Assembly (NCBI GenBank): GCA_000431235.1
Contig: HF988734.1
Coordinates: 155,848 to 219,847, forward strand
DNA: 64,000 nt
DNA from: Coprobacillus sp. CAG:698
Lineage (GTDB): Bacteria > Bacillota_I > Bacilli_A > ML615J-28 > CAG-698
Reading direction: 5' to 3'
Part shown: piece by piece, positions 1 through 64,000 of the stretch
How the letters are laid out: each line of letters begins with the position of its first letter
How positions within the stretch are numbered: the stretch's first letter is position 1
The notes under the pieces: model-generated
What the model was told of the DNA's origin: nothing
Databases searched by the model: none
What the model saw: the letters and a program-made list of their open reading frames with translations, nothing else
Position numbers and translations under genes: made by a program

Positions 1-94
1 AAAAAAACTACAAATATTTTCTTTGGAGAAGAAAAGATATCTTGAAAAGTAGATTAATATATGGTATAATAATAAAAAAGTAATTTAATAAGAG

Positions 95-2116
95 GTGAAA
101 GTTATGCATTGGGCAGAGGAACTTGCAAGAAGAATTATTGAAAAAAATCCAAATAAAGAGGAGTACGTTTGTGCAGCTGGTATAAGTCCATCTGGATCTA
201 TCCACATTGGAAACTTTAGAGATGTTGCCACAAGTTATTTTGTTTATAAAGCATTAATAAAGTTAGGGAAAAAGGCACGTTTGCTTTTTTCTTGGGATGA
301 GTTTGATAGATTAAGAAAAGTACCTGTAAACGTAAGTAAAGTTGATAAATCATTTGAATCATGTATTGGAATGCCATATGTTGATATTAAAAATCCATTT
401 CCTGAAAATTCTGATTGTAAAACATATGCACAATACTTCGAAAAAGAATTTGAAGAATCAATGAAAAAATTTGGTATCGAACTTGATTATCGTCATCAAG
501 CAAGTATGTATCGTGATGGAAAGTATAAAGATTACGTTCTTCATGCATTAAAGAAGAGAAAAGAAATATTCGATATAATCGATAGACATCGTACTCAAGA
601 TGCACAAGAAGGAGAACGTGATGCCTTTTTCCCTATCAGCATTTACTGTCCTGTTTGTGGGAAAGATAGTACAAAAATAATCAGTTTTGATGAAGAAAAA
701 ATGACTTGCGAGTATGAATGTGCTTGTGGACATCATGGAACATTCGATTTTAATAAGGATTATAATTGTAAATTATCATGGAAAGTTGACTGGCCTATGA
801 GATGGCTTTATGAAAAAGTTGACTTCGAACCAGGTGGAAAAGATCATGCAAGTATCAATGGTAGTTATGATACAAGTAAAGAAATTAGCCGTGAGATTTT
901 TGGATATGAACCTCCAATCTTCCAAGGTTATGAATTTATAGGAATCCGTGGTACAACTGGAAAAATGTCAGGATCATCAGGATTAAATCTAACACCTGAT
1001 ACATTATTAAAATTATATGAACCTGAAGTTCTTTTATGGTTATATTCAAAAACTGAGCCAACAAAAGCATTTGATTTCTGTTTTGATGAAGGAATTTTAA
1101 GACAATACTTTGAATTCGATAAAATGTATGATGAAGTGAAAAATGGTACAGCTCAAGACTATGCTAAAGATATAATGTTCTATACAGAAATAAAAGGACG
1201 CGAAGTTAAGACAGTTCCTATGGGATTAATAGTTCAACTAGGTTCAGTTGTTGATTTTAATGTTCCAATGTTAGAAGTTGTTTTTGAAAAAATAGGAACT
1301 CCTTACAAATATGATGATTTCAAAGATCGTCTTGATCGTGCTAAATTCTGGCTTGAACAATGTTCTCCAGAAAACCGTAATGTTCTACGTAAAAATAGAA
1401 ATTGGGATGTTTATGAAACTTTAACTGACATTGAAAAAGAAGAAATTAAAGCTTTATATGACTACTTAAAGAATAACAAATTCACACTTGATGAATTACA
1501 AACTGAATTATATGCAGTTGTTAAAAGAGTAAGACATATAGATACAGAAAATAAAGAATTAAAACAATTACAAGGTGCATTCTTTAAAAATGTTTATCGT
1601 CTTTTAATCGATAAAGAAAAAGGTCCACGTTTGTATTTATTCTTATATGCAATTGATTTAAATAGATATCTTCCATTACTAGACTTTAGTTATCCAAAAA
1701 CTGAAGAAGAAAAAGTTGTTGTTACAGAAGAAGTAAAAGAAGAAGTTATCGAAGAAGTAAAAGAAGCAGATCCTGTAGAAGCAGTTTTACCAGAAATTAC
1801 AATTGATGATTTCCTAAAGATAGACCTAAGAGTATGTGAAGTATTAAAATGCACAGAAATTAGAAAATCTCATAACTGCTATAAATTAGTTCTAAATGAT
1901 GGCTTAAAAGAAAGAACAATTGTATCTTCAATTAAACCTTATTATGCTCCAGAAGAACTAATTGGAAAGAAAATAATCGTAGTTGCGAACCTTAAATCTG
2001 CTCGTATAACAGGTGTTACTAGCGAAGGAATGTTATTAGCAGGAACTAATAACGCTTGTGGATGCAAAGTTATTATTGTTGATGATAAGGTTCCTGTAGG
2101 AACACGTATTAAATAA
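95..2116 (+). CDS. lysK: Lysyl-tRNA synthetase, class I, with a C-terminal EMAP/Trbp111-like tRNA-binding domain
   Basis: N-terminal 'SPSGSIHIGNFRD' HIGH-type class I motif and class I LysRS architecture. An acidic linker is followed by a C-terminal ~110-aa domain ('IDLRVCEVLKCTE…GKKIIVVANLKSARITGVTSEGMLLAG') typical of Myf/CsaA/Trbp111 tRNA-binding folds. A TTGAAA-17-TATAAT promoter lies at 43–71. Confidence 0.8.
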   Translation: MKVMHWAEELARRIIEKNPNKEEYVCAAGISPSGSIHIGNFRDVATSYFVYKALIKLGKKARLLFSWDEFDRLRKVPVNVSKVDKSFESCIGMPYVDIKNPFPENSDCKTYAQYFEKEFEESMKKFGIELDYRHQASMYRDGKYKDYVLHALKKRKEIFDIIDRHRTQDAQEGERDAFFPISIYCPVCGKDSTKIISFDEEKMTCEYECACGHHGTFDFNKDYNCKLSWKVDWPMRWLYEKVDFEPGGKDHASINGSYDTSKEISREIFGYEPPIFQGYEFIGIRGTTGKMSGSSGLNLTPDTLLKLYEPEVLLWLYSKTEPTKAFDFCFDEGILRQYFEFDKMYDEVKNGTAQDYAKDIMFYTEIKGREVKTVPMGLIVQLGSVVDFNVPMLEVVFEKIGTPYKYDDFKDRLDRAKFWLEQCSPENRNVLRKNRNWDVYETLTDIEKEEIKALYDYLKNNKFTLDELQTELYAVVKRVRHIDTENKELKQLQGAFFKNVYRLLIDKEKGPRLYLFLYAIDLNRYLPLLDFSYPKTEEEKVVVTEEVKEEVIEEVKEADPVEAVLPEITIDDFLKIDLRVCEVLKCTEIRKSHNCYKLVLNDGLKERTIVSSIKPYYAPEELIGKKIIVVANLKSARITGVTSEGMLLAGTNNACGCKVIIVDDKVPVGTRIK

Positions 2117-2128
2117 AAAAATAAAAAT

Positions 2129-2158
2129 CTTGTGGTTTACGAATCACAAGTTTTTTTT
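2129..2158. terminator. Bidirectional rho-independent terminator (CTTGTG…CACAAG hairpin flanked by A-run and T-run)
   Basis: Stem 2129–2134 / 2145–2150, T-run 2151–2158, A-run 2114–2127 upstream. Sits between lysK (+) and yabQ (−), which converge here. Confidence 0.6.
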
Positions 2159-2559
2159 GCTCTTTTTTTCTTAAATACTTTCTTAAAGAAGTGAAAGAAT
2201 TCAAGAGGAAGTAGAAGAGGTATAAGCATCTTAAAAATTCTCACAATTTGCTTTTTGATATTAAGAAAATTTTTCTGATAACCTTTTTGTAATAAACTAT
2301 AATAAATAAAGATACCTATTACAAAAAATAAAATAGAATAGATCGTAATATAATGTGAAGTATTTTTGATAATGAATAATGTACAAATATAGCTTATAAG
2401 TATCCAATAAGTAATTTCACAAAAATAACTTAATATAAGTCTTTTCTTGGTTTTATCATTAAATGTTAGTATCCTAAGAGTATCAAATGTAATACCTATA
2501 AAGATGCCAAAAATAATATAAAAAATAATAATTTTTACTTGTTCAGCTGCACTAATCAT
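2137..2559 (-). CDS. YabQ-like spore cortex membrane protein (tentative)
   Basis: Polytopic hydrophobic 140-aa protein immediately downstream of a YabP-like gene and overlapping its stop, matching the yabP–yabQ gene order. Confidence 0.4.
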   Translation of the reverse strand: MISAAEQVKIIIFYIIFGIFIGITFDTLRILTFNDKTKKRLILSYFCEITYWILISYICTLFIIKNTSHYITIYSILFFVIGIFIYYSLLQKGYQKNFLNIKKQIVRIFKMLIPLLLPLEFFHFFKKVFKKKRAKKTCDS

Positions 2560-2837
2560 TTAAATAATTTTTGAATGAAACTTTTGTTTGATTTCTTTAC
2601 ATTAGGAACATAAAAAGATAAGGAATTAATTGTACCATTAATTAACATATCACCTTTATCAACATCAAATGATTTCATTTCCATATTTTCTCCAGTAATC
2701 TTTAAATTACCCATATTTGTTTTAATTTGGAATTCTAAAGGATTTAAAGAATCAATTTTTTCTACTCCACTTATCCTTAGAACTTTTCTACTATCAAGAC
2801 TAATAAGTTGTTTTATTGTTTCATTCATATATATCAC
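2556..2837 (-). CDS. yabP: Sporulation protein YabP family
   Basis: 93-aa protein with YabP/YqfC-like sequence ('VLRISGVEKIDSLNPLEFQIKT…LKITGENMEM'). Size and context with a YabQ-like gene fit. Confidence 0.55.
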   Translation of the reverse strand: MIYMNETIKQLISLDSRKVLRISGVEKIDSLNPLEFQIKTNMGNLKITGENMEMKSFDVDKGDMLINGTINSLSFYVPNVKKSNKSFIQKLFK

Positions 2838-2887
2838 CCATTAAATTATATGAATAAGGTTATGAAAATATACAAAAAAAGCAGAAG

Positions 2888-3460
2888 TTATCTGCCTTTG
2901 CTTTTTGTGCGTAATAAATCATCAAAATTAGATTTAAATTTATCGAAACCTATAACCTTATATCCGTAAGGAGTATCACTTGGATGTATTTCGCATATTT
3001 CACTTTCGTTCATGTATTTTAAAATTACTTCTGTTGATGGATATAAAATAACAATTTTTAAATCAGAATCATTTGGTAAACGCATTCTTAAGAATGGTTC
3101 AACTTCATTTAAAAATCTTTTGTTGGGGTAACTACGTCCTTTACGACTTCCTCCAAATCTTAAGCACCATGTAGTTTTGTTATTTATGGTAACAGAAGAA
3201 TTAGAAGGTATTTTAACTAAAGCTACATAGTATGTTCTATCTTTAGTTTTCATAATAAAGTCATAATTCTTATTTTTTTCTTTTATATACTCAATTTTCT
3301 TTTCGGCTAAGAATTCTTCAATTTCAATATGTACTAATTTATCTTTATGATAGTTAATGAATAAAGTAACTATTCCTAGTAAAATTAACAAAACACCAAT
3401 AGTTATAAAATAATTTAAGAAAACATCGCTTAAAATCATATTATATGCCCATTTCCTCAA
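2888..3460 (-). CDS. Membrane-anchored hypothetical protein, possible NERD (nuclease-related) domain
   Basis: N-terminal TM helix. The central region ('DFIMKTKDRTYYVALVKI…NNKTTW') loosely fits the NERD pattern; this is a weak call. Confidence 0.3.
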   Translation of the reverse strand: MRKWAYNMILSDVFLNYFITIGVLLILLGIVTLFINYHKDKLVHIEIEEFLAEKKIEYIKEKNKNYDFIMKTKDRTYYVALVKIPSNSSVTINNKTTWCLRFGGSRKGRSYPNKRFLNEVEPFLRMRLPNDSDLKIVILYPSTEVILKYMNESEICEIHPSDTPYGYKVIGFDKFKSNFDDLLRTKSKGR

Positions 3461-3977
3461 GAATTAGTGAAAAGATGTAATCAGTTGTATAAATGTTATC
3501 TCCAGTAGGAACATTTGTATCTATGAAAAAATCATAGTCTTCAAATACATTTTCATCAATTAATTCTTTGTTTTGAATTTTCTTATCTAATGAGTTAATT
3601 ATTTCTTCTAGTTTTTGTTTTAATTCTTTAGTAAGTTTTCCTTTTTCAGATAAAGCTTCAGTTAAATCTTCTAAATAAAGAAGATAATTAATAGCATTTT
3701 CATATGCTAGCAAATCAGTGATTGATTTATTAAAATAGTTGTTATAATAAATTTTGATTATTTCAAGTTCTTCATGAATATAACTAAATCCTGTTTCGAA
3801 TATCACTTCAAGTTCATCGCTTATATTTTTCTTTAAACGTTCAAGATTTATGATATGATCTAAAACTTTGAAAACATCAGATAAACGAGAAATGAGAACA
3901 CTATTATTTTCTTTTAAGGCATCGATTAACTGTTTGTTATCACAAACATAAGCACGATAATCTTTACTTTGTATCAT
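3441..3977 (-). CDS. Hypothetical protein
   Basis: 178-aa ORF, co-directional with and overlapping its neighbours; no recognisable motif. Confidence 0.3.
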   Translation of the reverse strand: MIQSKDYRAYVCDNKQLIDALKENNSVLISRLSDVFKVLDHIINLERLKKNISDELEVIFETGFSYIHEELEIIKIYYNNYFNKSITDLLAYENAINYLLYLEDLTEALSEKGKLTKELKQKLEEIINSLDKKIQNKELIDENVFEDYDFFIDTNVPTGDNIYTTDYIFSLILEEMGI

Positions 3978-4599
3978 TTTTAGTTCCTTCTTTTTTACGT
4001 TTTTTCTCTTCTTTAGCTTTTTTCTTAATTTCTTTTTGTTCTAATTTGTATTGCTTATCATTGATTGTATAAGGTACCTTACCATTTTTACCCATTGGCA
4101 AACATTTGTTGATTAAGGCTCTAAGTGTTTCAGTACTACCTTCAACAATACTTTCTTTAGGAATTAGAAAAGCAGCATCGTTTACAGTACTAAAATAAAA
4201 AGCATCATTTGTCTCAACAACCTTTGCAATTAGATTCCAATTAAGAACTATTTTGTTTAAATCACGACTATCGTATTTAACTATTTTCTCTTTTGTAACT
4301 TCATAAGTATCAATTACATCTTTGTTTGTTTTTTCTTCTTTTTTAGTAGCTCTTGTGACACTAAATAGAATGTATAGTGGAACAAAGAGAATGCCAATGA
4401 TGGCAAGTGACCAGCAAAGAACATAAGAAAAAGACTCTTTATTAACTTCTTTTTGTGTTAGTAGAGTTATAAAAGCATATATTCCTAGAGCAGATATAAA
4501 ATACATAAAGAATGAATGAGTAAGGATATATCTTGTATTAAATTTTCTTACCATTTTTTTATTGAATTTGTTTTTACTTACGACTTTTGTTTGTGCCAT
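3964..4599 (-). CDS. YcxB-like membrane protein (tentative)
   Basis: Two N-terminal TM helices followed by a soluble domain; lysine-rich C-terminus. Confidence 0.35.
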   Translation of the reverse strand: MAQTKVVSKNKFNKKMVRKFNTRYILTHSFFMYFISALGIYAFITLLTQKEVNKESFSYVLCWSLAIIGILFVPLYILFSVTRATKKEEKTNKDVIDTYEVTKEKIVKYDSRDLNKIVLNWNLIAKVVETNDAFYFSTVNDAAFLIPKESIVEGSTETLRALINKCLPMGKNGKVPYTINDKQYKLEQKEIKKKAKEEKKRKKEGTKNDTK

Positions 4600-4734
4600 A
4601 TTTTCACCTCATAATTAATATATAATATTATAACAAATTTTTAGGAAAAATAAAATAGTTTATTATAGTTTTGTAACAAAAGTGTAATAATGTGATATAA
4701 TGAAAGTAAGTTATATAGTAAAGGTGGTTTAAAC

Positions 4735-5448
4735 ATGAATACAATTAAAGTAAAAAAAGGTAAAACTAAATTTATTGCTCATCGAGGTTTGAGTGGATTA
4801 GAAAGGGAAAACTCTTTAAGAGCATTTGTTGCGGCAGACAATCGCACATATTATGGCTGTGAATGTGATATCCATTATACAAAAGATAAACATCTTGTTA
4901 TTTGCCATGATGATTTTACTGGAAGAGTAAGTGATACTAATCTAGTTATTCCTGATTCTTCTTTTGAAGAAATTGATAAAATTAGATTAAAAGAATTTGA
5001 CTCACAGATAAGCGGTAGAGATTTAGTGGTTCCAACATTTCTTGAATATTTACAATTACAAAAGAAATATGAGAAGCACTGTATCATTGAGATAAAGTGT
5101 GAAATTAATTTAGATGAGGCAAAAGAGATATTAGACATAATAAAGCCATACTATGAACTAGTTACATTTATATCGTTTCATTTAGATAATTTAAAAATAA
5201 TTCGTAGTCTAGATGAAAAAATACCGATGATGTATCTTTCAAGTAAGTATGATGACTCTTTGATAAGTATATGTAAAGAGTACAACCTAGGAATAGACAT
5301 ATTATACAAAGAACTAACAAGTGAGAGAATAGAGAAGTTTCATGGTAGCAATATAATTGTCAATGCTTGGACGATTAATGATAAAAATGTTGCAAAAAGT
5401 CTGATAGAATGGGACATAGATTTCATCACAACAAATATTTTAGAATAA
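4735..5448 (+). CDS. Glycerophosphodiester phosphodiesterase
   Basis: 'FIAHRGLSGLERENSLRAF' GDPD signature near the N-terminus; RBS AAAGGTGG precedes the ATG. Confidence 0.8.
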   Translation: MNTIKVKKGKTKFIAHRGLSGLERENSLRAFVAADNRTYYGCECDIHYTKDKHLVICHDDFTGRVSDTNLVIPDSSFEEIDKIRLKEFDSQISGRDLVVPTFLEYLQLQKKYEKHCIIEIKCEINLDEAKEILDIIKPYYELVTFISFHLDNLKIIRSLDEKIPMMYLSSKYDDSLISICKEYNLGIDILYKELTSERIEKFHGSNIIVNAWTINDKNVAKSLIEWDIDFITTNILE

Positions 5449-5512
5449 AAGCAAAATAATACATATTTTACCTCTTTAGAAAAGTATAATCTTTGCACAA
5501 GAGGTGATTGAA

Positions 5513-6346
5513 ATGAATGTATTTATTGTATGTCCTTATGAGGAAAAATATTTAAGAACTTGTGAGAATTTAGAAAGAATTAATTTTTGTGAAATTAGTA
5601 TTATAGGTGATTATGAAAAGATAAATAGAATTGCTTGTGACAAAAGAATAAAAATTAAATCTAGAATAATTGATATTAAAAGTGAAGAATGTATTGTAAA
5701 TTATTTAAAAACTAAAGATAAAAAAACATCAATAATTGTCTTTGGGTTAATTAATGAAAGTTATCAAAAACAAATTGTGAATAATACTGCAAAAGAATTA
5801 CCATTAAATAGTTTTTATGTTATTGATATACCTAAATTACGTCATTTCATTTTTGTTAATACAGCATCTAATAATCGTACTTACGAAATGACAGAGAAGA
5901 GGAAAGGTATGATATCTTTGCATAAGTTTATGAAACTTCTAGGAATATATAAAGCTAATGTTGCCTTAATAACAAGTGATACTAAAAAAATGGAAAGTAT
6001 AGAATATAATTTAATCAAAATGATATTGAAGGAAAATCTCAATAAGCAGATTAGTTTCATTAATCCATGTAAGATTAGTGATGTTTTTAATCTAAATAGT
6101 AAATATAATATTTTTGAATCGAATATTAATGTTTTGATGTTTAAAAATACTGATGTTGCTAAAACGTTCATTGAATTACTTACATTATTTACTTCATATA
6201 GGATTGGTATAATAAATGAATACAATGGAAACTATTATATTGATGGTTGTAAAATAAAAGATGAGGAGAATATTATTTTTACTATTCTACTCATCAGTAA
6301 ATGTATTAATTCAAGAGAACACATTTTGAAATTATCTAATCAATGA
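5513..6346 (+). CDS. Hypothetical protein, distant phosphate acetyl/butyryltransferase-like (tentative)
   Basis: ~277 aa. C-terminal 'NVLMFKNTDVAKTFIELLTLFTSYRIGII' is reminiscent of the PTA_PTB family. AGGTGA RBS precedes the ATG at 5513. Confidence 0.3.
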   Translation: MNVFIVCPYEEKYLRTCENLERINFCEISIIGDYEKINRIACDKRIKIKSRIIDIKSEECIVNYLKTKDKKTSIIVFGLINESYQKQIVNNTAKELPLNSFYVIDIPKLRHFIFVNTASNNRTYEMTEKRKGMISLHKFMKLLGIYKANVALITSDTKKMESIEYNLIKMILKENLNKQISFINPCKISDVFNLNSKYNIFESNINVLMFKNTDVAKTFIELLTLFTSYRIGIINEYNGNYYIDGCKIKDEENIIFTILLISKCINSREHILKLSNQ

Positions 6347-7583
6347 GATTGCACTTAATGCCTAGACTCTGTAATTTTTCTAGTGGCTTTTCATAACCAC
6401 GGAAAAAGGAGTCTATGTTTTTAATTATACATTCTTCTCCGCTTGCAATTGCTGCTAAGACAAGTGAAGCACTACAACGGAGGTCGTGGGCAGTACAAAT
6501 TCCTCCGTGGTATCCATTAACAGGGTTAATTTGTATTTGTTTGTTTTTTTCTGATATATTTGCACCAAGTTTATTGAGTTCGGGAATATGAGAAAAGCGA
6601 TTATCAAAAATAGTTTCTTCGATAACTGACATGCCTTTAGATAAAGATAATATTGTTGTAAGAATTGGTGCCAAATCACTAGGAAAACTAGGATATGGTC
6701 CTGTCTTGACAGTAATTGATTTTAGAACGTTTCCTTTATTAATTGATATATTATTATTGTTATAATTAAGGTTTAAACCCATTTTTTTGAGAACATCTAA
6801 ATAATTTTCAAGACTGTCTGAAGAAGCATTAGTAATGATTACTTTAGTAACATTAGGTAAAGCTCCTAAAGCAAGATAGGTTCCTGCTTCAATACGATCA
6901 CTCATAACAGTATACTCTGTTCCTTTAAGTTCGCATACACCATCAATAAAAAAGGTGTTTTTCTCTAAGTTAATTTCAGCACCCATAGAATTAAGAAAGT
7001 TCATAACATCTATTACTTCTGGCTCTATAGCACAGTTATGAAGTATCGTTTGTCCTTTTATGAGAGTTGCCGCAAGAAGTACATTTATTGTAGCTCCAAC
7101 TGAAGGAAACGGAAAAGTAATTTCAGCACTATGAAGACTAGAAGAATCGCAAACCAAATAATTATCCACATAATGAAATTTAGCTCCTAATGCTTCAAAT
7201 GCATCAATATGATAATTAATTGGTCTACTTCCTAAATTACATCCTCCGCAAGATTTCAAGGCTATTTTCTCAAAATAATTCATACATGAGCCTAAAAAAT
7301 AATAAGAGCCTCGTAATTTCTTCACTTTATCAGAAAAAATGCTAGTAGCTTCATTATTTCGCTTAATTATTACAGTATTACGATTATACATAACAAAATG
7401 GCCCATTTCTTTCATTATCTCAATAATAATTCTAATGTCAGTTATATCGGGGACGTTATTTATAACACATAATTTATCTGTTAGTAAGCAAGCAGGCAAA
7501 AGAGCCACAGCACTATTTTTAGCTCCACTAATTGTAACTAAACCACCATAATTGTTTTGTTGTTTATGTATAACCAAATCCAT
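6336..7583 (-). CDS. murA: UDP-N-acetylglucosamine 1-carboxyvinyltransferase
   Basis: Full-length MurA homology ('VTISGAKNSAVALLPACLLTD', 'CNLGSRPINYHI'). The start was trimmed to MDLV, which sits behind an AGGTGA RBS. Confidence 0.9.
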   Translation of the reverse strand: MDLVIHKQQNNYGGLVTISGAKNSAVALLPACLLTDKLCVINNVPDITDIRIIIEIMKEMGHFVMYNRNTVIIKRNNEATSIFSDKVKKLRGSYYFLGSCMNYFEKIALKSCGGCNLGSRPINYHIDAFEALGAKFHYVDNYLVCDSSSLHSAEITFPFPSVGATINVLLAATLIKGQTILHNCAIEPEVIDVMNFLNSMGAEINLEKNTFFIDGVCELKGTEYTVMSDRIEAGTYLALGALPNVTKVIITNASSDSLENYLDVLKKMGLNLNYNNNNISINKGNVLKSITVKTGPYPSFPSDLAPILTTILSLSKGMSVIEETIFDNRFSHIPELNKLGANISEKNKQIQINPVNGYHGGICTAHDLRCSASLVLAAIASGEECIIKNIDSFFRGYEKPLEKLQSLGIKCNLID

Positions 7584-7740
7584 AATAATCACCTATATAG
7601 ATATATATGATTGTCTGTTTTGATTTATGAAGAAACATCCACTTAAAATGACATTTTTTAATAATTATATAACAAGTTTTAAAAATAATGCTTTTATTTA
7701 AAACAAAAATGTGGTACAATTATGTAAAGTGGTGATTATA

Positions 7741-8844
7741 ATGAGATATAGAATTGAAAAAGATAGATTAGGCGAGAAAACGATTGCTCAAGAAGCTTAC
7801 TATGGAATAGCTACAGATCGTTCGAAAGATGCCTTCCAATTAACAAAACATGGCTTATCAAGACAAATGATTAAGGCTTTAGCCTTAGTTCAAAAAGTAG
7901 TTGTTAAGACAAATTGCAAAATGGGATTACTCAACAAAAAGGAAGCTGAAGCTTTACAGTTAAGTTGTGATGAAATTCTTAATGGTAAATTACATGGTCA
8001 ATTCATAGTTGATGTTGTTCACGATGGTTATGGCTATGGAATGAATGCAAATTGTGTTGAAGTAATAACTAATAGAGCCAATGAAATGTTAGGCGGTAAA
8101 AAAGGTTCTCTTTCACCAATTTCTATTGATAAAGTAACATTATATGAAAATGTTAATGAAATAAGTATTTTAGTTGGTAAAGTTGCTTTAGTTAAACTAA
8201 CGAAGAAATTAATTGCTGAGTGCAAAAAAACATATAATACTTTATATACATTTCTAGAAAACAATAAGAGTAAAGAAAATACCTTAGTTTACAATCAACT
8301 TAAGTCTACAGCTGAGATTTTAGAAAGAGATACAAAGAGAATAGATAAAGCTATTCCTTCTGTACTCCAAGTAAGTTATGGCGAAAATGTACCTGAGAAT
8401 ATAAAAGAAAATTACTTAAAAGCTTTTATTGATTGCTTAAATAGTGAAGTAACTGAAAAATATGTTTTATCAGAAAACTACCTTTCAACAAGCAACAATT
8501 TAGATTGTTTTATGTATATATCAACACTTGTGAAAGACTTGATGGTTAATTTTTCACGTTTAATGAGTAACTTATACAAATTATCAGAAAATGATATGAT
8601 GCATTTCCCAAGCATTCAAGATGTAGATAAATCTTCAAATAAATTGATATTATCATTTGTAAAACAAGTATCCTTCTACATAGTTGGAAACGATATGACA
8701 GTTTCTCGTGCTGTTGAGGAGGGAGAATTAGATGATAATTACTACTTACCTATTATTTATGCTTCTCTTCATGAAAGTATTAATTTGGTTAGAAGAACAA
8801 TTAGAACTGTAAAAGAAAAAATATTTGAAGTATTAGATATATAA
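7741..8844 (+). CDS. Fumarase/aspartase (class II lyase) homolog lacking catalytic motifs — probable pseudoenzyme
   Basis: The N-terminal ~170 aa align residue-by-residue with FumC/AspA ('RIEKDRLGE…YYGIATDRS…IKALALVQKVVVKTNCKMGLL…VDVVHDGYGYGMNANCVEVITNRANEMLGG'). The SSND motif and the GSSxMPxKxN SS-loop are absent, and the protein is only ~367 aa. Confidence 0.6.
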   Translation: MRYRIEKDRLGEKTIAQEAYYGIATDRSKDAFQLTKHGLSRQMIKALALVQKVVVKTNCKMGLLNKKEAEALQLSCDEILNGKLHGQFIVDVVHDGYGYGMNANCVEVITNRANEMLGGKKGSLSPISIDKVTLYENVNEISILVGKVALVKLTKKLIAECKKTYNTLYTFLENNKSKENTLVYNQLKSTAEILERDTKRIDKAIPSVLQVSYGENVPENIKENYLKAFIDCLNSEVTEKYVLSENYLSTSNNLDCFMYISTLVKDLMVNFSRLMSNLYKLSENDMMHFPSIQDVDKSSNKLILSFVKQVSFYIVGNDMTVSRAVEEGELDDNYYLPIIYASLHESINLVRRTIRTVKEKIFEVLDI

Positions 8845-8923
8845 AACTTATATGAGTGTAGCTGCTATAATGGAGAGTTACACTTTTTATTGATTAATTT
8901 AAAAATTATTAGATATATTTAAA

Positions 8924-8957
8924 AGGCTTAACCTTTAGTTATTGGTTAAGCCTTTTT
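8924..8957. terminator. Bidirectional terminator (AGGCTTAACC…GGTTAAGCCT + TTTTT)
   Basis: Perfect 10-bp stem between a (+) gene and a (−) gene that converge here. Confidence 0.6.
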
Positions 8958-8962
8958 GAAAA

Positions 8963-9781
8963 CTATAATAAATATTTAAATACTACAAGAACATCATAGT
9001 AGTTTTTAGCGCTATAAGCAATAGTATCACTATCAATCATTTTAACACCAGGGAAGAATGAAGCTCTATAAGCGTTGTTATGATCTTTGTATTGGATTTT
9101 AACGTCGAAATGTTTAGGCATTTTTACGATGTTTTCTTTACCGCACTTCAAAACAGCTTCTTTAGCAGCATTTTCAATTTTTTTAATTGTAACATTTGGA
9201 TGCTCAGAAATTACAGCACAATGTAAACCAGTTTTTGAAGCAACAGTTTCGATGTTTTCATTTATTGCTTTTACTTGTTCTGTTAAGTTTTTATCACCAC
9301 TTAAGAATGCCACAGGAACATTAAGGTAAGAGGCATATAAACTATTGATGTTAAATTCACTTACGATTTCATCATTGATTGTAACCTGGAATAAGCGTGA
9401 AGAATTCATTGTATGAGAAAGTGAGTTACCTTGTGAACGTGAAGCACTATGATAGCCTACAAACATTACGCAATCAAATGTTTCATCTAGTCCAGCCATC
9501 ATTGAGCATACGCCGCCTTCCCAGCCTCTTAATAGCTTAACACACTCAGGTAAATCCAATATATCTAAGTTACGAGCACTATCATGAGCATCCTTGATAA
9601 CAATTTCAGTTGCTCCAGCAGCGATTGCACCACGACAAGCTGCATTTACTTCTCTTTGAAGTTCTTTTTTGAATTCTTGATATCTGGGGCTTTCTGCTTC
9701 TGTTTCATCCCAGTTGCAAATACCATTAATACCTTCAATGTCAACACTCATGAATACTTTTTTGCCTTTTGTATTTTCCAT
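8963..9781 (-). CDS. dppA: D-aminopeptidase DppA-like, peptidase family M55
   Basis: 'MSVDIEGINGI…GATEIVIKDAHDSARNL…MFVGYHS' is typical of M55 D-aminopeptidases; a GGAGG RBS precedes the start. Confidence 0.75.
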   Translation of the reverse strand: MENTKGKKVFMSVDIEGINGICNWDETEAESPRYQEFKKELQREVNAACRGAIAAGATEIVIKDAHDSARNLDILDLPECVKLLRGWEGGVCSMMAGLDETFDCVMFVGYHSASRSQGNSLSHTMNSSRLFQVTINDEIVSEFNINSLYASYLNVPVAFLSGDKNLTEQVKAINENIETVASKTGLHCAVISEHPNVTIKKIENAAKEAVLKCGKENIVKMPKHFDVKIQYKDHNNAYRASFFPGVKMIDSDTIAYSAKNYYDVLVVFKYLL

Positions 9782-9910
9782 ATATAAACCTCCATAAAGA
9801 CTTTTATGTGATAATTATACACCTTTTTGTCATTAATTTAAATAACTATTTATCTTTTTTTTATAATGTGATATAATAATATAGTGAAATTCTATCTTGA
9901 GGAGGTTGCC

Positions 9911-10663
9911 ATGGAAGAATTAGAAAAAAAGAATAACGAAGAAATCAATAACGAAGATTTAAAAGAAGAATCTAAAGAAGTTAAAGAGAATAATGAAGAA
10001 AAAAATGAAGTCGTTGAAGGCGAAGATGAGGCTAAGGAAGCTGTAGAAGGCGAAATTGTAGAAGAAGAAAAGAAAGAAGAAGTCATGGAAACAATAATTG
10101 AGTGTTATACTGATTATAACTATAAAGCTCGAAAGACTTGCCAAATGTACTTCTTAAATGTAAAGAGCCACTTTAAAATCTACAATATCGTAATGGCAAT
10201 AGTTTGTTTAGGCCTAGGTATTTATTCACTAGTTGTTAAGAATTACTTCATAGCAATTGTTGGTGCTTTAGCTTTAATATATTTACTTTATTCATTCTTA
10301 ACACAAGAAAAGAAAGTTGATAAGGCAATAATAAAATTTATGCAAAATAATCCATCTTTTAGAATGAATTACTATATCAATGAAGAAAAGATTAGAATGA
10401 CTCAAGAAATAGATGGTAAGGAACAAAAAGGTGATGTTCCATGGGCATATGTAAATGAAATACATTATACAGATGAATATTATTTCTTATATTTGCAAGG
10501 AGCAACACTAATAATTGATCGTAATGAAGAATGCATTACTAAAGGTTCAAAAGCTGAACTTGACGAATTAATTAAAAAGATTTGCGAATTAAAACCATTA
10601 AAGTATTATAACAAACCATTAAATATCAAACTTAACTATAACGATAAAGAAAGCGATAAATAA
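9911..10663 (+). CDS. Membrane protein with acidic low-complexity N-terminus, YcxB-like (tentative)
   Basis: E/K-rich N-terminal region, two TM helices and a soluble C-terminal domain. The start was trimmed to the ATG after a GAGGAGG RBS. Confidence 0.35.
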   Translation: MEELEKKNNEEINNEDLKEESKEVKENNEEKNEVVEGEDEAKEAVEGEIVEEEKKEEVMETIIECYTDYNYKARKTCQMYFLNVKSHFKIYNIVMAIVCLGLGIYSLVVKNYFIAIVGALALIYLLYSFLTQEKKVDKAIIKFMQNNPSFRMNYYINEEKIRMTQEIDGKEQKGDVPWAYVNEIHYTDEYYFLYLQGATLIIDRNEECITKGSKAELDELIKKICELKPLKYYNKPLNIKLNYNDKESDK

Positions 10664-11199
10664 TGAGAATTAAGATTGTGACAAATTTTTCAAAAGCACG
10701 AATGGAGTCATTTTATAGATTTCACTTTCTTAAAAGAAGCACCTATCGTGTTATTGAATTTATAGCCGTAATCATATCAATGATTTTATCATTGTTAGGT
10801 CTTGTTTTGAATAATACATATTTATTTGCAATATTTTTAGTAATGTGTTTAGTAATAATACTTACTCGTAAATACAGGATAAATCGTATTGCTAAAAATA
10901 TAATAAAAAAGAACCCACCTTTAGGTAGTCCTTATACAATTCTTATACAAGATGAAACTATATCATATACTAAAGATGATACTTACAAACAATATAATAT
11001 CGATAAAACAATTAGTGTATGTGAAATAGATGAGTGCTTTTATGTTTACGTAGAGCAAGAAATAGCTTTAATTATTCCTAAATACTTATTAAAGCTTGAT
11101 GACAAAGATAAACTAAGAAAAATGTTTACAGAGAAATGTCAGTTTAAACAATATAAGTTTATATCAACTTCAGAAGCTGATGGAGACTTGAAAATATGA
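10663..11199 (+). CDS. YcxB-like membrane protein (tentative; paralog of the preceding gene)
   Basis: Same architecture as the upstream gene (TM pair plus soluble domain); its start overlaps the previous stop (TAATG). Confidence 0.35.
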   Translation: MRIKIVTNFSKARMESFYRFHFLKRSTYRVIEFIAVIISMILSLLGLVLNNTYLFAIFLVMCLVIILTRKYRINRIAKNIIKKNPPLGSPYTILIQDETISYTKDDTYKQYNIDKTISVCEIDECFYVYVEQEIALIIPKYLLKLDDKDKLRKMFTEKCQFKQYKFISTSEADGDLKI

Positions 11200-11402
11200 A
11201 ACGAATACTCATTTTGTTAATGTTTATAGCTTGCTTTGTTTTAGCATTCACATGTTTAGACGGAACACTACTCATAATAAGCTTGCTCGTTCTCTTCCCA
11301 TTGTTTTTCTTTTATTGCCCACTAATATTTTCAGGTAGTAAAGAAGAAAAAACAGAAGAGTTAAAAAATGAAGAAAAAGGTAAGTTTTCCAAATGGGATT
11401 AA
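11196..11402 (+). CDS. Small membrane protein
   Basis: 68 aa with two hydrophobic helices, overlapping both neighbouring genes. Confidence 0.25.
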   Translation: MKRILILLMFIACFVLAFTCLDGTLLIISLLVLFPLFFFYCPLIFSGSKEEKTEELKNEEKGKFSKWD

Positions 11403-12109
11403 TCGATAAAATTTATGTTAAAGAAGTAAATAAATATATTGATATTCTTTACGAAGATAATCATATTATTGTATGTACTAAACCTGAAGGTATTTTAAGT
11501 CAAAAAGATATAACTAGTGATATAGATATGCTTACAATGCTAAAACAATACTTGAAGGAAAAGTATAATAAACCAGGAGATGTATATTTAGGATTAGTAC
11601 ATAGACTTGATAGGCGTGTTGAAGGCGTAATGGTATTTGCTAAGACATCAAAAGCTGCCTCAAGACTTTCTGAAAACATACGAGAACATAATTTCTATAA
11701 AGAATATATAGCTATATGTTCTGGATATTTTGAGAATAGCGGAAGACTTGTAAATAATCTAAGTAAAGAAAAAGGTAAAGCTTTAGAAAGCGAAAATGGT
11801 AAGGAAGCAATTCTTGATTATAGTGTAATTAATCATTTTAAACTAAATAAATATGATTTCACTGTGATTAGAATAATCCTTCATACTGGAAAATATAATC
11901 AAATAAGAAAACAAATGCAAATATTTGGACATGCCCTTATAAATGACTTTAAATATGGTTATCGTTGGGATAATTTTGAAGATTCATTAGGTCTTCGCTG
12001 TGTTGCCATTGGATTTACTCACCCAACAACCAAAGAGTATTTAGAATTTCGAATGGAAAAAAGCGAAACATATACAAATGTTTCCTGGAAAAAATATATG
12101 GAGGAATGA
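11393..12109 (+). CDS. RluA-family pseudouridine synthase
   Basis: Catalytic 'LVHRLDRRVEGVMVFAKT' motif with the conserved Asp. Confidence 0.8.
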   Translation: MGLIDKIYVKEVNKYIDILYEDNHIIVCTKPEGILSQKDITSDIDMLTMLKQYLKEKYNKPGDVYLGLVHRLDRRVEGVMVFAKTSKAASRLSENIREHNFYKEYIAICSGYFENSGRLVNNLSKEKGKALESENGKEAILDYSVINHFKLNKYDFTVIRIILHTGKYNQIRKQMQIFGHALINDFKYGYRWDNFEDSLGLRCVAIGFTHPTTKEYLEFRMEKSETYTNVSWKKYMEE

Positions 12110-12110
12110 T

Positions 12111-14066
12111 ATGAGTAGTAAAAAAATATTACTTGTAACAGTTGGAATATTTATCCTTGTTTGCGTAGGGATTTTTATAGTTTCTAACAATCGAACAAAT
12201 TACGCTGAAAGTTATGAAGCTAATGTTTTAGTCGATAAAGCTGGAAATGTAACTATCCAAGAAACAATGGTAATTAATTTCAAAAGCTACTTAAACTATA
12301 TCTTTAGGGATTTAGGATTAAGTAAAAATTTAGATAACAACCCACTTTTAAATGGTGTTAATTATGGAAATAATGCGGGTAAGCTTATTGTAAATGATGT
12401 TAAGGTGTATAAAGGAAATATCAACGAAGGTGATGCAAAACCTATGAATGATGTTATCGTTAGATACTCATTCAATGGTGATAGAGATCGACATGGAAAC
12501 ATTATAGAGTGTCCATGTAGTGAATCTTATTGCCCTACTTCATGTGAATCAATCTATGTTGATGCTAACAATGAATCATTTGATGGCGTATTCACATTCT
12601 ATTATGAATATACAATTGAAGGAATGGTAACAAGCTATTCTGATTGTGCTGAGTTAAATTATGTAATGTTTAATTACTTAGGTTTTAAAACAAAGAATGC
12701 TAGTGTAAAGATAAGTATTCCTAACTCGACTCATAGTGAAGATGAAATATTTGGTTACGTTCATAGCCAAAGTACAGGTAGTTATAAACAAGTTGGTAAT
12801 TACAGCTTTGAAATTCAAGCTAAAAATGTAAAAGAAGATGATAAATTAGAATTTAGAATTGTTTTTCCAAAAGACATAGTTTCTAATATTTTACCTGAAA
12901 ATACTATTGATGCCAATATGCAGACAAAGATAATTGATTATGAAACTGAATTAAGTAGAAAAACAGCCTTTATTAATAGAATGCGTGATATCTTTATTGT
13001 TGTCATAGTCATTCTTATAATGGGTTTAATTAGTATTACTATCTTAGTATATGTTAGATATGATAAAGAGTTCATACCAAAATTCGATAATGAGTATTAT
13101 CGTGAATTACCTTCGAACTATCCTCCGGCAGTCATGAGTTACTTATATTATTTTCAAAAAACAGTTGATGAAGATTTTACAGCAACAGTTTTAAATCTTA
13201 TAAGAAGAAAATATTTAAGTCTTACTTGTTTAGGTGATATGAGTGATAGAAATGCTGATTACGAACTTGAATTAATTGCTACTGACATAAGTGGATTAAT
13301 GGAACATGAAAAGAAACTTCTAAACCTTATTATTAATATAATTGGTGATGGTAAAAAAGTAACTTTTGATCAAATTGAAAAATATGGAGATAGTTATAAG
13401 AATGCTCAAGAGTTCCAGTCACAAACAGGAGCATTCCGTAAAGCAATTGAAAAGGATTCAAAGAACTTTGATTTCTTTATTGACACAAGAAAAGACAAAG
13501 CTAAAGTTTCTAAATATGGTTTCTTAGGAATAATTTTAGGAATAATTATTCTTTTCGCAAATCTTGTTCTTAATTTATCGGTAACAGTATATGTATTCTT
13601 CCTATTAGCGACATCAATAATTTATTTAATATATGTAGCAAGTATAAAGAAACGTAGTGTTAATGGTAACGAAGAATATGCAAAATGGAAAGCTTTTAAA
13701 CACTTCTTGTGTGACTTTGGCTCATTAAAAGACTATTCTGTTGAGGGAATAGATTTATGGGAAGAATATTTAGTTTATGCAACAAGTTTAAAAGTTGCTG
13801 ATAGGGTAATGGAACAACTTAAGGTTAAATTACCTGAACTAGTTTCTACCGATTCAACATTTATCTCAACATCAAATAGTAATTACTTTGTAAACATGTA
13901 TATGTTCAATAGAATTAATAGAGTATATACAAATGCAAGAACAACATCATTTAGTACTATTGCGGCTCACAATGCTCGAAACAGTGGTGGCAGTGGTCAT
14001 GGTGGTGGATTCTCAGGTGGCAGTTCCTTTGGAGGCGGCGGTGGCGGCTTCCGAGGCGGCAGATAA
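12111..14066 (+). CDS. DUF2207-family membrane protein with Gly-rich C-terminus
   Basis: N-terminal TM, large extracytoplasmic domain, internal TM cluster and a 'GGSGHGGGFSGGSSFGGGGGGFRGGR' tail; adjacent to LemA as usual. The start was trimmed to the ATG after a GGAGG RBS. Confidence 0.6.
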   Translation: MSSKKILLVTVGIFILVCVGIFIVSNNRTNYAESYEANVLVDKAGNVTIQETMVINFKSYLNYIFRDLGLSKNLDNNPLLNGVNYGNNAGKLIVNDVKVYKGNINEGDAKPMNDVIVRYSFNGDRDRHGNIIECPCSESYCPTSCESIYVDANNESFDGVFTFYYEYTIEGMVTSYSDCAELNYVMFNYLGFKTKNASVKISIPNSTHSEDEIFGYVHSQSTGSYKQVGNYSFEIQAKNVKEDDKLEFRIVFPKDIVSNILPENTIDANMQTKIIDYETELSRKTAFINRMRDIFIVVIVILIMGLISITILVYVRYDKEFIPKFDNEYYRELPSNYPPAVMSYLYYFQKTVDEDFTATVLNLIRRKYLSLTCLGDMSDRNADYELELIATDISGLMEHEKKLLNLIINIIGDGKKVTFDQIEKYGDSYKNAQEFQSQTGAFRKAIEKDSKNFDFFIDTRKDKAKVSKYGFLGIILGIIILFANLVLNLSVTVYVFFLLATSIIYLIYVASIKKRSVNGNEEYAKWKAFKHFLCDFGSLKDYSVEGIDLWEEYLVYATSLKVADRVMEQLKVKLPELVSTDSTFISTSNSNYFVNMYMFNRINRVYTNARTTSFSTIAAHNARNSGGSGHGGGFSGGSSFGGGGGGFRGGR

Positions 14067-14093
14067 ATTTAAAAACAAAAGGAGGAAAAAAAT

Positions 14094-14678
14094 ATGTTTT
14101 TATTAGGAACAGGAGCTATTATTGGTATTATTATTGCGGTAGTAGTTATATTATTAATCATACTAGTTATTAATGCTTATAACACATTAGTGCAATTAAG
14201 AAACAAAGTTAGAAATCAATTAAGTCAAGTAGATGTACAACTAAAGAAAAGATTCGATCTAATTCCTAACTTAGTAGAAACTGCAAAAGGATATGCAGCA
14301 CATGAAGAAGGAATTTTTGGTGAATTTGCTAAGGCAAGAGGATTATATGCTCAAGCATCTCAAGCTGGCGACGTAGAAAAAATGGCTGAAGCTGACAAAG
14401 GTTTAAGTGGAGCTATTAGTAGACTTCTTATGGTTCAAGAACGTTATCCAGAACTAAAAGCAGACGCTCACTTCACAGAAATTATGTCACAACTTAAAGA
14501 TTGTGAGAAAACAATCTCAACAAGTCGTCAATTCTATAATGATATTGTACAAAAGTACAATAATAAAATTGAAATGTTCCCAAGTAATATAATTGCTGGA
14601 ATGTTCCATTTTGAAGCAGCTAAGTTCTTTACAATTACTAATGAAGCAGAACGTGAAGCTCCAAAAGTTAAATTCTAA
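14094..14678 (+). CDS. lemA: LemA family protein
   Basis: N-terminal TM plus 'YNTLVQLRNKVRNQLSQVDVQLKKRFDLIPNLVETAKGYAAHE' LemA signature. Confidence 0.8.
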   Translation: MFLLGTGAIIGIIIAVVVILLIILVINAYNTLVQLRNKVRNQLSQVDVQLKKRFDLIPNLVETAKGYAAHEEGIFGEFAKARGLYAQASQAGDVEKMAEADKGLSGAISRLLMVQERYPELKADAHFTEIMSQLKDCEKTISTSRQFYNDIVQKYNNKIEMFPSNIIAGMFHFEAAKFFTITNEAEREAPKVKF

Positions 14679-14685
14679 AAAAAAC

Positions 14686-14717
14686 AGTCACAGTGGTTTT
14701 TCTACTGTGACTATTTT
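14686..14717 (+). terminator. Rho-independent terminator (AGTCACAGT…ACTGTGACT)
   Basis: 9-bp perfect stem followed by ATTTT, directly after lemA. Confidence 0.5.
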
Positions 14718-14731
14718 AAATGAGGGAAAAA

Positions 14732-15256
14732 ATGGAAATTAAACAATTAGATAAAAAGATATATGCAGGTAAGAAATTTACTGCAGTTTATAAAACTAAT
14801 GGTTACTATGATATTTGTGCAACAAATAGTGGCTTTTCGATTAATTATGTTCCTTTTGAAAAAGAAGTGGATAAATCATTTGACGATGTTTTCTTTAATG
14901 ATTGGCTTGAAGACGCAATAGCTTTTGGAGCATTTGAAGACGAAAAACTAATAGGATATATTGAAGGATCAATGGAAAATTGGAATAATCGTTTTCGCAT
15001 TAGTAATATTGTTATATTTGATTCTACAAAAAGAAATAAAGGAATTGGAAAAATGCTTCTGAAAATAATAACCGAAAAGGCAATTTCTTTAAATGCACGA
15101 ATGATGATTTTAGAAACACAATCATGTAATGAAAAAGCAATAGCTTTTTATAAAAAGATGGGATTTGATATAATTGGTTTTGACCTATATTCTTATTCTA
15201 ATAGTGATCCCCTAAAGCATGAAATTAGAATTGAAATGGGGAAAAAATTAAAATGA
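14732..15256 (+). CDS. GNAT family N-acetyltransferase
   Basis: 'GIGKMLLKIITEKAISLNARMMILETQSCNEKAIAFYKKMGF' acetyl-CoA binding motif. Confidence 0.7.
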   Translation: MEIKQLDKKIYAGKKFTAVYKTNGYYDICATNSGFSINYVPFEKEVDKSFDDVFFNDWLEDAIAFGAFEDEKLIGYIEGSMENWNNRFRISNIVIFDSTKRNKGIGKMLLKIITEKAISLNARMMILETQSCNEKAIAFYKKMGFDIIGFDLYSYSNSDPLKHEIRIEMGKKLK

Positions 15257-15292
15257 TATTTAATATATTTATTACATAAACTAAAAAAAGAC

Positions 15293-15330
15293 ATGAAAAA
15301 AACCCTCAATAACACGAGGGTTAATTTTTT
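15293..15330. terminator. Bidirectional terminator (AACCCTC…GAGGGTT flanked by A-run and T-run)
   Basis: Lies between the GNAT gene (+) and rpmE (−), which converge here. Confidence 0.55.
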
Positions 15331-15341
15331 ACTTATTTTGC

Positions 15342-15551
15342 TTATTTTGCTTTCTTTTCTAAACGCTTATTGAAACGTTCAACTCTACCAGCAGCTTGAA
15401 CAAATTTTTGTTCTCCTGTATAGAATGGATGGCATTTAGAACATGTATCAACACGTAATTCTTTTAAAGTTGATCCAGATTCAAATGTGTTCCCACAAGT
15501 TGTACAAACAACTGTAACCTTTTGGTATTTTGGATGAATATCTTTTTTCAT
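15342..15551 (-). CDS. rpmE: 50S ribosomal protein L31
   Basis: '[46 protein letters not shown]' is full-length L31 with the Cys4 motif. The ORF track starts upstream; it was trimmed to MKKD. Confidence 0.9.
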
Positions 15552-15803
15552 GTTTATTACTCCTTCCGCCATAGTTTTAGTAACCATAGAAAGTTCCTTA
15601 TATATTATACACTATTTAACATTGAAAGTCAAATGTTTTTTAAAAAAAGAAACAATAAATATATGAAAAGAAAAGTGAAAACTAAATGTAAAAAATAAAA
15701 TATTTTCATTTCGAAAAAGTCTTTATTTTTGTGTCACATTTTAGTATAATATTATAAGAAAAATTTAATCTTGACAAAAAATAGAGAAAGTGGTGACATG
15801 ATT

Positions 15804-16406
15804 ATGGACTTACAATTAAGGGAAGGTTGGATTGAAGTAATTGCTGGAAGTATGTATGCTGGAAAAACAGAAGAATTGTTAAGAAGAATTCGTAGAATCG
15901 AATATGCTAAGAAAAAAGTTATTGTCTTTAAACCAGAAATAGATAATCGTTATAGTAATAATGAAGTTGTTTCACATAACAAGACACATATGAAATCAAT
16001 CAATATCAAATCAAGTAGTGATGTTTTAAATTATGTTAAAGAACCATATCCATATGCTGTTGCTTTTGACGAGATACAATTTATGGATGAAGGAATAATA
16101 GATATCTGTGAGAAACTTGCCGATAAGGGAGTTAGAGTTATTTGTGCTGGACTTGATACCGATTTTAGAGGTGAACCTTTTGGTGTTATGCCATCCTTAC
16201 TTGCACGTGCTGAGTTTGTAACAAAATTAAATGCTATTTGTCAAGTTTGTGGAGGCGTTGCTACAAGAACTCAAAGATTAATAAATGGAAAACCAGCAGA
16301 TTATGATGATCCTATTATCCTTGTAGGAGCAAAAGAACAATATGAGGCTAGATGCCGTCATTGTCATCAAGTTACTCATCTAAAAAAAGAAAAGACAAAT
16401 GAATGA
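15804..16406 (+). CDS. tdk: Thymidine kinase
   Basis: P-loop '[14 protein letters not shown]' and Zn-ribbon 'CQVCG…CRHCH'. The start was chosen at the ATG after GGTGA; the ORF track begins at an upstream TTG. Confidence 0.9.
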
Positions 16407-16857
16407 TTTAGATTATTTAAAAATTTGTTACAACGAAGCTTTAAAAGCAAAAGCTAAAGATGAAGTTCCTGTTGGTTGTGTTATCGTTAAGGATGGGGTA
16501 ATTATTGCAAAGGCTCATAACTTAAGAGAAACAAAAAAAAGTGTATTAGCTCATGCTGAAGTTCTAGCAATCAAAAAAGCATGTCAGAAAACAAAAACAA
16601 AGTTTTTAGATGGTTCAACAATCTATATTACTTTAGAACCATGTCTAATGTGTTTAGGTGCCATTATTCAAGCACGTATTAGTCGAATTGTTTATAGTGC
16701 TGATGAGCCTAAGTTTGGTTGTATAAATAGTGTAGCTCATATTATTGATGATTATAAATTTAATACTAAAATAACTTATGAAAAAGGATTAATGAAAGAA
16801 GAAGTTTCAAGTTTAATGAAAGACTTCTTTCAAAAAAAACGTACTAAAAAGTGTTGA
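16399..16857 (+). CDS. tadA: tRNA-specific adenosine deaminase
   Basis: 'HAEVLAI' and '[11 protein letters not shown]' CDA zinc motifs; 152 aa; overlaps the tdk stop. Confidence 0.9.
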
Positions 16858-16886
16858 TTTTATAATAAAAATAGGTTATAATATAG

Positions 16887-17005
16887 TGGGATCTATGTTT
16901 AGGTCTCTGTATTCAATACTAGGCAGTGAACTAGGTCAGGTCGTGACTGAAGCAGCCTTAAGCTTTCCCTGGCATGTGGATATGGAGACTTAAGCATTAG
17001 ATCCT
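16887..17005 (+). ncRNA. ffs: Signal recognition particle RNA (small, 4.5S-type)
   Basis: A GGTTATAAT −10 box at 16874–16882 precedes it. The 5' end (GGGATCTATGTTTAGGTCTC) pairs with the 3' end (GGAGACTTAAGCATTAGATCC). The apical 'CAGGTCAGGTCGTGACTGAAGCAGCC' matches the conserved SRP domain IV (helix 8) motif, and a T-run follows. The tadA–SRP RNA synteny is as in Bacillus. Confidence 0.7.
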
Positions 17006-17028
17006 TTTTTTGGAAAATGAGGTTAATA

Positions 17029-18009
17029 ATGGAAAATAGTATAAAAGATTTAATAAAAGGTAAAGTTGTTGTTGCTCCTTTAGCTGGTTATACTAATCTT
17101 GCATATCGAAAAATTATGAAAGAACATAAAGCTAGTTTACTATATACAGAAATGGTTAGTGCCAAAGGTTTAATTTTTGATAACGAACAAACATTAGAGT
17201 ACATAAAATTAAGCGGAACAGAACATCCAATTAGTGTTCAGTTATTTGGCGGAAACATAGAAGATATGGTTAAAGCAACTAAAATAGTATGCGAAAAGTC
17301 AAAACCAGATATTATTGATATAAATATGGGATGCCCAATAAAAAAGGTTCTTAAGCAAGGTGCTGGATGTGAATTATTGCAAGACCCTGAAAAAGTTTAT
17401 AATCTTGTAAGAAGCGTCAAAGAAGCATCAACAGTTCCTGTAAGTGTAAAGATTAGAGCTGGTATTGATCACAATCATATTAATTGCGTAGAAATTGCTA
17501 AGGCTTGTGAGAGAGCTGGTGCTAGTTTAATCGCCATACATGGACGAACAAAAAGTGATATGTATACGGGAAAGGCTAATCTTGATTACATTAAAGAAGT
17601 TAAGGAAAATGTTTCAATTCCTGTAATTGGTAATGGTGATATAAAATCAGTTGAAGATGCTATTAAGATGCTTGAATATACAAAATGTGATTATGTGATG
17701 ATTGGAAGAGGATCATTAGGTAATCCATGGCTTATCGAATCAATTGCAAATTATTTCGAGGGAAAAGAAAAAGTTATTCCAACACCTTTAGAAAGGGTTG
17801 CTATGGTAAAATATCATTATGAAGAATTAAAGAAATTAAAAGGAGAACGTATAGCTTTACTAGAAATGCGTTCTATGGCTTCATTCTATTTAAAGACAAT
17901 AGATAATATAAAGAAATATCGAATTAAACTAAATGATATAACAAACGAAAAATCTTTTTATGATTTGTTAGATGAAATAATAGAAACATTAAATAATAAG
18001 GATGAATAG
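17029..18009 (+). CDS. dusB: tRNA-dihydrouridine synthase
   Basis: 'VVAPLAGYTNLAYRKIM' and 'NMGCPIKKV' Dus family motifs; the start was chosen after a GAGGT RBS. Confidence 0.85.
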   Translation: MENSIKDLIKGKVVVAPLAGYTNLAYRKIMKEHKASLLYTEMVSAKGLIFDNEQTLEYIKLSGTEHPISVQLFGGNIEDMVKATKIVCEKSKPDIIDINMGCPIKKVLKQGAGCELLQDPEKVYNLVRSVKEASTVPVSVKIRAGIDHNHINCVEIAKACERAGASLIAIHGRTKSDMYTGKANLDYIKEVKENVSIPVIGNGDIKSVEDAIKMLEYTKCDYVMIGRGSLGNPWLIESIANYFEGKEKVIPTPLERVAMVKYHYEELKKLKGERIALLEMRSMASFYLKTIDNIKKYRIKLNDITNEKSFYDLLDEIIETLNNKDE

Positions 18010-18012
18010 ATT

Positions 18013-20202
18013 ATGAAAACAAAAACAATGAATGTTATTGATAATAAATTATATATGGGTAGTTTCATGTTAGAAGAAGTTGCTAAGAAATATGGCACAC
18101 CGCTTTATGTTTATGATGAAGTACATATTAAAGATAAAATAGATAAATACAAAAAATCATTTATAAGTAATAAACTTAATTGCCAAGTTGTTTATGCTTC
18201 GAAAGCATTTATCTGCCCGCATTTATGTAATATTCTTAAAGAAAGAAATATATTCATTGATGCTATTAGCATTGGTGATTTATATCTATTAAAGAAATCT
18301 AATTATCCAATGTCAATGGTTGTTCTTCATGGCAATAATAAGTCTATTGAAGAATTAACATTTTCAGTAACTGAAAATGTTGGTTATATTGTTGTTGACA
18401 ACTTACAAGAACTAAAGAAATTAGAAAAAATCGCAACTGAAATGCACAAAACTGTAAAAACATTATTCCGTATTAATCCTGGCATTGAAGGACATACTCA
18501 TGCTTTCGTTGAGACATCTCTATTAGATTCAAAGTTTGGTGAATCAATGTTTGATAAACCTTTATTAGATGAAATATTTACCATATATAAAAATAGTAAG
18601 TATTTAGTTCTTGATGGATTTCATAGTCATATAGGCTCATCAATTACAAGTGTAGATGTATATTTAGCTCTTGCAAAAAAACTAATAAGTTTTATGGAAG
18701 AAGTAAAAGACCAATATGGATTTAATTTTAAAACATTAAATCTTGGAGGCGGATTCGGAATCAAATATTTAGATAGTGATCCTGAGGTTGATATTGAAGG
18801 ATTTCTTCCTGTACTTGTAAAAGAAGTTGAAGAAAGGCTTACAAAGTCAAATCTAGAAATCGAAAATGTTTTAATTGAACCGGGAAGAAGTATAGTTGGT
18901 GACGCAGGAATAACACTATACACATGCGGTGGAGTAAAAAAAACATATGCTGGCGTTGAATATTTATTTATCGATGGTGGAATGGCTGATAACCCACGTT
19001 TTGCCTTATATGGTGCTAAATATACATTTGCTAATGCTTCACGATATGTTGATCAAGAAACTATTTATAACATTGCTGGCAAGTGCTGTGAAAGCGGAGA
19101 TATGATTGCCAAACAGGTAAGCTTACCAAAAGCAAAAATCGGAGATACAATTATAACCTATTGTACGGGAGCATATTGCTTTACAATGTCAATGAACTAT
19201 AATGGACTTGCTCGCCCAGGAGTAGTTTTCATTGATAATGATAGAATTAAAGAAGTTGTTAGAAGAGAATCAAAGGAGGATTTAATAAAAAATTATATTA
19301 TGGAAAAAGATATAAAGATATTTGATACACATAGTGATATGTTATATGATTTAGATCGTAAGCAAAAACGAGGAATTGAACATCAATTTGAAAATTTCCA
19401 TGTGAAACAGTTAAAGAATAGCGTTATAACTGGTGGTATATGGACAATGTATTCTCCTGATGAATTTGATTTAATCGAAGGACTAAAGAATGCCTTAAGG
19501 CAAATACATATGGAATATCTTCCTGGATTTAAAGTAATCTTAGGATTAGAAGGATTAAGAAATCTAAAGAAAGTTGAAGATATAGATATAATCTACAATA
19601 TGGGTTTCCGTCATGCGATGGTAACTTGGAACGAAGCTAATGAATATGCTACAGGAGCAAAATCTGACCCTCAAAGAGGTATAACTTTAAAGGGAAAACA
19701 ATTATACAAAAGAATGCAAGAATTAGGAATGATTATTGATTTAGCTCATCTAAATGAAAAGAGTTTTTATGAAGCATTAGAAATTGTTGATAAAAATATA
19801 ATATATTCACATGGATTATGTAAAGCTTTATGTGATCATCCTCGTAACTTAACAGATGACCAAATGAGAGCCTTAAAGAAGGTTGATGGATTATTTGGAT
19901 TAACACTTGCTAATAACTTTGTAAGTAAAGATGAAGAAAAACAAGACTTAGAGCATTTCTTAGATCATGTTATCCATGCAAAAGAAATAATGGGAATTGA
20001 TAACTTGTGTTTTGGATTTGATTTTATGGACTATCAACCAGAATTTCCAAATTCAAATATTAAAGAAGTTCCAGATGCTACAAAAGCATATCGCATAATT
20101 GATGGATTAAGATCACGTGGATTTAGTGAAGAAGAAATAGAAAAGATTTGTTATTCAAACTTTGTAAACAGATATAAAGATAAAATTATGTTAGGTAAAT
20201 AA
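18013..20202 (+). CDS. lysA: Fusion protein: diaminopimelate decarboxylase (N) + M19 membrane-dipeptidase-like domain (C)
   Basis: Residues 1–~420 carry 'GTPLYVYDE', PLP-lysine 'YASKAF', 'GGGFGI', 'EPGRSIVG' and 'CESGD' of LysA. Residues ~430–729 ('FDTHSDMLYDL…') resemble renal-dipeptidase (M19) family proteins. It is a single uninterrupted 729-aa frame. Confidence 0.8.
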   Translation: MKTKTMNVIDNKLYMGSFMLEEVAKKYGTPLYVYDEVHIKDKIDKYKKSFISNKLNCQVVYASKAFICPHLCNILKERNIFIDAISIGDLYLLKKSNYPMSMVVLHGNNKSIEELTFSVTENVGYIVVDNLQELKKLEKIATEMHKTVKTLFRINPGIEGHTHAFVETSLLDSKFGESMFDKPLLDEIFTIYKNSKYLVLDGFHSHIGSSITSVDVYLALAKKLISFMEEVKDQYGFNFKTLNLGGGFGIKYLDSDPEVDIEGFLPVLVKEVEERLTKSNLEIENVLIEPGRSIVGDAGITLYTCGGVKKTYAGVEYLFIDGGMADNPRFALYGAKYTFANASRYVDQETIYNIAGKCCESGDMIAKQVSLPKAKIGDTIITYCTGAYCFTMSMNYNGLARPGVVFIDNDRIKEVVRRESKEDLIKNYIMEKDIKIFDTHSDMLYDLDRKQKRGIEHQFENFHVKQLKNSVITGGIWTMYSPDEFDLIEGLKNALRQIHMEYLPGFKVILGLEGLRNLKKVEDIDIIYNMGFRHAMVTWNEANEYATGAKSDPQRGITLKGKQLYKRMQELGMIIDLAHLNEKSFYEALEIVDKNIIYSHGLCKALCDHPRNLTDDQMRALKKVDGLFGLTLANNFVSKDEEKQDLEHFLDHVIHAKEIMGIDNLCFGFDFMDYQPEFPNSNIKEVPDATKAYRIIDGLRSRGFSEEEIEKICYSNFVNRYKDKIMLGK

Positions 20203-20203
20203 A

Positions 20204-21277
20204 TTGAAAAACGAAGAACTAAACAAAATATTACTTGACGAAGTCGAAAAAGGAACATTTCCTGGAGCTACATATGCGCTAGTTAGTGAATTCGGAACAT
20301 TTTATGGCGCAGTTGGATTTAAATCTTTGTACCCAACTAAAGAGACAAATAGTTTGGATACATTATATGATATGGCTTCTTGTACAAAAGTTATTTGTAC
20401 AACAACTTGTATATTTAAATTAATGGAGCAAGGGAAAATTAGATTATTTGATAGTGTTTCTATGTATTTACCTAAATTTAAACATACAGACATATTAATA
20501 TGGGATTTAATGACTCATACATCTGGCCTTCCTGCTGGATTGGGCGGAGTAACAAAAATTAAATCACGTGAGGAAGCTTTAGAAAAGCTTTACGCAACAG
20601 AAACAGTTTATCCTAAGAATTCGAAAATATTATATTCTGATTTAGGATATGTTCTTTTAGGACTTGTCATTGAGAGCATAAGCGGATGTTCATTAGATGA
20701 ATATGCAAGAATTAATATTTTTGAACCATTGGAAATGTTTGACACAACTTTTAAACCAAAAGATAAAGAAAGGTGTGCTCCAACAGAAGAACGTAATGAT
20801 GATATTGTCAAAGGTATTGTTAGAGGACATGTTCATGATGAGTTATCTTACATCTTAGGTGAAGTTAGTGGTCATGCTGGTTTATTTAGTACTGCTAGTG
20901 ATATACAACATTTTATTGAAATGGTTCTAAACAATGGTATCTATAATAATAAGAGAATACTTTCAAGAGCTACTATAGATCTAATGTTCACTCCACAAGT
21001 TGAAGAAAAAAAAGGTGTTGCCTTAACGCTAAATACAAGGGGTTTAGGATGGATAGTGCAAGGTGATTACTGCTCTGCTGGAGATCTTGCAAGTAAAGAA
21101 ACAATTCTACACACAGGATTCACGGGAACAAATGTTTTTATTGATAGAATCAATAAAGTAGGATTTACTCTTCTATCTAATAGAGTTCATCCAACAAGAA
21201 ATAATACAAAGATTATCCCATTTAGAGGAAGACTTGGAAATTACATAATAGCTAATTTTGGAGGAAGAAATAAATAA
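20204..21277 (+). CDS. Serine hydrolase, beta-lactamase/PBP-like (class C-type fold)
   Basis: 'SCTKV' S-x-x-K active-site motif near residue 60 and overall AmpC/DD-peptidase-like length. Apparent TTG start with no clear RBS, possibly translationally coupled. Confidence 0.65.
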   Translation: MKNEELNKILLDEVEKGTFPGATYALVSEFGTFYGAVGFKSLYPTKETNSLDTLYDMASCTKVICTTTCIFKLMEQGKIRLFDSVSMYLPKFKHTDILIWDLMTHTSGLPAGLGGVTKIKSREEALEKLYATETVYPKNSKILYSDLGYVLLGLVIESISGCSLDEYARINIFEPLEMFDTTFKPKDKERCAPTEERNDDIVKGIVRGHVHDELSYILGEVSGHAGLFSTASDIQHFIEMVLNNGIYNNKRILSRATIDLMFTPQVEEKKGVALTLNTRGLGWIVQGDYCSAGDLASKETILHTGFTGTNVFIDRINKVGFTLLSNRVHPTRNNTKIIPFRGRLGNYIIANFGGRNK

Positions 21278-21282
21278 ATAAT

Positions 21283-22269
21283 ATGAATAATATAACTCTT
21301 AAGCCTTTTTCAAGAGAATACACAGAAAAAGTCGTTGACTTATGGAATAAAAATGCTGCTTGTAAGACTATTTACGCAGAACTAACAATTGAAGAGTTTA
21401 AAGATAAATTCTATAATAATCCTAATTATAAGGATGAAGGCAGTATACTTGCTTTTGATGGTGATTTATTAGTTGGATTTGGGAATGCTATTTATTATTT
21501 GGATTCAAATCCAGAAACTAGTCCTGCTTATATTAGTATGATCGTTGTTGAGGAAAGTTATCAAAGACATGGCATTGGCACAATGATACTTAAATCACTA
21601 GAAAACTATTTACGTAGTGAAGGAAGAAAATATATAAGAAATTATTTCGGATGTCCAATTAATTTGAAATGGTATGTTCCTGGTTATTATAAGCATGAAC
21701 ATTTAGGTGCTCCTGCAGTGCCATATAATACACCTATTTATTATCTATTCCTTGCTAATAACTATTATTCAGATGGACAACAAGATGGATTTCATATCGA
21801 TTTAACAAAATTTACTATGCCTGAAGTTGTTGTTAACAAAATAAAAGAAAACGAAAAAGATGGATATACAATAACAATTTATGATGAAAAATTGCATCAT
21901 GGATTTGATGAAATGTTTGATGCACTTCAAAACGAAGGCTTTCGAAGAACGGTTCATCGTGTTTTAGAAAATGATAGACATGCAAAAATCGTAATAGCCC
22001 AAAAAGATGGTGAAATACTTGGCTTTACAGGACCAGTTAAAACAGAACCAACTGGAAGAGGCTCATTAGGAGGCGTTGCAATCCATCCAAAAGCTCAAAA
22101 AAGAGGTTTAGGTAAAACAATGTTCTGTTACTTATGTTTAAAATCAAAAGAAAATGGAGCTAAGTTTATGACTTTGTTTACTGGTTCAGAAAACAGAGCA
22201 CGTAACATCTACTTACACGCTGGACTTAAAATTGTACAATCATTTAATATAATGAGGAAGGAATTATAA
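21283..22269 (+). CDS. Tandem-GNAT N-acetyltransferase
   Basis: Two acetyl-CoA binding motifs ('QRHGIGTMILKSLENYL' and 'QKRGLGKTMFCYLCL'). Confidence 0.65.
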   Translation: MNNITLKPFSREYTEKVVDLWNKNAACKTIYAELTIEEFKDKFYNNPNYKDEGSILAFDGDLLVGFGNAIYYLDSNPETSPAYISMIVVEESYQRHGIGTMILKSLENYLRSEGRKYIRNYFGCPINLKWYVPGYYKHEHLGAPAVPYNTPIYYLFLANNYYSDGQQDGFHIDLTKFTMPEVVVNKIKENEKDGYTITIYDEKLHHGFDEMFDALQNEGFRRTVHRVLENDRHAKIVIAQKDGEILGFTGPVKTEPTGRGSLGGVAIHPKAQKRGLGKTMFCYLCLKSKENGAKFMTLFTGSENRARNIYLHAGLKIVQSFNIMRKEL

Positions 22270-22270
22270 A

Positions 22271-23206
22271 ATGCTTTTAAAGAAACTATCAAAAGGAGAC
22301 ACTATAGGTATTATTAATCCTGCTTTTAAAAATCCTCAAGATGTTTATACAAGATATAGTAAAATGATAGAGACAATTGAAAGCAAAGGTTATAAAATAA
22401 AGTTTGGAAAAACTTTTACACTTGAAAATGGATATTTAGCTGGAACAGATGAAGAGCGTGCTAATGATTTAAATGAAATGTTTAAAGATGAAACAGTAAA
22501 AGCTATTATCTGTATGCGTGGTGGATATGGAGCTAGTCGAATGGTTGATTTAGTAGATTATGCTTTAATAAAGGATAATCCTAAAATTATATGTGGATTT
22601 AGTGATATAACAGTTTTACTAAATGCTATTTATAAAAAAACTGATATGCCAACCATTCATGGATTAGTGTCTTTATATATTGGTTCAAAATCATGTGATG
22701 AATTTTCCGAAAATGATTTTTGGAAAGTACTTACTGAAAACCAAAAAGGAAGAGTATTAGAAAATCCAAATAAAGATGCGAAAACATTAATACCAGGTAA
22801 AGTAACTGGAAAACTTGTGGGCGGAAACTTAAGCTTAATAGCTACGCTTGTCGGTTCTGAATATGAAGTTGATTTTACTGATAAGATTGTTTTCATTGAA
22901 GAAGTAACTGAAGAACCTTATCAAATAGATAGATACTTTTCTTCCATAAAACTAAGAAAAATGTTTGAAAAAGCAAAAGGATTTGTTTTTGGATACTTTT
23001 CAGAATGTGAACCAAGTGAAGGAAGGAAAGGAACACAATCATATTTAGATATAATAAAAGATTATGTTGGAAACCTTAACAAACCAACAATATATGATTT
23101 TGCTTGTGGACACAGTTTCCCTTTCATTAATCTTCCAATTGGTACATTAGTAACTTTAGATGCAAATAATAAAAAAATCATTATAGAGGAGGAAATCTAT
23201 GAATAG
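22271..23206 (+). CDS. LD-carboxypeptidase (peptidase S66, LdcA/MccF family)
   Basis: 'ICMRGGYGASRMVDLVDY' S66 signature region; 311 aa. Confidence 0.75.
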   Translation: MLLKKLSKGDTIGIINPAFKNPQDVYTRYSKMIETIESKGYKIKFGKTFTLENGYLAGTDEERANDLNEMFKDETVKAIICMRGGYGASRMVDLVDYALIKDNPKIICGFSDITVLLNAIYKKTDMPTIHGLVSLYIGSKSCDEFSENDFWKVLTENQKGRVLENPNKDAKTLIPGKVTGKLVGGNLSLIATLVGSEYEVDFTDKIVFIEEVTEEPYQIDRYFSSIKLRKMFEKAKGFVFGYFSECEPSEGRKGTQSYLDIIKDYVGNLNKPTIYDFACGHSFPFINLPIGTLVTLDANNKKIIIEEEIYE

Positions 23207-24518
23207 ACCTATTAAAAGATTTTGCTTTGATGGCAATATAAAATATTATGGCACTGATAAAGAAGTCTTAATAAGTGATGATTATAAAGAAAAAGACGAA
23301 GAGTTACGTGGAGTTTGGTTCTCTACAGTAGCTAATATTGATATTCCAAAAATGACTGATACAGGCGTAGAAAGTCAAGAAAAATTAAAAGAATATTTAC
23401 AAGATGTAATTAAAACGTTAAAGGAATATCATATGAATACTATAATATTCCAAGTGAGACCAGTTAATGATGCGCTATATGATTCTGCACTAAATCCATG
23501 GAGTAGCGTTCTAACAGGTAAAGAAGGAACAAATCCTGGATTTGATGTTTTTGGTTATTTTATGGATGAAGCAAAGAAGAATGGCATAGAAGTGCATGCT
23601 TGGATAAATCCATACAGAGCTGGAAGAGTAAACATTAAAGAAGCAAATATGACTAAAGAACAATTCTTAGAAACTTTAGCTCCAACGAACTTTGCAAGAC
23701 TTCATCCTGAATGCACTATTCTAACAAAGGAAAACAAACTTTTGTTAGATCCAGCAAATGAAAAAGTTATGGAATTTGTTAGTGATAGCATAATTGAAAT
23801 TGCTAGTAAATATGATATTAAAGCAGTGCACATTGATGATTATTTTTACCCATATGAGGATATCGCCGATGAGAACGAAGAAGAAAAGAAGAAAAAAGCA
23901 GGATTTGAAAAAACTAGTGATTTCCGTCGTGACAATGTAAATAAAATGATAAAACTTATTCATGATAAATTACAAAAACTAGATAAAAAAGTTGAATTTG
24001 GAATTAGTCCATTTGGAATTTATAGAACTAATTCAAAGTTCTATGAAAACAAAGATGATGAAGGTGCATGGGAACTTGGATCAAATAATAGTTCAGGATG
24101 CCTAACAAACTATAAAGGCTTATATGCTGATATTTATAAATGGATGGAAGAAGGCTGGATAGACTACGTAGTACCTCAAAATTATTTTGATATGGATAGC
24201 ACAAAACTTGATGATAAAAACAATGAAAAATGTTTAGTTAGATATGCGGATTTAGCTGACTGGTGGAGTTGGGCAGCTAAGAAAACAAATACAAAACTAT
24301 ACATGGGCCAAGCTTTTTATCGCTATAGCAAAGATGGTGCATGGGCAAATCCAGAAGAAATTCCTAATCAATTAAAGTACAATCAAAACTTAGATAATGT
24401 TTTAGGAACAATATTCTTTACATATAAAGATTTTCATAGAGATGATTGTGAAAGTATTATTAAGGGCAAAGAACTCCTTAAAAAGTTATGGACAAAGACT
24501 CCTAAACATGTGAAGTAA
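23199..24518 (+). CDS. Glycoside hydrolase-like family 10 (GHL10/YngK-like) protein
   Basis: 'MNTIIFQVRPVNDALYDS…GIEVHAWINPYRAG' is typical of the GHL10/DUF187 TIM-barrel family. Confidence 0.6.
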   Translation: MNRPIKRFCFDGNIKYYGTDKEVLISDDYKEKDEELRGVWFSTVANIDIPKMTDTGVESQEKLKEYLQDVIKTLKEYHMNTIIFQVRPVNDALYDSALNPWSSVLTGKEGTNPGFDVFGYFMDEAKKNGIEVHAWINPYRAGRVNIKEANMTKEQFLETLAPTNFARLHPECTILTKENKLLLDPANEKVMEFVSDSIIEIASKYDIKAVHIDDYFYPYEDIADENEEEKKKKAGFEKTSDFRRDNVNKMIKLIHDKLQKLDKKVEFGISPFGIYRTNSKFYENKDDEGAWELGSNNSSGCLTNYKGLYADIYKWMEEGWIDYVVPQNYFDMDSTKLDDKNNEKCLVRYADLADWWSWAAKKTNTKLYMGQAFYRYSKDGAWANPEEIPNQLKYNQNLDNVLGTIFFTYKDFHRDDCESIIKGKELLKKLWTKTPKHVK

Positions 24519-24523
24519 ATAGA

Positions 24524-24566
24524 ATAACTTCTTGATACTAGAAATGGTATTAAGAAGTTTTTTTAA
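24524..24566 (+). terminator. Rho-independent terminator
   Basis: AACTTCTT…AAGAAGTT stem followed by TTTTTTT. Confidence 0.55.
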
Positions 24567-24685
24567 TTGAAAGTGTTTAAACTTTTTGAAAGAAAATAGT
24601 TATTTTTAGTATTTTTTTTGTAAAATGAATAAATAAGTTAATAAAAGAAAATAATAATATAAAGAAAATAAATAAGGAGGATAAA

Positions 24686-25045
24686 ATGGAAAGAGAAAGA
24701 TGTGAAAACTGTAATGCTCCAGTATTTAATCTTAATGTTGATGAACTTTTTAAAAGATGCTCTTATTGTGGAAGCGCATTAGAAAAAAATGACATTAATG
24801 TTATGACTAATATAATAACAATAGAAGATATTTATTATAATGAAATAATAACAGGCCATAGATTGTATGTTGGTTTAAATCTAAAAAGCGATTATGAATT
24901 TTTAAATTTGAAAAGCGCTGAAATTGATAAAAGAATCGATAAACTAGTTAATAAACTATTTGATTATTTTAAAGCAATTGGGAAAAATAGTGAGAAGAAA
25001 AATATAATAAAAGCTATTAATAATATATATGATATTTTTTATTAA
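24686..25045 (+). CDS. Zinc-ribbon protein, hypothetical
   Basis: N-terminal CxxC…CxxC ('CENCNAP…CSYCGS'); strong AAGGAGG RBS. Confidence 0.4.
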   Translation: MERERCENCNAPVFNLNVDELFKRCSYCGSALEKNDINVMTNIITIEDIYYNEIITGHRLYVGLNLKSDYEFLNLKSAEIDKRIDKLVNKLFDYFKAIGKNSEKKNIIKAINNIYDIFY

Positions 25046-25355
25046 AAATTCATGTTAATACCTCTTAAGTTTTATAACTTATAAGGTTTTTTATTTTTCG
25101 TTTACAAAAAAATATTATAGCTATTACTTTATACCTTGTAAAAGCCAATATATTTAAATTGTTTTGGTAATAGAATTAAAAATTGTGAAACTTGAATTTA
25201 TATGAGTAAGGATTAAAAATCGATAAACCATGTTTATTTTATTAAATATTTAAACAATTTCAAAAATCTGTTGGTTTTTTCACCAATTAATGATATAATT
25301 ATATAGAAATTAAAATATAATATTTTCAACTTGAAGATATTAAAACATTAAATAA

Positions 25356-25377
25356 AACATTATGATATAATAATGTT
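25356..25377. promoter_or_regulatory. Perfect palindrome AACATTAT-GATATAAT-AATGTT overlapping a −10 box; candidate operator at the island promoter
   Basis: 8-bp inverted arms flank TATAAT, 25 bp upstream of the first island gene. Confidence 0.35.
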
Positions 25378-25401
25378 ATAAATTAAAGGAGAAATAAAAC
25401 T

Positions 25402-25953
25402 ATGGAAGTTTATGTAACTGGAAAAAAGATGGCTAACAATGTTGAAGTGCTTTGTTATAAAATGGATTCATTTGAAATAGATAAGAAGACAAAAATAATT
25501 GTCAGCAAAGGATATCGTGCACTTGTGTATATTGACAATAAATATTATGATACATTAAAAACAGGAACATATGAAGAATTCAAAAAAGAAAGAGGAAAAA
25601 GATGTGACATCTATACATTTGTAGAAGTAGATAATAAAATTGAATGTAAATATGGAGTTGGTAAATCTGGAAAAGTTTTAAACTCATATGGTAATTATGC
25701 AGTAACAATTATGGGAAGTTTCCAAGGACTTGAAAATTTAGTAAAGGAATTTAACGTGGAAACTAGAGATATTGATGCAATGGCAATTAGAGATAGAATT
25801 AATCCAATAATTCCAGAAGCATTTTCAAAACCAGAAGTTGTTGATGCAACAACTGCAAAGCAAGTATTAAAAGATACATTAACTAGTAAGTTAGCTACAT
25901 TCGGTTTAAAGTTAGAAGAAATTAACATTGAAGGAATCAATATGGAGGCATAA
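25402..25953 (+). CDS. Hypothetical protein (first gene of the Zn-ribbon protease/TIR island)
   Basis: 183 aa, good RBS, no confidently recognised domain. Confidence 0.4.
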   Translation: MEVYVTGKKMANNVEVLCYKMDSFEIDKKTKIIVSKGYRALVYIDNKYYDTLKTGTYEEFKKERGKRCDIYTFVEVDNKIECKYGVGKSGKVLNSYGNYAVTIMGSFQGLENLVKEFNVETRDIDAMAIRDRINPIIPEAFSKPEVVDATTAKQVLKDTLTSKLATFGLKLEEINIEGINMEA

Positions 25954-25954
25954 A

Positions 25955-26659
25955 ATGGGATTATTTGGAAAAGATTATAAAGAAGAAGATCGTTTATATC
26001 GTATAAAAATTAGAGAAAGATTACTTGAAATACCTGGATTATTTGATTCACCATCATCAAGTAAAATCGTTGATAATGGACTTTGTGCTCCATACTTTAA
26101 AGTTACAAAATCCACTATTGAAATGGATGAAAAAATAGACGAATTATCTAAGAGTATTGCATCTGTAAAAACTGAAATACCTGGATCTCAAAAGGTATAT
26201 GAGGGATTACTTGTGGAAATGTTTACGTATCGTAATGATGAATCAAATGTTTGTAAGGGTAAAGAATTTGAACAACTTTGCAAAAACTGGGAAGTTGATA
26301 AAGCCATGTGCGAAGCAAAAATTAAAATAGAGAATTTAAAAAAGCAAAAAGCCGAATTAGACCCTAATGATTTATATTATAATATGAAAAGTAAAAAAAT
26401 TGATGATGATATAAAAAGTGAAGCCGATACAATTAAGAGATTGTTAGAGGTAATGTTCTTAAATGACAAGTATTTAGGAGTTGTTAAAAAATCTGATATT
26501 GAAAATACAGTTAATGAGTGCGCTAATTCTACATCAAAAGACTTTGCTAAACAAGTTAACTTATTACGTAAGAAACGTGTTAAAAACGATTTAGAAAAGA
26601 ATCGTAAAGAAGATCAATACAAGTTATATTCTAATATGCTTGATGATTCTGATAACTAA
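25955..26659 (+). CDS. Coiled-coil hypothetical protein
   Basis: Starts MGLFGKDY after a GGAGG RBS and overlaps the upstream stop; K/E-rich and predicted helical. Confidence 0.4.
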   Translation: MGLFGKDYKEEDRLYRIKIRERLLEIPGLFDSPSSSKIVDNGLCAPYFKVTKSTIEMDEKIDELSKSIASVKTEIPGSQKVYEGLLVEMFTYRNDESNVCKGKEFEQLCKNWEVDKAMCEAKIKIENLKKQKAELDPNDLYYNMKSKKIDDDIKSEADTIKRLLEVMFLNDKYLGVVKKSDIENTVNECANSTSKDFAKQVNLLRKKRVKNDLEKNRKEDQYKLYSNMLDDSDN

Positions 26660-26662
26660 TGT

Positions 26663-27043
26663 ATGATAATAAAAATAGGTGAAAATACATATACTCAATC
26701 CGATATTCAGGAACTCAGAACGAGCATATGTAAGTTAGAAAATGAAATAAGTGAATGTGATAATACTATTGAATCTAAGATTTCAAAAGAAGAATTAAAA
26801 GCAGCTAAAGCTAAGAAAAAACAACTTCTCAAAGCTCTTAAAGAACTTAAAAAAGCAGAAAGAAGATTAGCTATTGTGTCAGATAAATTCAAAGAAAAAC
26901 CTTTTGAAAGTTACTATGATGACAAAGAAGTTGAGGAAATAATCAAAAAGCAAGCTGATAAATTAGTAGACGAAGAAGTGGAAAAAAATCGTAAAGAAAA
27001 ATCTTATAATCAATTCATTGATATGATTGATGATAAAAAATAA
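26663..27043 (+). CDS. Coiled-coil hypothetical protein
   Basis: 126 aa, highly charged with heptad-like repeats. Confidence 0.35.
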   Translation: MIIKIGENTYTQSDIQELRTSICKLENEISECDNTIESKISKEELKAAKAKKKQLLKALKELKKAERRLAIVSDKFKEKPFESYYDDKEVEEIIKKQADKLVDEEVEKNRKEKSYNQFIDMIDDKK

Positions 27044-27056
27044 ATGGAGAAACATT

Positions 27057-28307
27057 ATGCCTAAAAAATGTAAAGTATGTTCTGGCGAAAAGTACGTTCC
27101 ATGTACTGGAAGACCTGGATATGTAGAATGTATGTTCTGTGGAACTGTGTATTCAAATGATGAAATTGAAGAAACGGTTTCTGAAGAAAAGAAAAGTATA
27201 GATTTAATAAATACAATCGGAAAAGGTGTTTGTGAGATTGTTTGGACAGTTGAGAATTGCATGTACCAAGGAACAGGTTGGTACATTGGAAATGGCAATG
27301 TAATTACAAATGCTCATGTTGTTTTGGATGGCCAAGGATATCTTGGACATAAGTTAAATTGTAAATTTACTTATTTAGGTAAGGATGCAGTTTACATCGG
27401 TGAAGCAGAAAAACTTGATCAAGTAAATGATGTGGCTGTAGTAAAGATTAATGATGATGAACGTTTAAAACCTCATGCAGTTAAACTTGCTGAAAACCCA
27501 CAATATACAATTGGGCAAACAGTATATACTATTGGTAACACTGTTGGAAGAGGATTATCTCCTCAAAAGGGTATGATATCTCGCTTGGATGATATGGAGT
27601 TTAGTGAAGGTTGGAAAAAGCTAAACGCTGTACCATTGCTTCGTACAACACTAAATATCGACCATGGAAATAGTGGTGGACCATTAATTAATTCCAAAGG
27701 TGAAGCAATAGGATTAATGAGCAGTGGTCACGTTCAAGAATCTGAAGTGTCAATTTATTCGCAAACAGGAAGAATGGATAATGTTGTAGGTGTTGGTAGT
27801 ATTAAAGTTGATGAATTAAGTATTGCTGTTAGACTTATATGTGTAAAGAATTTATTGAATTCAAAAGAAATATATAAAGAAAAACAAAGACCACAAATAG
27901 AAGCACCTAAAAATGATGGTTTAGTAGACGTTCTTTTGACTTTGCAAATATCATACCTACCAAGTTTATTCTTAGAAAATTTTGATGTGTTTTCAAAAAT
28001 GATTCAAAGTCAAGAACTATTCTGTACTGTAGTTACCCAACTAGCACAAAATGTAGGGGTTAAATATGAATGTTCAGAAGATGATTTTATAATTAAGCCA
28101 TGTGCTAATGGAAGAAGTGTAATGATATTGTATCCAGATATGGTTATTAACGATAACTTATCAATTGTTCAAGTATTTTCACTTACAAAGAAGAAAGTAT
28201 ATGGGGTATTACCAGCAGGTATTCTTGTAGAGATAAAAGATGGACAATTACACAAAATACAAGACGTAGATTTAAATAACTTAGAAAACATAATTAATAA
28301 TTTATAA
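27057..28307 (+). CDS. Zn-ribbon + trypsin-like (S1/HtrA-fold) serine protease + unknown C-terminal domain
   Basis: N-terminus 'CKVCSGEKYVPCTGRPGYVECMFCGT'. Catalytic triad context 'VITNAHVV' (His), 'DVAVVKIN' (Asp) and 'GNSGGPLIN' (Ser). A ~150-aa C-terminal extension has no known motif. Confidence 0.7.
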   Translation: MPKKCKVCSGEKYVPCTGRPGYVECMFCGTVYSNDEIEETVSEEKKSIDLINTIGKGVCEIVWTVENCMYQGTGWYIGNGNVITNAHVVLDGQGYLGHKLNCKFTYLGKDAVYIGEAEKLDQVNDVAVVKINDDERLKPHAVKLAENPQYTIGQTVYTIGNTVGRGLSPQKGMISRLDDMEFSEGWKKLNAVPLLRTTLNIDHGNSGGPLINSKGEAIGLMSSGHVQESEVSIYSQTGRMDNVVGVGSIKVDELSIAVRLICVKNLLNSKEIYKEKQRPQIEAPKNDGLVDVLLTLQISYLPSLFLENFDVFSKMIQSQELFCTVVTQLAQNVGVKYECSEDDFIIKPCANGRSVMILYPDMVINDNLSIVQVFSLTKKKVYGVLPAGILVEIKDGQLHKIQDVDLNNLENIINNL

Positions 28308-28327
28308 GTAGAAAGGAGTAATAAAGT

Positions 28328-28852
28328 ATGAATGAAATGCTTAAAGCACTTAAAGAATACTTAGATAACGGAATAATTAGAGTTTTATGTAACCCAATAA
28401 CAAATTATTCATGCGTATCTTTTCATGATATAGAACATGGAGTTTATGTTAATACTGGATTAGGAGCATCTAGTATTCGTAGTGTTGGTTCATTACTTAA
28501 AATATATGAAAGTAAGAATAGTTTGACACCTAAAAAAATTTGTGAAATAACAAAAATTCCTGAAAGTGCATATGATAGAATTAAAAATCAATCTACTGAT
28601 TTTGATATTTATGATAAAAATCAAATATGTGTTCTTGCAATATGCTTTAAGCTAACACCTACACAAATTAGAAGGTTTTTGAATGCAGCTCATATTTTAT
28701 TACAACCACTATCATATTCTTTTGATGCAGCTTTTGATTTTTATATTAATAATTGGCATTACACAATAGATAACAAAGAAAACATTAATAACTTTTTAAA
28801 ATGTTGTAAGTATTCAGAAGAATATTTAGAAAAATGTTTGGGGTTCCACTAA
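28328..28852 (+). CDS. HTH-containing hypothetical protein
   Basis: 'TPKKICEITKIPESAYDRIKNQSTDFDIYDKNQICVLAICFKLT' resembles an XRE/Cro-type helix-turn-helix. Confidence 0.4.
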   Translation: MNEMLKALKEYLDNGIIRVLCNPITNYSCVSFHDIEHGVYVNTGLGASSIRSVGSLLKIYESKNSLTPKKICEITKIPESAYDRIKNQSTDFDIYDKNQICVLAICFKLTPTQIRRFLNAAHILLQPLSYSFDAAFDFYINNWHYTIDNKENINNFLKCCKYSEEYLEKCLGFH

Positions 28853-29874
28853 TGGCAAACATAAGTAAGTTATTAAGAATAATAGAAAAGCTAAAAAAAG
28901 AAGAAGGTGCTTTATTTGAAAGGTATCCTGATGAAAAATCAATAGATAAAGTTATTGATGAATTCACAACAATTATTACTAGAAGACAAGACGTAGAAAA
29001 ACCCGTAAATAGACTAGAATTAATTAAGCTAATTCTTGATCTAAAAGTGTTGGGTTTAGAAAATGTGAAGAAAATGTATGAAGTTTGTGGATATCCATTT
29101 AATTACAAAAAAACACTTGGTGATTATTATGATGAAGCTTTAAGAATATTTGTTGAAAATAATCTTTTTGATGGCAATCTCCCTGATAATTATCGATATG
29201 TTTACGAAATTAATAGCATTGATATTGTAGACAATTATGAGAAATATGAATATGTTTTAAAGAATATTATTTTAACACTTTACAAGATGAAATTTGGAAA
29301 AATAAATGGTGAGGAAGAACATCTTCTCTATAATCTTGCAATGCTTGAAGATAGATTTCTAGATACTGATCAAAATATAAAAAGATTACTTTATCCTAAT
29401 TGTAAAGAAATGGATGCCTTTAGAAATTATTTACTAAAATATGATGAAGAAAATCAAGGAACATATGCTCCTGAATATCAAGAAATAATACACGTTATAT
29501 TATTAACTATTTTAGATAATTTTTATGAAGACCGAAAAACATGTAAGATGTTTAGAAGAGTAATAAGTGATGTTCCAAGAAGTGTTTATAAAAAAATGTT
29601 TATGGATAAACTATTTGTTACTGAAATGTTTTCATATAATTACTTTGAATCATTTTATAAAAAAGTATTCTTAGATGATGACTATCAAGAAAAGGAAAAA
29701 GCATTAATAGATTTATTTACGATAATATTTACTAATCTTAAGACAATAAATGTGCCTATTGAAATTCCCCAAACAGTAGCTATGAAAATTAATTATAAAT
29801 TCTTAGGGCTAGAAGTTAAAGAAATGGTTAATCACTTTAAAAAAATTAAACATGAAATTGATAGAAGATTATAA
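28852..29874 (+). CDS. Alpha-helical hypothetical protein (possibly TPR-like); start overlaps the upstream stop (TAATG)
   Basis: ~340 aa, all-helical composition, translationally coupled to the HTH gene. Confidence 0.4.
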   Translation: MANISKLLRIIEKLKKEEGALFERYPDEKSIDKVIDEFTTIITRRQDVEKPVNRLELIKLILDLKVLGLENVKKMYEVCGYPFNYKKTLGDYYDEALRIFVENNLFDGNLPDNYRYVYEINSIDIVDNYEKYEYVLKNIILTLYKMKFGKINGEEEHLLYNLAMLEDRFLDTDQNIKRLLYPNCKEMDAFRNYLLKYDEENQGTYAPEYQEIIHVILLTILDNFYEDRKTCKMFRRVISDVPRSVYKKMFMDKLFVTEMFSYNYFESFYKKVFLDDDYQEKEKALIDLFTIIFTNLKTINVPIEIPQTVAMKINYKFLGLEVKEMVNHFKKIKHEIDRRL

Positions 29875-29885
29875 ACAAATTAAAT

Positions 29886-29904
29886 TAGGCCACTGGCCTT
29901 TTTT
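29886..29904 (+). terminator. Short GC hairpin (AGGCC ACT GGCCT) + TTTTTT
   Basis: Located after the helical protein gene and before the TIR gene promoter (TGTATAAT at 29953–29960). Confidence 0.45.
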
Positions 29905-30002
29905 AAAAGAAGTTTTAACTTGAAGATTTTTGTAGACAAAAACATAAAATAGTGTATAATATACTTATAAAAATAAGTCAATCACAAAGAAAGGTGAAAC
30001 TC

Positions 30003-30893
30003 ATGGAAGAAACAAAATCATTAATATGTACAAGATGTGGATCACATTATTTAGAAAAACAAAGTGAAACTGAATATAAGTGTTTAAGTTGTGATGCTAT
30101 AATTACTAAGGAAAAAGCCTTAGATTTTGAAGAACAATATAAAAAACTTCAAGCTGAAGGTAAGGCATTTGATATAGCTAACTTAAGAAGTTTAGTTAGA
30201 AAAGCACTAGAAGGGCATATTGATAAAGATTCACTTATTAAGTATTCACAAGATATATTAAGGGTTTTACCAGGAGATGTGCTTTCACTATTTTACATTA
30301 AATTTGCTAATCGTATAATTTATCCTAGTGATTATGAATATTATTTAAATCTTCTTTTGAAAGAAGCAACACAAACAGAAATAGATGAAATAATAGATAT
30401 AATAATAACTAATGCCAGATTTAGAGAAAAAGAACAGGTAATTAACATAATAAATAAGTTCTATAAAGGAAGAGAAGATAAACTTATAGAGCTAGAAAAA
30501 GCTTTAAAACAAAGAACGAAAGAAATAGATTTATTTAGTGATATACCTAGAGATATATTTATTTGTCATTCTTCACTAGATAAAGATAAAGTAAATGAAA
30601 TATTAAAGACGTTAGAAGAAGATGGAAATACATGCTGGATATCATCACGTAATATTCCATGGGATAGTGATAACTATTGGTTAAATATTGAAAAAGCAAT
30701 AAAATCATGTAATATCTTCTTATGCTTAAATAGTGTAAATACAATGCAAAGCAATGACTGCAGACGTGAAGTAGAAATAGCGAGCACTTTAAACAAGAAA
30801 AGAATAGAGTATAAGTTAGATGAATCTAGAGATATAACATTATTTAAACAGTTCTTTACAGGACAATGGTATCAATACAATGCAAAGCAATGA
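30003..30893 (+). CDS. Zn-ribbon + TIR-domain protein (C-terminus truncated by a frameshifting tandem duplication)
   Basis: N-terminus 'CTRCGSHY…CLSCDA'. C-terminal TIR motifs 'DIFICHSSLDKDKV…CWISSRNIPWDSDNYW…EKAIKSC…REVEIA' include the conserved Glu. The frame ends 4 codons into the second repeat copy. Confidence 0.7.
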   Translation: MEETKSLICTRCGSHYLEKQSETEYKCLSCDAIITKEKALDFEEQYKKLQAEGKAFDIANLRSLVRKALEGHIDKDSLIKYSQDILRVLPGDVLSLFYIKFANRIIYPSDYEYYLNLLLKEATQTEIDEIIDIIITNARFREKEQVINIINKFYKGREDKLIELEKALKQRTKEIDLFSDIPRDIFICHSSLDKDKVNEILKTLEEDGNTCWISSRNIPWDSDNYWLNIEKAIKSCNIFLCLNSVNTMQSNDCRREVEIASTLNKKRIEYKLDESRDITLFKQFFTGQWYQYNAKQ

Positions 30894-31015
30894 TTGCAGA
30901 CGTGAAGTAGAAATAGCAAGCAGTCTAAACAAGAAAAGAATCGAATATAAGTTAGATGATGCTAGAGATATAACATTATTTAAAAACTTCTTTACAGGAC
31001 AGTGGATAACAAATA
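30744..31015 (+). repeat. Diverged direct tandem duplication, 2 × 136 bp (~93% identity)
   Basis: Copy 1 is 30744–30879 and copy 2 is 30880–31015. The ATGCAAAGCAATGA(C/T)TGCAGACGTGAAGTAGAAATAGC… block is seen twice, with a period of 136 = 3n+1. Confidence 0.85.
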
Positions 31016-31245
31016 TTAATGACTTATTAGATAAAGTATATGACTTAAAACACAAAGAAACAAAGTTAAAAGAAGAAGCTAAAAAGCTCTTAAAAAGCAA
31101 AGAATATGAAAAAGCCAAAGAAGTATTTTTAGAAGTAAATGATGATGAAGCAAAAAAATATATAGTGTTATGTAATACTTTAATTTCCTCAACAAAGTTA
31201 ATGAAAAATAGCATGTATGAAGAAGCTAAAGCAAAACTATTATAA
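30880..31245 (+). CDS. Detached C-terminal portion of the TIR protein (re-reads the duplicated segment in frame, then a helical tail)
   Basis: Starts with 'MQSNDCRREVEIASSLNKKRIEYKLDDARDITLFKNFFTGQW', nearly identical to the end of the TIR ORF, then continues into a 75-aa helical extension. Confidence 0.5.
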   Translation: MQSNDCRREVEIASSLNKKRIEYKLDDARDITLFKNFFTGQWITNINDLLDKVYDLKHKETKLKEEAKKLLKSKEYEKAKEVFLEVNDDEAKKYIVLCNTLISSTKLMKNSMYEEAKAKLL

Positions 31246-31272
31246 ATAGATGATATAATCTATACCAAAGAT

Positions 31273-33546
31273 TTGCTTGAGGAATGTAGCCACAAGATAT
31301 CTTTAAATAGTACCATTAATTATGAAGTAAATAATAATATAAAGGAAGAAACAACTACCAGAGAAGAAACAAATAAAAATGACATATTAAAAAAAGCAAA
31401 GTTTTTGCTCAATCAAACAAAAGATTATCAAGAAGCTGAAAAGATACTATTTGAAGAAATAGCATATAATGAGAATAATTTTGAATTATGGTATTATTAT
31501 CTATATGCAATAACAAAAGGCTTAAAAGATAATAACCATAAAAATATTAATTTGGCATTTGAAAATTTAAAGAAATTAGTACCTAATGAAAGAAAAAAAG
31601 ATATTCAAGATTTAGATAATAGATTAAATCCAGTTACAATAAAACGATTAGAAGAAGAGAAGGAAAGGAAAATAGAAGAAGAAAGAGAAAAAGTACAAAA
31701 AGAATATGACGCAAAAATAGAAAAAGAACAAGAAAAACTAAATATAATAAAACTTAAAGTAAAACAAATTGATGAAGAAACTGATAATAAGATAAATAAT
31801 CATCATAAAATTCTTATGAATGCAATTGATGAATTTAAGAAAAAGAATATAATTAGTAAAACAAGTAAAACTGATTTTATTTACTTTGGGTCATATCCTC
31901 AAACATTAAAAAATGCCAATGTGAAAATAATTAGTAAAGAAACTGATGAAAGAGGATATTATTCAGGAAGTGATGGAAGTAAGTATCAATTGGTAAACAA
32001 AGGTTTATTTAAAAAGTTCTATTACAAAGTAGAGCCTATTAGATGGCTAATTGTTAAACATGATAAAGAAAGTATGTTTGTTATTAGTGATATGATAATT
32101 GACAACCATATATATGATAATTATACGTATAATTATGAAGAATCAGAAATAAGATCATGGCTTAATAAAGAATTTTATAACAAAGCCTTTACTGATAAGG
32201 AAAAGAAAATTATACAAACAACTTTAGTTGATAATTCTCTTACATCAACATGTGAAATAAATAACCCATATATATGTAGTAATACAATTGATAAAATATT
32301 CTTATTAAGTACTGAAGAAGTGACTAGCTCAGCATATGGATTTTCTAAAAACAAATTACCTTGTAAGAAAGTAACAGATTATGCTAAAGAGTTAGGGGCA
32401 ATAGAAATAATGGGTCAAGGAAATTATTATCTTCGTTCCTCAAAAAAATATAAAGATACATATAATGTTTGTATGGTTACCTCAGATAAGTCACTTAGTG
32501 CTACGTTAATAAATAGTTCTTTTGTAGGTACAGTTCCAGCAATGCTTCTATCATTAAGTCTAGATACAAATGTTTGTAAAGAACGCTGTGTAAAAGAATT
32601 AAATAGTGATAAAGAATTAGAAGCGCTAAGAGAAGAAAAGAATAAGCTTTTAAAAAATCAAACATTAGTAAAAGATATGATAACAAAGCTAGAAGCAGAA
32701 AAGAAAGAAACTCTACTAAAGTATATAGGATTAATAACTAGCTTAAAGAAAGATACTATAAGTTTTGGTTCATATCCTCAAACAATAAAAGACAAAAATG
32801 TTACGATAACAACTACTTTCCCTGATAATAACGGTTATTATTTAGGTAGTGATGGTGAATATTATGCTAAGCTAATAGCTAATCCTCATATCAAAAATGA
32901 GAAGTATTACTATTCAAATAATGAAGAAATAATAAGTGGGAAAGAATATTATTTCAAAGTTGAACCAATTATCTTTAATAAAATTCACGGGACAAATAAG
33001 GATTTCTATTTGTCATCAAAAATAATTGAAACAATGGCTTATCAGGATGTATATTATCAAGATGGAAATAAATATTATGTAAAAACAGGAGTAGCAGCAA
33101 ATAATTATGAGTATAGTAAAGCTAGAAAAGTGTTAAACAATGACTTTTTATACAAAGCCTTTACCCAAACTCAAAGAGATTTGCTTGAAAAAACTTATGT
33201 TGATAATAGTGCTGAATCAACTGGTGAGTCTGAAAATATACATGCCTGCCCTTCCACATATGATTATGTATTTTTGCCAAGTATAGAAGAAATGACTTTG
33301 AGATCTAATGGATTTAAAGCTAAAAATGAAGAAGATAAAAATAGAGTTAAAGAAACAACAGATTATGCTAAGGCTAATGGAGCTTATTTACGTAGTGGTT
33401 ATCAAAACTATTTCTTGAGATCACCAGATTCATGGCTTACAAGTTTTGTGAAAACTGTAACTACTAACGGTAAAATTATAGGCAATGATTTTAGCTATCC
33501 ACATAATGGTATATGCGTAGGAATTGTTTTAAAGCAATCTAAATAG
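31273..33546 (+). CDS. Large protein with a helical N-terminal region, coiled-coil and two tandem ~250-aa repeat domains (FGSYPQT…EPI…WL…YYLRS… type)
   Basis: The internal repeat 'KTDFIYFGSYPQTLKNANVKI…YYKVEPIRWLIV…' is paralleled by 'KDTISFGSYPQTIKDKNVTI…YYFKVEPIIFNKI…'. No signal peptide. Confidence 0.5.
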   Translation: MLEECSHKISLNSTINYEVNNNIKEETTTREETNKNDILKKAKFLLNQTKDYQEAEKILFEEIAYNENNFELWYYYLYAITKGLKDNNHKNINLAFENLKKLVPNERKKDIQDLDNRLNPVTIKRLEEEKERKIEEEREKVQKEYDAKIEKEQEKLNIIKLKVKQIDEETDNKINNHHKILMNAIDEFKKKNIISKTSKTDFIYFGSYPQTLKNANVKIISKETDERGYYSGSDGSKYQLVNKGLFKKFYYKVEPIRWLIVKHDKESMFVISDMIIDNHIYDNYTYNYEESEIRSWLNKEFYNKAFTDKEKKIIQTTLVDNSLTSTCEINNPYICSNTIDKIFLLSTEEVTSSAYGFSKNKLPCKKVTDYAKELGAIEIMGQGNYYLRSSKKYKDTYNVCMVTSDKSLSATLINSSFVGTVPAMLLSLSLDTNVCKERCVKELNSDKELEALREEKNKLLKNQTLVKDMITKLEAEKKETLLKYIGLITSLKKDTISFGSYPQTIKDKNVTITTTFPDNNGYYLGSDGEYYAKLIANPHIKNEKYYYSNNEEIISGKEYYFKVEPIIFNKIHGTNKDFYLSSKIIETMAYQDVYYQDGNKYYVKTGVAANNYEYSKARKVLNNDFLYKAFTQTQRDLLEKTYVDNSAESTGESENIHACPSTYDYVFLPSIEEMTLRSNGFKAKNEEDKNRVKETTDYAKANGAYLRSGYQNYFLRSPDSWLTSFVKTVTTNGKIIGNDFSYPHNGICVGIVLKQSK

Positions 33547-33583
33547 ACAAGTAGCAATAAAAAGCACAACTTGTCTTTTTGTT
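33546..33583 (+). terminator. Rho-independent terminator (AGACAAGT…ACTTGTCT + TTTTT)
   Basis: 8-bp perfect stem directly after the stop of the repeat-domain gene. Confidence 0.55.
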
Positions 33584-33779
33584 TGCTATTTAGATAAATA
33601 ATATAACTATATAAGGATTAATATGTACTTAAAGATGCATAAGTTAGATAGGTTCCAAGATTTAATTTTCATTAACTAACAATTTATCCCAATATGTTAT
33701 AAGTTATAACAAATAAATTGAAAAATTCCTTTAAAAGTGCTATAATAAATAATCAAATGAATTGATTTGGAGGATGAAT

Positions 33780-36700
33780 ATGAAGTCTATATTTAAATTA
33801 ATATATATGGTTGCAATAGTTTTTTTAACTTGTCTTTTCTTTATTTCTTGTAAAGAAATAGATAAAAACATTAGTAGCATAGAAATTAGTAATCTTGAAG
33901 AAGTTAGTATATTAAAACTTAATAATTTTAAGTATTCAGATATAGAGTTAACTGTTAAATATGAAAATGGTGAAGATGAAATAATTAATCTTTCAAGTTC
34001 GATGATGACAAAAGAAGATGCTTTAAAATTTAAACAAGTAGGTAAGCATGAAGTATATATTTACTATAAAGATATGAGCATAAAGTATAACTTTGAAATA
34101 ATAGCAAGTTCAAATGATTTCGATAATGTTATTTTCACTCTTGATGAAACATCATTTATATATTCAGGTATGCCATGTAAACCTAATGTCATTGTAAGCG
34201 GTAAGGATTTAACTCTAGATGAAGACTATTCGGTTGAATATATTAATAATATAAATGCTGGTACTGGAGTAGTTATTATAAAAGGCATTAATGATTATAA
34301 AGGCGAAAAAGTTTTAACATTTACAATTGATAAGAAAACTTTGATTATCAAAGCTAATAACATAACAATTAGTGGTAATGAAAAACCAGTATTTACAGTA
34401 TCATATAATGGATTTGTTTATACAGATGATGAGAATTCACTAATGGGAACTTTAAAAATTACTTGTGATTATGATGATAGTATTAGTGGAAATTATGAAA
34501 TTAATGCAAGTGGTTATACAAGTAATAATTATAATATTATTTATGAAAAAGGAACTTTAAGTGTAAATAACATTTATCTCGATAAAGCCGTTATTGAATT
34601 AGAATATTTATCGCATGCGTACACAGGACGTGAACTAAAACCTGATTGCTTAATTACAATTGATGGCCAAACAGTTAGTAGTTATAATTATGAAATCATA
34701 TATGAAAATAATAAAGATGCTGGAATAGCAAAAGTTGTGATTGTTGGTAAAAACTTATACTATGGAAGAATTGAAAAAGAATTCACTATTACAAAAGTGA
34801 ATTTGGAAATATCAATAAACAATGAAGAAATAAAGTATTTAGACTTAATACCTAATTATAAGATAAACTATATAGGATTTGTAAATTTAGATAATGAATC
34901 TTCTTTAGATGGAAAATTAAATATTGAGTGTTCTTATGATGGAACAGAAATAGGTTCTTATCCTCTTATCTTGAGTGGATTAACTTCTAACAATTATAAT
35001 ATTATTTATAAAAATGGACTATTAAAAGTTAATAGTAGAGAAATTGATAGCGTAACTATTGAATATGAAGAAATAACTTATGCAGGAAAATATTTAACAC
35101 CTGAGATCAAATGCTTAGTAAATAAAAATGAGTTAGTGCTTGGCAAAGATTTTGTAGTCAAATACGAAAATAACTTAAACTCAGGGAAAGCAGTAGTATA
35201 CATTTCTGGTCAGGGTAACTTTAAAGGAACGATAACAAAAACATTTACCATAAATAAAGCCAAACTTAATATTAAAGTAACTAATATGACTATTGATTAT
35301 GGTGATGATTATCCAGAGTTTGGTTATATTGCAAAAGGATTTCAAAATGAAGATAATATCTTAAGTTTATCAGGAACATTATTATTTAATACTACTTATA
35401 AAAATAATAGTAAGATAGGTGTTTATGATGTTTATGCTTATGGCGTACAATCAGATAATTATCTTATATCATTTGAAAAAGGATTATTAACTGTAAATAG
35501 TAAAGAAATTATCGAAGAAAATATAATCTTAGATAATACTTCATTTACTTATACGGGAAGAGAAATCAATCCAATTGTCAAGGTGAATGTAAACAAAACT
35601 TTAGGGCTAAACACTGATTACAAAATCGAAATACAAGATAATTTATTTGCTGGAACAGGTAAAGTAATTGTAACAGGAATAGGTAATTACTCTGGAATAG
35701 TTACCAAACAATTTACAATTGCTCCAAAAGACTTACATATAGTGATAAATGGATTCAACATAAAGTATGGTGATGAATTAGCAAGTTATGATGTTTCTTA
35801 TAATGGATTTGTAAATGGTGAAGATCTTGCAAACCTAGAAGGTAATTTACTAATCACTACTGATTATAAGAAATTTAGTAATGTGGGTACATACTTAATC
35901 GAAGGTACCGGATTAACATCTAACAATTATAAGATTATATATGATTGTGGGAAAATAAATGTTTCTCCACAGAATTTAAGCAATGTAACGTATAGTATCG
36001 AGAGTAAAGACTATGTATATAATGCTGAAGCAATTAAACCAGAATTAACACTATCATATATGCTTATAAAACTTAAAGAAAATACTGACTATACTATTTC
36101 TCTTTTAAATAATATAAATTATGGCAAGGCAACGTTAGAAATTAATGGTATAAATAATTATACAGGAACCATCAAAGATACTTTTATAATACAAAAGAGA
36201 AATATAACTATAAAATCAAATGATTATAGTTTAAAATATCTAGAAGAAGTTGAAAAATACGATTGTATTATTACAAATCTTCCTGATGCATATAATCAAG
36301 ATTTAGTAAAAACAGAATTAGTTTTCTCAACAACTTATGAAAAAGGTAAAAAAATAGGTAACTATGAATTAATAGTTTCTGGATTTGCTCAAGATAACTT
36401 TAATGTAACTTATGAAAAAGGAATTATAACTTTAGCATACACAGATAAATTTAATGGTGAAGGTACACTAGATAATCCATACATTTTATCAAATGTTAAT
36501 GATATAATGGGATTGAGTGAAAAAGTGTTATCAGGTGAAAAGTATAAAAATAAATATTTTATTTTATCTAATGATATTGATTTTTCAGGATATTCACTTA
36601 CACCAATAGGTGATAAAGATCATTACTTCCAAGGTTATTTTAATGGCAAAGGAAGGGAAATAAAGAACTTTAGTATTACAGGTTCTAAGTCATCTTATAT

Positions 36701-38780
36701 TGGTTTATTTGCTAATGTAGTTGATGGTGAAATTACAAACTTAGGATTAAATAATATCGTAATTTCAAACAACAATTGTGCTAATTTGGGTGCCCTTGTT
36801 GGATTTATTAAAAATGGCATCATCAAGAATGCATATGTAAAAAATGCAAATTTAAGCAATAATACTAATGCAGTAATTGGTTCAATTTGTGGTTATTTAG
36901 TGAATTCAAAAATATACAATGCATATTTTGTTTCTACTTTAAATATAACTGGTGGATTTGTAACTATAGGTTCAATAGCTGGTAAAATAGAAAACTCTAT
37001 AATTGACTCATCTTATGGTTGCATAAATGCTGATATAAATATTGAAGATGGAAGTTTTAGTGGTATTACTTCTGCTACTAATGAATCTAGTATTACAAAT
37101 ACGTTTATTGATGGTAATATTAATGTTACATCGGATAAAGCTAAAATAAATGAAATATCTGAAGGAATTAAAGGAACATATGTAAGAAGCGTTAATTTAC
37201 TTAATACTTTAACAATAACAAAGAATGAAGAAAAGATTAGTATAAAACTAGTAAAGAGCCTAAGTGAAGTTGTGTCAATATTTAAGAAAAATATAGACAT
37301 TAATGATTGGGTGATATTTGATGATAAACTTCCTCAACTTACATTTGAGGAAAATGATGGTGTAAAACTAATTAATAAGCCTCAAAGTTTAAAGAAGGAA
37401 TATGATGGTTTAAGTGCAAGTTACTTTGGGTTTACATTAGACAAATCATATATTAACGTAGGAACTTACGAAGCTATTTTGAAACTAAAGGAAGGATTTA
37501 TGTGGTCTGATGGTACTACTGATGATATTACAATATCATTAGAGATAACTAAAAAGAACCTCTATATCAATATTAATAGCTTACATATACATGTAGGTGA
37601 TAATTATGACTTAACATTTGCTTCATATGGATTAGTAAAAAGTGATGAAAACTTACTTGATGAAATTACTTTGATTTGTGATTATAATTTAAATTCAGGA
37701 ATATTCTTAATTAATATGCTTCCAGTTGAGTTAGATAATTATAATGTTATAATTAGAGAAGGATATTTGTACGTGAGTGAAAATGGATACAACGATTGGT
37801 CAGTTTGGGATGGAAATATTTCTGATGCTACTTTGGAAGGAAGTGGTACAAGTTTAGATCCATATGTAATTGATTCAGCTGCAAAATTAGCTTCACTAGT
37901 GTTCAAAACAAAAAATGGTGAACCAACAAATTATTACTATGAATTACGTACAAACATTGATTTAAATTATAATGAATGGGAACCAATTGCTGATGGGAAT
38001 GATTTGTATAGTTTTGAGGGCTATTTTAATGGTAATGGCTATGTAATTAAAAATTTGAAGATAACGAAAAATCATCGTTATGTTGGTTTATTTGGCTGTA
38101 CAACAAATGCTCAAATTGAATCTTTACGTTTGGAAAACGTTGATATCGACTTAAACACATATGTAGAGGCGTATATAGGTAGTTTAATTGGGTACTCAGA
38201 ATCTACACAAGTTTCGAAGGTAAGTAGTGAGGGCCAAATAAAAGTAAATGTTTTATGTTCTTATAATATAATATGTGGTGGATTAATAGGTTATCAAACT
38301 ATGCAAACTACACTTTCTAATGTATATAGTGAAGTAAATATTTCTATCACAAATAGCGATGAACAGTCATCACAATCTCCATTTAATGTTGGTGGAATAG
38401 CAGGATATTTACAAGATGGAAGTATCCTTACATGCTATGCAATAGGGGATATTAAAATACAAAATCTTAACGCAAGAACATACGTTGGTGGAATTATTGG
38501 CTATGGTAATAAAGGTCAAATCACGAATGCAATTTCCTATATGAATATTGATTTAAAAGGTAAACTATACTATATTGATTATATAATAGGAGGACAACAA
38601 CAAGTTACAAGTACAAACATTGTTGCACTTAATGAAAATAAAGTAATTGTAAATGATACTACAGTTGTTATATCTTTGGGAACATTATATAGTAGTGTTG
38701 AACTTGAAACGTTTGTTCTAGAAAACTTTGATGACCACATTTGGGATATCGATGACTATCTATATCCAACCTTACATTAA
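33780..38780 (+). CDS. Giant surface lipoprotein with ≥7 MBG-type repeats and two parallel-β-helix-like (GLUG-like) regions
   Basis: Signal peptide with a weak lipobox ('…LTCLFFISCKE'). Repeated 'YNIIYEKGTLSVN / YNIIYKNGLLKVN / YLISFEKGLLTVN / YKIIYDCGKINVS / FNVTYEKGIITLA' MBG-domain signatures. Two 'G(E/S)GT(L/S)(D/L)(N/D)PY(I/V)(L/I)' + 'GLF…N' blocks. GGAGGA RBS. Confidence 0.7.
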   Translation: MKSIFKLIYMVAIVFLTCLFFISCKEIDKNISSIEISNLEEVSILKLNNFKYSDIELTVKYENGEDEIINLSSSMMTKEDALKFKQVGKHEVYIYYKDMSIKYNFEIIASSNDFDNVIFTLDETSFIYSGMPCKPNVIVSGKDLTLDEDYSVEYINNINAGTGVVIIKGINDYKGEKVLTFTIDKKTLIIKANNITISGNEKPVFTVSYNGFVYTDDENSLMGTLKITCDYDDSISGNYEINASGYTSNNYNIIYEKGTLSVNNIYLDKAVIELEYLSHAYTGRELKPDCLITIDGQTVSSYNYEIIYENNKDAGIAKVVIVGKNLYYGRIEKEFTITKVNLEISINNEEIKYLDLIPNYKINYIGFVNLDNESSLDGKLNIECSYDGTEIGSYPLILSGLTSNNYNIIYKNGLLKVNSREIDSVTIEYEEITYAGKYLTPEIKCLVNKNELVLGKDFVVKYENNLNSGKAVVYISGQGNFKGTITKTFTINKAKLNIKVTNMTIDYGDDYPEFGYIAKGFQNEDNILSLSGTLLFNTTYKNNSKIGVYDVYAYGVQSDNYLISFEKGLLTVNSKEIIEENIILDNTSFTYTGREINPIVKVNVNKTLGLNTDYKIEIQDNLFAGTGKVIVTGIGNYSGIVTKQFTIAPKDLHIVINGFNIKYGDELASYDVSYNGFVNGEDLANLEGNLLITTDYKKFSNVGTYLIEGTGLTSNNYKIIYDCGKINVSPQNLSNVTYSIESKDYVYNAEAIKPELTLSYMLIKLKENTDYTISLLNNINYGKATLEINGINNYTGTIKDTFIIQKRNITIKSNDYSLKYLEEVEKYDCIITNLPDAYNQDLVKTELVFSTTYEKGKKIGNYELIVSGFAQDNFNVTYEKGIITLAYTDKFNGEGTLDNPYILSNVNDIMGLSEKVLSGEKYKNKYFILSNDIDFSGYSLTPIGDKDHYFQGYFNGKGREIKNFSITGSKSSYIGLFANVVDGEITNLGLNNIVISNNNCANLGALVGFIKNGIIKNAYVKNANLSNNTNAVIGSICGYLVNSKIYNAYFVSTLNITGGFVTIGSIAGKIENSIIDSSYGCINADINIEDGSFSGITSATNESSITNTFIDGNINVTSDKAKINEISEGIKGTYVRSVNLLNTLTITKNEEKISIKLVKSLSEVVSIFKKNIDINDWVIFDDKLPQLTFEENDGVKLINKPQSLKKEYDGLSASYFGFTLDKSYINVGTYEAILKLKEGFMWSDGTTDDITISLEITKKNLYININSLHIHVGDNYDLTFASYGLVKSDENLLDEITLICDYNLNSGIFLINMLPVELDNYNVIIREGYLYVSENGYNDWSVWDGNISDATLEGSGTSLDPYVIDSAAKLASLVFKTKNGEPTNYYYELRTNIDLNYNEWEPIADGNDLYSFEGYFNGNGYVIKNLKITKNHRYVGLFGCTTNAQIESLRLENVDIDLNTYVEAYIGSLIGYSESTQVSKVSSEGQIKVNVLCSYNIICGGLIGYQTMQTTLSNVYSEVNISITNSDEQSSQSPFNVGGIAGYLQDGSILTCYAIGDIKIQNLNARTYVGGIIGYGNKGQITNAISYMNIDLKGKLYYIDYIIGGQQQVTSTNIVALNENKVIVNDTTVVISLGTLYSSVELETFVLENFDDHIWDIDDYLYPTLH

Positions 38781-38801
38781 TTAATTAGCTCTAAGGGTTA
38801 A

Positions 38802-39971
38802 ATGAAACTCTTAGAGTTTTTTATTTATAAAGGAACTGGTAATACAGATAAATTAGTAAAAGTAGAATCATTAGCAGGTACTAAAGTATATAACATAGAT
38901 TATTCAGCAAATGGAGAACCAAACCTATACTTTGGATGGACAGTTTCATATGATATGAAAAATATAACAACGCTTCTAAATGATGAGTATGAGATTAATT
39001 ATACATATAATGCCAGTGGAATAAGGACATCAAAAGTAATAACAAAAAATGATAATACTACATCAGTAAATTATTTCTTAGATGGAACGAATATCATTAA
39101 AGAAGTTAGAAGTGGACAAACAAATACTACTTTGCAGTATTTTTATGATTCAAATAATGAAATAATAGGTTTTACATATAATAACATAAAATACTTGTAT
39201 TTAAAGAATTTACAAAAAGATGTTATAGGAATTGTTGACAATAACAATAATGTTATGGTAAAATACTACTACAACGCATATGGGCAAATAGTTAATGTAG
39301 TAGATACATCAGGAATAAGTTTAAGTACAATCAATCAATTCAGATATAGAAGTTATTATCAAGATGATGAAACAGGATGGTACTATCTAAATAGCAGATA
39401 TTATGATTCAAAATGTCATAGATTTATAACAATGGATGATATAGATTATCTTGGTGATAGTGAAAGTGTATTAAGTTATAACCTTTATAGTTATTGTGAG
39501 AATAATCCAGTAAATAATATTGATTTAGATGGTCATAAAAAAGTAAAACTGTCTTCAAAAGAAACTTTGATTTGGGGTATTGTCGGGTTAGTATTTAATT
39601 TACTTAAATATAGGAAAAATATTTTGAATATTTTTAAAAAATCAGAAGCTGAAACAATAGTTAAAGTGCTAATGACATGTTTTGTTTATTTACCAGTTTC
39701 ATCAATTATTGAAGTTGTATTAGGTTACATTAATGGTATTGCTGCTGCTATTTGTAGTCTTAGTTCTTTAATATTATATAAATTTATTTGTTTAGGATTG
39801 GAACACCCCCAAATGACTGCAGGTGGAATTGCTTTAAAAGTAGTATCTTTTGTGGTTTCAAGATTTTTGCCGAAATTATATGACTCGATAAAAATGATAA
39901 TTTTTGGATTAACAGGAAAACGTTATTTTGTTGATTATAGGTTGTATGGTAATACGTTTTATAGTAAATAA
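38802..39971 (+). CDS. Orphan RHS C-terminal cassette: few YD repeats + RHS-repeat-associated core + hydrophobic C-terminal toxin tip
   Basis: YD-type repeats ('YTYNASGIRTSKV', 'YFYDSNNEIIGFTY', 'YYYNAYGQIVNVVD'). Core-domain ending 'YYLNSRYYDSKCHRFITMDDIDYLGD…NLYSYCENNPVNNIDLDGH'. A 140-aa tip with ~4 predicted TM segments. No N-terminal RHS body. Confidence 0.65.
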   Translation: MKLLEFFIYKGTGNTDKLVKVESLAGTKVYNIDYSANGEPNLYFGWTVSYDMKNITTLLNDEYEINYTYNASGIRTSKVITKNDNTTSVNYFLDGTNIIKEVRSGQTNTTLQYFYDSNNEIIGFTYNNIKYLYLKNLQKDVIGIVDNNNNVMVKYYYNAYGQIVNVVDTSGISLSTINQFRYRSYYQDDETGWYYLNSRYYDSKCHRFITMDDIDYLGDSESVLSYNLYSYCENNPVNNIDLDGHKKVKLSSKETLIWGIVGLVFNLLKYRKNILNIFKKSEAETIVKVLMTCFVYLPVSSIIEVVLGYINGIAAAICSLSSLILYKFICLGLEHPQMTAGGIALKVVSFVVSRFLPKLYDSIKMIIFGLTGKRYFVDYRLYGNTFYSK

Positions 39972-39986
39972 GGTGGGTAATGACTT

Positions 39987-40184
39987 ATGATAAAAAATAT
40001 CTTTATGTATCTTCTGGATTTAGTTCTTGAATGTGGTTTAGTAATATGGTTTTTATATAACGTAGGTTCTAATAAATATTTAATTATTCCTATAATTGCA
40101 GTTAGCATTCTTATTATTAGCACAATAATTTGCTTTATTAAAACAGTTTTTATAGGAAGAAAATATTATATCTTCTATGTTTAA
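39987..40184 (+). CDS. Putative RHS immunity protein, N-terminal copy (2-TM), truncated by a tandem duplication
   Basis: 65-aa two-helix membrane protein immediately 3' of the toxin tip; it ends 7 codons past the duplication junction. Confidence 0.45.
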   Translation: MIKNIFMYLLDLVLECGLVIWFLYNVGSNKYLIIPIIAVSILIISTIICFIKTVFIGRKYYIFYV

Positions 40185-40317
40185 TTATTGAGTGTGGTTT
40201 AATAGCATGGTTTGTCTATAATTTAGGTTCTGATAAATATTTTATTATTTCCATAACTGTAGTTAGCATTCTTCTTATTATAACAATAATTAGCTTTATT
40301 AAAACAGTTTTTATAGG
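39993..40317 (+). repeat. Diverged direct tandem duplication, ~2 × 160 bp, with a +1 indel in copy 2
   Basis: '…CTTCTGGATTTAGTTCTTGAATGTGGTTTAGTAATATGG…GGAAGAAAATAT' is followed by '…CTTCTATGTTTAATTATTGAGTGTGGTTTAAATAGCATGG…GGAAGAAAATAT'. The period is 160 bp between the TGTGGTTTA landmarks at 40032 and 40192. Confidence 0.8.
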
Positions 40318-40609
40318 AAGAAAATATTTAAAAATTGAAGATGATAAATTATTAATTAAACAAAAAGAGAAAATAATAGCATCAATTAATAAAAATGAAT
40401 TGGAAAAATTAGTTGTTATATTTGATACATTTTCTGATCATATTGATTTCATTAAATTTCGTTATAATAATAAAAAATACTCTTTCCAGATTCCTAGAGA
40501 AATTGAGACTGAATTAAAAACATTTGTAAGTGATTTAAATTACAAACGAAAAACAGATTTGTTATTAGAAATTATTAATTTAATTGCAATGTATTTTTAT
40601 CATAGTTAG
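40202..40609 (+). pseudogene. Second, frameshifted copy of the immunity gene carrying the authentic C-terminal domain
   Basis: The frame opens after a TAA at 40199 and encodes 'IAWFVYNLGSDKYFIISITVVSILLIITIISFIKTVFIGRKY…', paralogous to the first copy, then a unique 95-aa soluble C-terminus. There is no start codon at its head; the track's 40400 ORF is its tail. Confidence 0.45.
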
Positions 40610-40721
40610 TAATTTCATTTTGTTATTATTAAGGTTAAAAAAAGAACTATAAAAATGGAAGACAATAAAAGTTAGATTTATTGTTATATGAACTAGTTTT
40701 TAGAAAAAAATTTTATTTAGT

Positions 40722-41216
40722 GTGATTGGTATTATTGCTATTGTGATAATTATTGTAATGATTAATGGTATATCGTTTGTTACACCAACTCGAATCTTCT
40801 CAACAAAGTATTATAGTGATCCAAAAAGAGCGTTTGAAAAAGAATATACACCTTCGGCTGTAGAAGAAAATATTGAAATTATTAAAGATTTAAACCTATA
40901 TGATTTGGATGATAATAATACGTTATATTTTGGTATTACTAAAAACAATGATTTGATTGCTTGTACAATGCACAAAAAGAATGATAAGTATTTTTATTCT
41001 GGTTTTTACGAATTGTTTGATTTAAATAAATATAAAGAAGGTTTTTCATCAATAGATCATATAAGTAATTTATTTAATGAAAGCGGAAAAAAGTTTTCAA
41101 GATGTAAATGGGTTTTAACATCTGACATTAATGAAATTGATGGAAGTAACTATTATAAACTTAAAACCTTAGATTTTGATAATGAAAAGATTCAATTGTA
41201 TTTGCTAATGAAATAA
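40722..41216 (+). CDS. Hypothetical membrane-anchored protein
   Basis: N-terminal TM with a soluble domain; GTG start in the track, true start uncertain. Confidence 0.3.
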   Translation: MIGIIAIVIIIVMINGISFVTPTRIFSTKYYSDPKRAFEKEYTPSAVEENIEIIKDLNLYDLDDNNTLYFGITKNNDLIACTMHKKNDKYFYSGFYELFDLNKYKEGFSSIDHISNLFNESGKKFSRCKWVLTSDINEIDGSNYYKLKTLDFDNEKIQLYLLMK

Positions 41217-41260
41217 TAGTAATTATTTTACAAAAAAAATTTGATAAAACGTTAAAAAAT

Positions 41261-41301
41261 AACTCCTTATAGTTATGCTATTAGCATAATTGTAAGGAGT
41301 T
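41261..41301. terminator. Long bidirectional hairpin (AACTCCTTA…TAAGGAGTT with inner TTATGCTA/TAGCATAA)
   Basis: Flanked by an A-run on the 5' side; serves the convergent (+) gene and the (−) M42 peptidase gene. Confidence 0.55.
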
Positions 41302-41312
41302 TTATGCGATAA

Positions 41313-42353
41313 TTAATTAAGAATATAAGCAAGTAGTAATTTGAATGTGTTTGTAACGCCTTTTAGATGAGTTCGTTCCATTCCGTGAGAAGCAGCGACT
41401 CCACTACCGATTAGAGCACCTTTGATGTTATTGCCACCTTTTAAAGCAGCACTGACATCACTTGAATAATATGGGAATACATCAACTGCATAATCCAAGT
41501 TTTCTTTTCTTGCAAGTTCTATAAGTTTAGTATTCATATCATAATTATAAGGACCAGAACTATCTTTCGCACAAATTGAAACTTTTTCCTCGTTTCCTTC
41601 GAGGTGGTTACCTACACAACCCATATCTATAGCGAGCATTTCGTCTATTTTAGGCATATAGCTTGCACCTGAACCAACTTCTTCAAGAGTGGAAATAACG
41701 ATTTTTAGAGTATGTTTAGGAGTAATATTTTCTGCTTTTAAAAACTTGAGAAGTCTAAAGACAATAGCAACAGATAATTTATCATCTAAAAATCTTGATT
41801 TGATAAATCCACTAGGTGTTATTTGTGTTTTAGGATCTAAGGCAATAAAATCACCATTGCATATACCTAGGTTTAAGACATCTTGTTTAGAGTGTACTAA
41901 TTCATCAAGACGTATGTGCATTGTTTCTTCATTACGTGGAAGAGTTCGGGCATCTTTATGTACGTGAACTGCAGGAGCATTAGAAAGAAATGTTCCTGTT
42001 ACACTATTACCTGAACGTGTATAAACTGTGCAATATTCTCCATCATATGTAGGAAGAATAGGTCCACCAACAACGCTAAATTTTAGCGTGCCATCGCTAT
42101 TAATCGCACTTACCATTGCTCCTAATGTGTCAACGTGACATGTTAAACCTAAGACGTAGTCATCAGATCCTTTTACTTCGATTAATAAATTACCATTATT
42201 TAAAACTTCGTGTGTATAACCATTTTCTTTACAAATATTAACTAAATGGTTGATTATATTTTTTGTATATCCACTTGGACTAGGTATCTCAAGAATTTCT
42301 TTTGCAAAATCTAGTATTTCAGTGAACACATTATCAGTTATTTTTGTTTCCAT
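41313..42353 (-). CDS. M42 family aminopeptidase (FrvX/YsdC/PepA-like)
   Basis: 'ILEIPSPSGYTKNI…LTCHVDTLGAMV…GGPILPTYDGEY' is typical of M42 glutamyl aminopeptidase/cellulase-M-like proteins. Confidence 0.8.
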   Translation of the reverse strand: METKITDNVFTEILDFAKEILEIPSPSGYTKNIINHLVNICKENGYTHEVLNNGNLLIEVKGSDDYVLGLTCHVDTLGAMVSAINSDGTLKFSVVGGPILPTYDGEYCTVYTRSGNSVTGTFLSNAPAVHVHKDARTLPRNEETMHIRLDELVHSKQDVLNLGICNGDFIALDPKTQITPSGFIKSRFLDDKLSVAIVFRLLKFLKAENITPKHTLKIVISTLEEVGSGASYMPKIDEMLAIDMGCVGNHLEGNEEKVSICAKDSSGPYNYDMNTKLIELARKENLDYAVDVFPYYSSDVSAALKGGNNIKGALIGSGVAASHGMERTHLKGVTNTFKLLLAYILN

Positions 42354-42485
42354 TTTAGACCTCCATATATATATTATTATAACCTATCTTGTTTGAAAAA
42401 TCTATAGATATATGGTTTATAATATATTTTTCTTTTATAAAATATTTTTCTATGTTATAATAGTTATATAAAAAGGTAAAAAACT

Positions 42486-42968
42486 ATGAATATAAAGAAA
42501 ATAAAAAGAATTGTTTTAATAATAAGTTGCCCACTTTCTTTTATAATAATGTTTTATGTTTTTAAAAATATAGTGACAATGATAACAAGTGATAGAGTCG
42601 CCGTTATAAGTACATCAGTGCTTGTAGGTTTAGTTCCAGCTATTAATGTTGGAAGACTAATCAACTCAAGGTACTTAAAACAAGAAAGAGAGGAAAGCCA
42701 AAAACGAATTAAATACATTGCTCAAACAAAAAACTGTGAGTTCTGTTATAGTGAATTAAAATTTGACCGAAATAGTGAAGAAATAGCTAATGAATTTGAT
42801 GAAAAAGAATATATCGTCAAAGAAATATATTCTTGTCCCCAATGTCATTATGTTGTTTCTAATAATAGCTTATATAGAAATAGAAGTAAGAAAAAAGTTT
42901 ATAAATACTGTGAAATAATTGATAATGGAGATATTGCCCAAACACAAATCGAAAAAGGGAATTTATAA
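42486..42968 (+). CDS. Hypothetical membrane protein with C-terminal CxxC…CxxC
   Basis: Two TM helices; 'CEFCYSEL…CPQCHYVV'. Confidence 0.3.
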   Translation: MNIKKIKRIVLIISCPLSFIIMFYVFKNIVTMITSDRVAVISTSVLVGLVPAINVGRLINSRYLKQEREESQKRIKYIAQTKNCEFCYSELKFDRNSEEIANEFDEKEYIVKEIYSCPQCHYVVSNNSLYRNRSKKKVYKYCEIIDNGDIAQTQIEKGNL

Positions 42969-43126
42969 AATGCACTTTGTATTTTAGATATAATTGATAA
43001 TGAAAAATAGCGAAATAAAGGCCCAAATTAAAGGCCAAATTGATTGATAAAAGATTATAATAAAAGAATATGTGTGGTTACTAAAAACTATTCTAGCAAA
43101 AATATTAGACAAAAAGAGGAAACAAA

Positions 43127-44452
43127 ATGGCAAAAATAGAAGTAAAATGTATAGGATTTAATGATTATGCACAAGGAATGTTTAAAGTTAATAATAAGAT
43201 ATGTTTCTGTAATAATTTCTTGCCTGGTGAAATAGGACTTGTTGAGAAAAACAAATATGATAAATACTATATTTCTTCGTTTTCAAAAACATCAAAAGAT
43301 AGAGTAGAAAGCGAATGTGATTATTATAGTAAATGCGGTGGATGTCATTTATTACATATGAACAAACAACTTCAAAAAAAATTTAAAATCGACTATGTTC
43401 AAACAGCTTTTACAGAAAAAAAGTTAAATTCAAAAATAGATGAATACATTGAGCCCGATTCATATAAAGGATACCGAAATAAGATGCAAGTTGCATATAA
43501 ATTTCAAGAAGGAAAACTCGTATATGGCTTCTATGAAGAAGAATCTCATAAGATAATCCCAATGAAAAAATGTATTGTACAAACGGAAAGACAAAATGAA
43601 ATCGCAAAAGTTATCAAAGATATAATGCTAGAAATGAAGCTAAAACCATATGATGAAGATAGACGTATGGGACTTGTAAGATTTGTTATGATAAGAGAAG
43701 CTTTTTCCTCAGGAGAAATTTTAGTAACAATAGTAACAAATAGTGAAGTTTTCCCTGGTAAAAATGAATTTGTTAAGAGGCTTATAAAAAGGTGTCCATA
43801 CATAACATCAATTGTACAAAATATAAATACGAGAAAAACTAGTATAATCTTAGGTGATGATGAAAGAGTATTATATGGACCAGGTTACATTAAAGATTAT
43901 TTATGTGGCATTATGTTTAAAATATCTTCTAAGACATTTTATCAAATAAACCACGAACAAACAGAAAAACTATACAGTAAAATAAAAGAATATGCTTCTT
44001 TGCAAGGAAATGAAGTTGTTTTAGATGCTTACTGTGGAGTAGGAACAATAGGTATGACTCTAGCAAAAGATTGTAAAAAAGTTATTGGTGTGGAAAATAA
44101 TAAACAATCTGTCATAAACGCTAGAATTAATGCAAGTGATAATAAAATCAAGAACATTAGTTTTGTTTTATCAGATGCAACTGAGTATATTAAAGAATAC
44201 AATGGTGAAAAAATTGATACTTTAATAATGGATCCCCCAAGAAGTGGATCAACGGAAGTATTTTTAAAGGCCATAGAAAATCTAAAGCCAAAGAAAATAG
44301 TTTATGTTTCTTGTGAAGCTAAAACATTAGCAAGAGATTTAACATTCTTAAAAAACTATAAAATTGAAAAAAAGTGTTTAGTTGATATGTTTGTTGGAAC
44401 GTATCATATAGAAACTGTTGTGTTACTATCTCTAAAGGAACCGAGAAAGTAG
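43127..44452 (+). CDS. rlmD: 23S rRNA (uracil-C5)-methyltransferase RlmD/RumA family
   Basis: TRAM domain, [4Fe-4S] Cys cluster 'CDYYSKCGGCHLLHM', SAM motif 'DAYCGVGTIG' and 'MDPPRSG'. Confidence 0.85.
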   Translation: MAKIEVKCIGFNDYAQGMFKVNNKICFCNNFLPGEIGLVEKNKYDKYYISSFSKTSKDRVESECDYYSKCGGCHLLHMNKQLQKKFKIDYVQTAFTEKKLNSKIDEYIEPDSYKGYRNKMQVAYKFQEGKLVYGFYEEESHKIIPMKKCIVQTERQNEIAKVIKDIMLEMKLKPYDEDRRMGLVRFVMIREAFSSGEILVTIVTNSEVFPGKNEFVKRLIKRCPYITSIVQNINTRKTSIILGDDERVLYGPGYIKDYLCGIMFKISSKTFYQINHEQTEKLYSKIKEYASLQGNEVVLDAYCGVGTIGMTLAKDCKKVIGVENNKQSVINARINASDNKIKNISFVLSDATEYIKEYNGEKIDTLIMDPPRSGSTEVFLKAIENLKPKKIVYVSCEAKTLARDLTFLKNYKIEKKCLVDMFVGTYHIETVVLLSLKEPRK

Positions 44453-45024
44453 GAAACAATTTATTAACCTTGACATATTTTATAAACACTTTATCCTTAA
44501 TATAGATAACGCATGCTAGATTTAAAAATATAATATTAACAAAACTTACAAAACTACTATTTTACTTTATGAATAGTAGTTTTATTTTCATTAAAAATGT
44601 TAAAATATATTGTAAGTAAAGTTAGAAAAATGAAAAAAATGTTACTATATACTAGCTAAAATTACAAAGAAGTTAAAATTATTCTCTGTATTACAATTAT
44701 TTTTGTAACCAGGAGAAAAAATTTAACCTAATTTAGTTTATAAAAGTTTCCAATTATTAGTGATATTATAAGAAATCTATTCAAAACATTAGTATTTTAT
44801 AAACTTAATGTTGTAAAGTTAGACAACTTAGTTCAAATAAAAACAAAATTATAGAAAATTATAATTATTAAAATAAAACTATAATGTTCAATTCAAGAAA
44901 AATCTATGAATATAAAAATTAATATGTTTTTTCAAATTTACAATCACTAAAATTAAAGAGAAAAGACAAATAATTAATTAGTATGCTCTTTAAAATTAAA
45001 AATAAGATTATACTTTATATGTTA

Positions 45025-45073
45025 TCAAATCAAGACTAATGATTTGACGGAACATATTCACTTATGGTATAAT
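45025..45073 (+). promoter_or_regulatory. Promoter (TTGACG-18-TGGTATAAT) with an inverted repeat TCAAATCA-N7-TGATTTGA over the −35
   Basis: Extended −10 at 45065–45073 and −35 at 45044–45049. The IR is at 45025–45047. Lies ~280 nt upstream of the LytTR regulator ATG. Confidence 0.45.
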
Positions 45074-45354
45074 AACGATTGACTTGGTTAATAATTTTAA
45101 AAAATGGGGATAAAACTAATATCTTTCTGTAACTAGGAGGGATAGAAGACGTAAAAATATCACGAAACAAGATAATAGTTAATATCGACTAATGACGCAC
45201 GACCTAGAAAATTCATATTCACTAGATAGTATAAGCACGTATAGAGACTGTTGCGTTACAACAATTAAGAAAATCTAAACATTATAAAATTAGTAGTAGC
45301 AATACACTTTAGAAAATATTATGAATACATTTTAGGTTATTATGGAGGTAACAT

Positions 45355-46053
45355 ATGAATGTGCATTTCGCAATATGTGACGATAATAATATTGATTCAA
45401 ATTATGTAAGTAATTTAGTAAATAAATGGGCTAATGAAAGAAAATATCAAATCAACATTGATATTTTTGATTCGGCAGAGGCATTTCTTTTCCATTACGA
45501 TGGAAACAAAGATTATGATATCCTATTACTTGACATCGAAATGAAAAAGATGGATGGAGTAACACTTGCTAGAGAAATCAGAAAAACAAACAAAAGTGTG
45601 CAAATAGTTTTCATTACAGGCTATTCAGATTATATTGCTGATGGATATGATGTTGAAGCATTGCATTACCTGATGAAACCATTGAAAGAGGAAAAACTAT
45701 TTGTTGTTTTAGATCGTGCAGTAAATAGAATTATTCAGAATGAAAAATATCTACTGTTAAATTATTATGACGAAACAATTAGGATTCCGCTTCATGAAAT
45801 TGTTTATATTGAAGTAGATAGAAATTATGTTACCATACATTCTAATCAAGATTATACAATAAAGAAAACACTTGGTGAAATTGAAAAAGAATTAGATAAA
45901 AGATTCTTTAGAATCGGGCGTTCAGTTATTGTTAATTTAAAATACATTAGTAGAGTAACAAAAACAGATGTATTTTTAGCTAATAATACAATACTACAAT
46001 TACCAAGAGGCGTATATGATTCTTTGAATAGAGCAATTATCAATGAACTATAG
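45355..46053 (+). CDS. LytTR-family response regulator (REC + LytTR DNA-binding domain)
   Basis: Receiver 'ILLLDIEMKKMDGVTLAREIRK' with the conserved Asp; C-terminal LytTR 'IVYIEVDRNYVTIHSNQDYTIKKTL'. TGGAGG RBS. Confidence 0.8.
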   Translation: MNVHFAICDDNNIDSNYVSNLVNKWANERKYQINIDIFDSAEAFLFHYDGNKDYDILLLDIEMKKMDGVTLAREIRKTNKSVQIVFITGYSDYIADGYDVEALHYLMKPLKEEKLFVVLDRAVNRIIQNEKYLLLNYYDETIRIPLHEIVYIEVDRNYVTIHSNQDYTIKKTLGEIEKELDKRFFRIGRSVIVNLKYISRVTKTDVFLANNTILQLPRGVYDSLNRAIINEL

Positions 46054-46065
46054 GAGAATTATGCA

Positions 46066-46722
46066 ATGAAAAGAAAGAAAATAGACAAGCAAATCGAAAA
46101 ATATCAAAGAGATTTAATAGATACGCATTATCAAGAAATTGAAACTATGTATACGAAAATGCGCGGGTGGCGTCACAACTATCGCAATCATATTCAGGTT
46201 ATGAAAGCTTTGGCTGAAAAAGGTGATATAGAAACTATCAAAGATTATTTAAATAAACTAGATGAAGATTTAACTACTATAGATATGGTTGTTAAGACGG
46301 GAAATACTATGGCAGATGCTATTTTGAATAGTAAGATTTCTCTTGCAAAATCAAAAGGCATAAAAGTAAAGGTCGATGCTCATATACCAATTAAACTAAA
46401 AATGAGTGAACTAGACTTATGTGTAATCTTAGGTAATTTATTTGATAATGCTATTGAAGCCAATCTTCCTTTGCCTGAAGATGAAAGGTTGATTAGAGTG
46501 TATATGGATATGAAAAATACACAGCTTTATATTTCATTTACTAACTTTACTGCTTCAGGGAAGCTAGCTAAAGAAGCTAACTTATTCAAGACCACAAAAG
46601 GTGATGGCCATGGATTTGGTTTAGTTAGCATAGATAGTATAATTGAGAAACTAGATGGTTATATAAGCAGAAATAGTGAAGATGGAGCATTTACTACTGA
46701 GATCCTTATTCCTCAAATATAA
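46066..46722 (+). CDS. Soluble GHKL-ATPase sensor kinase-like protein (no TM segments) partnered with the LytTR regulator
   Basis: 'LCVILGNLFDNAIEA' N-box and 'GDGHGFGLVSIDSIIEK' G-box; only 218 aa with no hydrophobic helices. Confidence 0.6.
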   Translation: MKRKKIDKQIEKYQRDLIDTHYQEIETMYTKMRGWRHNYRNHIQVMKALAEKGDIETIKDYLNKLDEDLTTIDMVVKTGNTMADAILNSKISLAKSKGIKVKVDAHIPIKLKMSELDLCVILGNLFDNAIEANLPLPEDERLIRVYMDMKNTQLYISFTNFTASGKLAKEANLFKTTKGDGHGFGLVSIDSIIEKLDGYISRNSEDGAFTTEILIPQI

Positions 46723-46804
46723 CAATTCGTCCCCATGACTAAACAATTCGTCCCTTTTTTGATAAGGGACGATTATTATTTGATATACTATTTATACAAG
46801 GAGA

Positions 46805-48649
46805 GTGATACTTGTGAAAGCAAAAAATAAAAAAACGAAACCAAAATATAATGTGTTTCAAAATATATGGTTTATGATTAGCCTTGCTTGGAGGCAAAAG
46901 GAGAAAAAAGTAATCTTTACAATGGTTCTTTTGGTTTTATTAGGTGTTTCTTTGAACCTAATTAATTTATATATTGCACCAACTATATTGAATGCTATAG
47001 AAACAAAAGTATCTTTTTCTGAGCTAATTATAACAATATTAGTCTTTATAACTGCTTTAACTTTAACTAACGCGCTTAATTCATATGTTAATAGTAATGT
47101 TTTATATGGAAGAATTTCTGTAAGGACAGAAATAATTTCTATGTTGAACAATAAGTGCTGTCGTACCTCTTATCCCAATACTGAAGATGAAACCTTTAAT
47201 AAATTAACTGCACAAGCATCAGAGTATTGTAGTAGTAATAATAAGGCTACAGAGGCTATTTGGGATACCTTAACGAAACTATTGACAAATATTTTATGCT
47301 TTGCATTTTACTCTAGTCTTTTATTGATGGTTAAACCATTTATGGTAGTAATAATATTAGTTACTACTTTAATAGGATTCTTTATAAATAATTACTTAAG
47401 TGAATATAAATATAAGCATAAAGAAATAGAGGCAGAAGAGATAAAAAAACTAAATTATATTGATAAAGTTTCTAGTTCAATACAATATGCTAAAGATATT
47501 CGTATCTTTGGACTATATTCTTGGCTTACAGAGTTATATGATAAATCAATGGCTGCTTTGCATGCTTTTAATAACAAGGTAGAAAGTGTTTATTTATGGG
47601 CTCAAATTGCAGATCTCGTTTTAGCATTTCTTAAAAATGCTATTGCTTATACATACTTAATTGGTCTAGTAATTAATGGTAAAATAACAGTCTCAGAATT
47701 TCTACTATATTTTCAAGCAGTTGAAGGATTCACATTATTAGTTACAACAATTATGAAGAAACTGAACACACTAAAGAGACAAAGTATGGATATATCAGTT
47801 GTTAGAGAAGCTATAGATTATAAAGAAGTATTCAAATTTGCTGAAGGAAAAAGTTTAGAGATAGAGCCTAATAAAGACTATATAATAGAATTAAAAAATG
47901 TTTCTTTCAAATACCCTGGTAAAGATAAAAATGTTCTAACAAATATTAACTTAACTATAAAACCAAAAGAAAAGATTGCTGTTGTAGGTCTTAATGGAGC
48001 CGGAAAAACAACATTAGTTAAGCTTATATGTGGTTATTATGATCCTACAGAAGGAGAAATTCTGCTAAATGGTGTTGATATAAGAACATATAATAGAGAA
48101 CATTATTATAAACTCTTTTCGGCAGTATTTGCTAATTTTTCGTTACTTGCTGGAAGTATAATAACTAATGTCGCCCAATCAGATAATAATATCAATTATG
48201 AATTGGTTTATAGTTCTATTGAAAAAGCAGGATTAAAAGAAAAAATAGAATCACTTCCTAGAAAATATGAAAGCAACTTAAATAGAGAAGTATATGAAGA
48301 TGCCACAAATTTATCTGGTGGCGAAATGCAAAGGTTAATGTTAGCAAGAGCTCTTTATAAAGACGCACCAATTATTGTTTTAGATGAGCCAACTAGTGCT
48401 CTAGATCCTATTGCGGAAGCAGATATATATAATAAATATAATGAACTTACGAAAAACAAAGCGTCTGTATTTATATCACATAGACTTGCCTCTACAAGAT
48501 TTTGTGACAGAATTTTATTCATTGCTGATGAAAAAATAGTCGAAGAAGGCACACATGAAAAACTATTAGCTCTAGGTGGTAAGTATGCTCAATTATTCGA
48601 AGTGCAGAGCAAATATTATCGAGAAGGAGAATCTAAAGATGAAAAATAA
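46805..48649 (+). CDS. ABC exporter, fused permease/ATPase (half-transporter)
   Basis: Six TM helices followed by Walker A 'GLNGAGKTT', signature 'LSGGEMQR' and Walker B 'IVLDEPTSALD'. Confidence 0.8.
   Translation: MILVKAKNKKTKPKYNVFQNIWFMISLAWRQKEKKVIFTMVLLVLLGVSLNLINLYIAPTILNAIETKVSFSELIITILVFITALTLTNALNSYVNSNVLYGRISVRTEIISMLNNKCCRTSYPNTEDETFNKLTAQASEYCSSNNKATEAIWDTLTKLLTNILCFAFYSSLLLMVKPFMVVIILVTTLIGFFINNYLSEYKYKHKEIEAEEIKKLNYIDKVSSSIQYAKDIRIFGLYSWLTELYDKSMAALHAFNNKVESVYLWAQIADLVLAFLKNAIAYTYLIGLVINGKITVSEFLLYFQAVEGFTLLVTTIMKKLNTLKRQSMDISVVREAIDYKEVFKFAEGKSLEIEPNKDYIIELKNVSFKYPGKDKNVLTNINLTIKPKEKIAVVGLNGAGKTTLVKLICGYYDPTEGEILLNGVDIRTYNREHYYKLFSAVFANFSLLAGSIITNVAQSDNNINYELVYSSIEKAGLKEKIESLPRKYESNLNREVYEDATNLSGGEMQRLMLARALYKDAPIIVLDEPTSALDPIAEADIYNKYNELTKNKASVFISHRLASTRFCDRILFIADEKIVEEGTHEKLLALGGKYAQLFEVQSKYYREGESKDEK

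Positions 48650-64000: not shown

Follow-up and report, generated by a model that had tools for sequence, protein, structure and literature searches.

A LysA–M19 dipeptidase fusion in a putative cytoplasmic muropeptide salvage operon of Coprobacillus sp. CAG:698

In Coprobacillus sp. CAG:698, a gut bacterium of reduced genome and the namesake of the ML615J-28 family CAG-698, one open reading frame combines a diaminopimelate decarboxylase (LysA) with a renal-dipeptidase-like peptidase of family M19, which raises the question whether this fusion is genuine and which pathway the fused protein would serve. A preliminary description of the locus had proposed that the fusion heads a gene cluster which trims DAP-containing muropeptides and converts the freed meso-DAP directly into lysine. 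Here, this proposal was followed up in the window (i.e., the whole 64-kb stretch of DNA that was analysed, on whose forward (+) strand the cluster genes, dus and the terminator-like hairpin are located) and in related loci. The fusion was found to be genuine and, with a probability of roughly 0.6, LysA~M19 is a bifunctional enzyme of a cytoplasmic muropeptide salvage operon which ends with the conversion of meso-DAP to lysine.

The fused reading frame and its two halves

According to the ORF list and its translation, the frame at 18013..20202 starts with ATG, contains zero internal stops and encodes 729 aa. An identical protein is on record as CCY08209.1 from Coprobacillus sp. CAG:698, present on six contigs of up to 350 kb and labelled 'diaminopimelate decarboxylase' only. 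Domain searches with the 729-aa protein matched all three families that the preliminary description had named for checking, i.e., Orn_Arg_deC_N (8.7e-43), Orn_DAP_Arg_deC (1.8e-14) and Peptidase_M19 (1.9e-61), and together with the LysA model TIGR01048 they bear out its claim of a single frame holding both enzymes. The DNA around the ORF has a G+C content of 30%, and a 2.2-kb ORF with two such strong domain matches in DNA of this composition is not a product of chance. Next to chance, a missed stop codon or frameshift merging two ordinary genes had to be considered, as two separate genes do occur in some relatives. Against such an assembly or sequencing artefact, whose probability we regard as negligible, stands the cluster of CCY08209.1 at 90% identity, which comprises 99 near-identical members from many independent samples, with all 15 members listed from it being 729 aa long. 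Moreover, the three Pfam domains were found within one protein in 101 clusters (90% identity; 686-739 aa, 51-99% identical), the fused ORF is present in 24 other species-level genomes, and the linker is in frame in every fused homolog of the junction alignment (25 proteins). This recurrent in-frame fusion across clusters and genomes rules out a sequencing error at the junction and provides the co-occurrence in related genomes that the preliminary description had asked to be looked for. The architecture has a single 50%-identity representative among 1.84 billion, and the fusion is restricted to one clade. The preliminary description knew of no described LysA–dipeptidase fusion, and a literature search likewise found no paper on a LysA–M19 fusion.

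The N-terminal half (aa 1-427; 18013..19293) matches the NCBIfam model TIGR01048 (lysA) with 395.4 bits at an equivalog cutoff of 297.9, whereby aa 10-427 align with positions 6-415 of the 417 of the model, and it aligns with Mycobacterium tuberculosis LysA (1HKV) over aa 17-426 at 2.9e-77. It possesses the PLP-binding lysine and the fold-type III motifs HxHxGS, GGG and EPGR; the residues K64, H204/H206, G245-247 and E289-R292 align with M. tuberculosis LysA, and 34 fused homologs share them without exception, together with R329, Y333, C358-D363 and Y388. Going by the LysA structures of M. tuberculosis and M. jannaschii, R329 and Y333 (DGGxxDxxRxxLY loop) and the likewise invariant CESGD motif (here C358-C359-E360-S361-x-D363) would bind the distal (L-centre) end of free meso-DAP. 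Judged by these matches, the N-terminal half is predicted to be a true PLP-dependent meso-diaminopimelate decarboxylase, an enzyme whose sole known substrate is a precursor of both cell wall and lysine.

A short variable linker (aa 428-434; 19294..19314), delimited in the junction alignment of 25 fused proteins, follows between the RRExxEDL motif ending the LysA half and the K-x-FD-x-HSD motif with which the M19 half begins; it is weakly conserved and its length varies by a few residues. In the predicted structure of the 729-aa protein two well-folded domains (pLDDT 89) are joined by this linker (pLDDT ~72), and the modelled pTM of 0.63 lends no support to a fixed arrangement of the domains or to a channel, speaking neither for nor against channelling.

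The C-terminal half (aa 435-729; 19315..20199) matches PF01244 at 1.9e-61, with 208.4 bits against a gathering cutoff of 26, which settles its assignment to M19 as put forward in the preliminary description. The best match extends over positions 105-315 of the 319-position profile, while the N-terminal third of the domain is divergent with its HxD motif being retained. Its closest solved relative is Listeria Lmo2462 (3LU2/3NEH), and with this protein, human DPEP1, Streptomyces Sco3058 and fungal GliJ it shares a confidently predicted TIM-barrel amidohydrolase fold, five metal ligands and the substrate-binding Arg and Asp; it differs from the known M19 peptidases in being apparently cytoplasmic, about 295 aa in length and fused to LysA. 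For DPEP1, a structural account names H20, D22, E125, H198 and H219 as binuclear zinc ligands and R230 and D288 as substrate-binding residues (PMC9305348). In the alignment, the corresponding zinc ligands H440, D442, E513, H579 and H600 fall on the equivalent motifs of GliJ and Lmo2462, R611 (H-P-R-N motif) and D670 (G-F-D-F motif) represent the substrate-binding Arg and Asp, and all seven residues are invariant in the 34 fused homologs. The second-shell catalytic His (DPEP1 His152) is missing, as T538-W539-N540 aligns with T-H-N of GliJ; Lmo2462 carries Trp at this position, too. The His of the GliJ motif we take to be the equivalent of DPEP1 His152, and H534, considered as an alternative candidate for this role, was ruled out by the GliJ alignment, which puts the position at W539. 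From its motifs, the C-terminal half is a predicted binuclear-zinc M19 dipeptidase attached via a short flexible linker, and bacterial M19 enzymes reportedly prefer L-Xaa-D-Xaa dipeptides.

The operon and its counterparts in relatives

Among the pathway genes, lysA~M19 comes first in a densely packed operon which is closed by a terminator-like hairpin (24526..24559; 15-bp stem, then TTTTTAATTG) starting 8 nt past the GHL10 stop codon, with gaps between the operon genes ranging from -8 to +5 nt. The earlier statement that the fusion heads the cluster holds for the pathway genes, but transcription probably begins further upstream, with dus, a tRNA dihydrouridine synthase gene (17017..18009; PF01207, 5.7e-87) which represents genomic context outside the pathway. 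This gene is separated from lysA~M19 by 3 nt, is found upstream of lysA in 26 loci (the window counted) and is probably co-transcribed with it. A promoter scan was uninformative (64 sites versus 63.6 expected), and a search for a lysine riboswitch or other RNA control returned SRP RNA (16900-16995) as the only Rfam match in the window.

For the neighbours at 20204–24518, Pfam agrees in every case with the families assigned beforehand. The first one (20204..21277; 357 aa, PF00144 at 2.6e-50) encodes a PBP4B/YfeW-like serine hydrolase of beta-lactamase fold, which shares 34% identity with E. coli YfeW over 344 aa (6e-52), possesses the SCTK and HTG motifs and has no counterpart to the first ~45 residues of YfeW; the PBP4B model NF002968 scores 172 bits with this protein, under its cutoff of 385. 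In E. coli, yfeW is part of the murQ-murP-yfeW MurNAc operon. Of 30 loci with both LysA and M19, 29 have this gene right beside the M19 coding region, the exception being the rearranged locus L046, and it is next to M19 also in L026, L034, L039 and L047. It is followed by a tandem GNAT protein (21283..22269; 328 aa, two GNAT domains, present in 25 loci including the window), a candidate GlmA-like glucosaminide N-acetyltransferase, whose best PDB matches are 5KF1/5KGA (2.3e-9 with the single sequence, 2.1e-13 with the family profile). 5KF1 is GlmA, a glucosamine/glucosaminide N-acetyltransferase (PMC10936415); both proteins are 328 aa long with their halves in the same order, whereby a good alignment was obtained for the N-terminal half and a weak one (8 bits) for the C-terminal half. 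The S66 LD-carboxypeptidase (LdcA-like) gene at 22271..23206 (311 aa; PF02016 2.6e-41, PF17676 3.9e-33), found in 22 loci with the window counted, encodes both S66 domains, and the triad motifs GFSD, an acidic EEVTEEPY stretch and GH are readable in its translation; NF008424, the muramoyltetrapeptide carboxypeptidase model and an E. coli equivalog, gives 144 bits, under its cutoff of 378. The last gene (23199..24518; 439 aa, PF02638 6.6e-56; 29 loci including the window) encodes a GHL10 glycan-cleaving enzyme which matches Clostridioides difficile Cwp19 (5OQ2) over aa 29-414 at 5.4e-63. Cwp19 is a peptidoglycan lytic transglycosylase (PMC6016235); unlike Cwp19, the GHL10 protein is devoid of a signal peptide and wall-binding repeats. 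An N-terminal hydrophobic segment is absent from every cluster enzyme, and all operon products appear, as far as their sequences tell, to be cytoplasmic.

Two distinct, translationally coupled genes for LysA and M19 occur in about ten related loci, which shows the fusion to be optional. At the split junctions of L013, L023 and L027-29 a stop codon, an RBS and ATG are found, e.g., AAAGGAGAGAAATAATG; further split pairs are L039/L040, L044/L045 and L047. The trees of the LysA and M19 halves are congruent, and according to them the fusion state changed more than once within the clade, with fused and split forms alternating. The fusion probably arose from an adjacent, translationally coupled lysA followed by an M19 gene via loss of the stop codon.

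The gene set is kept together in about 35 genomes, in one of them with a different gene order: L046 reads PIG-L, LdcA, LysA, three small genes, M19, GHL10 twice, GH20 and SBP, with the LdcA (S66) gene directly upstream of lysA. The clusters of relatives add a PIG-L deacetylase, GH20, BPD_transp_1 permeases and a membrane-anchored SBP_bac_1/8 protein of ~1000 aa. These importer (SBP, permease), GH20 and PIG-L genes are present in most relatives, and the cluster copy of Coprobacillus sp. CAG:698 is without them, as tblastn detected none in the window and the 10 kb flanking it on each side yielded none either. As the whole region including tdk, tadA and dus is syntenic in the clade, part of this conservation reflects simple inheritance.

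A proposed route and competing explanations

The proposed route assumes that imported or recycled muropeptides are dismantled in the cytoplasm. Here, the GlmA-like enzyme would re-acetylate GlcN residues and thereby enable the glycan-cleaving enzymes, whereby GHL10 would cut MurNAc-GlcNAc bonds and GH20, in relatives, would take off GlcNAc. The PBP4B-like serine hydrolase may remove or trim the stem peptide, and LdcA is expected to remove the terminal D-Ala of the tetrapeptide. Subsequently, the M19 domain would split what is left of the stem peptide at a bond of the L-Xaa-D-Xaa type, which would be either (L)-meso-DAP-D-Ala or L-Ala-D-Glu, and the LysA domain would decarboxylate the freed meso-DAP to L-lysine. 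The substrates of the individual enzymes and the order of the steps are inferred, as is any kinetic advantage that the fusion might bring. A peptidase for the gamma-D-Glu-meso-DAP bond was not identified in the cluster, which leaves the route to free meso-DAP incomplete. The idea of such a pathway is strengthened by the likenesses to Cwp19, YfeW and GlmA, by the conservation of the gene set and by the predicted muropeptide need of the lineage. What had been suggested earlier about the trimming of DAP-muropeptides towards lysine gained support from the identities of the neighbours, their linkage and the lineage, while the release of meso-DAP by M19 is a step that we infer.

The most serious competitor, albeit an unlikely one, is an incidental fusion, in which a housekeeping LysA for de novo lysine synthesis lies beside an unrelated dipeptidase gene and the stop was lost at an overlapping TAATG junction with no functional coupling. 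The alternation of fused and split states in the trees would fit this, as would split junctions of a few nucleotides that make fusion mutationally easy, a pTM that indicates no fixed interface, and the failure to find a lysine riboswitch or other lysine-specific control. The housekeeping genes tdk, tadA and dus are just as syntenic, and of the two halves it is LysA that evolves faster (in L008, 49% identity versus 69% for M19). However, the lysA-M19 linkage persists down to about 45% identity and in genomes of 25-49% G+C, and even in the reshuffled L046 LysA is still in the cluster, directly after LdcA. Acholeplasma-type loci keep M19 with no LysA, BL, LdcA or GHL10 in the stretches examined, which likewise counts against mere adjacency, and the LysA-DapF protein P0195 implies that LysA fusions tend to mirror pathway links. 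A role of the cluster in the utilisation of amino sugars, chitooligosaccharides or host glycans, with the peptidases and LysA as bystanders, is more doubtful still. It would account for an SBP of the sugar-type SBP_bac_1/8 families, a PIG-L protein resembling diacetylchitobiose deacetylases and BshB, a GH20-like protein resembling beta-N-acetylhexosaminidases and the GH18 genes upstream in several loci. The wall-less Haploplasma modicum, moreover, retains the M19 gene with PIG-L and a tandem GNAT, and GH20 nearby, without LysA, BL, LdcA and GHL10. This weighs against the salvage reading, too, as the role of M19 may accordingly be nearer to amino-sugar than to DAP metabolism. Yet GHL10 matches the peptidoglycan-specific Cwp19 (5e-63), the S66 LdcA and PBP4B/YfeW-like families are tied to the peptidoglycan stem peptide, GlmA is reportedly a cell-wall recycling enzyme and the LysA substrate is a cell-wall and lysine precursor; the peptidoglycan backbone itself contains GlcNAc, so that sugar enzymes suit both readings.

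A non-salvage role of M19, either as VanX-like D-Ala-D-Ala dipeptidase or as carbapenem/beta-lactam hydrolase acting with the PBP-like protein, is considered very improbable, even though mammalian DPEP1 hydrolyses carbapenems and a beta-lactamase-fold gene follows M19 in 33 of 34 loci in which other cluster genes accompany it. DPEP1 binds the inhibitor cilastatin (PMC9305348). While the cluster proteins are all apparently cytoplasmic, the targets of beta-lactams lie outside the cytoplasm; LdcA, GHL10, the GlmA-like protein and LysA have no resistance link, and van-type genes are absent.

Known systems, the host lineage and biological meaning

Muropeptide recycling in E. coli (AmpG/Opp, NagZ, AmpD, LdcA, MpaA, PepD, Mpl; murQ-murP-yfeW) likewise involves the cytoplasmic breakdown of imported wall fragments, and the cluster contains an S66 LdcA homolog as well as a YfeW/PBP4B homolog. 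By comparison, the LysA~M19 cluster is without GH3 NagZ, AmpD, MpaA and Mpl, its glycan steps would be covered by GHL10 and GH20, and import in relatives by an ABC system of the sugar type whose binding protein is giant and anchored; neither the 64-kb window nor the 10 kb beyond each of its ends yielded genes for AmpG/Opp-MppA import, GH3 NagZ, AmpD or Mpl. While in E. coli the end product is a tripeptide re-ligated onto UDP-MurNAc, the end product here appears to be lysine. With the B. subtilis murQ-murR-murP-amiE-nagZ-namZ rescue the cluster shares the logic of a stepwise, exo-acting removal of GlcNAc, peptide and MurNAc, but the B. subtilis enzymes are secreted whereas those of the cluster have no signal sequences; MurQ, MurP and NamZ are missing from the cluster, and neither LysA nor M19 is among the listed genes of the B. 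subtilis operon. The GlmA-like tandem GNAT is a candidate counterpart of C. acetobutylicum GlmA. Known LysA fusions, i.e., aspartate kinase/diaminopimelate decarboxylase (NF006515) and LysA-DapF P0195, likewise unite LysA with a partner handling the same metabolite pool; these partners, however, are DAP/lysine biosynthetic enzymes, whereas LysA~M19 has a peptidase as partner, implying that the DAP comes from catabolism or salvage. The gene sets behind the obligate scavenging of wall components, as in the MurNAc auxotroph Tannerella forsythia, and behind the ABC muropeptide import via YejBEF-YepA in Agrobacterium differ from the one described here; with the former a reduced-genome reliance on the wall fragments of neighbours may be shared, and an ABC entry similar to the latter may apply. 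In distinction to both, the proposed salvage products include lysine, and as MurA is present in the CAG:698 genome, a MurNAc auxotrophy like that of Tannerella does not apply.

The ML615J-28 order is independently predicted to possess peptidoglycan of the m-DAP type, to miss steps of precursor synthesis and to require muropeptides obtained by scavenging. DAP-pathway genes were not found in the window or in the 10 kb on either side. A wall-less scavenger, as the labelling of relatives as Acholeplasmataceae/Mollicutes might suggest, was ruled out for the CAG:698 genome by MurA above its equivalog cutoff, YabP and YabQ, and a UppS-type prenyltransferase gene near the window also counts against a wall-less host. 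It is tentatively suggested that the operon, together with the giant-SBP importer, GH20 and PIG-L of relatives, may form the muropeptide-scavenging system predicted for 'cell-wall-intermediate' Bacilli (ML615J-28, RF39 and relatives), which would lack a complete de novo DAP/precursor pathway. Such a system would be fed by the wall fragments of neighbours, with LysA~M19 turning meso-DAP peptides into lysine and the amino sugars being re-used for the organism's own thin wall.

The public label "diaminopimelate decarboxylase" conceals the peptidase half. If the proposed route holds true, it would provide a physiological substrate for the Lmo2462-like bacterial M19 subfamily, which is known from solved structures, and cytoplasmic roles for GHL10 and PBP4B/YfeW-type proteins. 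Likewise, it would offer a testable gene set for how reduced-genome, Mollicutes-related gut Bacilli manage incomplete wall-precursor synthesis, and the peptidoglycan of neighbours would be a nutritional source of lysine. Should the wider scavenging system be true as well, both the lysine supply and the wall building of these Bacilli would hang on the peptidoglycan of other species.

The fused reading frame and its occurrence

The preliminary description had claimed that one frame of 729 aa joins a diaminopimelate decarboxylase (LysA) to a dipeptidase domain of the Peptidase_M19 family. This was borne out, as the ORF at 18013-20202 (+) is uninterrupted and both parts were matched by Pfam, whereby all domains proposed for searching were recovered, i.e., Orn_Arg_deC_N (8.7e-43) and Orn_DAP_Arg_deC (1.8e-14) of a fold-type III PLP decarboxylase, and Peptidase_M19 (1.9e-61). 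The N-terminal 427 residues score 395 bits against the TIGR01048 equivalog cutoff of 298 for diaminopimelate decarboxylase, and M. tuberculosis LysA (1HKV) matches this half over nearly its full length (2.9e-77). The exact protein is recorded as CCY08209.1, 'diaminopimelate decarboxylase [Coprobacillus sp. CAG:698]', a database name which covers the decarboxylase only, and six contigs, the longest of 350 kb, carry it. It belongs to a 99-member cluster, of which 15 of the 15 members listed measure 729 aa. A search of 5.8 billion proteins revealed 101 clusters (90% identity) in which a single chain holds the three Pfam domains; their lengths are 686-739 aa and their identities to the query 51-99%. 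A look for the fusion in related genomes had also been suggested, and a scan with one genome per species identified the fused ORF in 24 further ones, labelled as Bacilli bacterium, Acholeplasmataceae, Mollicutes or 'uncultured Coprobacillus'. Alignment of the junction documented a short, in-frame and poorly conserved linker, flanked by the conserved RRExxEDL at the LysA C-terminus and by K-x-FD-x-HSD in the first strand of M19. A sequencing or assembly artefact was ruled out by the exact record, the 101 clusters, the 24 further genomes and the in-frame linker. A literature search found no paper describing a LysA-dipeptidase fusion.

In the related loci L013, L023 and L027-29 the halves are encoded by two separate genes. 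At every one of these junctions the LysA frame is closed by a stop codon and the M19 gene has its own Shine-Dalgarno sequence and ATG; in AAAGGAGAGAAATAATG, for example, the stop overlaps with the start codon. The 'stand-alone' LysA matches from the protein search belong to the same system as the fusion: the LysA gene of P0114 overlaps by 8 nt with a separate M19 gene of the same operon, and P0122 and P0123 show LysA and a separate M19 in the same arrangement. Neighbour-joining trees of the LysA and M19 halves are congruent; split pairs are placed at the base (L013, L027-29) and also, in nested positions, next to the subclade of the window (L023, L039). The LysA/M19 pair has thus co-evolved, and its fusion state has changed more than once. 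When 1.84 billion representatives (50% identity) were searched exhaustively with HMMER, only a single fused one was returned, P0014; as an independent LysA-M19 fusion would have ranked near the top of that list, the architecture is confined to this clade. Further long LysA proteins in the list are P0195 (LysA-DapF, 757 aa) and P0160 (Peptidase_C39_2-LysA, 636 aa), the latter being a second peptidase-LysA combination with the domain order reversed relative to the window fusion.

Active sites and predicted structure

Residue conservation was derived from an alignment of 34 fused homologs whose identity to the query ranges from 51 to 82%. Invariant within the LysA half are K64 (the PLP lysine), H204/H206, G245-247 and E289-R292, as well as the loop residues R329 and Y333, Y388 and the CCESxD motif (358-363). 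Since these include the residues that bind free meso-DAP at its distal L-centre in LysA structures, the most likely substrate of this half is free meso-DAP and not a DAP residue inside a peptide. Within the M19 half, H440, D442, E513, H579, H600, R611 and D670 are invariant; they align with the corresponding motifs in the M19 family proteins GliJ (fungal) and Lmo2462 (Listeria) and correspond to the five zinc ligands plus R230 and D288 of human renal dipeptidase (DPEP1), as listed in PMC9305348. The fusion possesses T538-W539-N540 (19624-19632), the Trp of which is also found in Lmo2462, while GliJ possesses T-H-N. The His of this motif is presumably DPEP1 His152, and the His-to-Trp change in the M19 subfamily may go along with an altered mechanism or specificity. 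AlphaFold2 yielded a mean pLDDT of 89.4 with both domains confident but a pTM of only 0.63; the model thus indicates two well-folded domains joined by a flexible tether and lends no support to a fixed channel. LysA enzymes and M19 enzymes alike are homodimers in general.

The operon, its counterparts and its surroundings

The four genes following the fusion had been described as encoding a beta-lactamase-fold protein, a tandem GNAT acetyltransferase, an S66 LD-carboxypeptidase (LdcA) and a GHL10 protein, and Pfam confirmed these identities. From dus, where the transcription unit probably starts, to GHL10 the intergenic gaps range from -8 to +5 nt, and GHL10 is followed by a terminator-like hairpin (24526-24559) whose 15-bp stem precedes a T-run. 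Rfam identified no riboswitch in the window. Its match at 16900-16995 (+) is a bacterial small SRP RNA gene (RF00169, 48.7 bits, gathering score 40), which directly precedes dus and thus the operon and has tadA on its other side. The GHL10 protein matches C. difficile Cwp19 (5.4e-63), an enzyme with demonstrated lytic transglycosylase activity on peptidoglycan (PMC6016235). The beta-lactamase-fold protein is 34% identical (6e-52) to E. coli YfeW/PBP4B, whose gene is the third of the E. coli MurNAc operon murQ-murP-yfeW. The best solved relative of the tandem GNAT is GlmA, a glucosamine/glucosaminide N-acetyltransferase of 328 aa (2e-9 with the single sequence, 2e-13 with the family profile), the halves being in the same order. 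As all operon enzymes are devoid of an N-terminal hydrophobic segment, the operon chemistry is probably cytoplasmic. Known cytoplasmic peptidoglycan recycling works alike, but the operon relies on other enzymes and has LysA as its last step; of the E. coli-type pathway it holds only counterparts of LdcA and YfeW.

ORF clustering across 38 loci, with the window counted where the gene is present there, identified the beta-lactamase-fold protein in 32, GHL10 in 29, a GH20-like protein of 627 aa in 27, a membrane-anchored SBP_bac_1/8 substrate-binding protein (SBP) of ~1000 aa in 26, the tandem GNAT in 25, LdcA in 22 and a PIG-L de-N-acetylase in 14 of them. The GH20-like protein is similar to beta-N-acetylhexosaminidases and the PIG-L protein to BshB and diacetylchitobiose deacetylase, and in relatives BPD_transp_1 permease genes follow the SBP gene. 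None of the PIG-L, GH20, SBP and permease genes is located in the window or within 10 kb beyond either end. The more divergent locus L046 (35% G+C) is ordered PIG-L, LdcA, LysA, three small genes, M19, GHL10 twice, GH20 and SBP, and in the relative L047 (49% G+C) the split pair is followed by the beta-lactamase-fold and GNAT genes. Linkage that outlasts both rearrangement (L046) and a shift in base composition (L047) argues for a shared function rather than an inherited gene order. In L008, L012, L014, L016, L021 and L024 the region just upstream of the operon also contains ABC ATPase genes and at least one GH18 gene, of chitinase or EndoS-like type and with an aBig_2 domain.

Downstream of GHL10, a small ORF separates the operon from a non-syntenic block (25400-40000), which takes the position held in relatives by GH20, the giant SBP and the permeases and is probably an inserted variable or defence island. 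It encodes a trypsin-like protease similar to the PADLOC RT-Protease domain (27027-28307), a ThsB-like TIR protein (29952-30893), a DUF6273 protein (31273-33546) and, among large surface proteins, a 1672-aa MBG_2 protein (33762-38780). Genes for a LytTR response regulator and a GHKL sensor kinase, together with two fused ABC transporter genes, occupy 45355-50507 (+) and resemble a peptide-signal or bacteriocin-type module; in L046, LysA and M19 likewise have a LytTR gene between them. The 1591-aa RHS-repeat protein at 51918-56693 (+), which carries a C-terminal Tox-REase-9 nuclease domain, is a polymorphic toxin, and the immunity protein could be the product of the small ORF after it (56707-57276, +). 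No flagellar genes are in view around 62722-63729 (+), where a FliB-like flagellin lysine-N-methylase homolog is encoded (NF038110, 127 bits versus a cutoff of 85). Class I lysyl-tRNA synthetases are uncommon in Firmicutes; one of this archaeal type, with a C-terminal tRNA_bind domain, is encoded at 95-2116 (+) (TIGR00467, 385 bits), 16 kb from the fusion. A short aspartase/fumarase-like protein (377 aa; 7711-8844, +) precedes an M55 DppA-like D-aminopeptidase (8963-9781, -), syntenic in about 10 loci, which could be a further enzyme able to act on D-amino-acid peptides from the wall.

A putative salvage route

The route that we infer for the operon would begin with muropeptide import, in relatives via the sugar-type ABC system, upon which the glycan would be cut by GH20 and GHL10 and N-acetyl groups would be restored by the GlmA-like enzyme. 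Next, the PBP4B-like hydrolase would detach or trim the peptide, a step for which B. subtilis AmiE, an exo-acting MurNAc-L-Ala amidase and presumably of beta-lactamase fold, serves as precedent. LdcA would then remove the terminal D-Ala, the M19 domain would cleave an L-D peptide bond, and LysA would finally convert the freed meso-DAP to lysine. For the M19 domain, cleavage of L-Ala-D-Glu is the alternative, and the fusion to LysA favours meso-DAP-D-Ala cleavage, i.e., the reaction which would liberate meso-DAP.

Several weak points of this salvage route are to be considered: no gamma-D-Glu-DAP peptidase was identified in the cluster, the M19 subfamily carries the His-to-Trp change, the fusion as such is dispensable, and M19 is kept with only PIG-L and GNAT in the wall-less Haploplasma modicum. 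There (ATCC 29102; locus L030, 10061-12577), as in L031, the genes for the PIG-L deacetylase and the tandem GNAT come after a stand-alone M19, and LysA, the beta-lactamase-fold protein, LdcA and GHL10 are absent from both of these Acholeplasma-type loci. The surroundings of M19 in L030/L031 also comprise a GH20 gene and a gene for a NAGPA-like secreted protein.

CAG:698 is the namesake of the GTDB family CAG-698 within the order ML615J-28. MurA, encoded in the window at 6336-7592 (-), exceeds its equivalog cutoff (TIGR01072, 400 bits versus 393), and the genome also encodes YabP and YabQ. Field, Bowerman & Hugenholtz (2024) predicted m-DAP-type peptidoglycan for RF39, ML615J-28 and part of RFN20, with precursor steps lacking and muropeptides having to be scavenged, a function for which the operon is a plausible candidate.

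Follow-up and report, generated by a model that had tools for sequence, protein, structure and literature searches.

We find that the window, by which we mean the whole 64,000-nucleotide stretch analysed here, is a scaffold of the metagenome-derived assembly 'Coprobacillus sp. CAG:698' in which, as comparison with other assemblies rather than with the reads behind this scaffold indicates, two unlinked chromosomal loci have been spliced within two paralogous TIR genes. Locus A comprises the genes from 25402 to 29874 plus the first 289 codons of its TIR gene, and locus B all of 30865-40166. The real locus A is one co-directional, tightly packed cluster from a handful of uncultured gut Bacilli, a rare and unnamed operon of at least 12 genes. 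The earlier note on this DNA had taken 25402-33546 for a single nine-gene block behind a 350-bp promoter region and ending at a terminator: the nine co-directional ORFs, the upstream intergenic region (356 nt, 25046-25401) and the terminator (a hairpin, then a T-run past 33546) are all present, but the block draws on two loci and is not a unit. Its features, with the neighbouring ones, are as follows.

24686..25045 (+): stand-alone Zn-ribbon protein, 119 aa, CCY08214.1; CxxC...CxxC, weak Zn-ribbon Pfam matches only, Lar-like PHROG match (9e-5)
25402..25953 (+): first gene of the conserved cluster, 183 aa; C-terminal half possibly SPFH-like (sub-threshold Band_7 family matches)
25955..26659 (+): all-helical protein, 234 aa, N-terminus MGLFGK
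26663..27043 (+): helical protein, 126 aa; shortened paralogue corresponding to the 234-aa protein's C-terminal half (alignment and DNA repeat)
27057..28307 (+): cytoplasmic serine protease, 416 aa; N-terminal Zn ribbon, trypsin-like (S1) domain, family-specific ~170-aa C-terminal domain
28328..28852 (+): conserved protein, 174 aa; 40% identity to a 175-aa protein of L020
28852..29874 (+): conserved helical protein, 340 aa (346 aa with start 28834); 33% identity to a 353-aa protein of L020
29887..29960 (+): boundary of the variable slot; terminator-like hairpin 29887-29899, then promoter-like site 29933-29960
30003..30869 (+): locus A TIR gene, first 289 codons, cut by the join; 285 of 287 compared residues identical to the 1018-aa protein of L001
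30729..31000 (no strand): assembly junction 1; locus A copy 30729-30864 (136 nt), then 90%-identical locus B copy 30865-31000, meeting within 30865-30869
30865..31245 (+): terminal 3′ portion of TIR-B, the paralogous TIR gene of locus B, in the context seen in L012-L016
31273..33546 (+): locus B protein of 757 aa with two DUF6273 domains, sharing the reading frame of TIR-B, from which one TAA (31243-31245) separates it
40008..40328 (no strand): assembly junction 2; 160-nt segment, two strain alleles in tandem, outside the 25402-33546 block

In blastn comparisons, positions 17053-30869 match independent gut-metagenome contigs of locus A at 99.4-99.97% identity, a match that stops at 30869, and positions 30865-40166 match the separate locus B at 99.7-99.98%, with breakpoints at 30865-30869 and 40167. 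Near-tandem copies occur in the whole window only at these two junctions, each copy being a different allele. Recombination between the paralogous TIR genes could instead have fused loci A and B in this strain and left a frameshifted TIR pseudogene: the join falls inside the repeat that these genes make (83% identity across the first 330 aa), and protein accessions run consecutively across it in the deposited record, whose gene order was taken from CCY08209-CCY08223. Homologous recombination, however, is expected to yield an in-register hybrid, whereas the join is blunt and carries a 136-nt duplication, and a like-styled second join with two strain alleles in tandem sits at 40167, where three independent contigs (L017-L019) terminate, at 40164-40166. 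Moreover, both loci are intact in a strain of the same cohort (sample ERZ28621037; 99.97% identity), locus A on a 92-kb scaffold (L004) and locus B on another (L018), and no other record contains the truncated products. We consider a biological junction the least probable of the readings weighed here.

Because the 136-nt near-tandem copy at junction 1 shifts the frame, an apparent 313-aa TIR ORF and a 121-aa ORF arise. The latter (30880-31245) is no coiled-coil partner gene: it is the tail of the locus B TIR protein, identical to residues 248-368 of TIR-B, its last 121 residues. The 757-aa repeat protein of the proposed island carries two DUF6273 domains and is a locus B gene, fused with TIR-B in other strains as 1135/1149-aa proteins. 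The TIR assignment itself stands: ORF 30003-30893 matches TIR_2 at E=1.6e-13, over the Pfam cut-off, and carries an N-terminal CxxC...CxxC, and its motif 'CRREVEIA' aligns with 'CWDELEQA' of Cat1, the catalytic-type Glu being conserved. Intact locus A TIR genes, found in L001-L004, L007 and L026, encode 1018-1056 aa (Zn-ribbon/helical/TIR/TPR-like/coiled-coil/2x Sel1).

The full locus A, as seen in L026, runs from the 183-aa gene through the 234-aa helical, (126-aa helical), Zn-ribbon trypsin protease, 174-aa and 340-aa genes to a variable slot; beyond the slot come a 189-aa gene, an AAA+ ATPase, four to five small helical proteins (202, 186, 277, 210 and 216 aa), another trypsin-like protease and an Hhe/PDC-S37-type DUF4011 helicase-nuclease, which adjoins the cluster in L020, L026 and L028. 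Between L020 and locus A, pairwise identities are 28% (183 aa, against a 175-aa protein), 32% (protease), 40% (174 aa), 33% (340 aa), 64% (AAA+) and 50% (202 aa). Each cluster protein family has only 4-8 clusters among 5.8 billion proteins. In the slot, Zn-ribbon/TIR/Sel1 proteins occur together with stand-alone Sel1 proteins, DUF6273 proteins take their place, or the slot is empty, and its contents differ among L021, L024 and L028; therefore, the TIR protein is lineage-specific cargo, not an obligate partner of the protease.

These arrangements bear on the model proposed earlier, a self-contained nine-gene defence operon with a Zn-ribbon protease and Zn-ribbon TIR NADase as its core, the Zn ribbons providing shared sensing or tethering and the DUF6273 protein counted in. 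In its favour, the two domains and the two Zn ribbons do exist, Coprobacillus CAG:698 and L021 both have the TIR gene 3′ of the protease module, the TIR resembles ThsB, and trypsin-like proteases are also found near the TIR paralogue of locus B. However, the locus B proteases are Big_2/PDZ HtrA-like proteins that are not related to the Zn-ribbon protease family; the proposed operon is chimeric, with a DUF6273 gene and a 121-aa ORF that come from another locus; and the terminator-like hairpin and promoter-like site stand between the 340-aa end of the protease module and the TIR gene. The supposed conserved protease-TIR pair breaks down among relatives, since the colinear, tightly packed 12-gene array of L020, a distant protease relative, keeps 11 neighbours and has no TIR gene, and in L024 stand-alone DUF6273 proteins fill the slot behind a 344-aa gene. 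The AAA+ ATPase, the ESCRT-III-like proteins and the second protease, which belong to the true functional context, cannot be seen in the window. We regard the model as very improbable. TIR cargo in the variable slot and the conserved Hhe/PDC-S37-type helicase neighbour keep a conflict or defence role plausible.

ORF 27057-28307 is, as first read, a Zn ribbon joined to a trypsin-fold domain (Trypsin_2, E=1e-21). Its catalytic triad (H87, D125, S206) and the four Cys of CxxC...CxxC are invariant in 8/8 homologues, and the family has only eight full-length clusters among 5.8 billion proteins. It resembles HtrA/DegP (S1C) proteases in its Trypsin_2 domain and His-Asp-Ser triad, and its best NCBIfam matches are degP_htrA_DO and HhoA/B, with scores all far under the cut-offs; in contrast to them, it has no PDZ domain, signal peptide or predicted TM segment and adds the N-terminal Zn ribbon and private C-terminal domain.

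The stand-alone Zn-ribbon protein reported upstream (ORF 24686-25045) is indeed a small protein of that kind, with CxxC...CxxC in its sequence; a hairpin and T-run of its own follow the gene, which is therefore probably a separate transcription unit, and in L021 a 1645-aa TIR gene stands between it and the cluster. For the 183-aa protein, which has only five relatives among 1.84 billion representatives, a weak, unconfirmed SPFH likeness is possible from sub-threshold matches to the same half in two homologues (Band_7_1, 0.0058; Band_7 in L024, 0.019). The 234-aa helical protein had no specific fold match; it shares the tail EKNRKE..Y..[YF]..M[LI]DD with the 126-aa protein, which has no counterpart in the L020 cluster. 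The 'XRE-like HTH' label given to the 174-aa ORF gained no profile support (no match in Pfam, NCBIfam or PDB), and the 340-aa protein had no Pfam, PDB or plasmid match.

Sequence profiles and a predicted model lend moderate support to the small cluster proteins being ESCRT-III-like, with a Vps4-like AAA+ ATPase. Three of them match Snf7 (4.9e-4, 7.4e-3 and 0.011), in register from profile position 3-4, and the AAA+ N-domain matches Pfam MIT (2.4e-4), all under the Pfam gathering scores; in its profile, residues 5-56 align with the MIT domains of VPS4A/B, SKD1 and calpain-7. The small proteins have a pI of ~10 in the N-half and ~4.4 in the C-half, with conserved ..I(R/K)..hydrophobic C-terminal helices, and the AF2 model of the 206-aa protein places helices at 6-49, 53-110, 116-146, 148-153, 162-175 and 189-199. 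ESCRT-III tails bind MIT domains through the motif termed MIM. Foldseek found nothing significant against PDB for this model (best E 0.25), BAR domains head both fold lists, sequence or profile searches with the small proteins did not find ESCRT-III in PDB, and hhalign gave only short local matches between the paralogue families. The AAA+ proteins of L020 and L028 had no MIT match at the thresholds used.

The explanation we favour as a whole, with about an even chance of being right, combines the chimera of loci A and B with a locus A cluster that would encode an ESCRT-III-like/AAA+ machine and takes TIR proteins as plug-in cargo. ESCRT-III-like small proteins (basic N-half, acidic C-half, long alpha1-alpha2 hairpin, terminal amphipathic MIM-like helix) would polymerise, probably at a membrane, and the single-domain ATPase would dock on their tails via its MIT/TPR-like N-domain to remodel or disassemble the polymer. 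As no TM segment is predicted in any Coprobacillus cluster protein (window and L001), membrane association is pure inference; the sole TM segment seen lies in the 272-aa second protease of L020 (residues 27-45). The two cytoplasmic trypsin-like proteases may activate or clear components, the window genes from 183 aa to 340 aa would form the upstream half of the machine, and the TIR-repeat proteins could be plug-in NAD+-consuming effectors or sensors, their Sel1, DUF6273 or Flg_new repeat arrays being used for binding. Most probably, the system serves to respond to damage of the envelope or to conflict with phages.

Alternatively, the cluster may be a soluble ATPase-protease conflict system (IetAS-like or another AAA+/protease module) that remodels no membrane, its small helical proteins being coiled-coil adaptors, substrates or antitoxin-like regulators and its ESCRT-III/MIT likeness generic helical-hairpin/TPR similarity. 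The AAA+ scores with PADLOC IetA (1.5e-28) and TRIP13 (1.3e-20), two serine proteases and a conserved helicase neighbour fit such a system, as do the lack of predicted TM segments in Coprobacillus, the ranking of BAR and other helical bundles over ESCRT-III and the sub-threshold Snf7 and MIT scores. We consider this unlikely, though a serious contender.

Returning to the ESCRT-III/AAA+ reading, locus A resembles archaeal and eukaryotic ESCRT-III with Vps4 (Cdv) in that a single-domain classical AAA+ with an MIT/TPR-like N-domain adjoins several small paralogues with Snf7-like matches, a hairpin model, basic-to-acidic polarity and MIM-like C-terminal helices. It differs in its bacterial host, in an AAA+ domain closer to Cdc48/VAT D2 (7e-51) than to Vps4 (5e-28), in two integral trypsin-like proteases and the 174-, 340- and 189-aa proteins, and in its family-level scores, all sub-threshold; ESCRT-I/II and CdvA were not found. 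In archaeal ESCRT loci, too, there is an SPFH protein, one that bears coiled-coil and Zn-ribbon domains (PMC10936438). A 2025 review describes a Vps4-like ATPase as apparently absent from bacteria (PMC7619361), and Vps4-like ATPases are reported to have been transferred to bacteria now and then, without Snf7 (PMC11237479). Bacterial PspA/Vipp1 systems of a Firmicute pair ESCRT-III superfamily proteins with SPFH (YdjI) and Zn-ribbon (YdjG) partners (PMC10936438, PMC11237479). Locus A likewise combines ESCRT-III-like, SPFH-like (sub-threshold) and Zn-ribbon proteins, but has no PspA_IM30, PspC or Toastrack match and adds the AAA+ ATPase and proteases.

In agreement with the earlier note, PADLOC assigned no named defence system and gave only domain-level matches (ThsB-like TIR, 2e-7, and the protease moiety of RT-Protease_XI). 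The locus A TIR_2 domain, with Glu at the catalytic-TIR position, recalls Thoeris (ThsB with ThsA) and other TIR immune modules; unlike these, the full locus A has no ThsA (SIR2/Macro-SLOG), SAVED, STING or cyclase partner anywhere, and its TIR has a Zn ribbon fused on the N-terminal side and Sel1, DUF6273 or Flg_new arrays on the C-terminal side and has not been conserved together with the adjacent genes. The 1494-aa DUF4011-AAA_11-AAA_12-MTES_1575 protein, which lies beyond the window where locus A ends on its 3′ side, matches PADLOC candidate PDC-S37 end to end (1e-287) and Hhe at 1.7e-136; it may be a partner of the cluster or a mere conserved neighbour. Two further observations weigh against the favoured explanation: no mobile-element genes were seen, and contig counts suggest a cluster that is fixed in the species and does not vary between strains.

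Nine co-directional open reading frames (ORFs) are present between 25402 and 33546 (window G+C about 27%), preceded by a 356-nt intergenic region, as the earlier note described. Although their domains are real, the nine-gene operon that they seem to form is an artefact of assembly. A near-tandem 136-nt repeat (30729-30864 and 30865-31000, 90% identity) shifts the TIR reading frame, because 136 is not divisible by three, and the frameshift therefore yields an apparent 313-aa TIR ORF (296 aa as looked up) and an overlapping 121-aa ORF. We compared the window with independent human-gut metagenome contigs obtained by exact-protein look-ups. Contigs bearing the protease (L001-L007) match the window at 99.4-99.97% over 17053-30869 and are divergent beyond, and those bearing the 757-aa protein (L012-L019) match at 99.7-99.98% over 30865-40166 and carry wholly different genes upstream of the match, encoding two Big_2-Trypsin_2 proteases, a DUF5131 protein and a 368-aa TIR protein. 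In the alignment, an allele of the protease/TIR cluster (locus A) is butted bluntly to an allele of a DUF6273 locus (locus B). A further join in this style is seen at 40167, where 40008-40328 is a tandem pair of strain alleles of one 160-nt segment (86% identical), part of a gene for a small hydrophobic protein; the first allele matches L016/L017 and the second L013, and L017, L018 and L019 all terminate at 40164-40166. Self-comparison of the window found near-tandem copies at these two joins only. Sample ERZ28621037 carries intact locus A on a 92-kb scaffold (L004, 99.97% to the window) and locus B on a scaffold of its own (L018). The window proteins (CCY08209-CCY08223, "Coprobacillus sp. CAG:698") derive from a co-abundance-group metagenome assembly, and we consider it highly probable that contigs broken within paralogous or strain-variable repeats were concatenated.

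Exact look-ups found neither the truncated TIR ORF (296 aa) nor the 121-aa ORF on record, a weak result given that gene callers may pick other starts. Scans of JGI metagenomes with the junction sequence and the intact locus A sequence found neither and are uninformative, the species being evidently absent from that collection. The mis-join gives a public reference-type assembly (Coprobacillus sp. CAG:698) an operon and two genes that are not real, and would mislead searches of the record for defence islands. Because of it, half of a larger operon lies outside the window.

The domain assignments in the block mostly stand. The 416-aa ORF at 27057-28307 encodes a trypsin-fold protease (Trypsin_2, PF13365, E=1e-21, 78.6 bits vs. 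a Pfam cut-off of 27.6), the window TIR ORF matches TIR_2 in Pfam (PF13676, E=1.6e-13, 51.6 bits vs. a gathering score of 28), and both proteins open with the proposed CxxC...CxxC zinc ribbon. The 757-aa repeat protein contains two DUF6273 domains (Pfam). PADLOC gave domain-level matches only on the window block (ThsB-like TIR, 2e-7; the protease moiety of RT-Protease_XI), which agrees with the view that no named defence system is present. The helix-turn-helix call for the 174-aa protein gained no support, with zero matches in Pfam, NCBIfam, PHROGs, PADLOC and PDB, and searches of the same five collections matched nothing to the fold of the 340-aa protein. The supposed coiled-coil partner at 30880-31245 is not a separate gene, since the locus B TIR protein (TIR-B) has exactly the same sequence at residues 248-368. 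The 119-aa zinc-ribbon protein encoded upstream of the cluster showed a weak match to Mu_Gam/Gp157-TOTE (0.0071), a possible pointer to TOTE conflict systems.

The window holds just the first 289 codons of the locus A TIR gene, whose intact product (1018 aa, or 1056 aa in some strains) comprises, in order, a zinc ribbon, a helical region, the TIR domain, a TPR-like region, a charged coiled coil and two Sel1 arrays. TIR_2 scores in intact proteins are 49.2 bits for locus A, 50.8 for locus B and 48.1 for contig L021 (cut-off 28). TIR-B (368 aa) and the DUF6273 ORF (757 aa) are in frame, separated by a single TAA at 31243-31245 and a 27-nt spacer (also in L012, 9971-10000), and other strains encode them fused as 1135/1149-aa proteins; the split represents either a nonsense mutation that has become fixed or a genuine fission of the gene. 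Across their first 330 residues the two TIR paralogues share 83% identity, so the C-terminal repeat module is the main difference between them. The catalytic-type glutamate is kept ("SNDCRREVEIA", aligned to "SDWCWDELEQA" of CRISPR-associated Cat1), and its position after the W/C-x-x motif predicts a TIR domain of the catalytic NADase type. Thoeris, which needs ThsA (a SIR2 or Macro/SLOG effector) beside ThsB, is not recognised: no match to such an effector covers a protein in the window block or in the full loci of contigs L026 and L020, and the sole ThsA1 match (2.4e-4) falls on the tail of a helical protein of 180 aa. L021 (2072-7009) shows the TIR family in a third architecture: there, the gene for a 1645-aa TIR_2 and Listeria-Bacteroides repeat (Flg_new) protein sits between the 119-aa zinc-ribbon gene and the first cluster gene.

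The full locus in L026 runs from the protease through the 174-aa, 340-aa and TIR-Sel1 proteins to stand-alone Sel1 proteins, followed by a 189-aa protein, an AAA+ protein (332 aa), 202-, 186- and 277-aa proteins, a Trypsin_2 protein (272 aa), 210- and 216-aa proteins, a DUF4011/AAA_11/AAA_12/MTES_1575 helicase (1494 aa) and a GH20 gene. L020, with a protease 32% identical to that of the window, has a compact and colinear array encoding 175- and 240-aa proteins, the protease, 175-, 353- and 212-aa proteins, AAA+, 206-, 180- and 284-aa proteins, Trypsin_2, a 214-aa protein and the DUF4011 helicase, with no TIR gene and no Sel1 gene in the cluster. Between the window/Coprobacillus and L020 lineages, most genes are 28-40% identical, whereas AAA+ reaches 64% and the 202/206-aa protein 50%. 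The slot between the 340-aa gene and the 189-aa and AAA+ genes is occupied by a 615-aa TIR protein and five Sel1 proteins in L021, by two stand-alone DUF6273 proteins in L024 and by a 607-aa Sel1 protein in L028. Because the slot differs by lineage and L020 lacks a TIR gene, gene order indicates that the conserved unit is an operon of at least 12 genes, with the TIR-repeat genes as exchangeable cargo. The earlier reading of a locus without a name, possibly conflict-related, is retained; that of a conserved zinc-ribbon protease and zinc-ribbon TIR pair is not, given the TIR-less L020 array and the varying slot contents. The genuine operon of at least 12 genes has no name and matches no PADLOC system. 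No component family reaches 10 clusters among 5.8 billion proteins (four for the 234-aa protein and five for the 202-aa protein), and the 183-aa protein has five representatives among 1.84 billion. Stand-alone Sel1 gene arrays adjoin the TIR-Sel1 gene (L001 16238-18947, L021 13690-19115, L028 1590-3413); their number and boundaries vary by lineage and one 49+175-aa pair resembles a split gene, which suggests that Sel1 modules are undergoing duplication and fission.

The protease forms eight full-length clusters among 5.8 billion proteins, and its H87/D125/S206 triad and four zinc-ribbon cysteines are invariant in all eight aligned homologues. HtrA/DegP proteases are expected to carry PDZ domain(s) and to act at an extracytoplasmic or periplasmic site, whereas no PDZ domain, transmembrane segment or signal segment was detected in the 416-aa protease, and NCBIfam TIGR02037 scores it at 65.6 bits vs. 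a cut-off of 416; we therefore do not place it in HtrA/DegP. Of the proteins encoded upstream of the protease, the MGLFGK protein (234 aa) forms a bundle of nine helices without a match to ESCRT-III, and so is not assigned to that family, and the 126-aa ORF is a shortened paralogue of its C-terminal half. Both share a C-terminal peptide, EKNRKE..Y..[YF]..M[LI]DD (26594-26647 and 26981-27034), which is kept only in Coprobacillus-like lineages and bears a loose likeness to the tail, ..IRKMLDG, with which the 202-aa protein ends. The 183-aa protein gave two independent sub-threshold SPFH matches (Band_7_1, 16.7 bits vs. 24; Band_7, 15.5 bits vs. 23.6). We do not place it in the SPFH/Band 7 family, as these scores are below gathering and no bridge by transitive homology came from the PDB profile search or from 1.84 billion representatives.

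The DUF4011-AAA_11-AAA_12-MTES_1575 helicase-nuclease, which matches the PADLOC candidate PDC-S37 (1e-287) and Hhe (1.7e-136), is a conserved 3' neighbour in three lineages (L026 14610-19094, L020 9775-12809, L028 9648-14135). Together with the catalytic-type Glu of the TIR domain and the variable slot, it leads us to favour a role of the cluster in conflict or envelope damage. A mobile defence island is argued against, because the cluster appears fixed in the species (contig counts) and is without phage or plasmid relatives: a phage search gave generic protease-domain matches only, and a plasmid search with the 340-aa protein matched none. A search of GTDB species representatives with the protease alignment returned solely an unrelated Sphaerotilus protease.

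The AAA+ gene and the small helical-protein genes after it, which lie outside the window, raise the question of a relationship to ESCRT-III and Vps4. With a single domain of the classical AAA type (PF00004, 1e-29), the AAA+ protein has VAT/Cdc48/p97 D2 (7e-51) as its nearest PDB relatives, Vps4 scoring 5e-28; with the former scoring better, we do not call it a Vps4/CdvC orthologue. Its N-terminal 70 residues match Pfam MIT at 2.4e-4 in L001 only (21.6 bits, sub-threshold against a cut-off of 30), and an N-domain profile aligns in register, over residues 5-56, with MIT domains from VPS4A/B, SKD1 and calpain-7 (E 0.1-1) and gives stronger matches to single TPR motifs. The locus is not assigned to IetAS, in which the ATPase IetA and the subtilisin-like protease IetS make up a two-gene unit: the IetA model scores 1.5e-28 on the AAA+ protein, no better than generic PF00004, and the locus A proteases are trypsin-fold, with no match to the IetS model. 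No transmembrane segment is predicted in any Coprobacillus-cluster protein, and one only was found, in the 272-aa second protease of L020.

Snf7 (PF03357) matches in the small proteins are all sub-threshold against a gathering score of 27.3 (L026 186 aa, 20.2 bits; L020 206 aa, 16.4; L028 187 aa, 15.8; E-values 4.9e-4, 7.4e-3 and 0.011), and are in register from profile position 3-4 across two paralogue families and three lineages. A strongly basic N-terminal half (pI 9.2-10.6) and an acidic C-terminal half (pI 4.2-5.1) are seen in the 202/206, 210/214/216 and 277/284 families; the 186/180 family has a weak charge contrast (net about +3/-3, pI 9.2 vs. 5.1-5.2). In all four families the C-terminus is a conserved amphipathic helix (e.g., DLDRIRKMLDG, EKLLDKIRKSM, VDRIKNMY, ISDLLKGLM), which resembles the MIM tails of ESCRT-III. 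AF2 models the 206-aa protein (pLDDT 77.6) as a 44/58-residue hairpin with four shorter helices after it, and Foldseek found nothing significant in PDB for this model. ESCRT-III was not found in PDB by sequence and profile searches with the 206-, 214- and 186/180-aa proteins, and hhalign between the small-protein families gave short local matches only. Present scores cannot file these proteins into the ESCRT-III or Vps4 families, and we see moderate support for reading the 3' module as ESCRT-III/MIT-AAA, a claim about evenly poised between true and false.

Recent surveys describe a Vps4-like ATPase that "appears absent in bacteria" (2025 review, PMC7619361; likewise cited PMC10936438) and ESCRT homologues that occur among archaea "but not in bacteria" (Makarova et al. 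2024, PMC10936438). The latter authors also report archaeal ESCRT loci that include an SPFH protein bearing coiled-coil as well as zinc-ribbon domains, and point out a PspA-YdjI link in Bacillus. Ravi et al. 2024 (PMC11237479) describe Vps4-like ATPases occasionally transferred to bacteria, with Snf7 displaced, as well as occasional bacterial Snf7-PspA neighbourhoods. Given these surveys, several Snf7-like paralogues with an MIT-like AAA+ and dedicated proteases in a bacterial operon would be a new variation. If the ESCRT-III-like/MIT-AAA+ reading is true, the module would give bacteria an equivalent of the ESCRT-III/Vps4 pairing of archaea and eukaryotes, tied here to proteases and TIR effectors, and a tractable entry to ESCRT-type polymers in bacterial envelope defence. 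We tentatively propose, as a joint claim that we consider possible and somewhat doubtful, that a small clade of uncultured gut Bacilli has a complete multi-paralogue ESCRT-III/Vps4-type polymer-remodelling machine. It would consist of four or five Snf7-like subunits whose tails are MIM-like, an SPFH-like protein, an MIT-AAA+ ATPase and a pair of dedicated cytoplasmic proteases, and would be placed in a conflict context with TIR-repeat effectors taken in as exchangeable cargo; window genes at 25402-29874 would be its uncharacterised upstream half.

Two further features lie downstream of the block. At 33762-40700, the gene for a 1672-aa MBG_2/Glug-repeat protein precedes one for a 389-aa TEN_YD-shell (RHS-like) protein, and small ORFs after the latter differ by strain (153, 164 and 174 aa); the region looks like a polymorphic toxin/immunity cassette. 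A direct repeat (47885-48444 and 49767-50323, 65% identical) corresponds to a pair of neighbouring paralogous genes (614 and 643 aa).

What the first reader, a model, noticed from the sequence alone, without database searches (positions are those of the whole stretch)
30744..31245. Diverged 136-bp tandem duplication splits the TIR gene into a truncated TIR ORF and a detached tail ORF
Two head-to-tail 136-bp copies (~10 mismatches) sit at the 3' end of the TIR domain. 136 is 3n+1, so the first reading frame terminates 4 codons into copy 2 (…FTGQWYQYNAKQ*). A new ATG-initiated frame (30880) re-reads copy 2 and continues into a 75-aa helical tail. The ~7% divergence argues against an assembly artefact. 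The locus is either inactivated, frameshift-regulated, or expressed as two polypeptides.
Basis: seen in the sequence. Interest (0 to 1): 0.55.

Follow-up and report, generated by a model that had tools for sequence, protein, structure and literature searches.

The report
Probable false tandem duplication in TIR gene
The 136-base repeat that appears to break this immune-type (TIR) gene is really in the sequence, but it is most likely two variant versions of one gene segment laid end to end by a composite metagenome assembly, so it is probably not a biological feature.

Summary
The repeat is in the sequence as described. Copy 1 is 30734-30869 and copy 2 is 30870-31005, with 13/136 mismatches. 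It shifts the frame and splits a Zn-ribbon/TIR gene into a 296-aa ORF and a 121-aa ORF.

The divergence does not argue against an artefact. It argues for one.
- The window comes from Coprobacillus sp. CAG:698, a genome reconstructed from human-gut metagenomes.
- Deleting copy 1 gives a 368-codon ORF that differs at 2 of 1621 bases from an independent contig. Other contigs at 99.4% identity also lack the repeat.
- Copy 1 is 98% identical to a paralogous TIR gene. Copy 1 versus copy 2 gives dN/dS of 0.15, so the two copies diverged as functional genes, not in place.
- A second frame-breaking repeat lies 9 kb downstream (40007-40328, period 161). It is exactly population allele a followed by allele b, and its second copy starts at the first polymorphic base.
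- Both split forms are found only in the CAG:698 record.

I put about 0.7 on a false duplication and 0.25 on a real, private recombination lesion. An old in-place duplication, programmed frameshifting and a retroelement repeat pair are rejected.

The parts
29933..29960 (+). Promoter-like site for the TIR transcription unit. A terminator-like hairpin of the upstream gene lies at 29887-29899.
   Evidence: 11/12 match to the consensus. No terminator-like site was found between 30003 and 33546, which fits an originally single gene.
30003..30893 (+). ORF1 (296 aa; CCY08221.1): Zn-ribbon, helical domain and a TIR domain that lacks betaE/alphaE. It ends in 7 out-of-frame codons (YQYNAKQ*).
30651..30724 (+). 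74-nt stretch identical in the locus's own allele (L001) and in the paralog type (L010, L009, L008). The switch from own sequence to paralog-type sequence happens here.
   Evidence: the window matches L001 up to 30724 and matches the L010 type from 30725. L010 differs from the window at 30610-30650.
30734..30869 (+). Copy 1 of the 136-nt block. This is the paralog-type version and the extra material. It encodes residues 245-289 (alphaC with the CRRE motif, betaD, alphaD).
   Evidence: 13 mismatches to copy 2 and L001, and 3/150 mismatches to L010. It was seen at this locus in no other assembly examined.
30870..31005 (+). Copy 2 of the 136-nt block. This is the locus's own allele, 100% identical to L001.
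30880..31245 (+). ORF2 (121 aa; CCY08222.1): copy 2 from Met248, then betaE, alphaE and the helical tail. Its ATG is the first in-frame ATG after any upstream frameshift.
31243..31245 (+). TAA nonsense codon where relatives have CAA (Gln369). It separates the TIR-plus-tail part from the DUF6273 part. It is a real population allele.
   Evidence: L001 and P0019 share the TAA. P0002/P0024, P0020, P0021, P0022 and P0028 read ...AKLLQIDDIIYTKDLLEEC...
31246..33546 (+). Continuation of the ancestral gene: helical region, E/K-rich coiled coil and two DUF6273 (C-type-lectin-like) domains. It is annotatable as ORF3 from the TTG at 31273 (757 aa).
   Evidence: dN/dS against L007 and L004 is 0.14-0.16.
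40007..40167 (+). Second false-duplication candidate, copy 1. It equals population allele a of a 153-aa membrane-protein gene that follows the YD-shell gene.
   Evidence: L027 is identical to the window over 34561-40167.
40168..40328 (+). Second candidate, copy 2. It equals population allele b and starts exactly at the first polymorphic base.
   Evidence: L029 and L030 are identical here. Period 161 (3n+2). The resulting 65-aa ORF (CCY08226.1) is found only in CAG:698.

Best explanation
The 136-nt tandem repeat is most likely a false duplication made when the Coprobacillus sp. CAG:698 genome was assembled from mixed metagenomic reads. One contig end ran through a 74-nt stretch shared with a paralogous TIR gene and into the paralog-type version of the next ~140 nt. 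The neighbouring contig began with the locus's own version of the same segment. Because the two overlapping ends differ by ~10%, they were not merged and were joined end to end. On this reading the true gene is a single 368-codon ORF (Zn-ribbon, helical domain, TIR, helical tail), as in independent assemblies. That ORF is itself the front fragment of an ancestral TIR-DUF6273 gene, cut by a genuine TAA at 31243. Shown: the anatomy, the identity of each copy, the absence of the repeat elsewhere, the source of the window, and the second case. Inferred: the assembly step that produced the join.
For: 1. The source is a reconstruction from metagenomes. ORF1, ORF2 and the 65-aa ORF equal CCY08221.1, CCY08222.1 and CCY08226.1 of Coprobacillus sp. 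CAG:698, and each is seen on that one 350-kb contig only. Such bins are population-level composites (PMC4914512).
2. The window minus 30734-30869 differs from the independent contig L001 at 2 of 1621 bases. L007 is syntenic at 99.4% over 24003-37361 and has no repeat. Forms of this gene without the duplication sit on dozens of contigs; P0024 alone is on 46.
3. Copy 2 is 100% L001. Copy 1 is 98% identical to the paralog-type gene L010 and only 90.7% to L001. Paralogs do share a genome: L011 and L014 lie on one contig, and P0013 and P0007 are in one MAG.
4. dN/dS between the copies is 0.15 (7 synonymous, 6 non-synonymous; Fisher p = 0.002). The differences arose in two functional genes, not by decay in place.
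5. The second repeat (40007-40328) is allele a (exactly L027/L028) followed by allele b (exactly L029/L030). The backgrounds are at least 99.94% identical, the alleles differ only within 40007-40131, and copy 2 starts at the first variant base.
6. These are the only two such repeats in 64 kb, and both break reading frames.
7. The junction 42-mer is absent from JGI metagenome contigs.
8. Variant contigs placed side by side are a described class of assembly error (PMC2864568; PMC9516828).
Against: A pure de Bruijn assembler cannot invent junction k-mers. Both junctions have at most 1-2 nt of microhomology and there are no Ns, so a scaffolding, gap-closing or joining step has to be assumed, and I could not verify one. 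A simple 'two bubble arms in series' model fits the second junction (copy 1 ends 36 nt after the last variant) but does not fit the geometry of the first. No reads were available. Absence from other assemblies is also what a real but private mutation would give. The copy-1 version was not found as an allele at this locus, only in paralogs, so the donor is inferred. I did not confirm that such a paralog is present in the CAG:698 assembly.
Confidence: 0.7

Rival explanations
1. The repeat is real but private and recent. A break or stalled exchange in the TIR gene was repaired by copying ~140 nt from a paralogous TIR gene, after pairing in the shared 74-nt stretch. The new end was then joined to the other end without homology. 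This resembles homology-facilitated illegitimate recombination or aberrant ectopic gene conversion. It would leave a paralog-derived copy next to the resident one, shift the frame by +1, and remove betaE/alphaE from the TIR domain, inactivating the protein.
For: Junction microhomology of 1-2 nt is typical of illegitimate joining. The switch to paralog-type sequence lies inside a 74-nt identical stretch, which could be a homologous crossover point. Alleles of this gene are visibly mosaic: dS against L004 is 0.46 upstream of the block and 0.05 downstream. Other members of the family carry independent disruptions inside the TIR domain (L005 frameshift at residue ~214, P0009, L006 stop at 300), so loss of TIR function does recur. 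Short-read graph assemblers do not normally create new junctions.
Against: It needs two independent rare illegitimate events within 10 kb of one genome. The second would have to place both population alleles in tandem with its boundary exactly on the first variant base. Both forms are found only in one 2013-era assembly built from metagenomes. No independent assembly shows either junction.
Confidence: 0.25
2. An old duplication that diverged in place and is kept as a functional two-ORF gene or a gene regulated by +1 frameshifting.
For: Both copies keep open frames with conservative substitutions. ORF2's ATG overlaps ORF1's stop by 14 nt, which would allow coupled re-initiation.
Against: Contigs at 99.9% (L001) and 99.4% (L007) identity lack the repeat, so it is younger than 0.1-0.6% divergence while its copies differ by 9.6%. 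L001 cannot be a revertant. Recombination between the copies would give a chimeric copy, not pure copy 2, and there is no homology at the required deletion end points. No more distant relative (60-88% identity) has the repeat. There is no slippery or shift-prone site at AAG CAA TGA. The nearest AGGA lies 16 nt upstream of ORF2's ATG, further than is usual for a ribosome-binding site. A fused product would carry a 45-residue insertion inside the TIR fold.
Confidence: 0.03
3. The two copies are a template-repeat/variable-repeat pair of a diversity-generating retroelement (DGR), prompted by the DGR found next to a relative of this gene.
For: In L006 a relative of this gene family is a DGR target (bAvd and a reverse transcriptase; TR 10843-10929, VR 10225-10311).
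Against: Only 4 of 13 mismatches fall on adenines, whichever copy is taken as template. The copies are tandem and lie in the TIR domain, not in the lectin-like C-terminus. No reverse transcriptase or Avd homolog is in the window (tblastn).
Confidence: 0.01

Closest known systems
False ('heterotype') duplications in assemblies of polymorphic samples: duplicated overlapping contigs (Kelley & Salzberg 2010, PMC2864568; Ko et al. 2022, PMC9516828)
   Same: Two variant versions of one segment lie next to each other. Each version matches a sequence that exists singly in the population. The source is an assembly of a mixed population. The result looks like a recent diverged duplication and creates false gene fragments.
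   Different: This error class was described for diploid eukaryote assemblies and much longer segments. Here the source is a bacterial metagenomic species, the blocks are 136 and 161 nt, and at the first site the extra version is paralog-like rather than allelic. The read and mate-pair evidence that defines the class could not be examined.
Homology-facilitated illegitimate recombination / aberrant ectopic gene conversion between paralogs (known from natural transformation in Acinetobacter and Streptococcus; recalled from memory, not checked here)
   Same: One side of the foreign tract lies in a stretch of identity and the other side joins with 1-2 nt of microhomology.
   Different: The outcome here is a neat in-register tandem repeat. 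It occurs twice within 10 kb, and each time the block coincides with a polymorphic patch. That is not expected from random illegitimate joins.
Bacterial TIR-domain proteins (Pfam TIR_2; Thoeris ThsB-like effectors)
   Same: The unduplicated protein has a TIR_2 domain above the Pfam threshold, a TIR fold, and a Glu-containing CRRE motif in alphaC at the usual place for the catalytic residue.
   Different: The architecture is unusual: N-terminal Zn-ribbon, helical domain, TIR, helical tail, coiled coil and C-terminal DUF6273 lectin-like domain(s). No ThsA-type partner was detected among the neighbouring genes I scanned. Matches to ThsB models are weak (25 bits).
Multidomain DGR variable proteins with N-terminal signalling domains (cyanobacteria, PMC7517822) and DUF6273 C-type-lectin-like DGR targets (PMC10743442)
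   Same: The relative in L006 carries its variable repeat at the C-terminus of the DUF6273 part of this gene family, next to Avd and a reverse transcriptase. TIR-like domains have been listed among rare N-terminal domains of such proteins.
   Different: There is no DGR in this window, and the repeat under study is unrelated to DGR mutagenesis.

Membership tests
Assembly false duplication (variant contigs placed adjacently) | Each copy corresponds to a sequence that occurs singly at the locus, or in a paralog, in the population | tested here: met
   Copy 2 is 100% L001 and copy 1 is 98% L010. At the second site, copy 1 is exactly L027/L028 and copy 2 is exactly L029/L030.
Assembly false duplication (variant contigs placed adjacently) | The source assembly comes from a genetically mixed sample | tested here: met
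   The window's proteins are CCY08221.1, CCY08222.1 and CCY08226.1 of Coprobacillus sp. CAG:698, a metagenomic-species assembly. That reads from several samples may have been pooled is recalled from Nielsen et al. 2014, not verified here.
Assembly false duplication (variant contigs placed adjacently) | The duplication is absent from independent assemblies of the same population | tested here: met
   L001, L007 and L004 at the first site and L027-L030 at the second lack it. The split ORFs occur on one contig only, against dozens of contigs with forms that lack the duplication. The junction 42-mer is absent from JGI metagenome contigs.
Assembly false duplication (variant contigs placed adjacently) | Read depth and mate pairs fit one copy better than two | not testable with these tools
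   No reads were available.
TIR domain (Pfam PF13676 TIR_2) | Profile match above the gathering score | tested here: met
   51.8 bits against a cut-off of 28, E = 1.4e-13.
TIR domain (Pfam PF13676 TIR_2) | Flavodoxin-like betaA-betaE / alphaA-alphaE fold | tested here: met
   This holds for the unduplicated protein: AlphaFold2 pLDDT 82 with elements at residues 183-304, and best Foldseek matches to the TIR-domain proteins SARM1 and TIR-1 and to the MyD88, RPS4 and BtpA TIR domains. ORF1 as written lacks betaE and alphaE.
TIR domain (Pfam PF13676 TIR_2) | Catalytic glutamate and NAD-cleaving activity | not testable with these tools
   A conserved CRRE motif (Glu256) sits in alphaC. Its equivalence to the catalytic Glu is inferred. 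The sequence search of solved structures gave only weak TIR matches.
Thoeris defence system (ThsA + ThsB) | A TIR protein matching ThsB together with an adjacent ThsA (SIR2 or Macro with SLOG) | tested here: not met
   ThsB models match only weakly (E = 2e-6, 25 bits). No ThsA-like neighbour appeared in the Pfam or PADLOC scans of the flanking genes I tested. Not every ORF in the wider region was scanned.
Programmed +1 ribosomal frameshift gene | The two-frame arrangement is conserved in relatives and there is a shift-prone site at the overlap | tested here: not met
   All relatives have a single frame across this point. The overlap AAG CAA TGA has no slippery or hungry-codon context (by inspection).
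DGR template/variable repeat pair | Mismatches confined to template adenines, and a reverse transcriptase nearby | tested here: not met
   4 of 13 mismatches fall on A in either direction. No RT or Avd is in the window.

The most novel reading that the evidence does not exclude
The tandem arrangement is real. In one strain of this gut Coprobacillus, a break in a fast-evolving, mosaic TIR/C-type-lectin receptor gene was patched by copying from a paralog and sealed without homology. This would catch an intermediate of paralog-driven gene conversion that knocks out the TIR module. The neighbouring toxin-immunity gene would have undergone the same kind of event. That would point to a recurrent, patch-wise exchange process at hypervariable conflict genes that sometimes fails and leaves allele-plus-allele tandems.
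Probability: 0.22. Interest if true: 0.4.

Novelty: not a real feature. Interest (0 to 1): 0.12.

Why it matters
As a biological claim it matters little. The most likely outcome is that CCY08221.1 and CCY08222.1 (and CCY08226.1) are annotation artefacts of a 2013-era metagenomic-species assembly and should be read as one 368-aa protein (and one 153-aa protein). It matters as a method lesson for the scan. A diverged tandem repeat inside a gene of a metagenome-derived genome is a warning sign of two variants laid in series, not evidence against an artefact. The test is cheap: delete one copy and look for the result in independent assemblies. The more interesting biology lies around the repeat. 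It is a family of TIR proteins fused to DUF6273 lectin-like domains, which is repeatedly split or disrupted in different lineages and is the target of a diversity-generating retroelement in one relative.

Tried and rejected
1. In-place duplication followed by divergence. Rejected because near-identical contigs lack the repeat, and because the differences between copies show purifying selection.
2. L001 as a revertant by deletion. Rejected because recombination between the copies would give a chimeric copy, and there is no homology at the required end points.
3. Programmed frameshifting or a conserved two-ORF design. Rejected: not conserved and no shift site.
4. DGR TR/VR pair. Rejected by the mismatch spectrum and the lack of a reverse transcriptase.
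5. Stop-codon reassignment to explain the TAA at 31243. Considered and dropped. Close relatives have CAA at that codon and ORFs in the window end normally, so it reads as a simple nonsense allele.
6. A Velvet-like 'bubble arms in series' geometry. It fits the second junction (k-1 = 36) but not the first, so I use it only as a hint.
7. Searches that led nowhere:
- The exact-product look-ups for ORF1 and ORF2 found no contig.
- The scan of GTDB representative genomes found only 34%-identical relatives.
- The first attempt with alignment A2 failed for lack of conserved columns.
- The sequence search of solved structures gave no useful TIR alignment.
- The Nielsen et al. 2014 paper itself is not in the library.

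Full report
OBSERVATION. The repeat exists as described. Tandem Repeats Finder gives 30738-31005, period 136, 2.0 copies, 91% matches, no indels, score 459. A base-by-base comparison, plus comparison with an unduplicated contig, puts the register at copy 1 = 30734-30869 and copy 2 = 30870-31005, with 13 mismatches. The upstream ORF starts at the ATG at 30003 (preceded by AAAGGTGA) and ends ...FFTGQW-YQYNAKQ* at 30893. It is 296 aa long. The +1 frame opens at the ATG at 30880 and runs to 31245, giving 121 aa. ORF1 carries a Pfam TIR_2 domain (E = 1.4e-13). A self-comparison over periods of 60-800 nt finds only one other repeat of this kind in the window, and there are no Ns.

WHAT THE UNDUPLICATED GENE LOOKS LIKE. 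Deleting copy 1 gives a 368-codon ORF. A search of 5.8 billion protein clusters returned P0001, which matches that ORF over its full length with one residue different. Its contig (L001, 1621 nt) differs from the window minus 30734-30869 at only two bases, 29979 and 30725. A 61-kb human-gut contig (L007) is syntenic with the window over 24003-37361 at about 99.4% identity and has no repeat.

An AlphaFold2 model of P0001 (pLDDT 82.4) places the TIR elements as follows: betaA 183-189, alphaA 194-206, betaB 211-213, alphaB 225-235, betaC 236-243, alphaC 251-262, betaD 266-271, alphaD 280-283, betaE about 290 and alphaE 293-304, followed by a helical tail. The best Foldseek matches are the TIR-domain proteins SARM1 and TIR-1 and the MyD88, RPS4 and BtpA TIR domains. 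The duplicated block is residues 245-289. ORF1 as written therefore lacks betaE and alphaE, and ORF2 lacks betaA-betaC.

THE DIVERGENCE IS NOT AGE. The flanks differ from L001 by less than 0.1%, whereas copy 1 differs from copy 2 and from L001 by 9.6%. The repeat cannot be old. L001 also cannot be a revertant, because recombination between the copies would leave a chimeric copy, and the deletion end points share no homology. The differences between the copies are 7 synonymous and 6 non-synonymous, all conservative. dN/dS is 0.15 and Fisher p = 0.002. They arose in two separately functional genes.

Copy 1, taken as 30720-30869, is 98% identical (3/150 mismatches) to L010. L010 is a gene of the same family that is only about 66% identical in protein overall. 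It comes from the same metagenome as L007 at similar coverage. Upstream of 30650 the window follows L001 and not L010. Positions 30651-30724 are identical in both. From 30725 the window follows the L010 type. Family members do coexist in one genome: L011 and L014 lie on one contig, and P0013 and P0007 are in one MAG. So copy 2 is the resident allele and copy 1 is a paralog-type patch.

SOURCE, AND A SECOND CASE. Exact look-up identifies ORF1, ORF2 and a 65-aa ORF at 39987-40184 as CCY08221.1, CCY08222.1 and CCY08226.1 of Coprobacillus sp. CAG:698. Each is seen on a single 350,512-nt contig. CAG genomes are metagenomic-species reconstructions, that is, population-level composites (PMC4914512). 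From memory, Nielsen et al. 2014 assembled reads pulled from MetaHIT samples; I could not check this.

Forms of the TIR gene without the duplication occur on dozens of contigs. P0024 alone is on 46.

The only other tandem repeat in the window (40007-40328, period 161 = 3n+2, 85% identity) breaks a 153-aa membrane-protein gene that follows a YD-shell gene. Four independent contigs have that gene intact. They fall into two alleles that differ at 24 sites confined to 40007-40131, in backgrounds at least 99.94% identical. The window's copy 1 equals allele a (L027 has 0 mismatches in 5607 nt). Copy 2 equals allele b (L029, L030). Copy 2 begins exactly at the first polymorphic base, and copy 1 ends 36 nt after the last one. 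Both alleles are common as intact 153-aa proteins, and the split form is unique to CAG:698.

INTERPRETATION. The window holds two frame-breaking repeats within 10 kb. Each consists of two naturally occurring versions of one polymorphic patch laid in series. Each is unique to one assembly built from metagenomes. This is the pattern of variant contigs placed side by side (Kelley & Salzberg 2010, PMC2864568; Ko et al. 2022, PMC9516828). At the first site, the 74-nt stretch shared with the paralog gives an obvious place for an assembly path to stray into the paralog's version.

I put this explanation at about 0.7. The main caveat is that both junctions are new sequence with at most 1-2 nt of microhomology. 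A graph assembler alone would not produce that, so a scaffold-joining or gap-closing step must be assumed. No reads could be examined.

The main rival, at about 0.25, is a real and private lesion: repair copied from the paralog after pairing in the 74-nt identity, sealed by an illegitimate join. This family is visibly mosaic. dS against L004 is 0.46 upstream of the block and 0.05 downstream. TIR-disrupting mutations also recur in relatives: a frameshift at residue ~214 in L005, P0009, and a stop at 300 in L006. If the repeat is real, the outcome is inactivation of the TIR module. It would not be regulation.

Programmed frameshifting and a conserved two-ORF design are rejected. The arrangement is not conserved, and there is no shift site.

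The gene belongs to a family that can be DGR-diversified, so I tested whether the repeat is a template/variable pair. Only 4 of 13 mismatches fall on adenines in either direction, and the window has no reverse transcriptase.

WHAT THE GENE REALLY IS. Relatives read straight through the window's stop at 31243. They have ...AKLLQIDDIIYTKDLLEEC..., with Gln where the window has TAA, and continue into what is here the next ORF (31273-33546, two DUF6273 domains). Intact single ORFs of 746-828 aa exist in L008/L009, L011 and L013/L014, and a 759-aa form (P0028) exists in the window's own lineage. They combine a Zn-ribbon, a helical domain, TIR, a helical tail, a coiled coil and DUF6273.

The TAA is a genuine allele, shared by L001 and P0019. 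Other strains split the gene elsewhere. P0024 and L004 have a frameshift in an A-run at about residue 487. L007 has a 119-nt indel at about residue 532. Both halves still show dN/dS of 0.14-0.16, like the neighbouring genes. One promoter-like site lies upstream at 29933-29960, and no terminator-like site occurs before 33546.

PADLOC gives only weak ThsB-like matches. No ThsA-type partner appeared among the neighbouring genes I scanned, so this is not Thoeris. The window is chromosomal: it carries genes for LysRS, an EPSP-synthase-fold enzyme, Dus and others.

VERDICT. The feature is most likely not real, and interest is low. The surrounding TIR-DUF6273 family is recorded below as the more interesting lead.

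Noticed in passing
window 40007-40328 (gene 39987-40609): A second diverged, frame-breaking tandem repeat (period 161, 85% identity) lies in a 153-aa membrane-protein gene just after a YD-shell/Rhs-like gene (38802-39971). That gene is probably its immunity gene. Copy 1 is population allele a and copy 2 is allele b. The split form is unique to CAG:698.
   Followed up: yes
window 31243-31245 and 31246-33546: The 'tail ORF' ends at a TAA where relatives have Gln. The TIR gene and the following DUF6273 gene are fragments of one ancestral gene of about 750-1135 aa. Close strains split it at different points: a nonsense codon at 369, an A-run frameshift at about 487 (on 46 contigs or more), and a 119-nt indel at about 532. 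Both halves stay under purifying selection (dN/dS about 0.15). This may be recurrent gene fission rather than decay.
   Followed up: partly
L006 9071-12022 (ENA BRIT20-1 scaffold_177): In a relative, the DUF6273 end of this TIR-family gene is the target of a diversity-generating retroelement: bAvd 10429-10791, reverse transcriptase 11138-12022, template repeat 10843-10929, variable repeat 10225-10311, with 9 of 13 mismatches at template adenines. This is a TIR protein with a hypermutable lectin-like C-terminus. Three further DUF6273 paralogs lie just upstream.
   Followed up: partly
window 30003-31245 compared with L004, L007, L010, L016: Alleles of the TIR gene are strongly mosaic. Patches of tens to hundreds of nt switch affinity between lineages, and dS against L004 is 0.46 upstream of the repeat and 0.05 downstream. 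This suggests frequent patch-wise exchange among alleles and paralogs.
   Followed up: partly
L005 6312-8659; P0009; L006 8001-8903: Independent disruptions inside or just after the TIR domain occur in other lineages: a frameshift after CWIS at residue ~214, a frameshift after ITKAI, and a stop at residue 300. After such a break the downstream remainder is called from the same Met248 as the window's ORF2 (seen in L005); P0011 and P0012 start at the same Met, although their upstream sequence was not examined.
   Followed up: partly
window 27027-29874: Upstream neighbours are a 426-aa protein with an N-terminal Cys-rich Zn-ribbon-like segment and a trypsin-like protease domain (PADLOC matches only the protease part of RT-Protease_XI models), and two proteins of 174 and 346 aa with no family match. 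This may be a small defence or conflict island with lower G+C (0.25-0.26).
   Followed up: no
window 31650-31737: E/K-rich coiled-coil region with imperfect 27-nt and 6-nt repeats. It lies next to the region (about 31730-31838) that contains the 119-nt length difference from L007.
   Followed up: no
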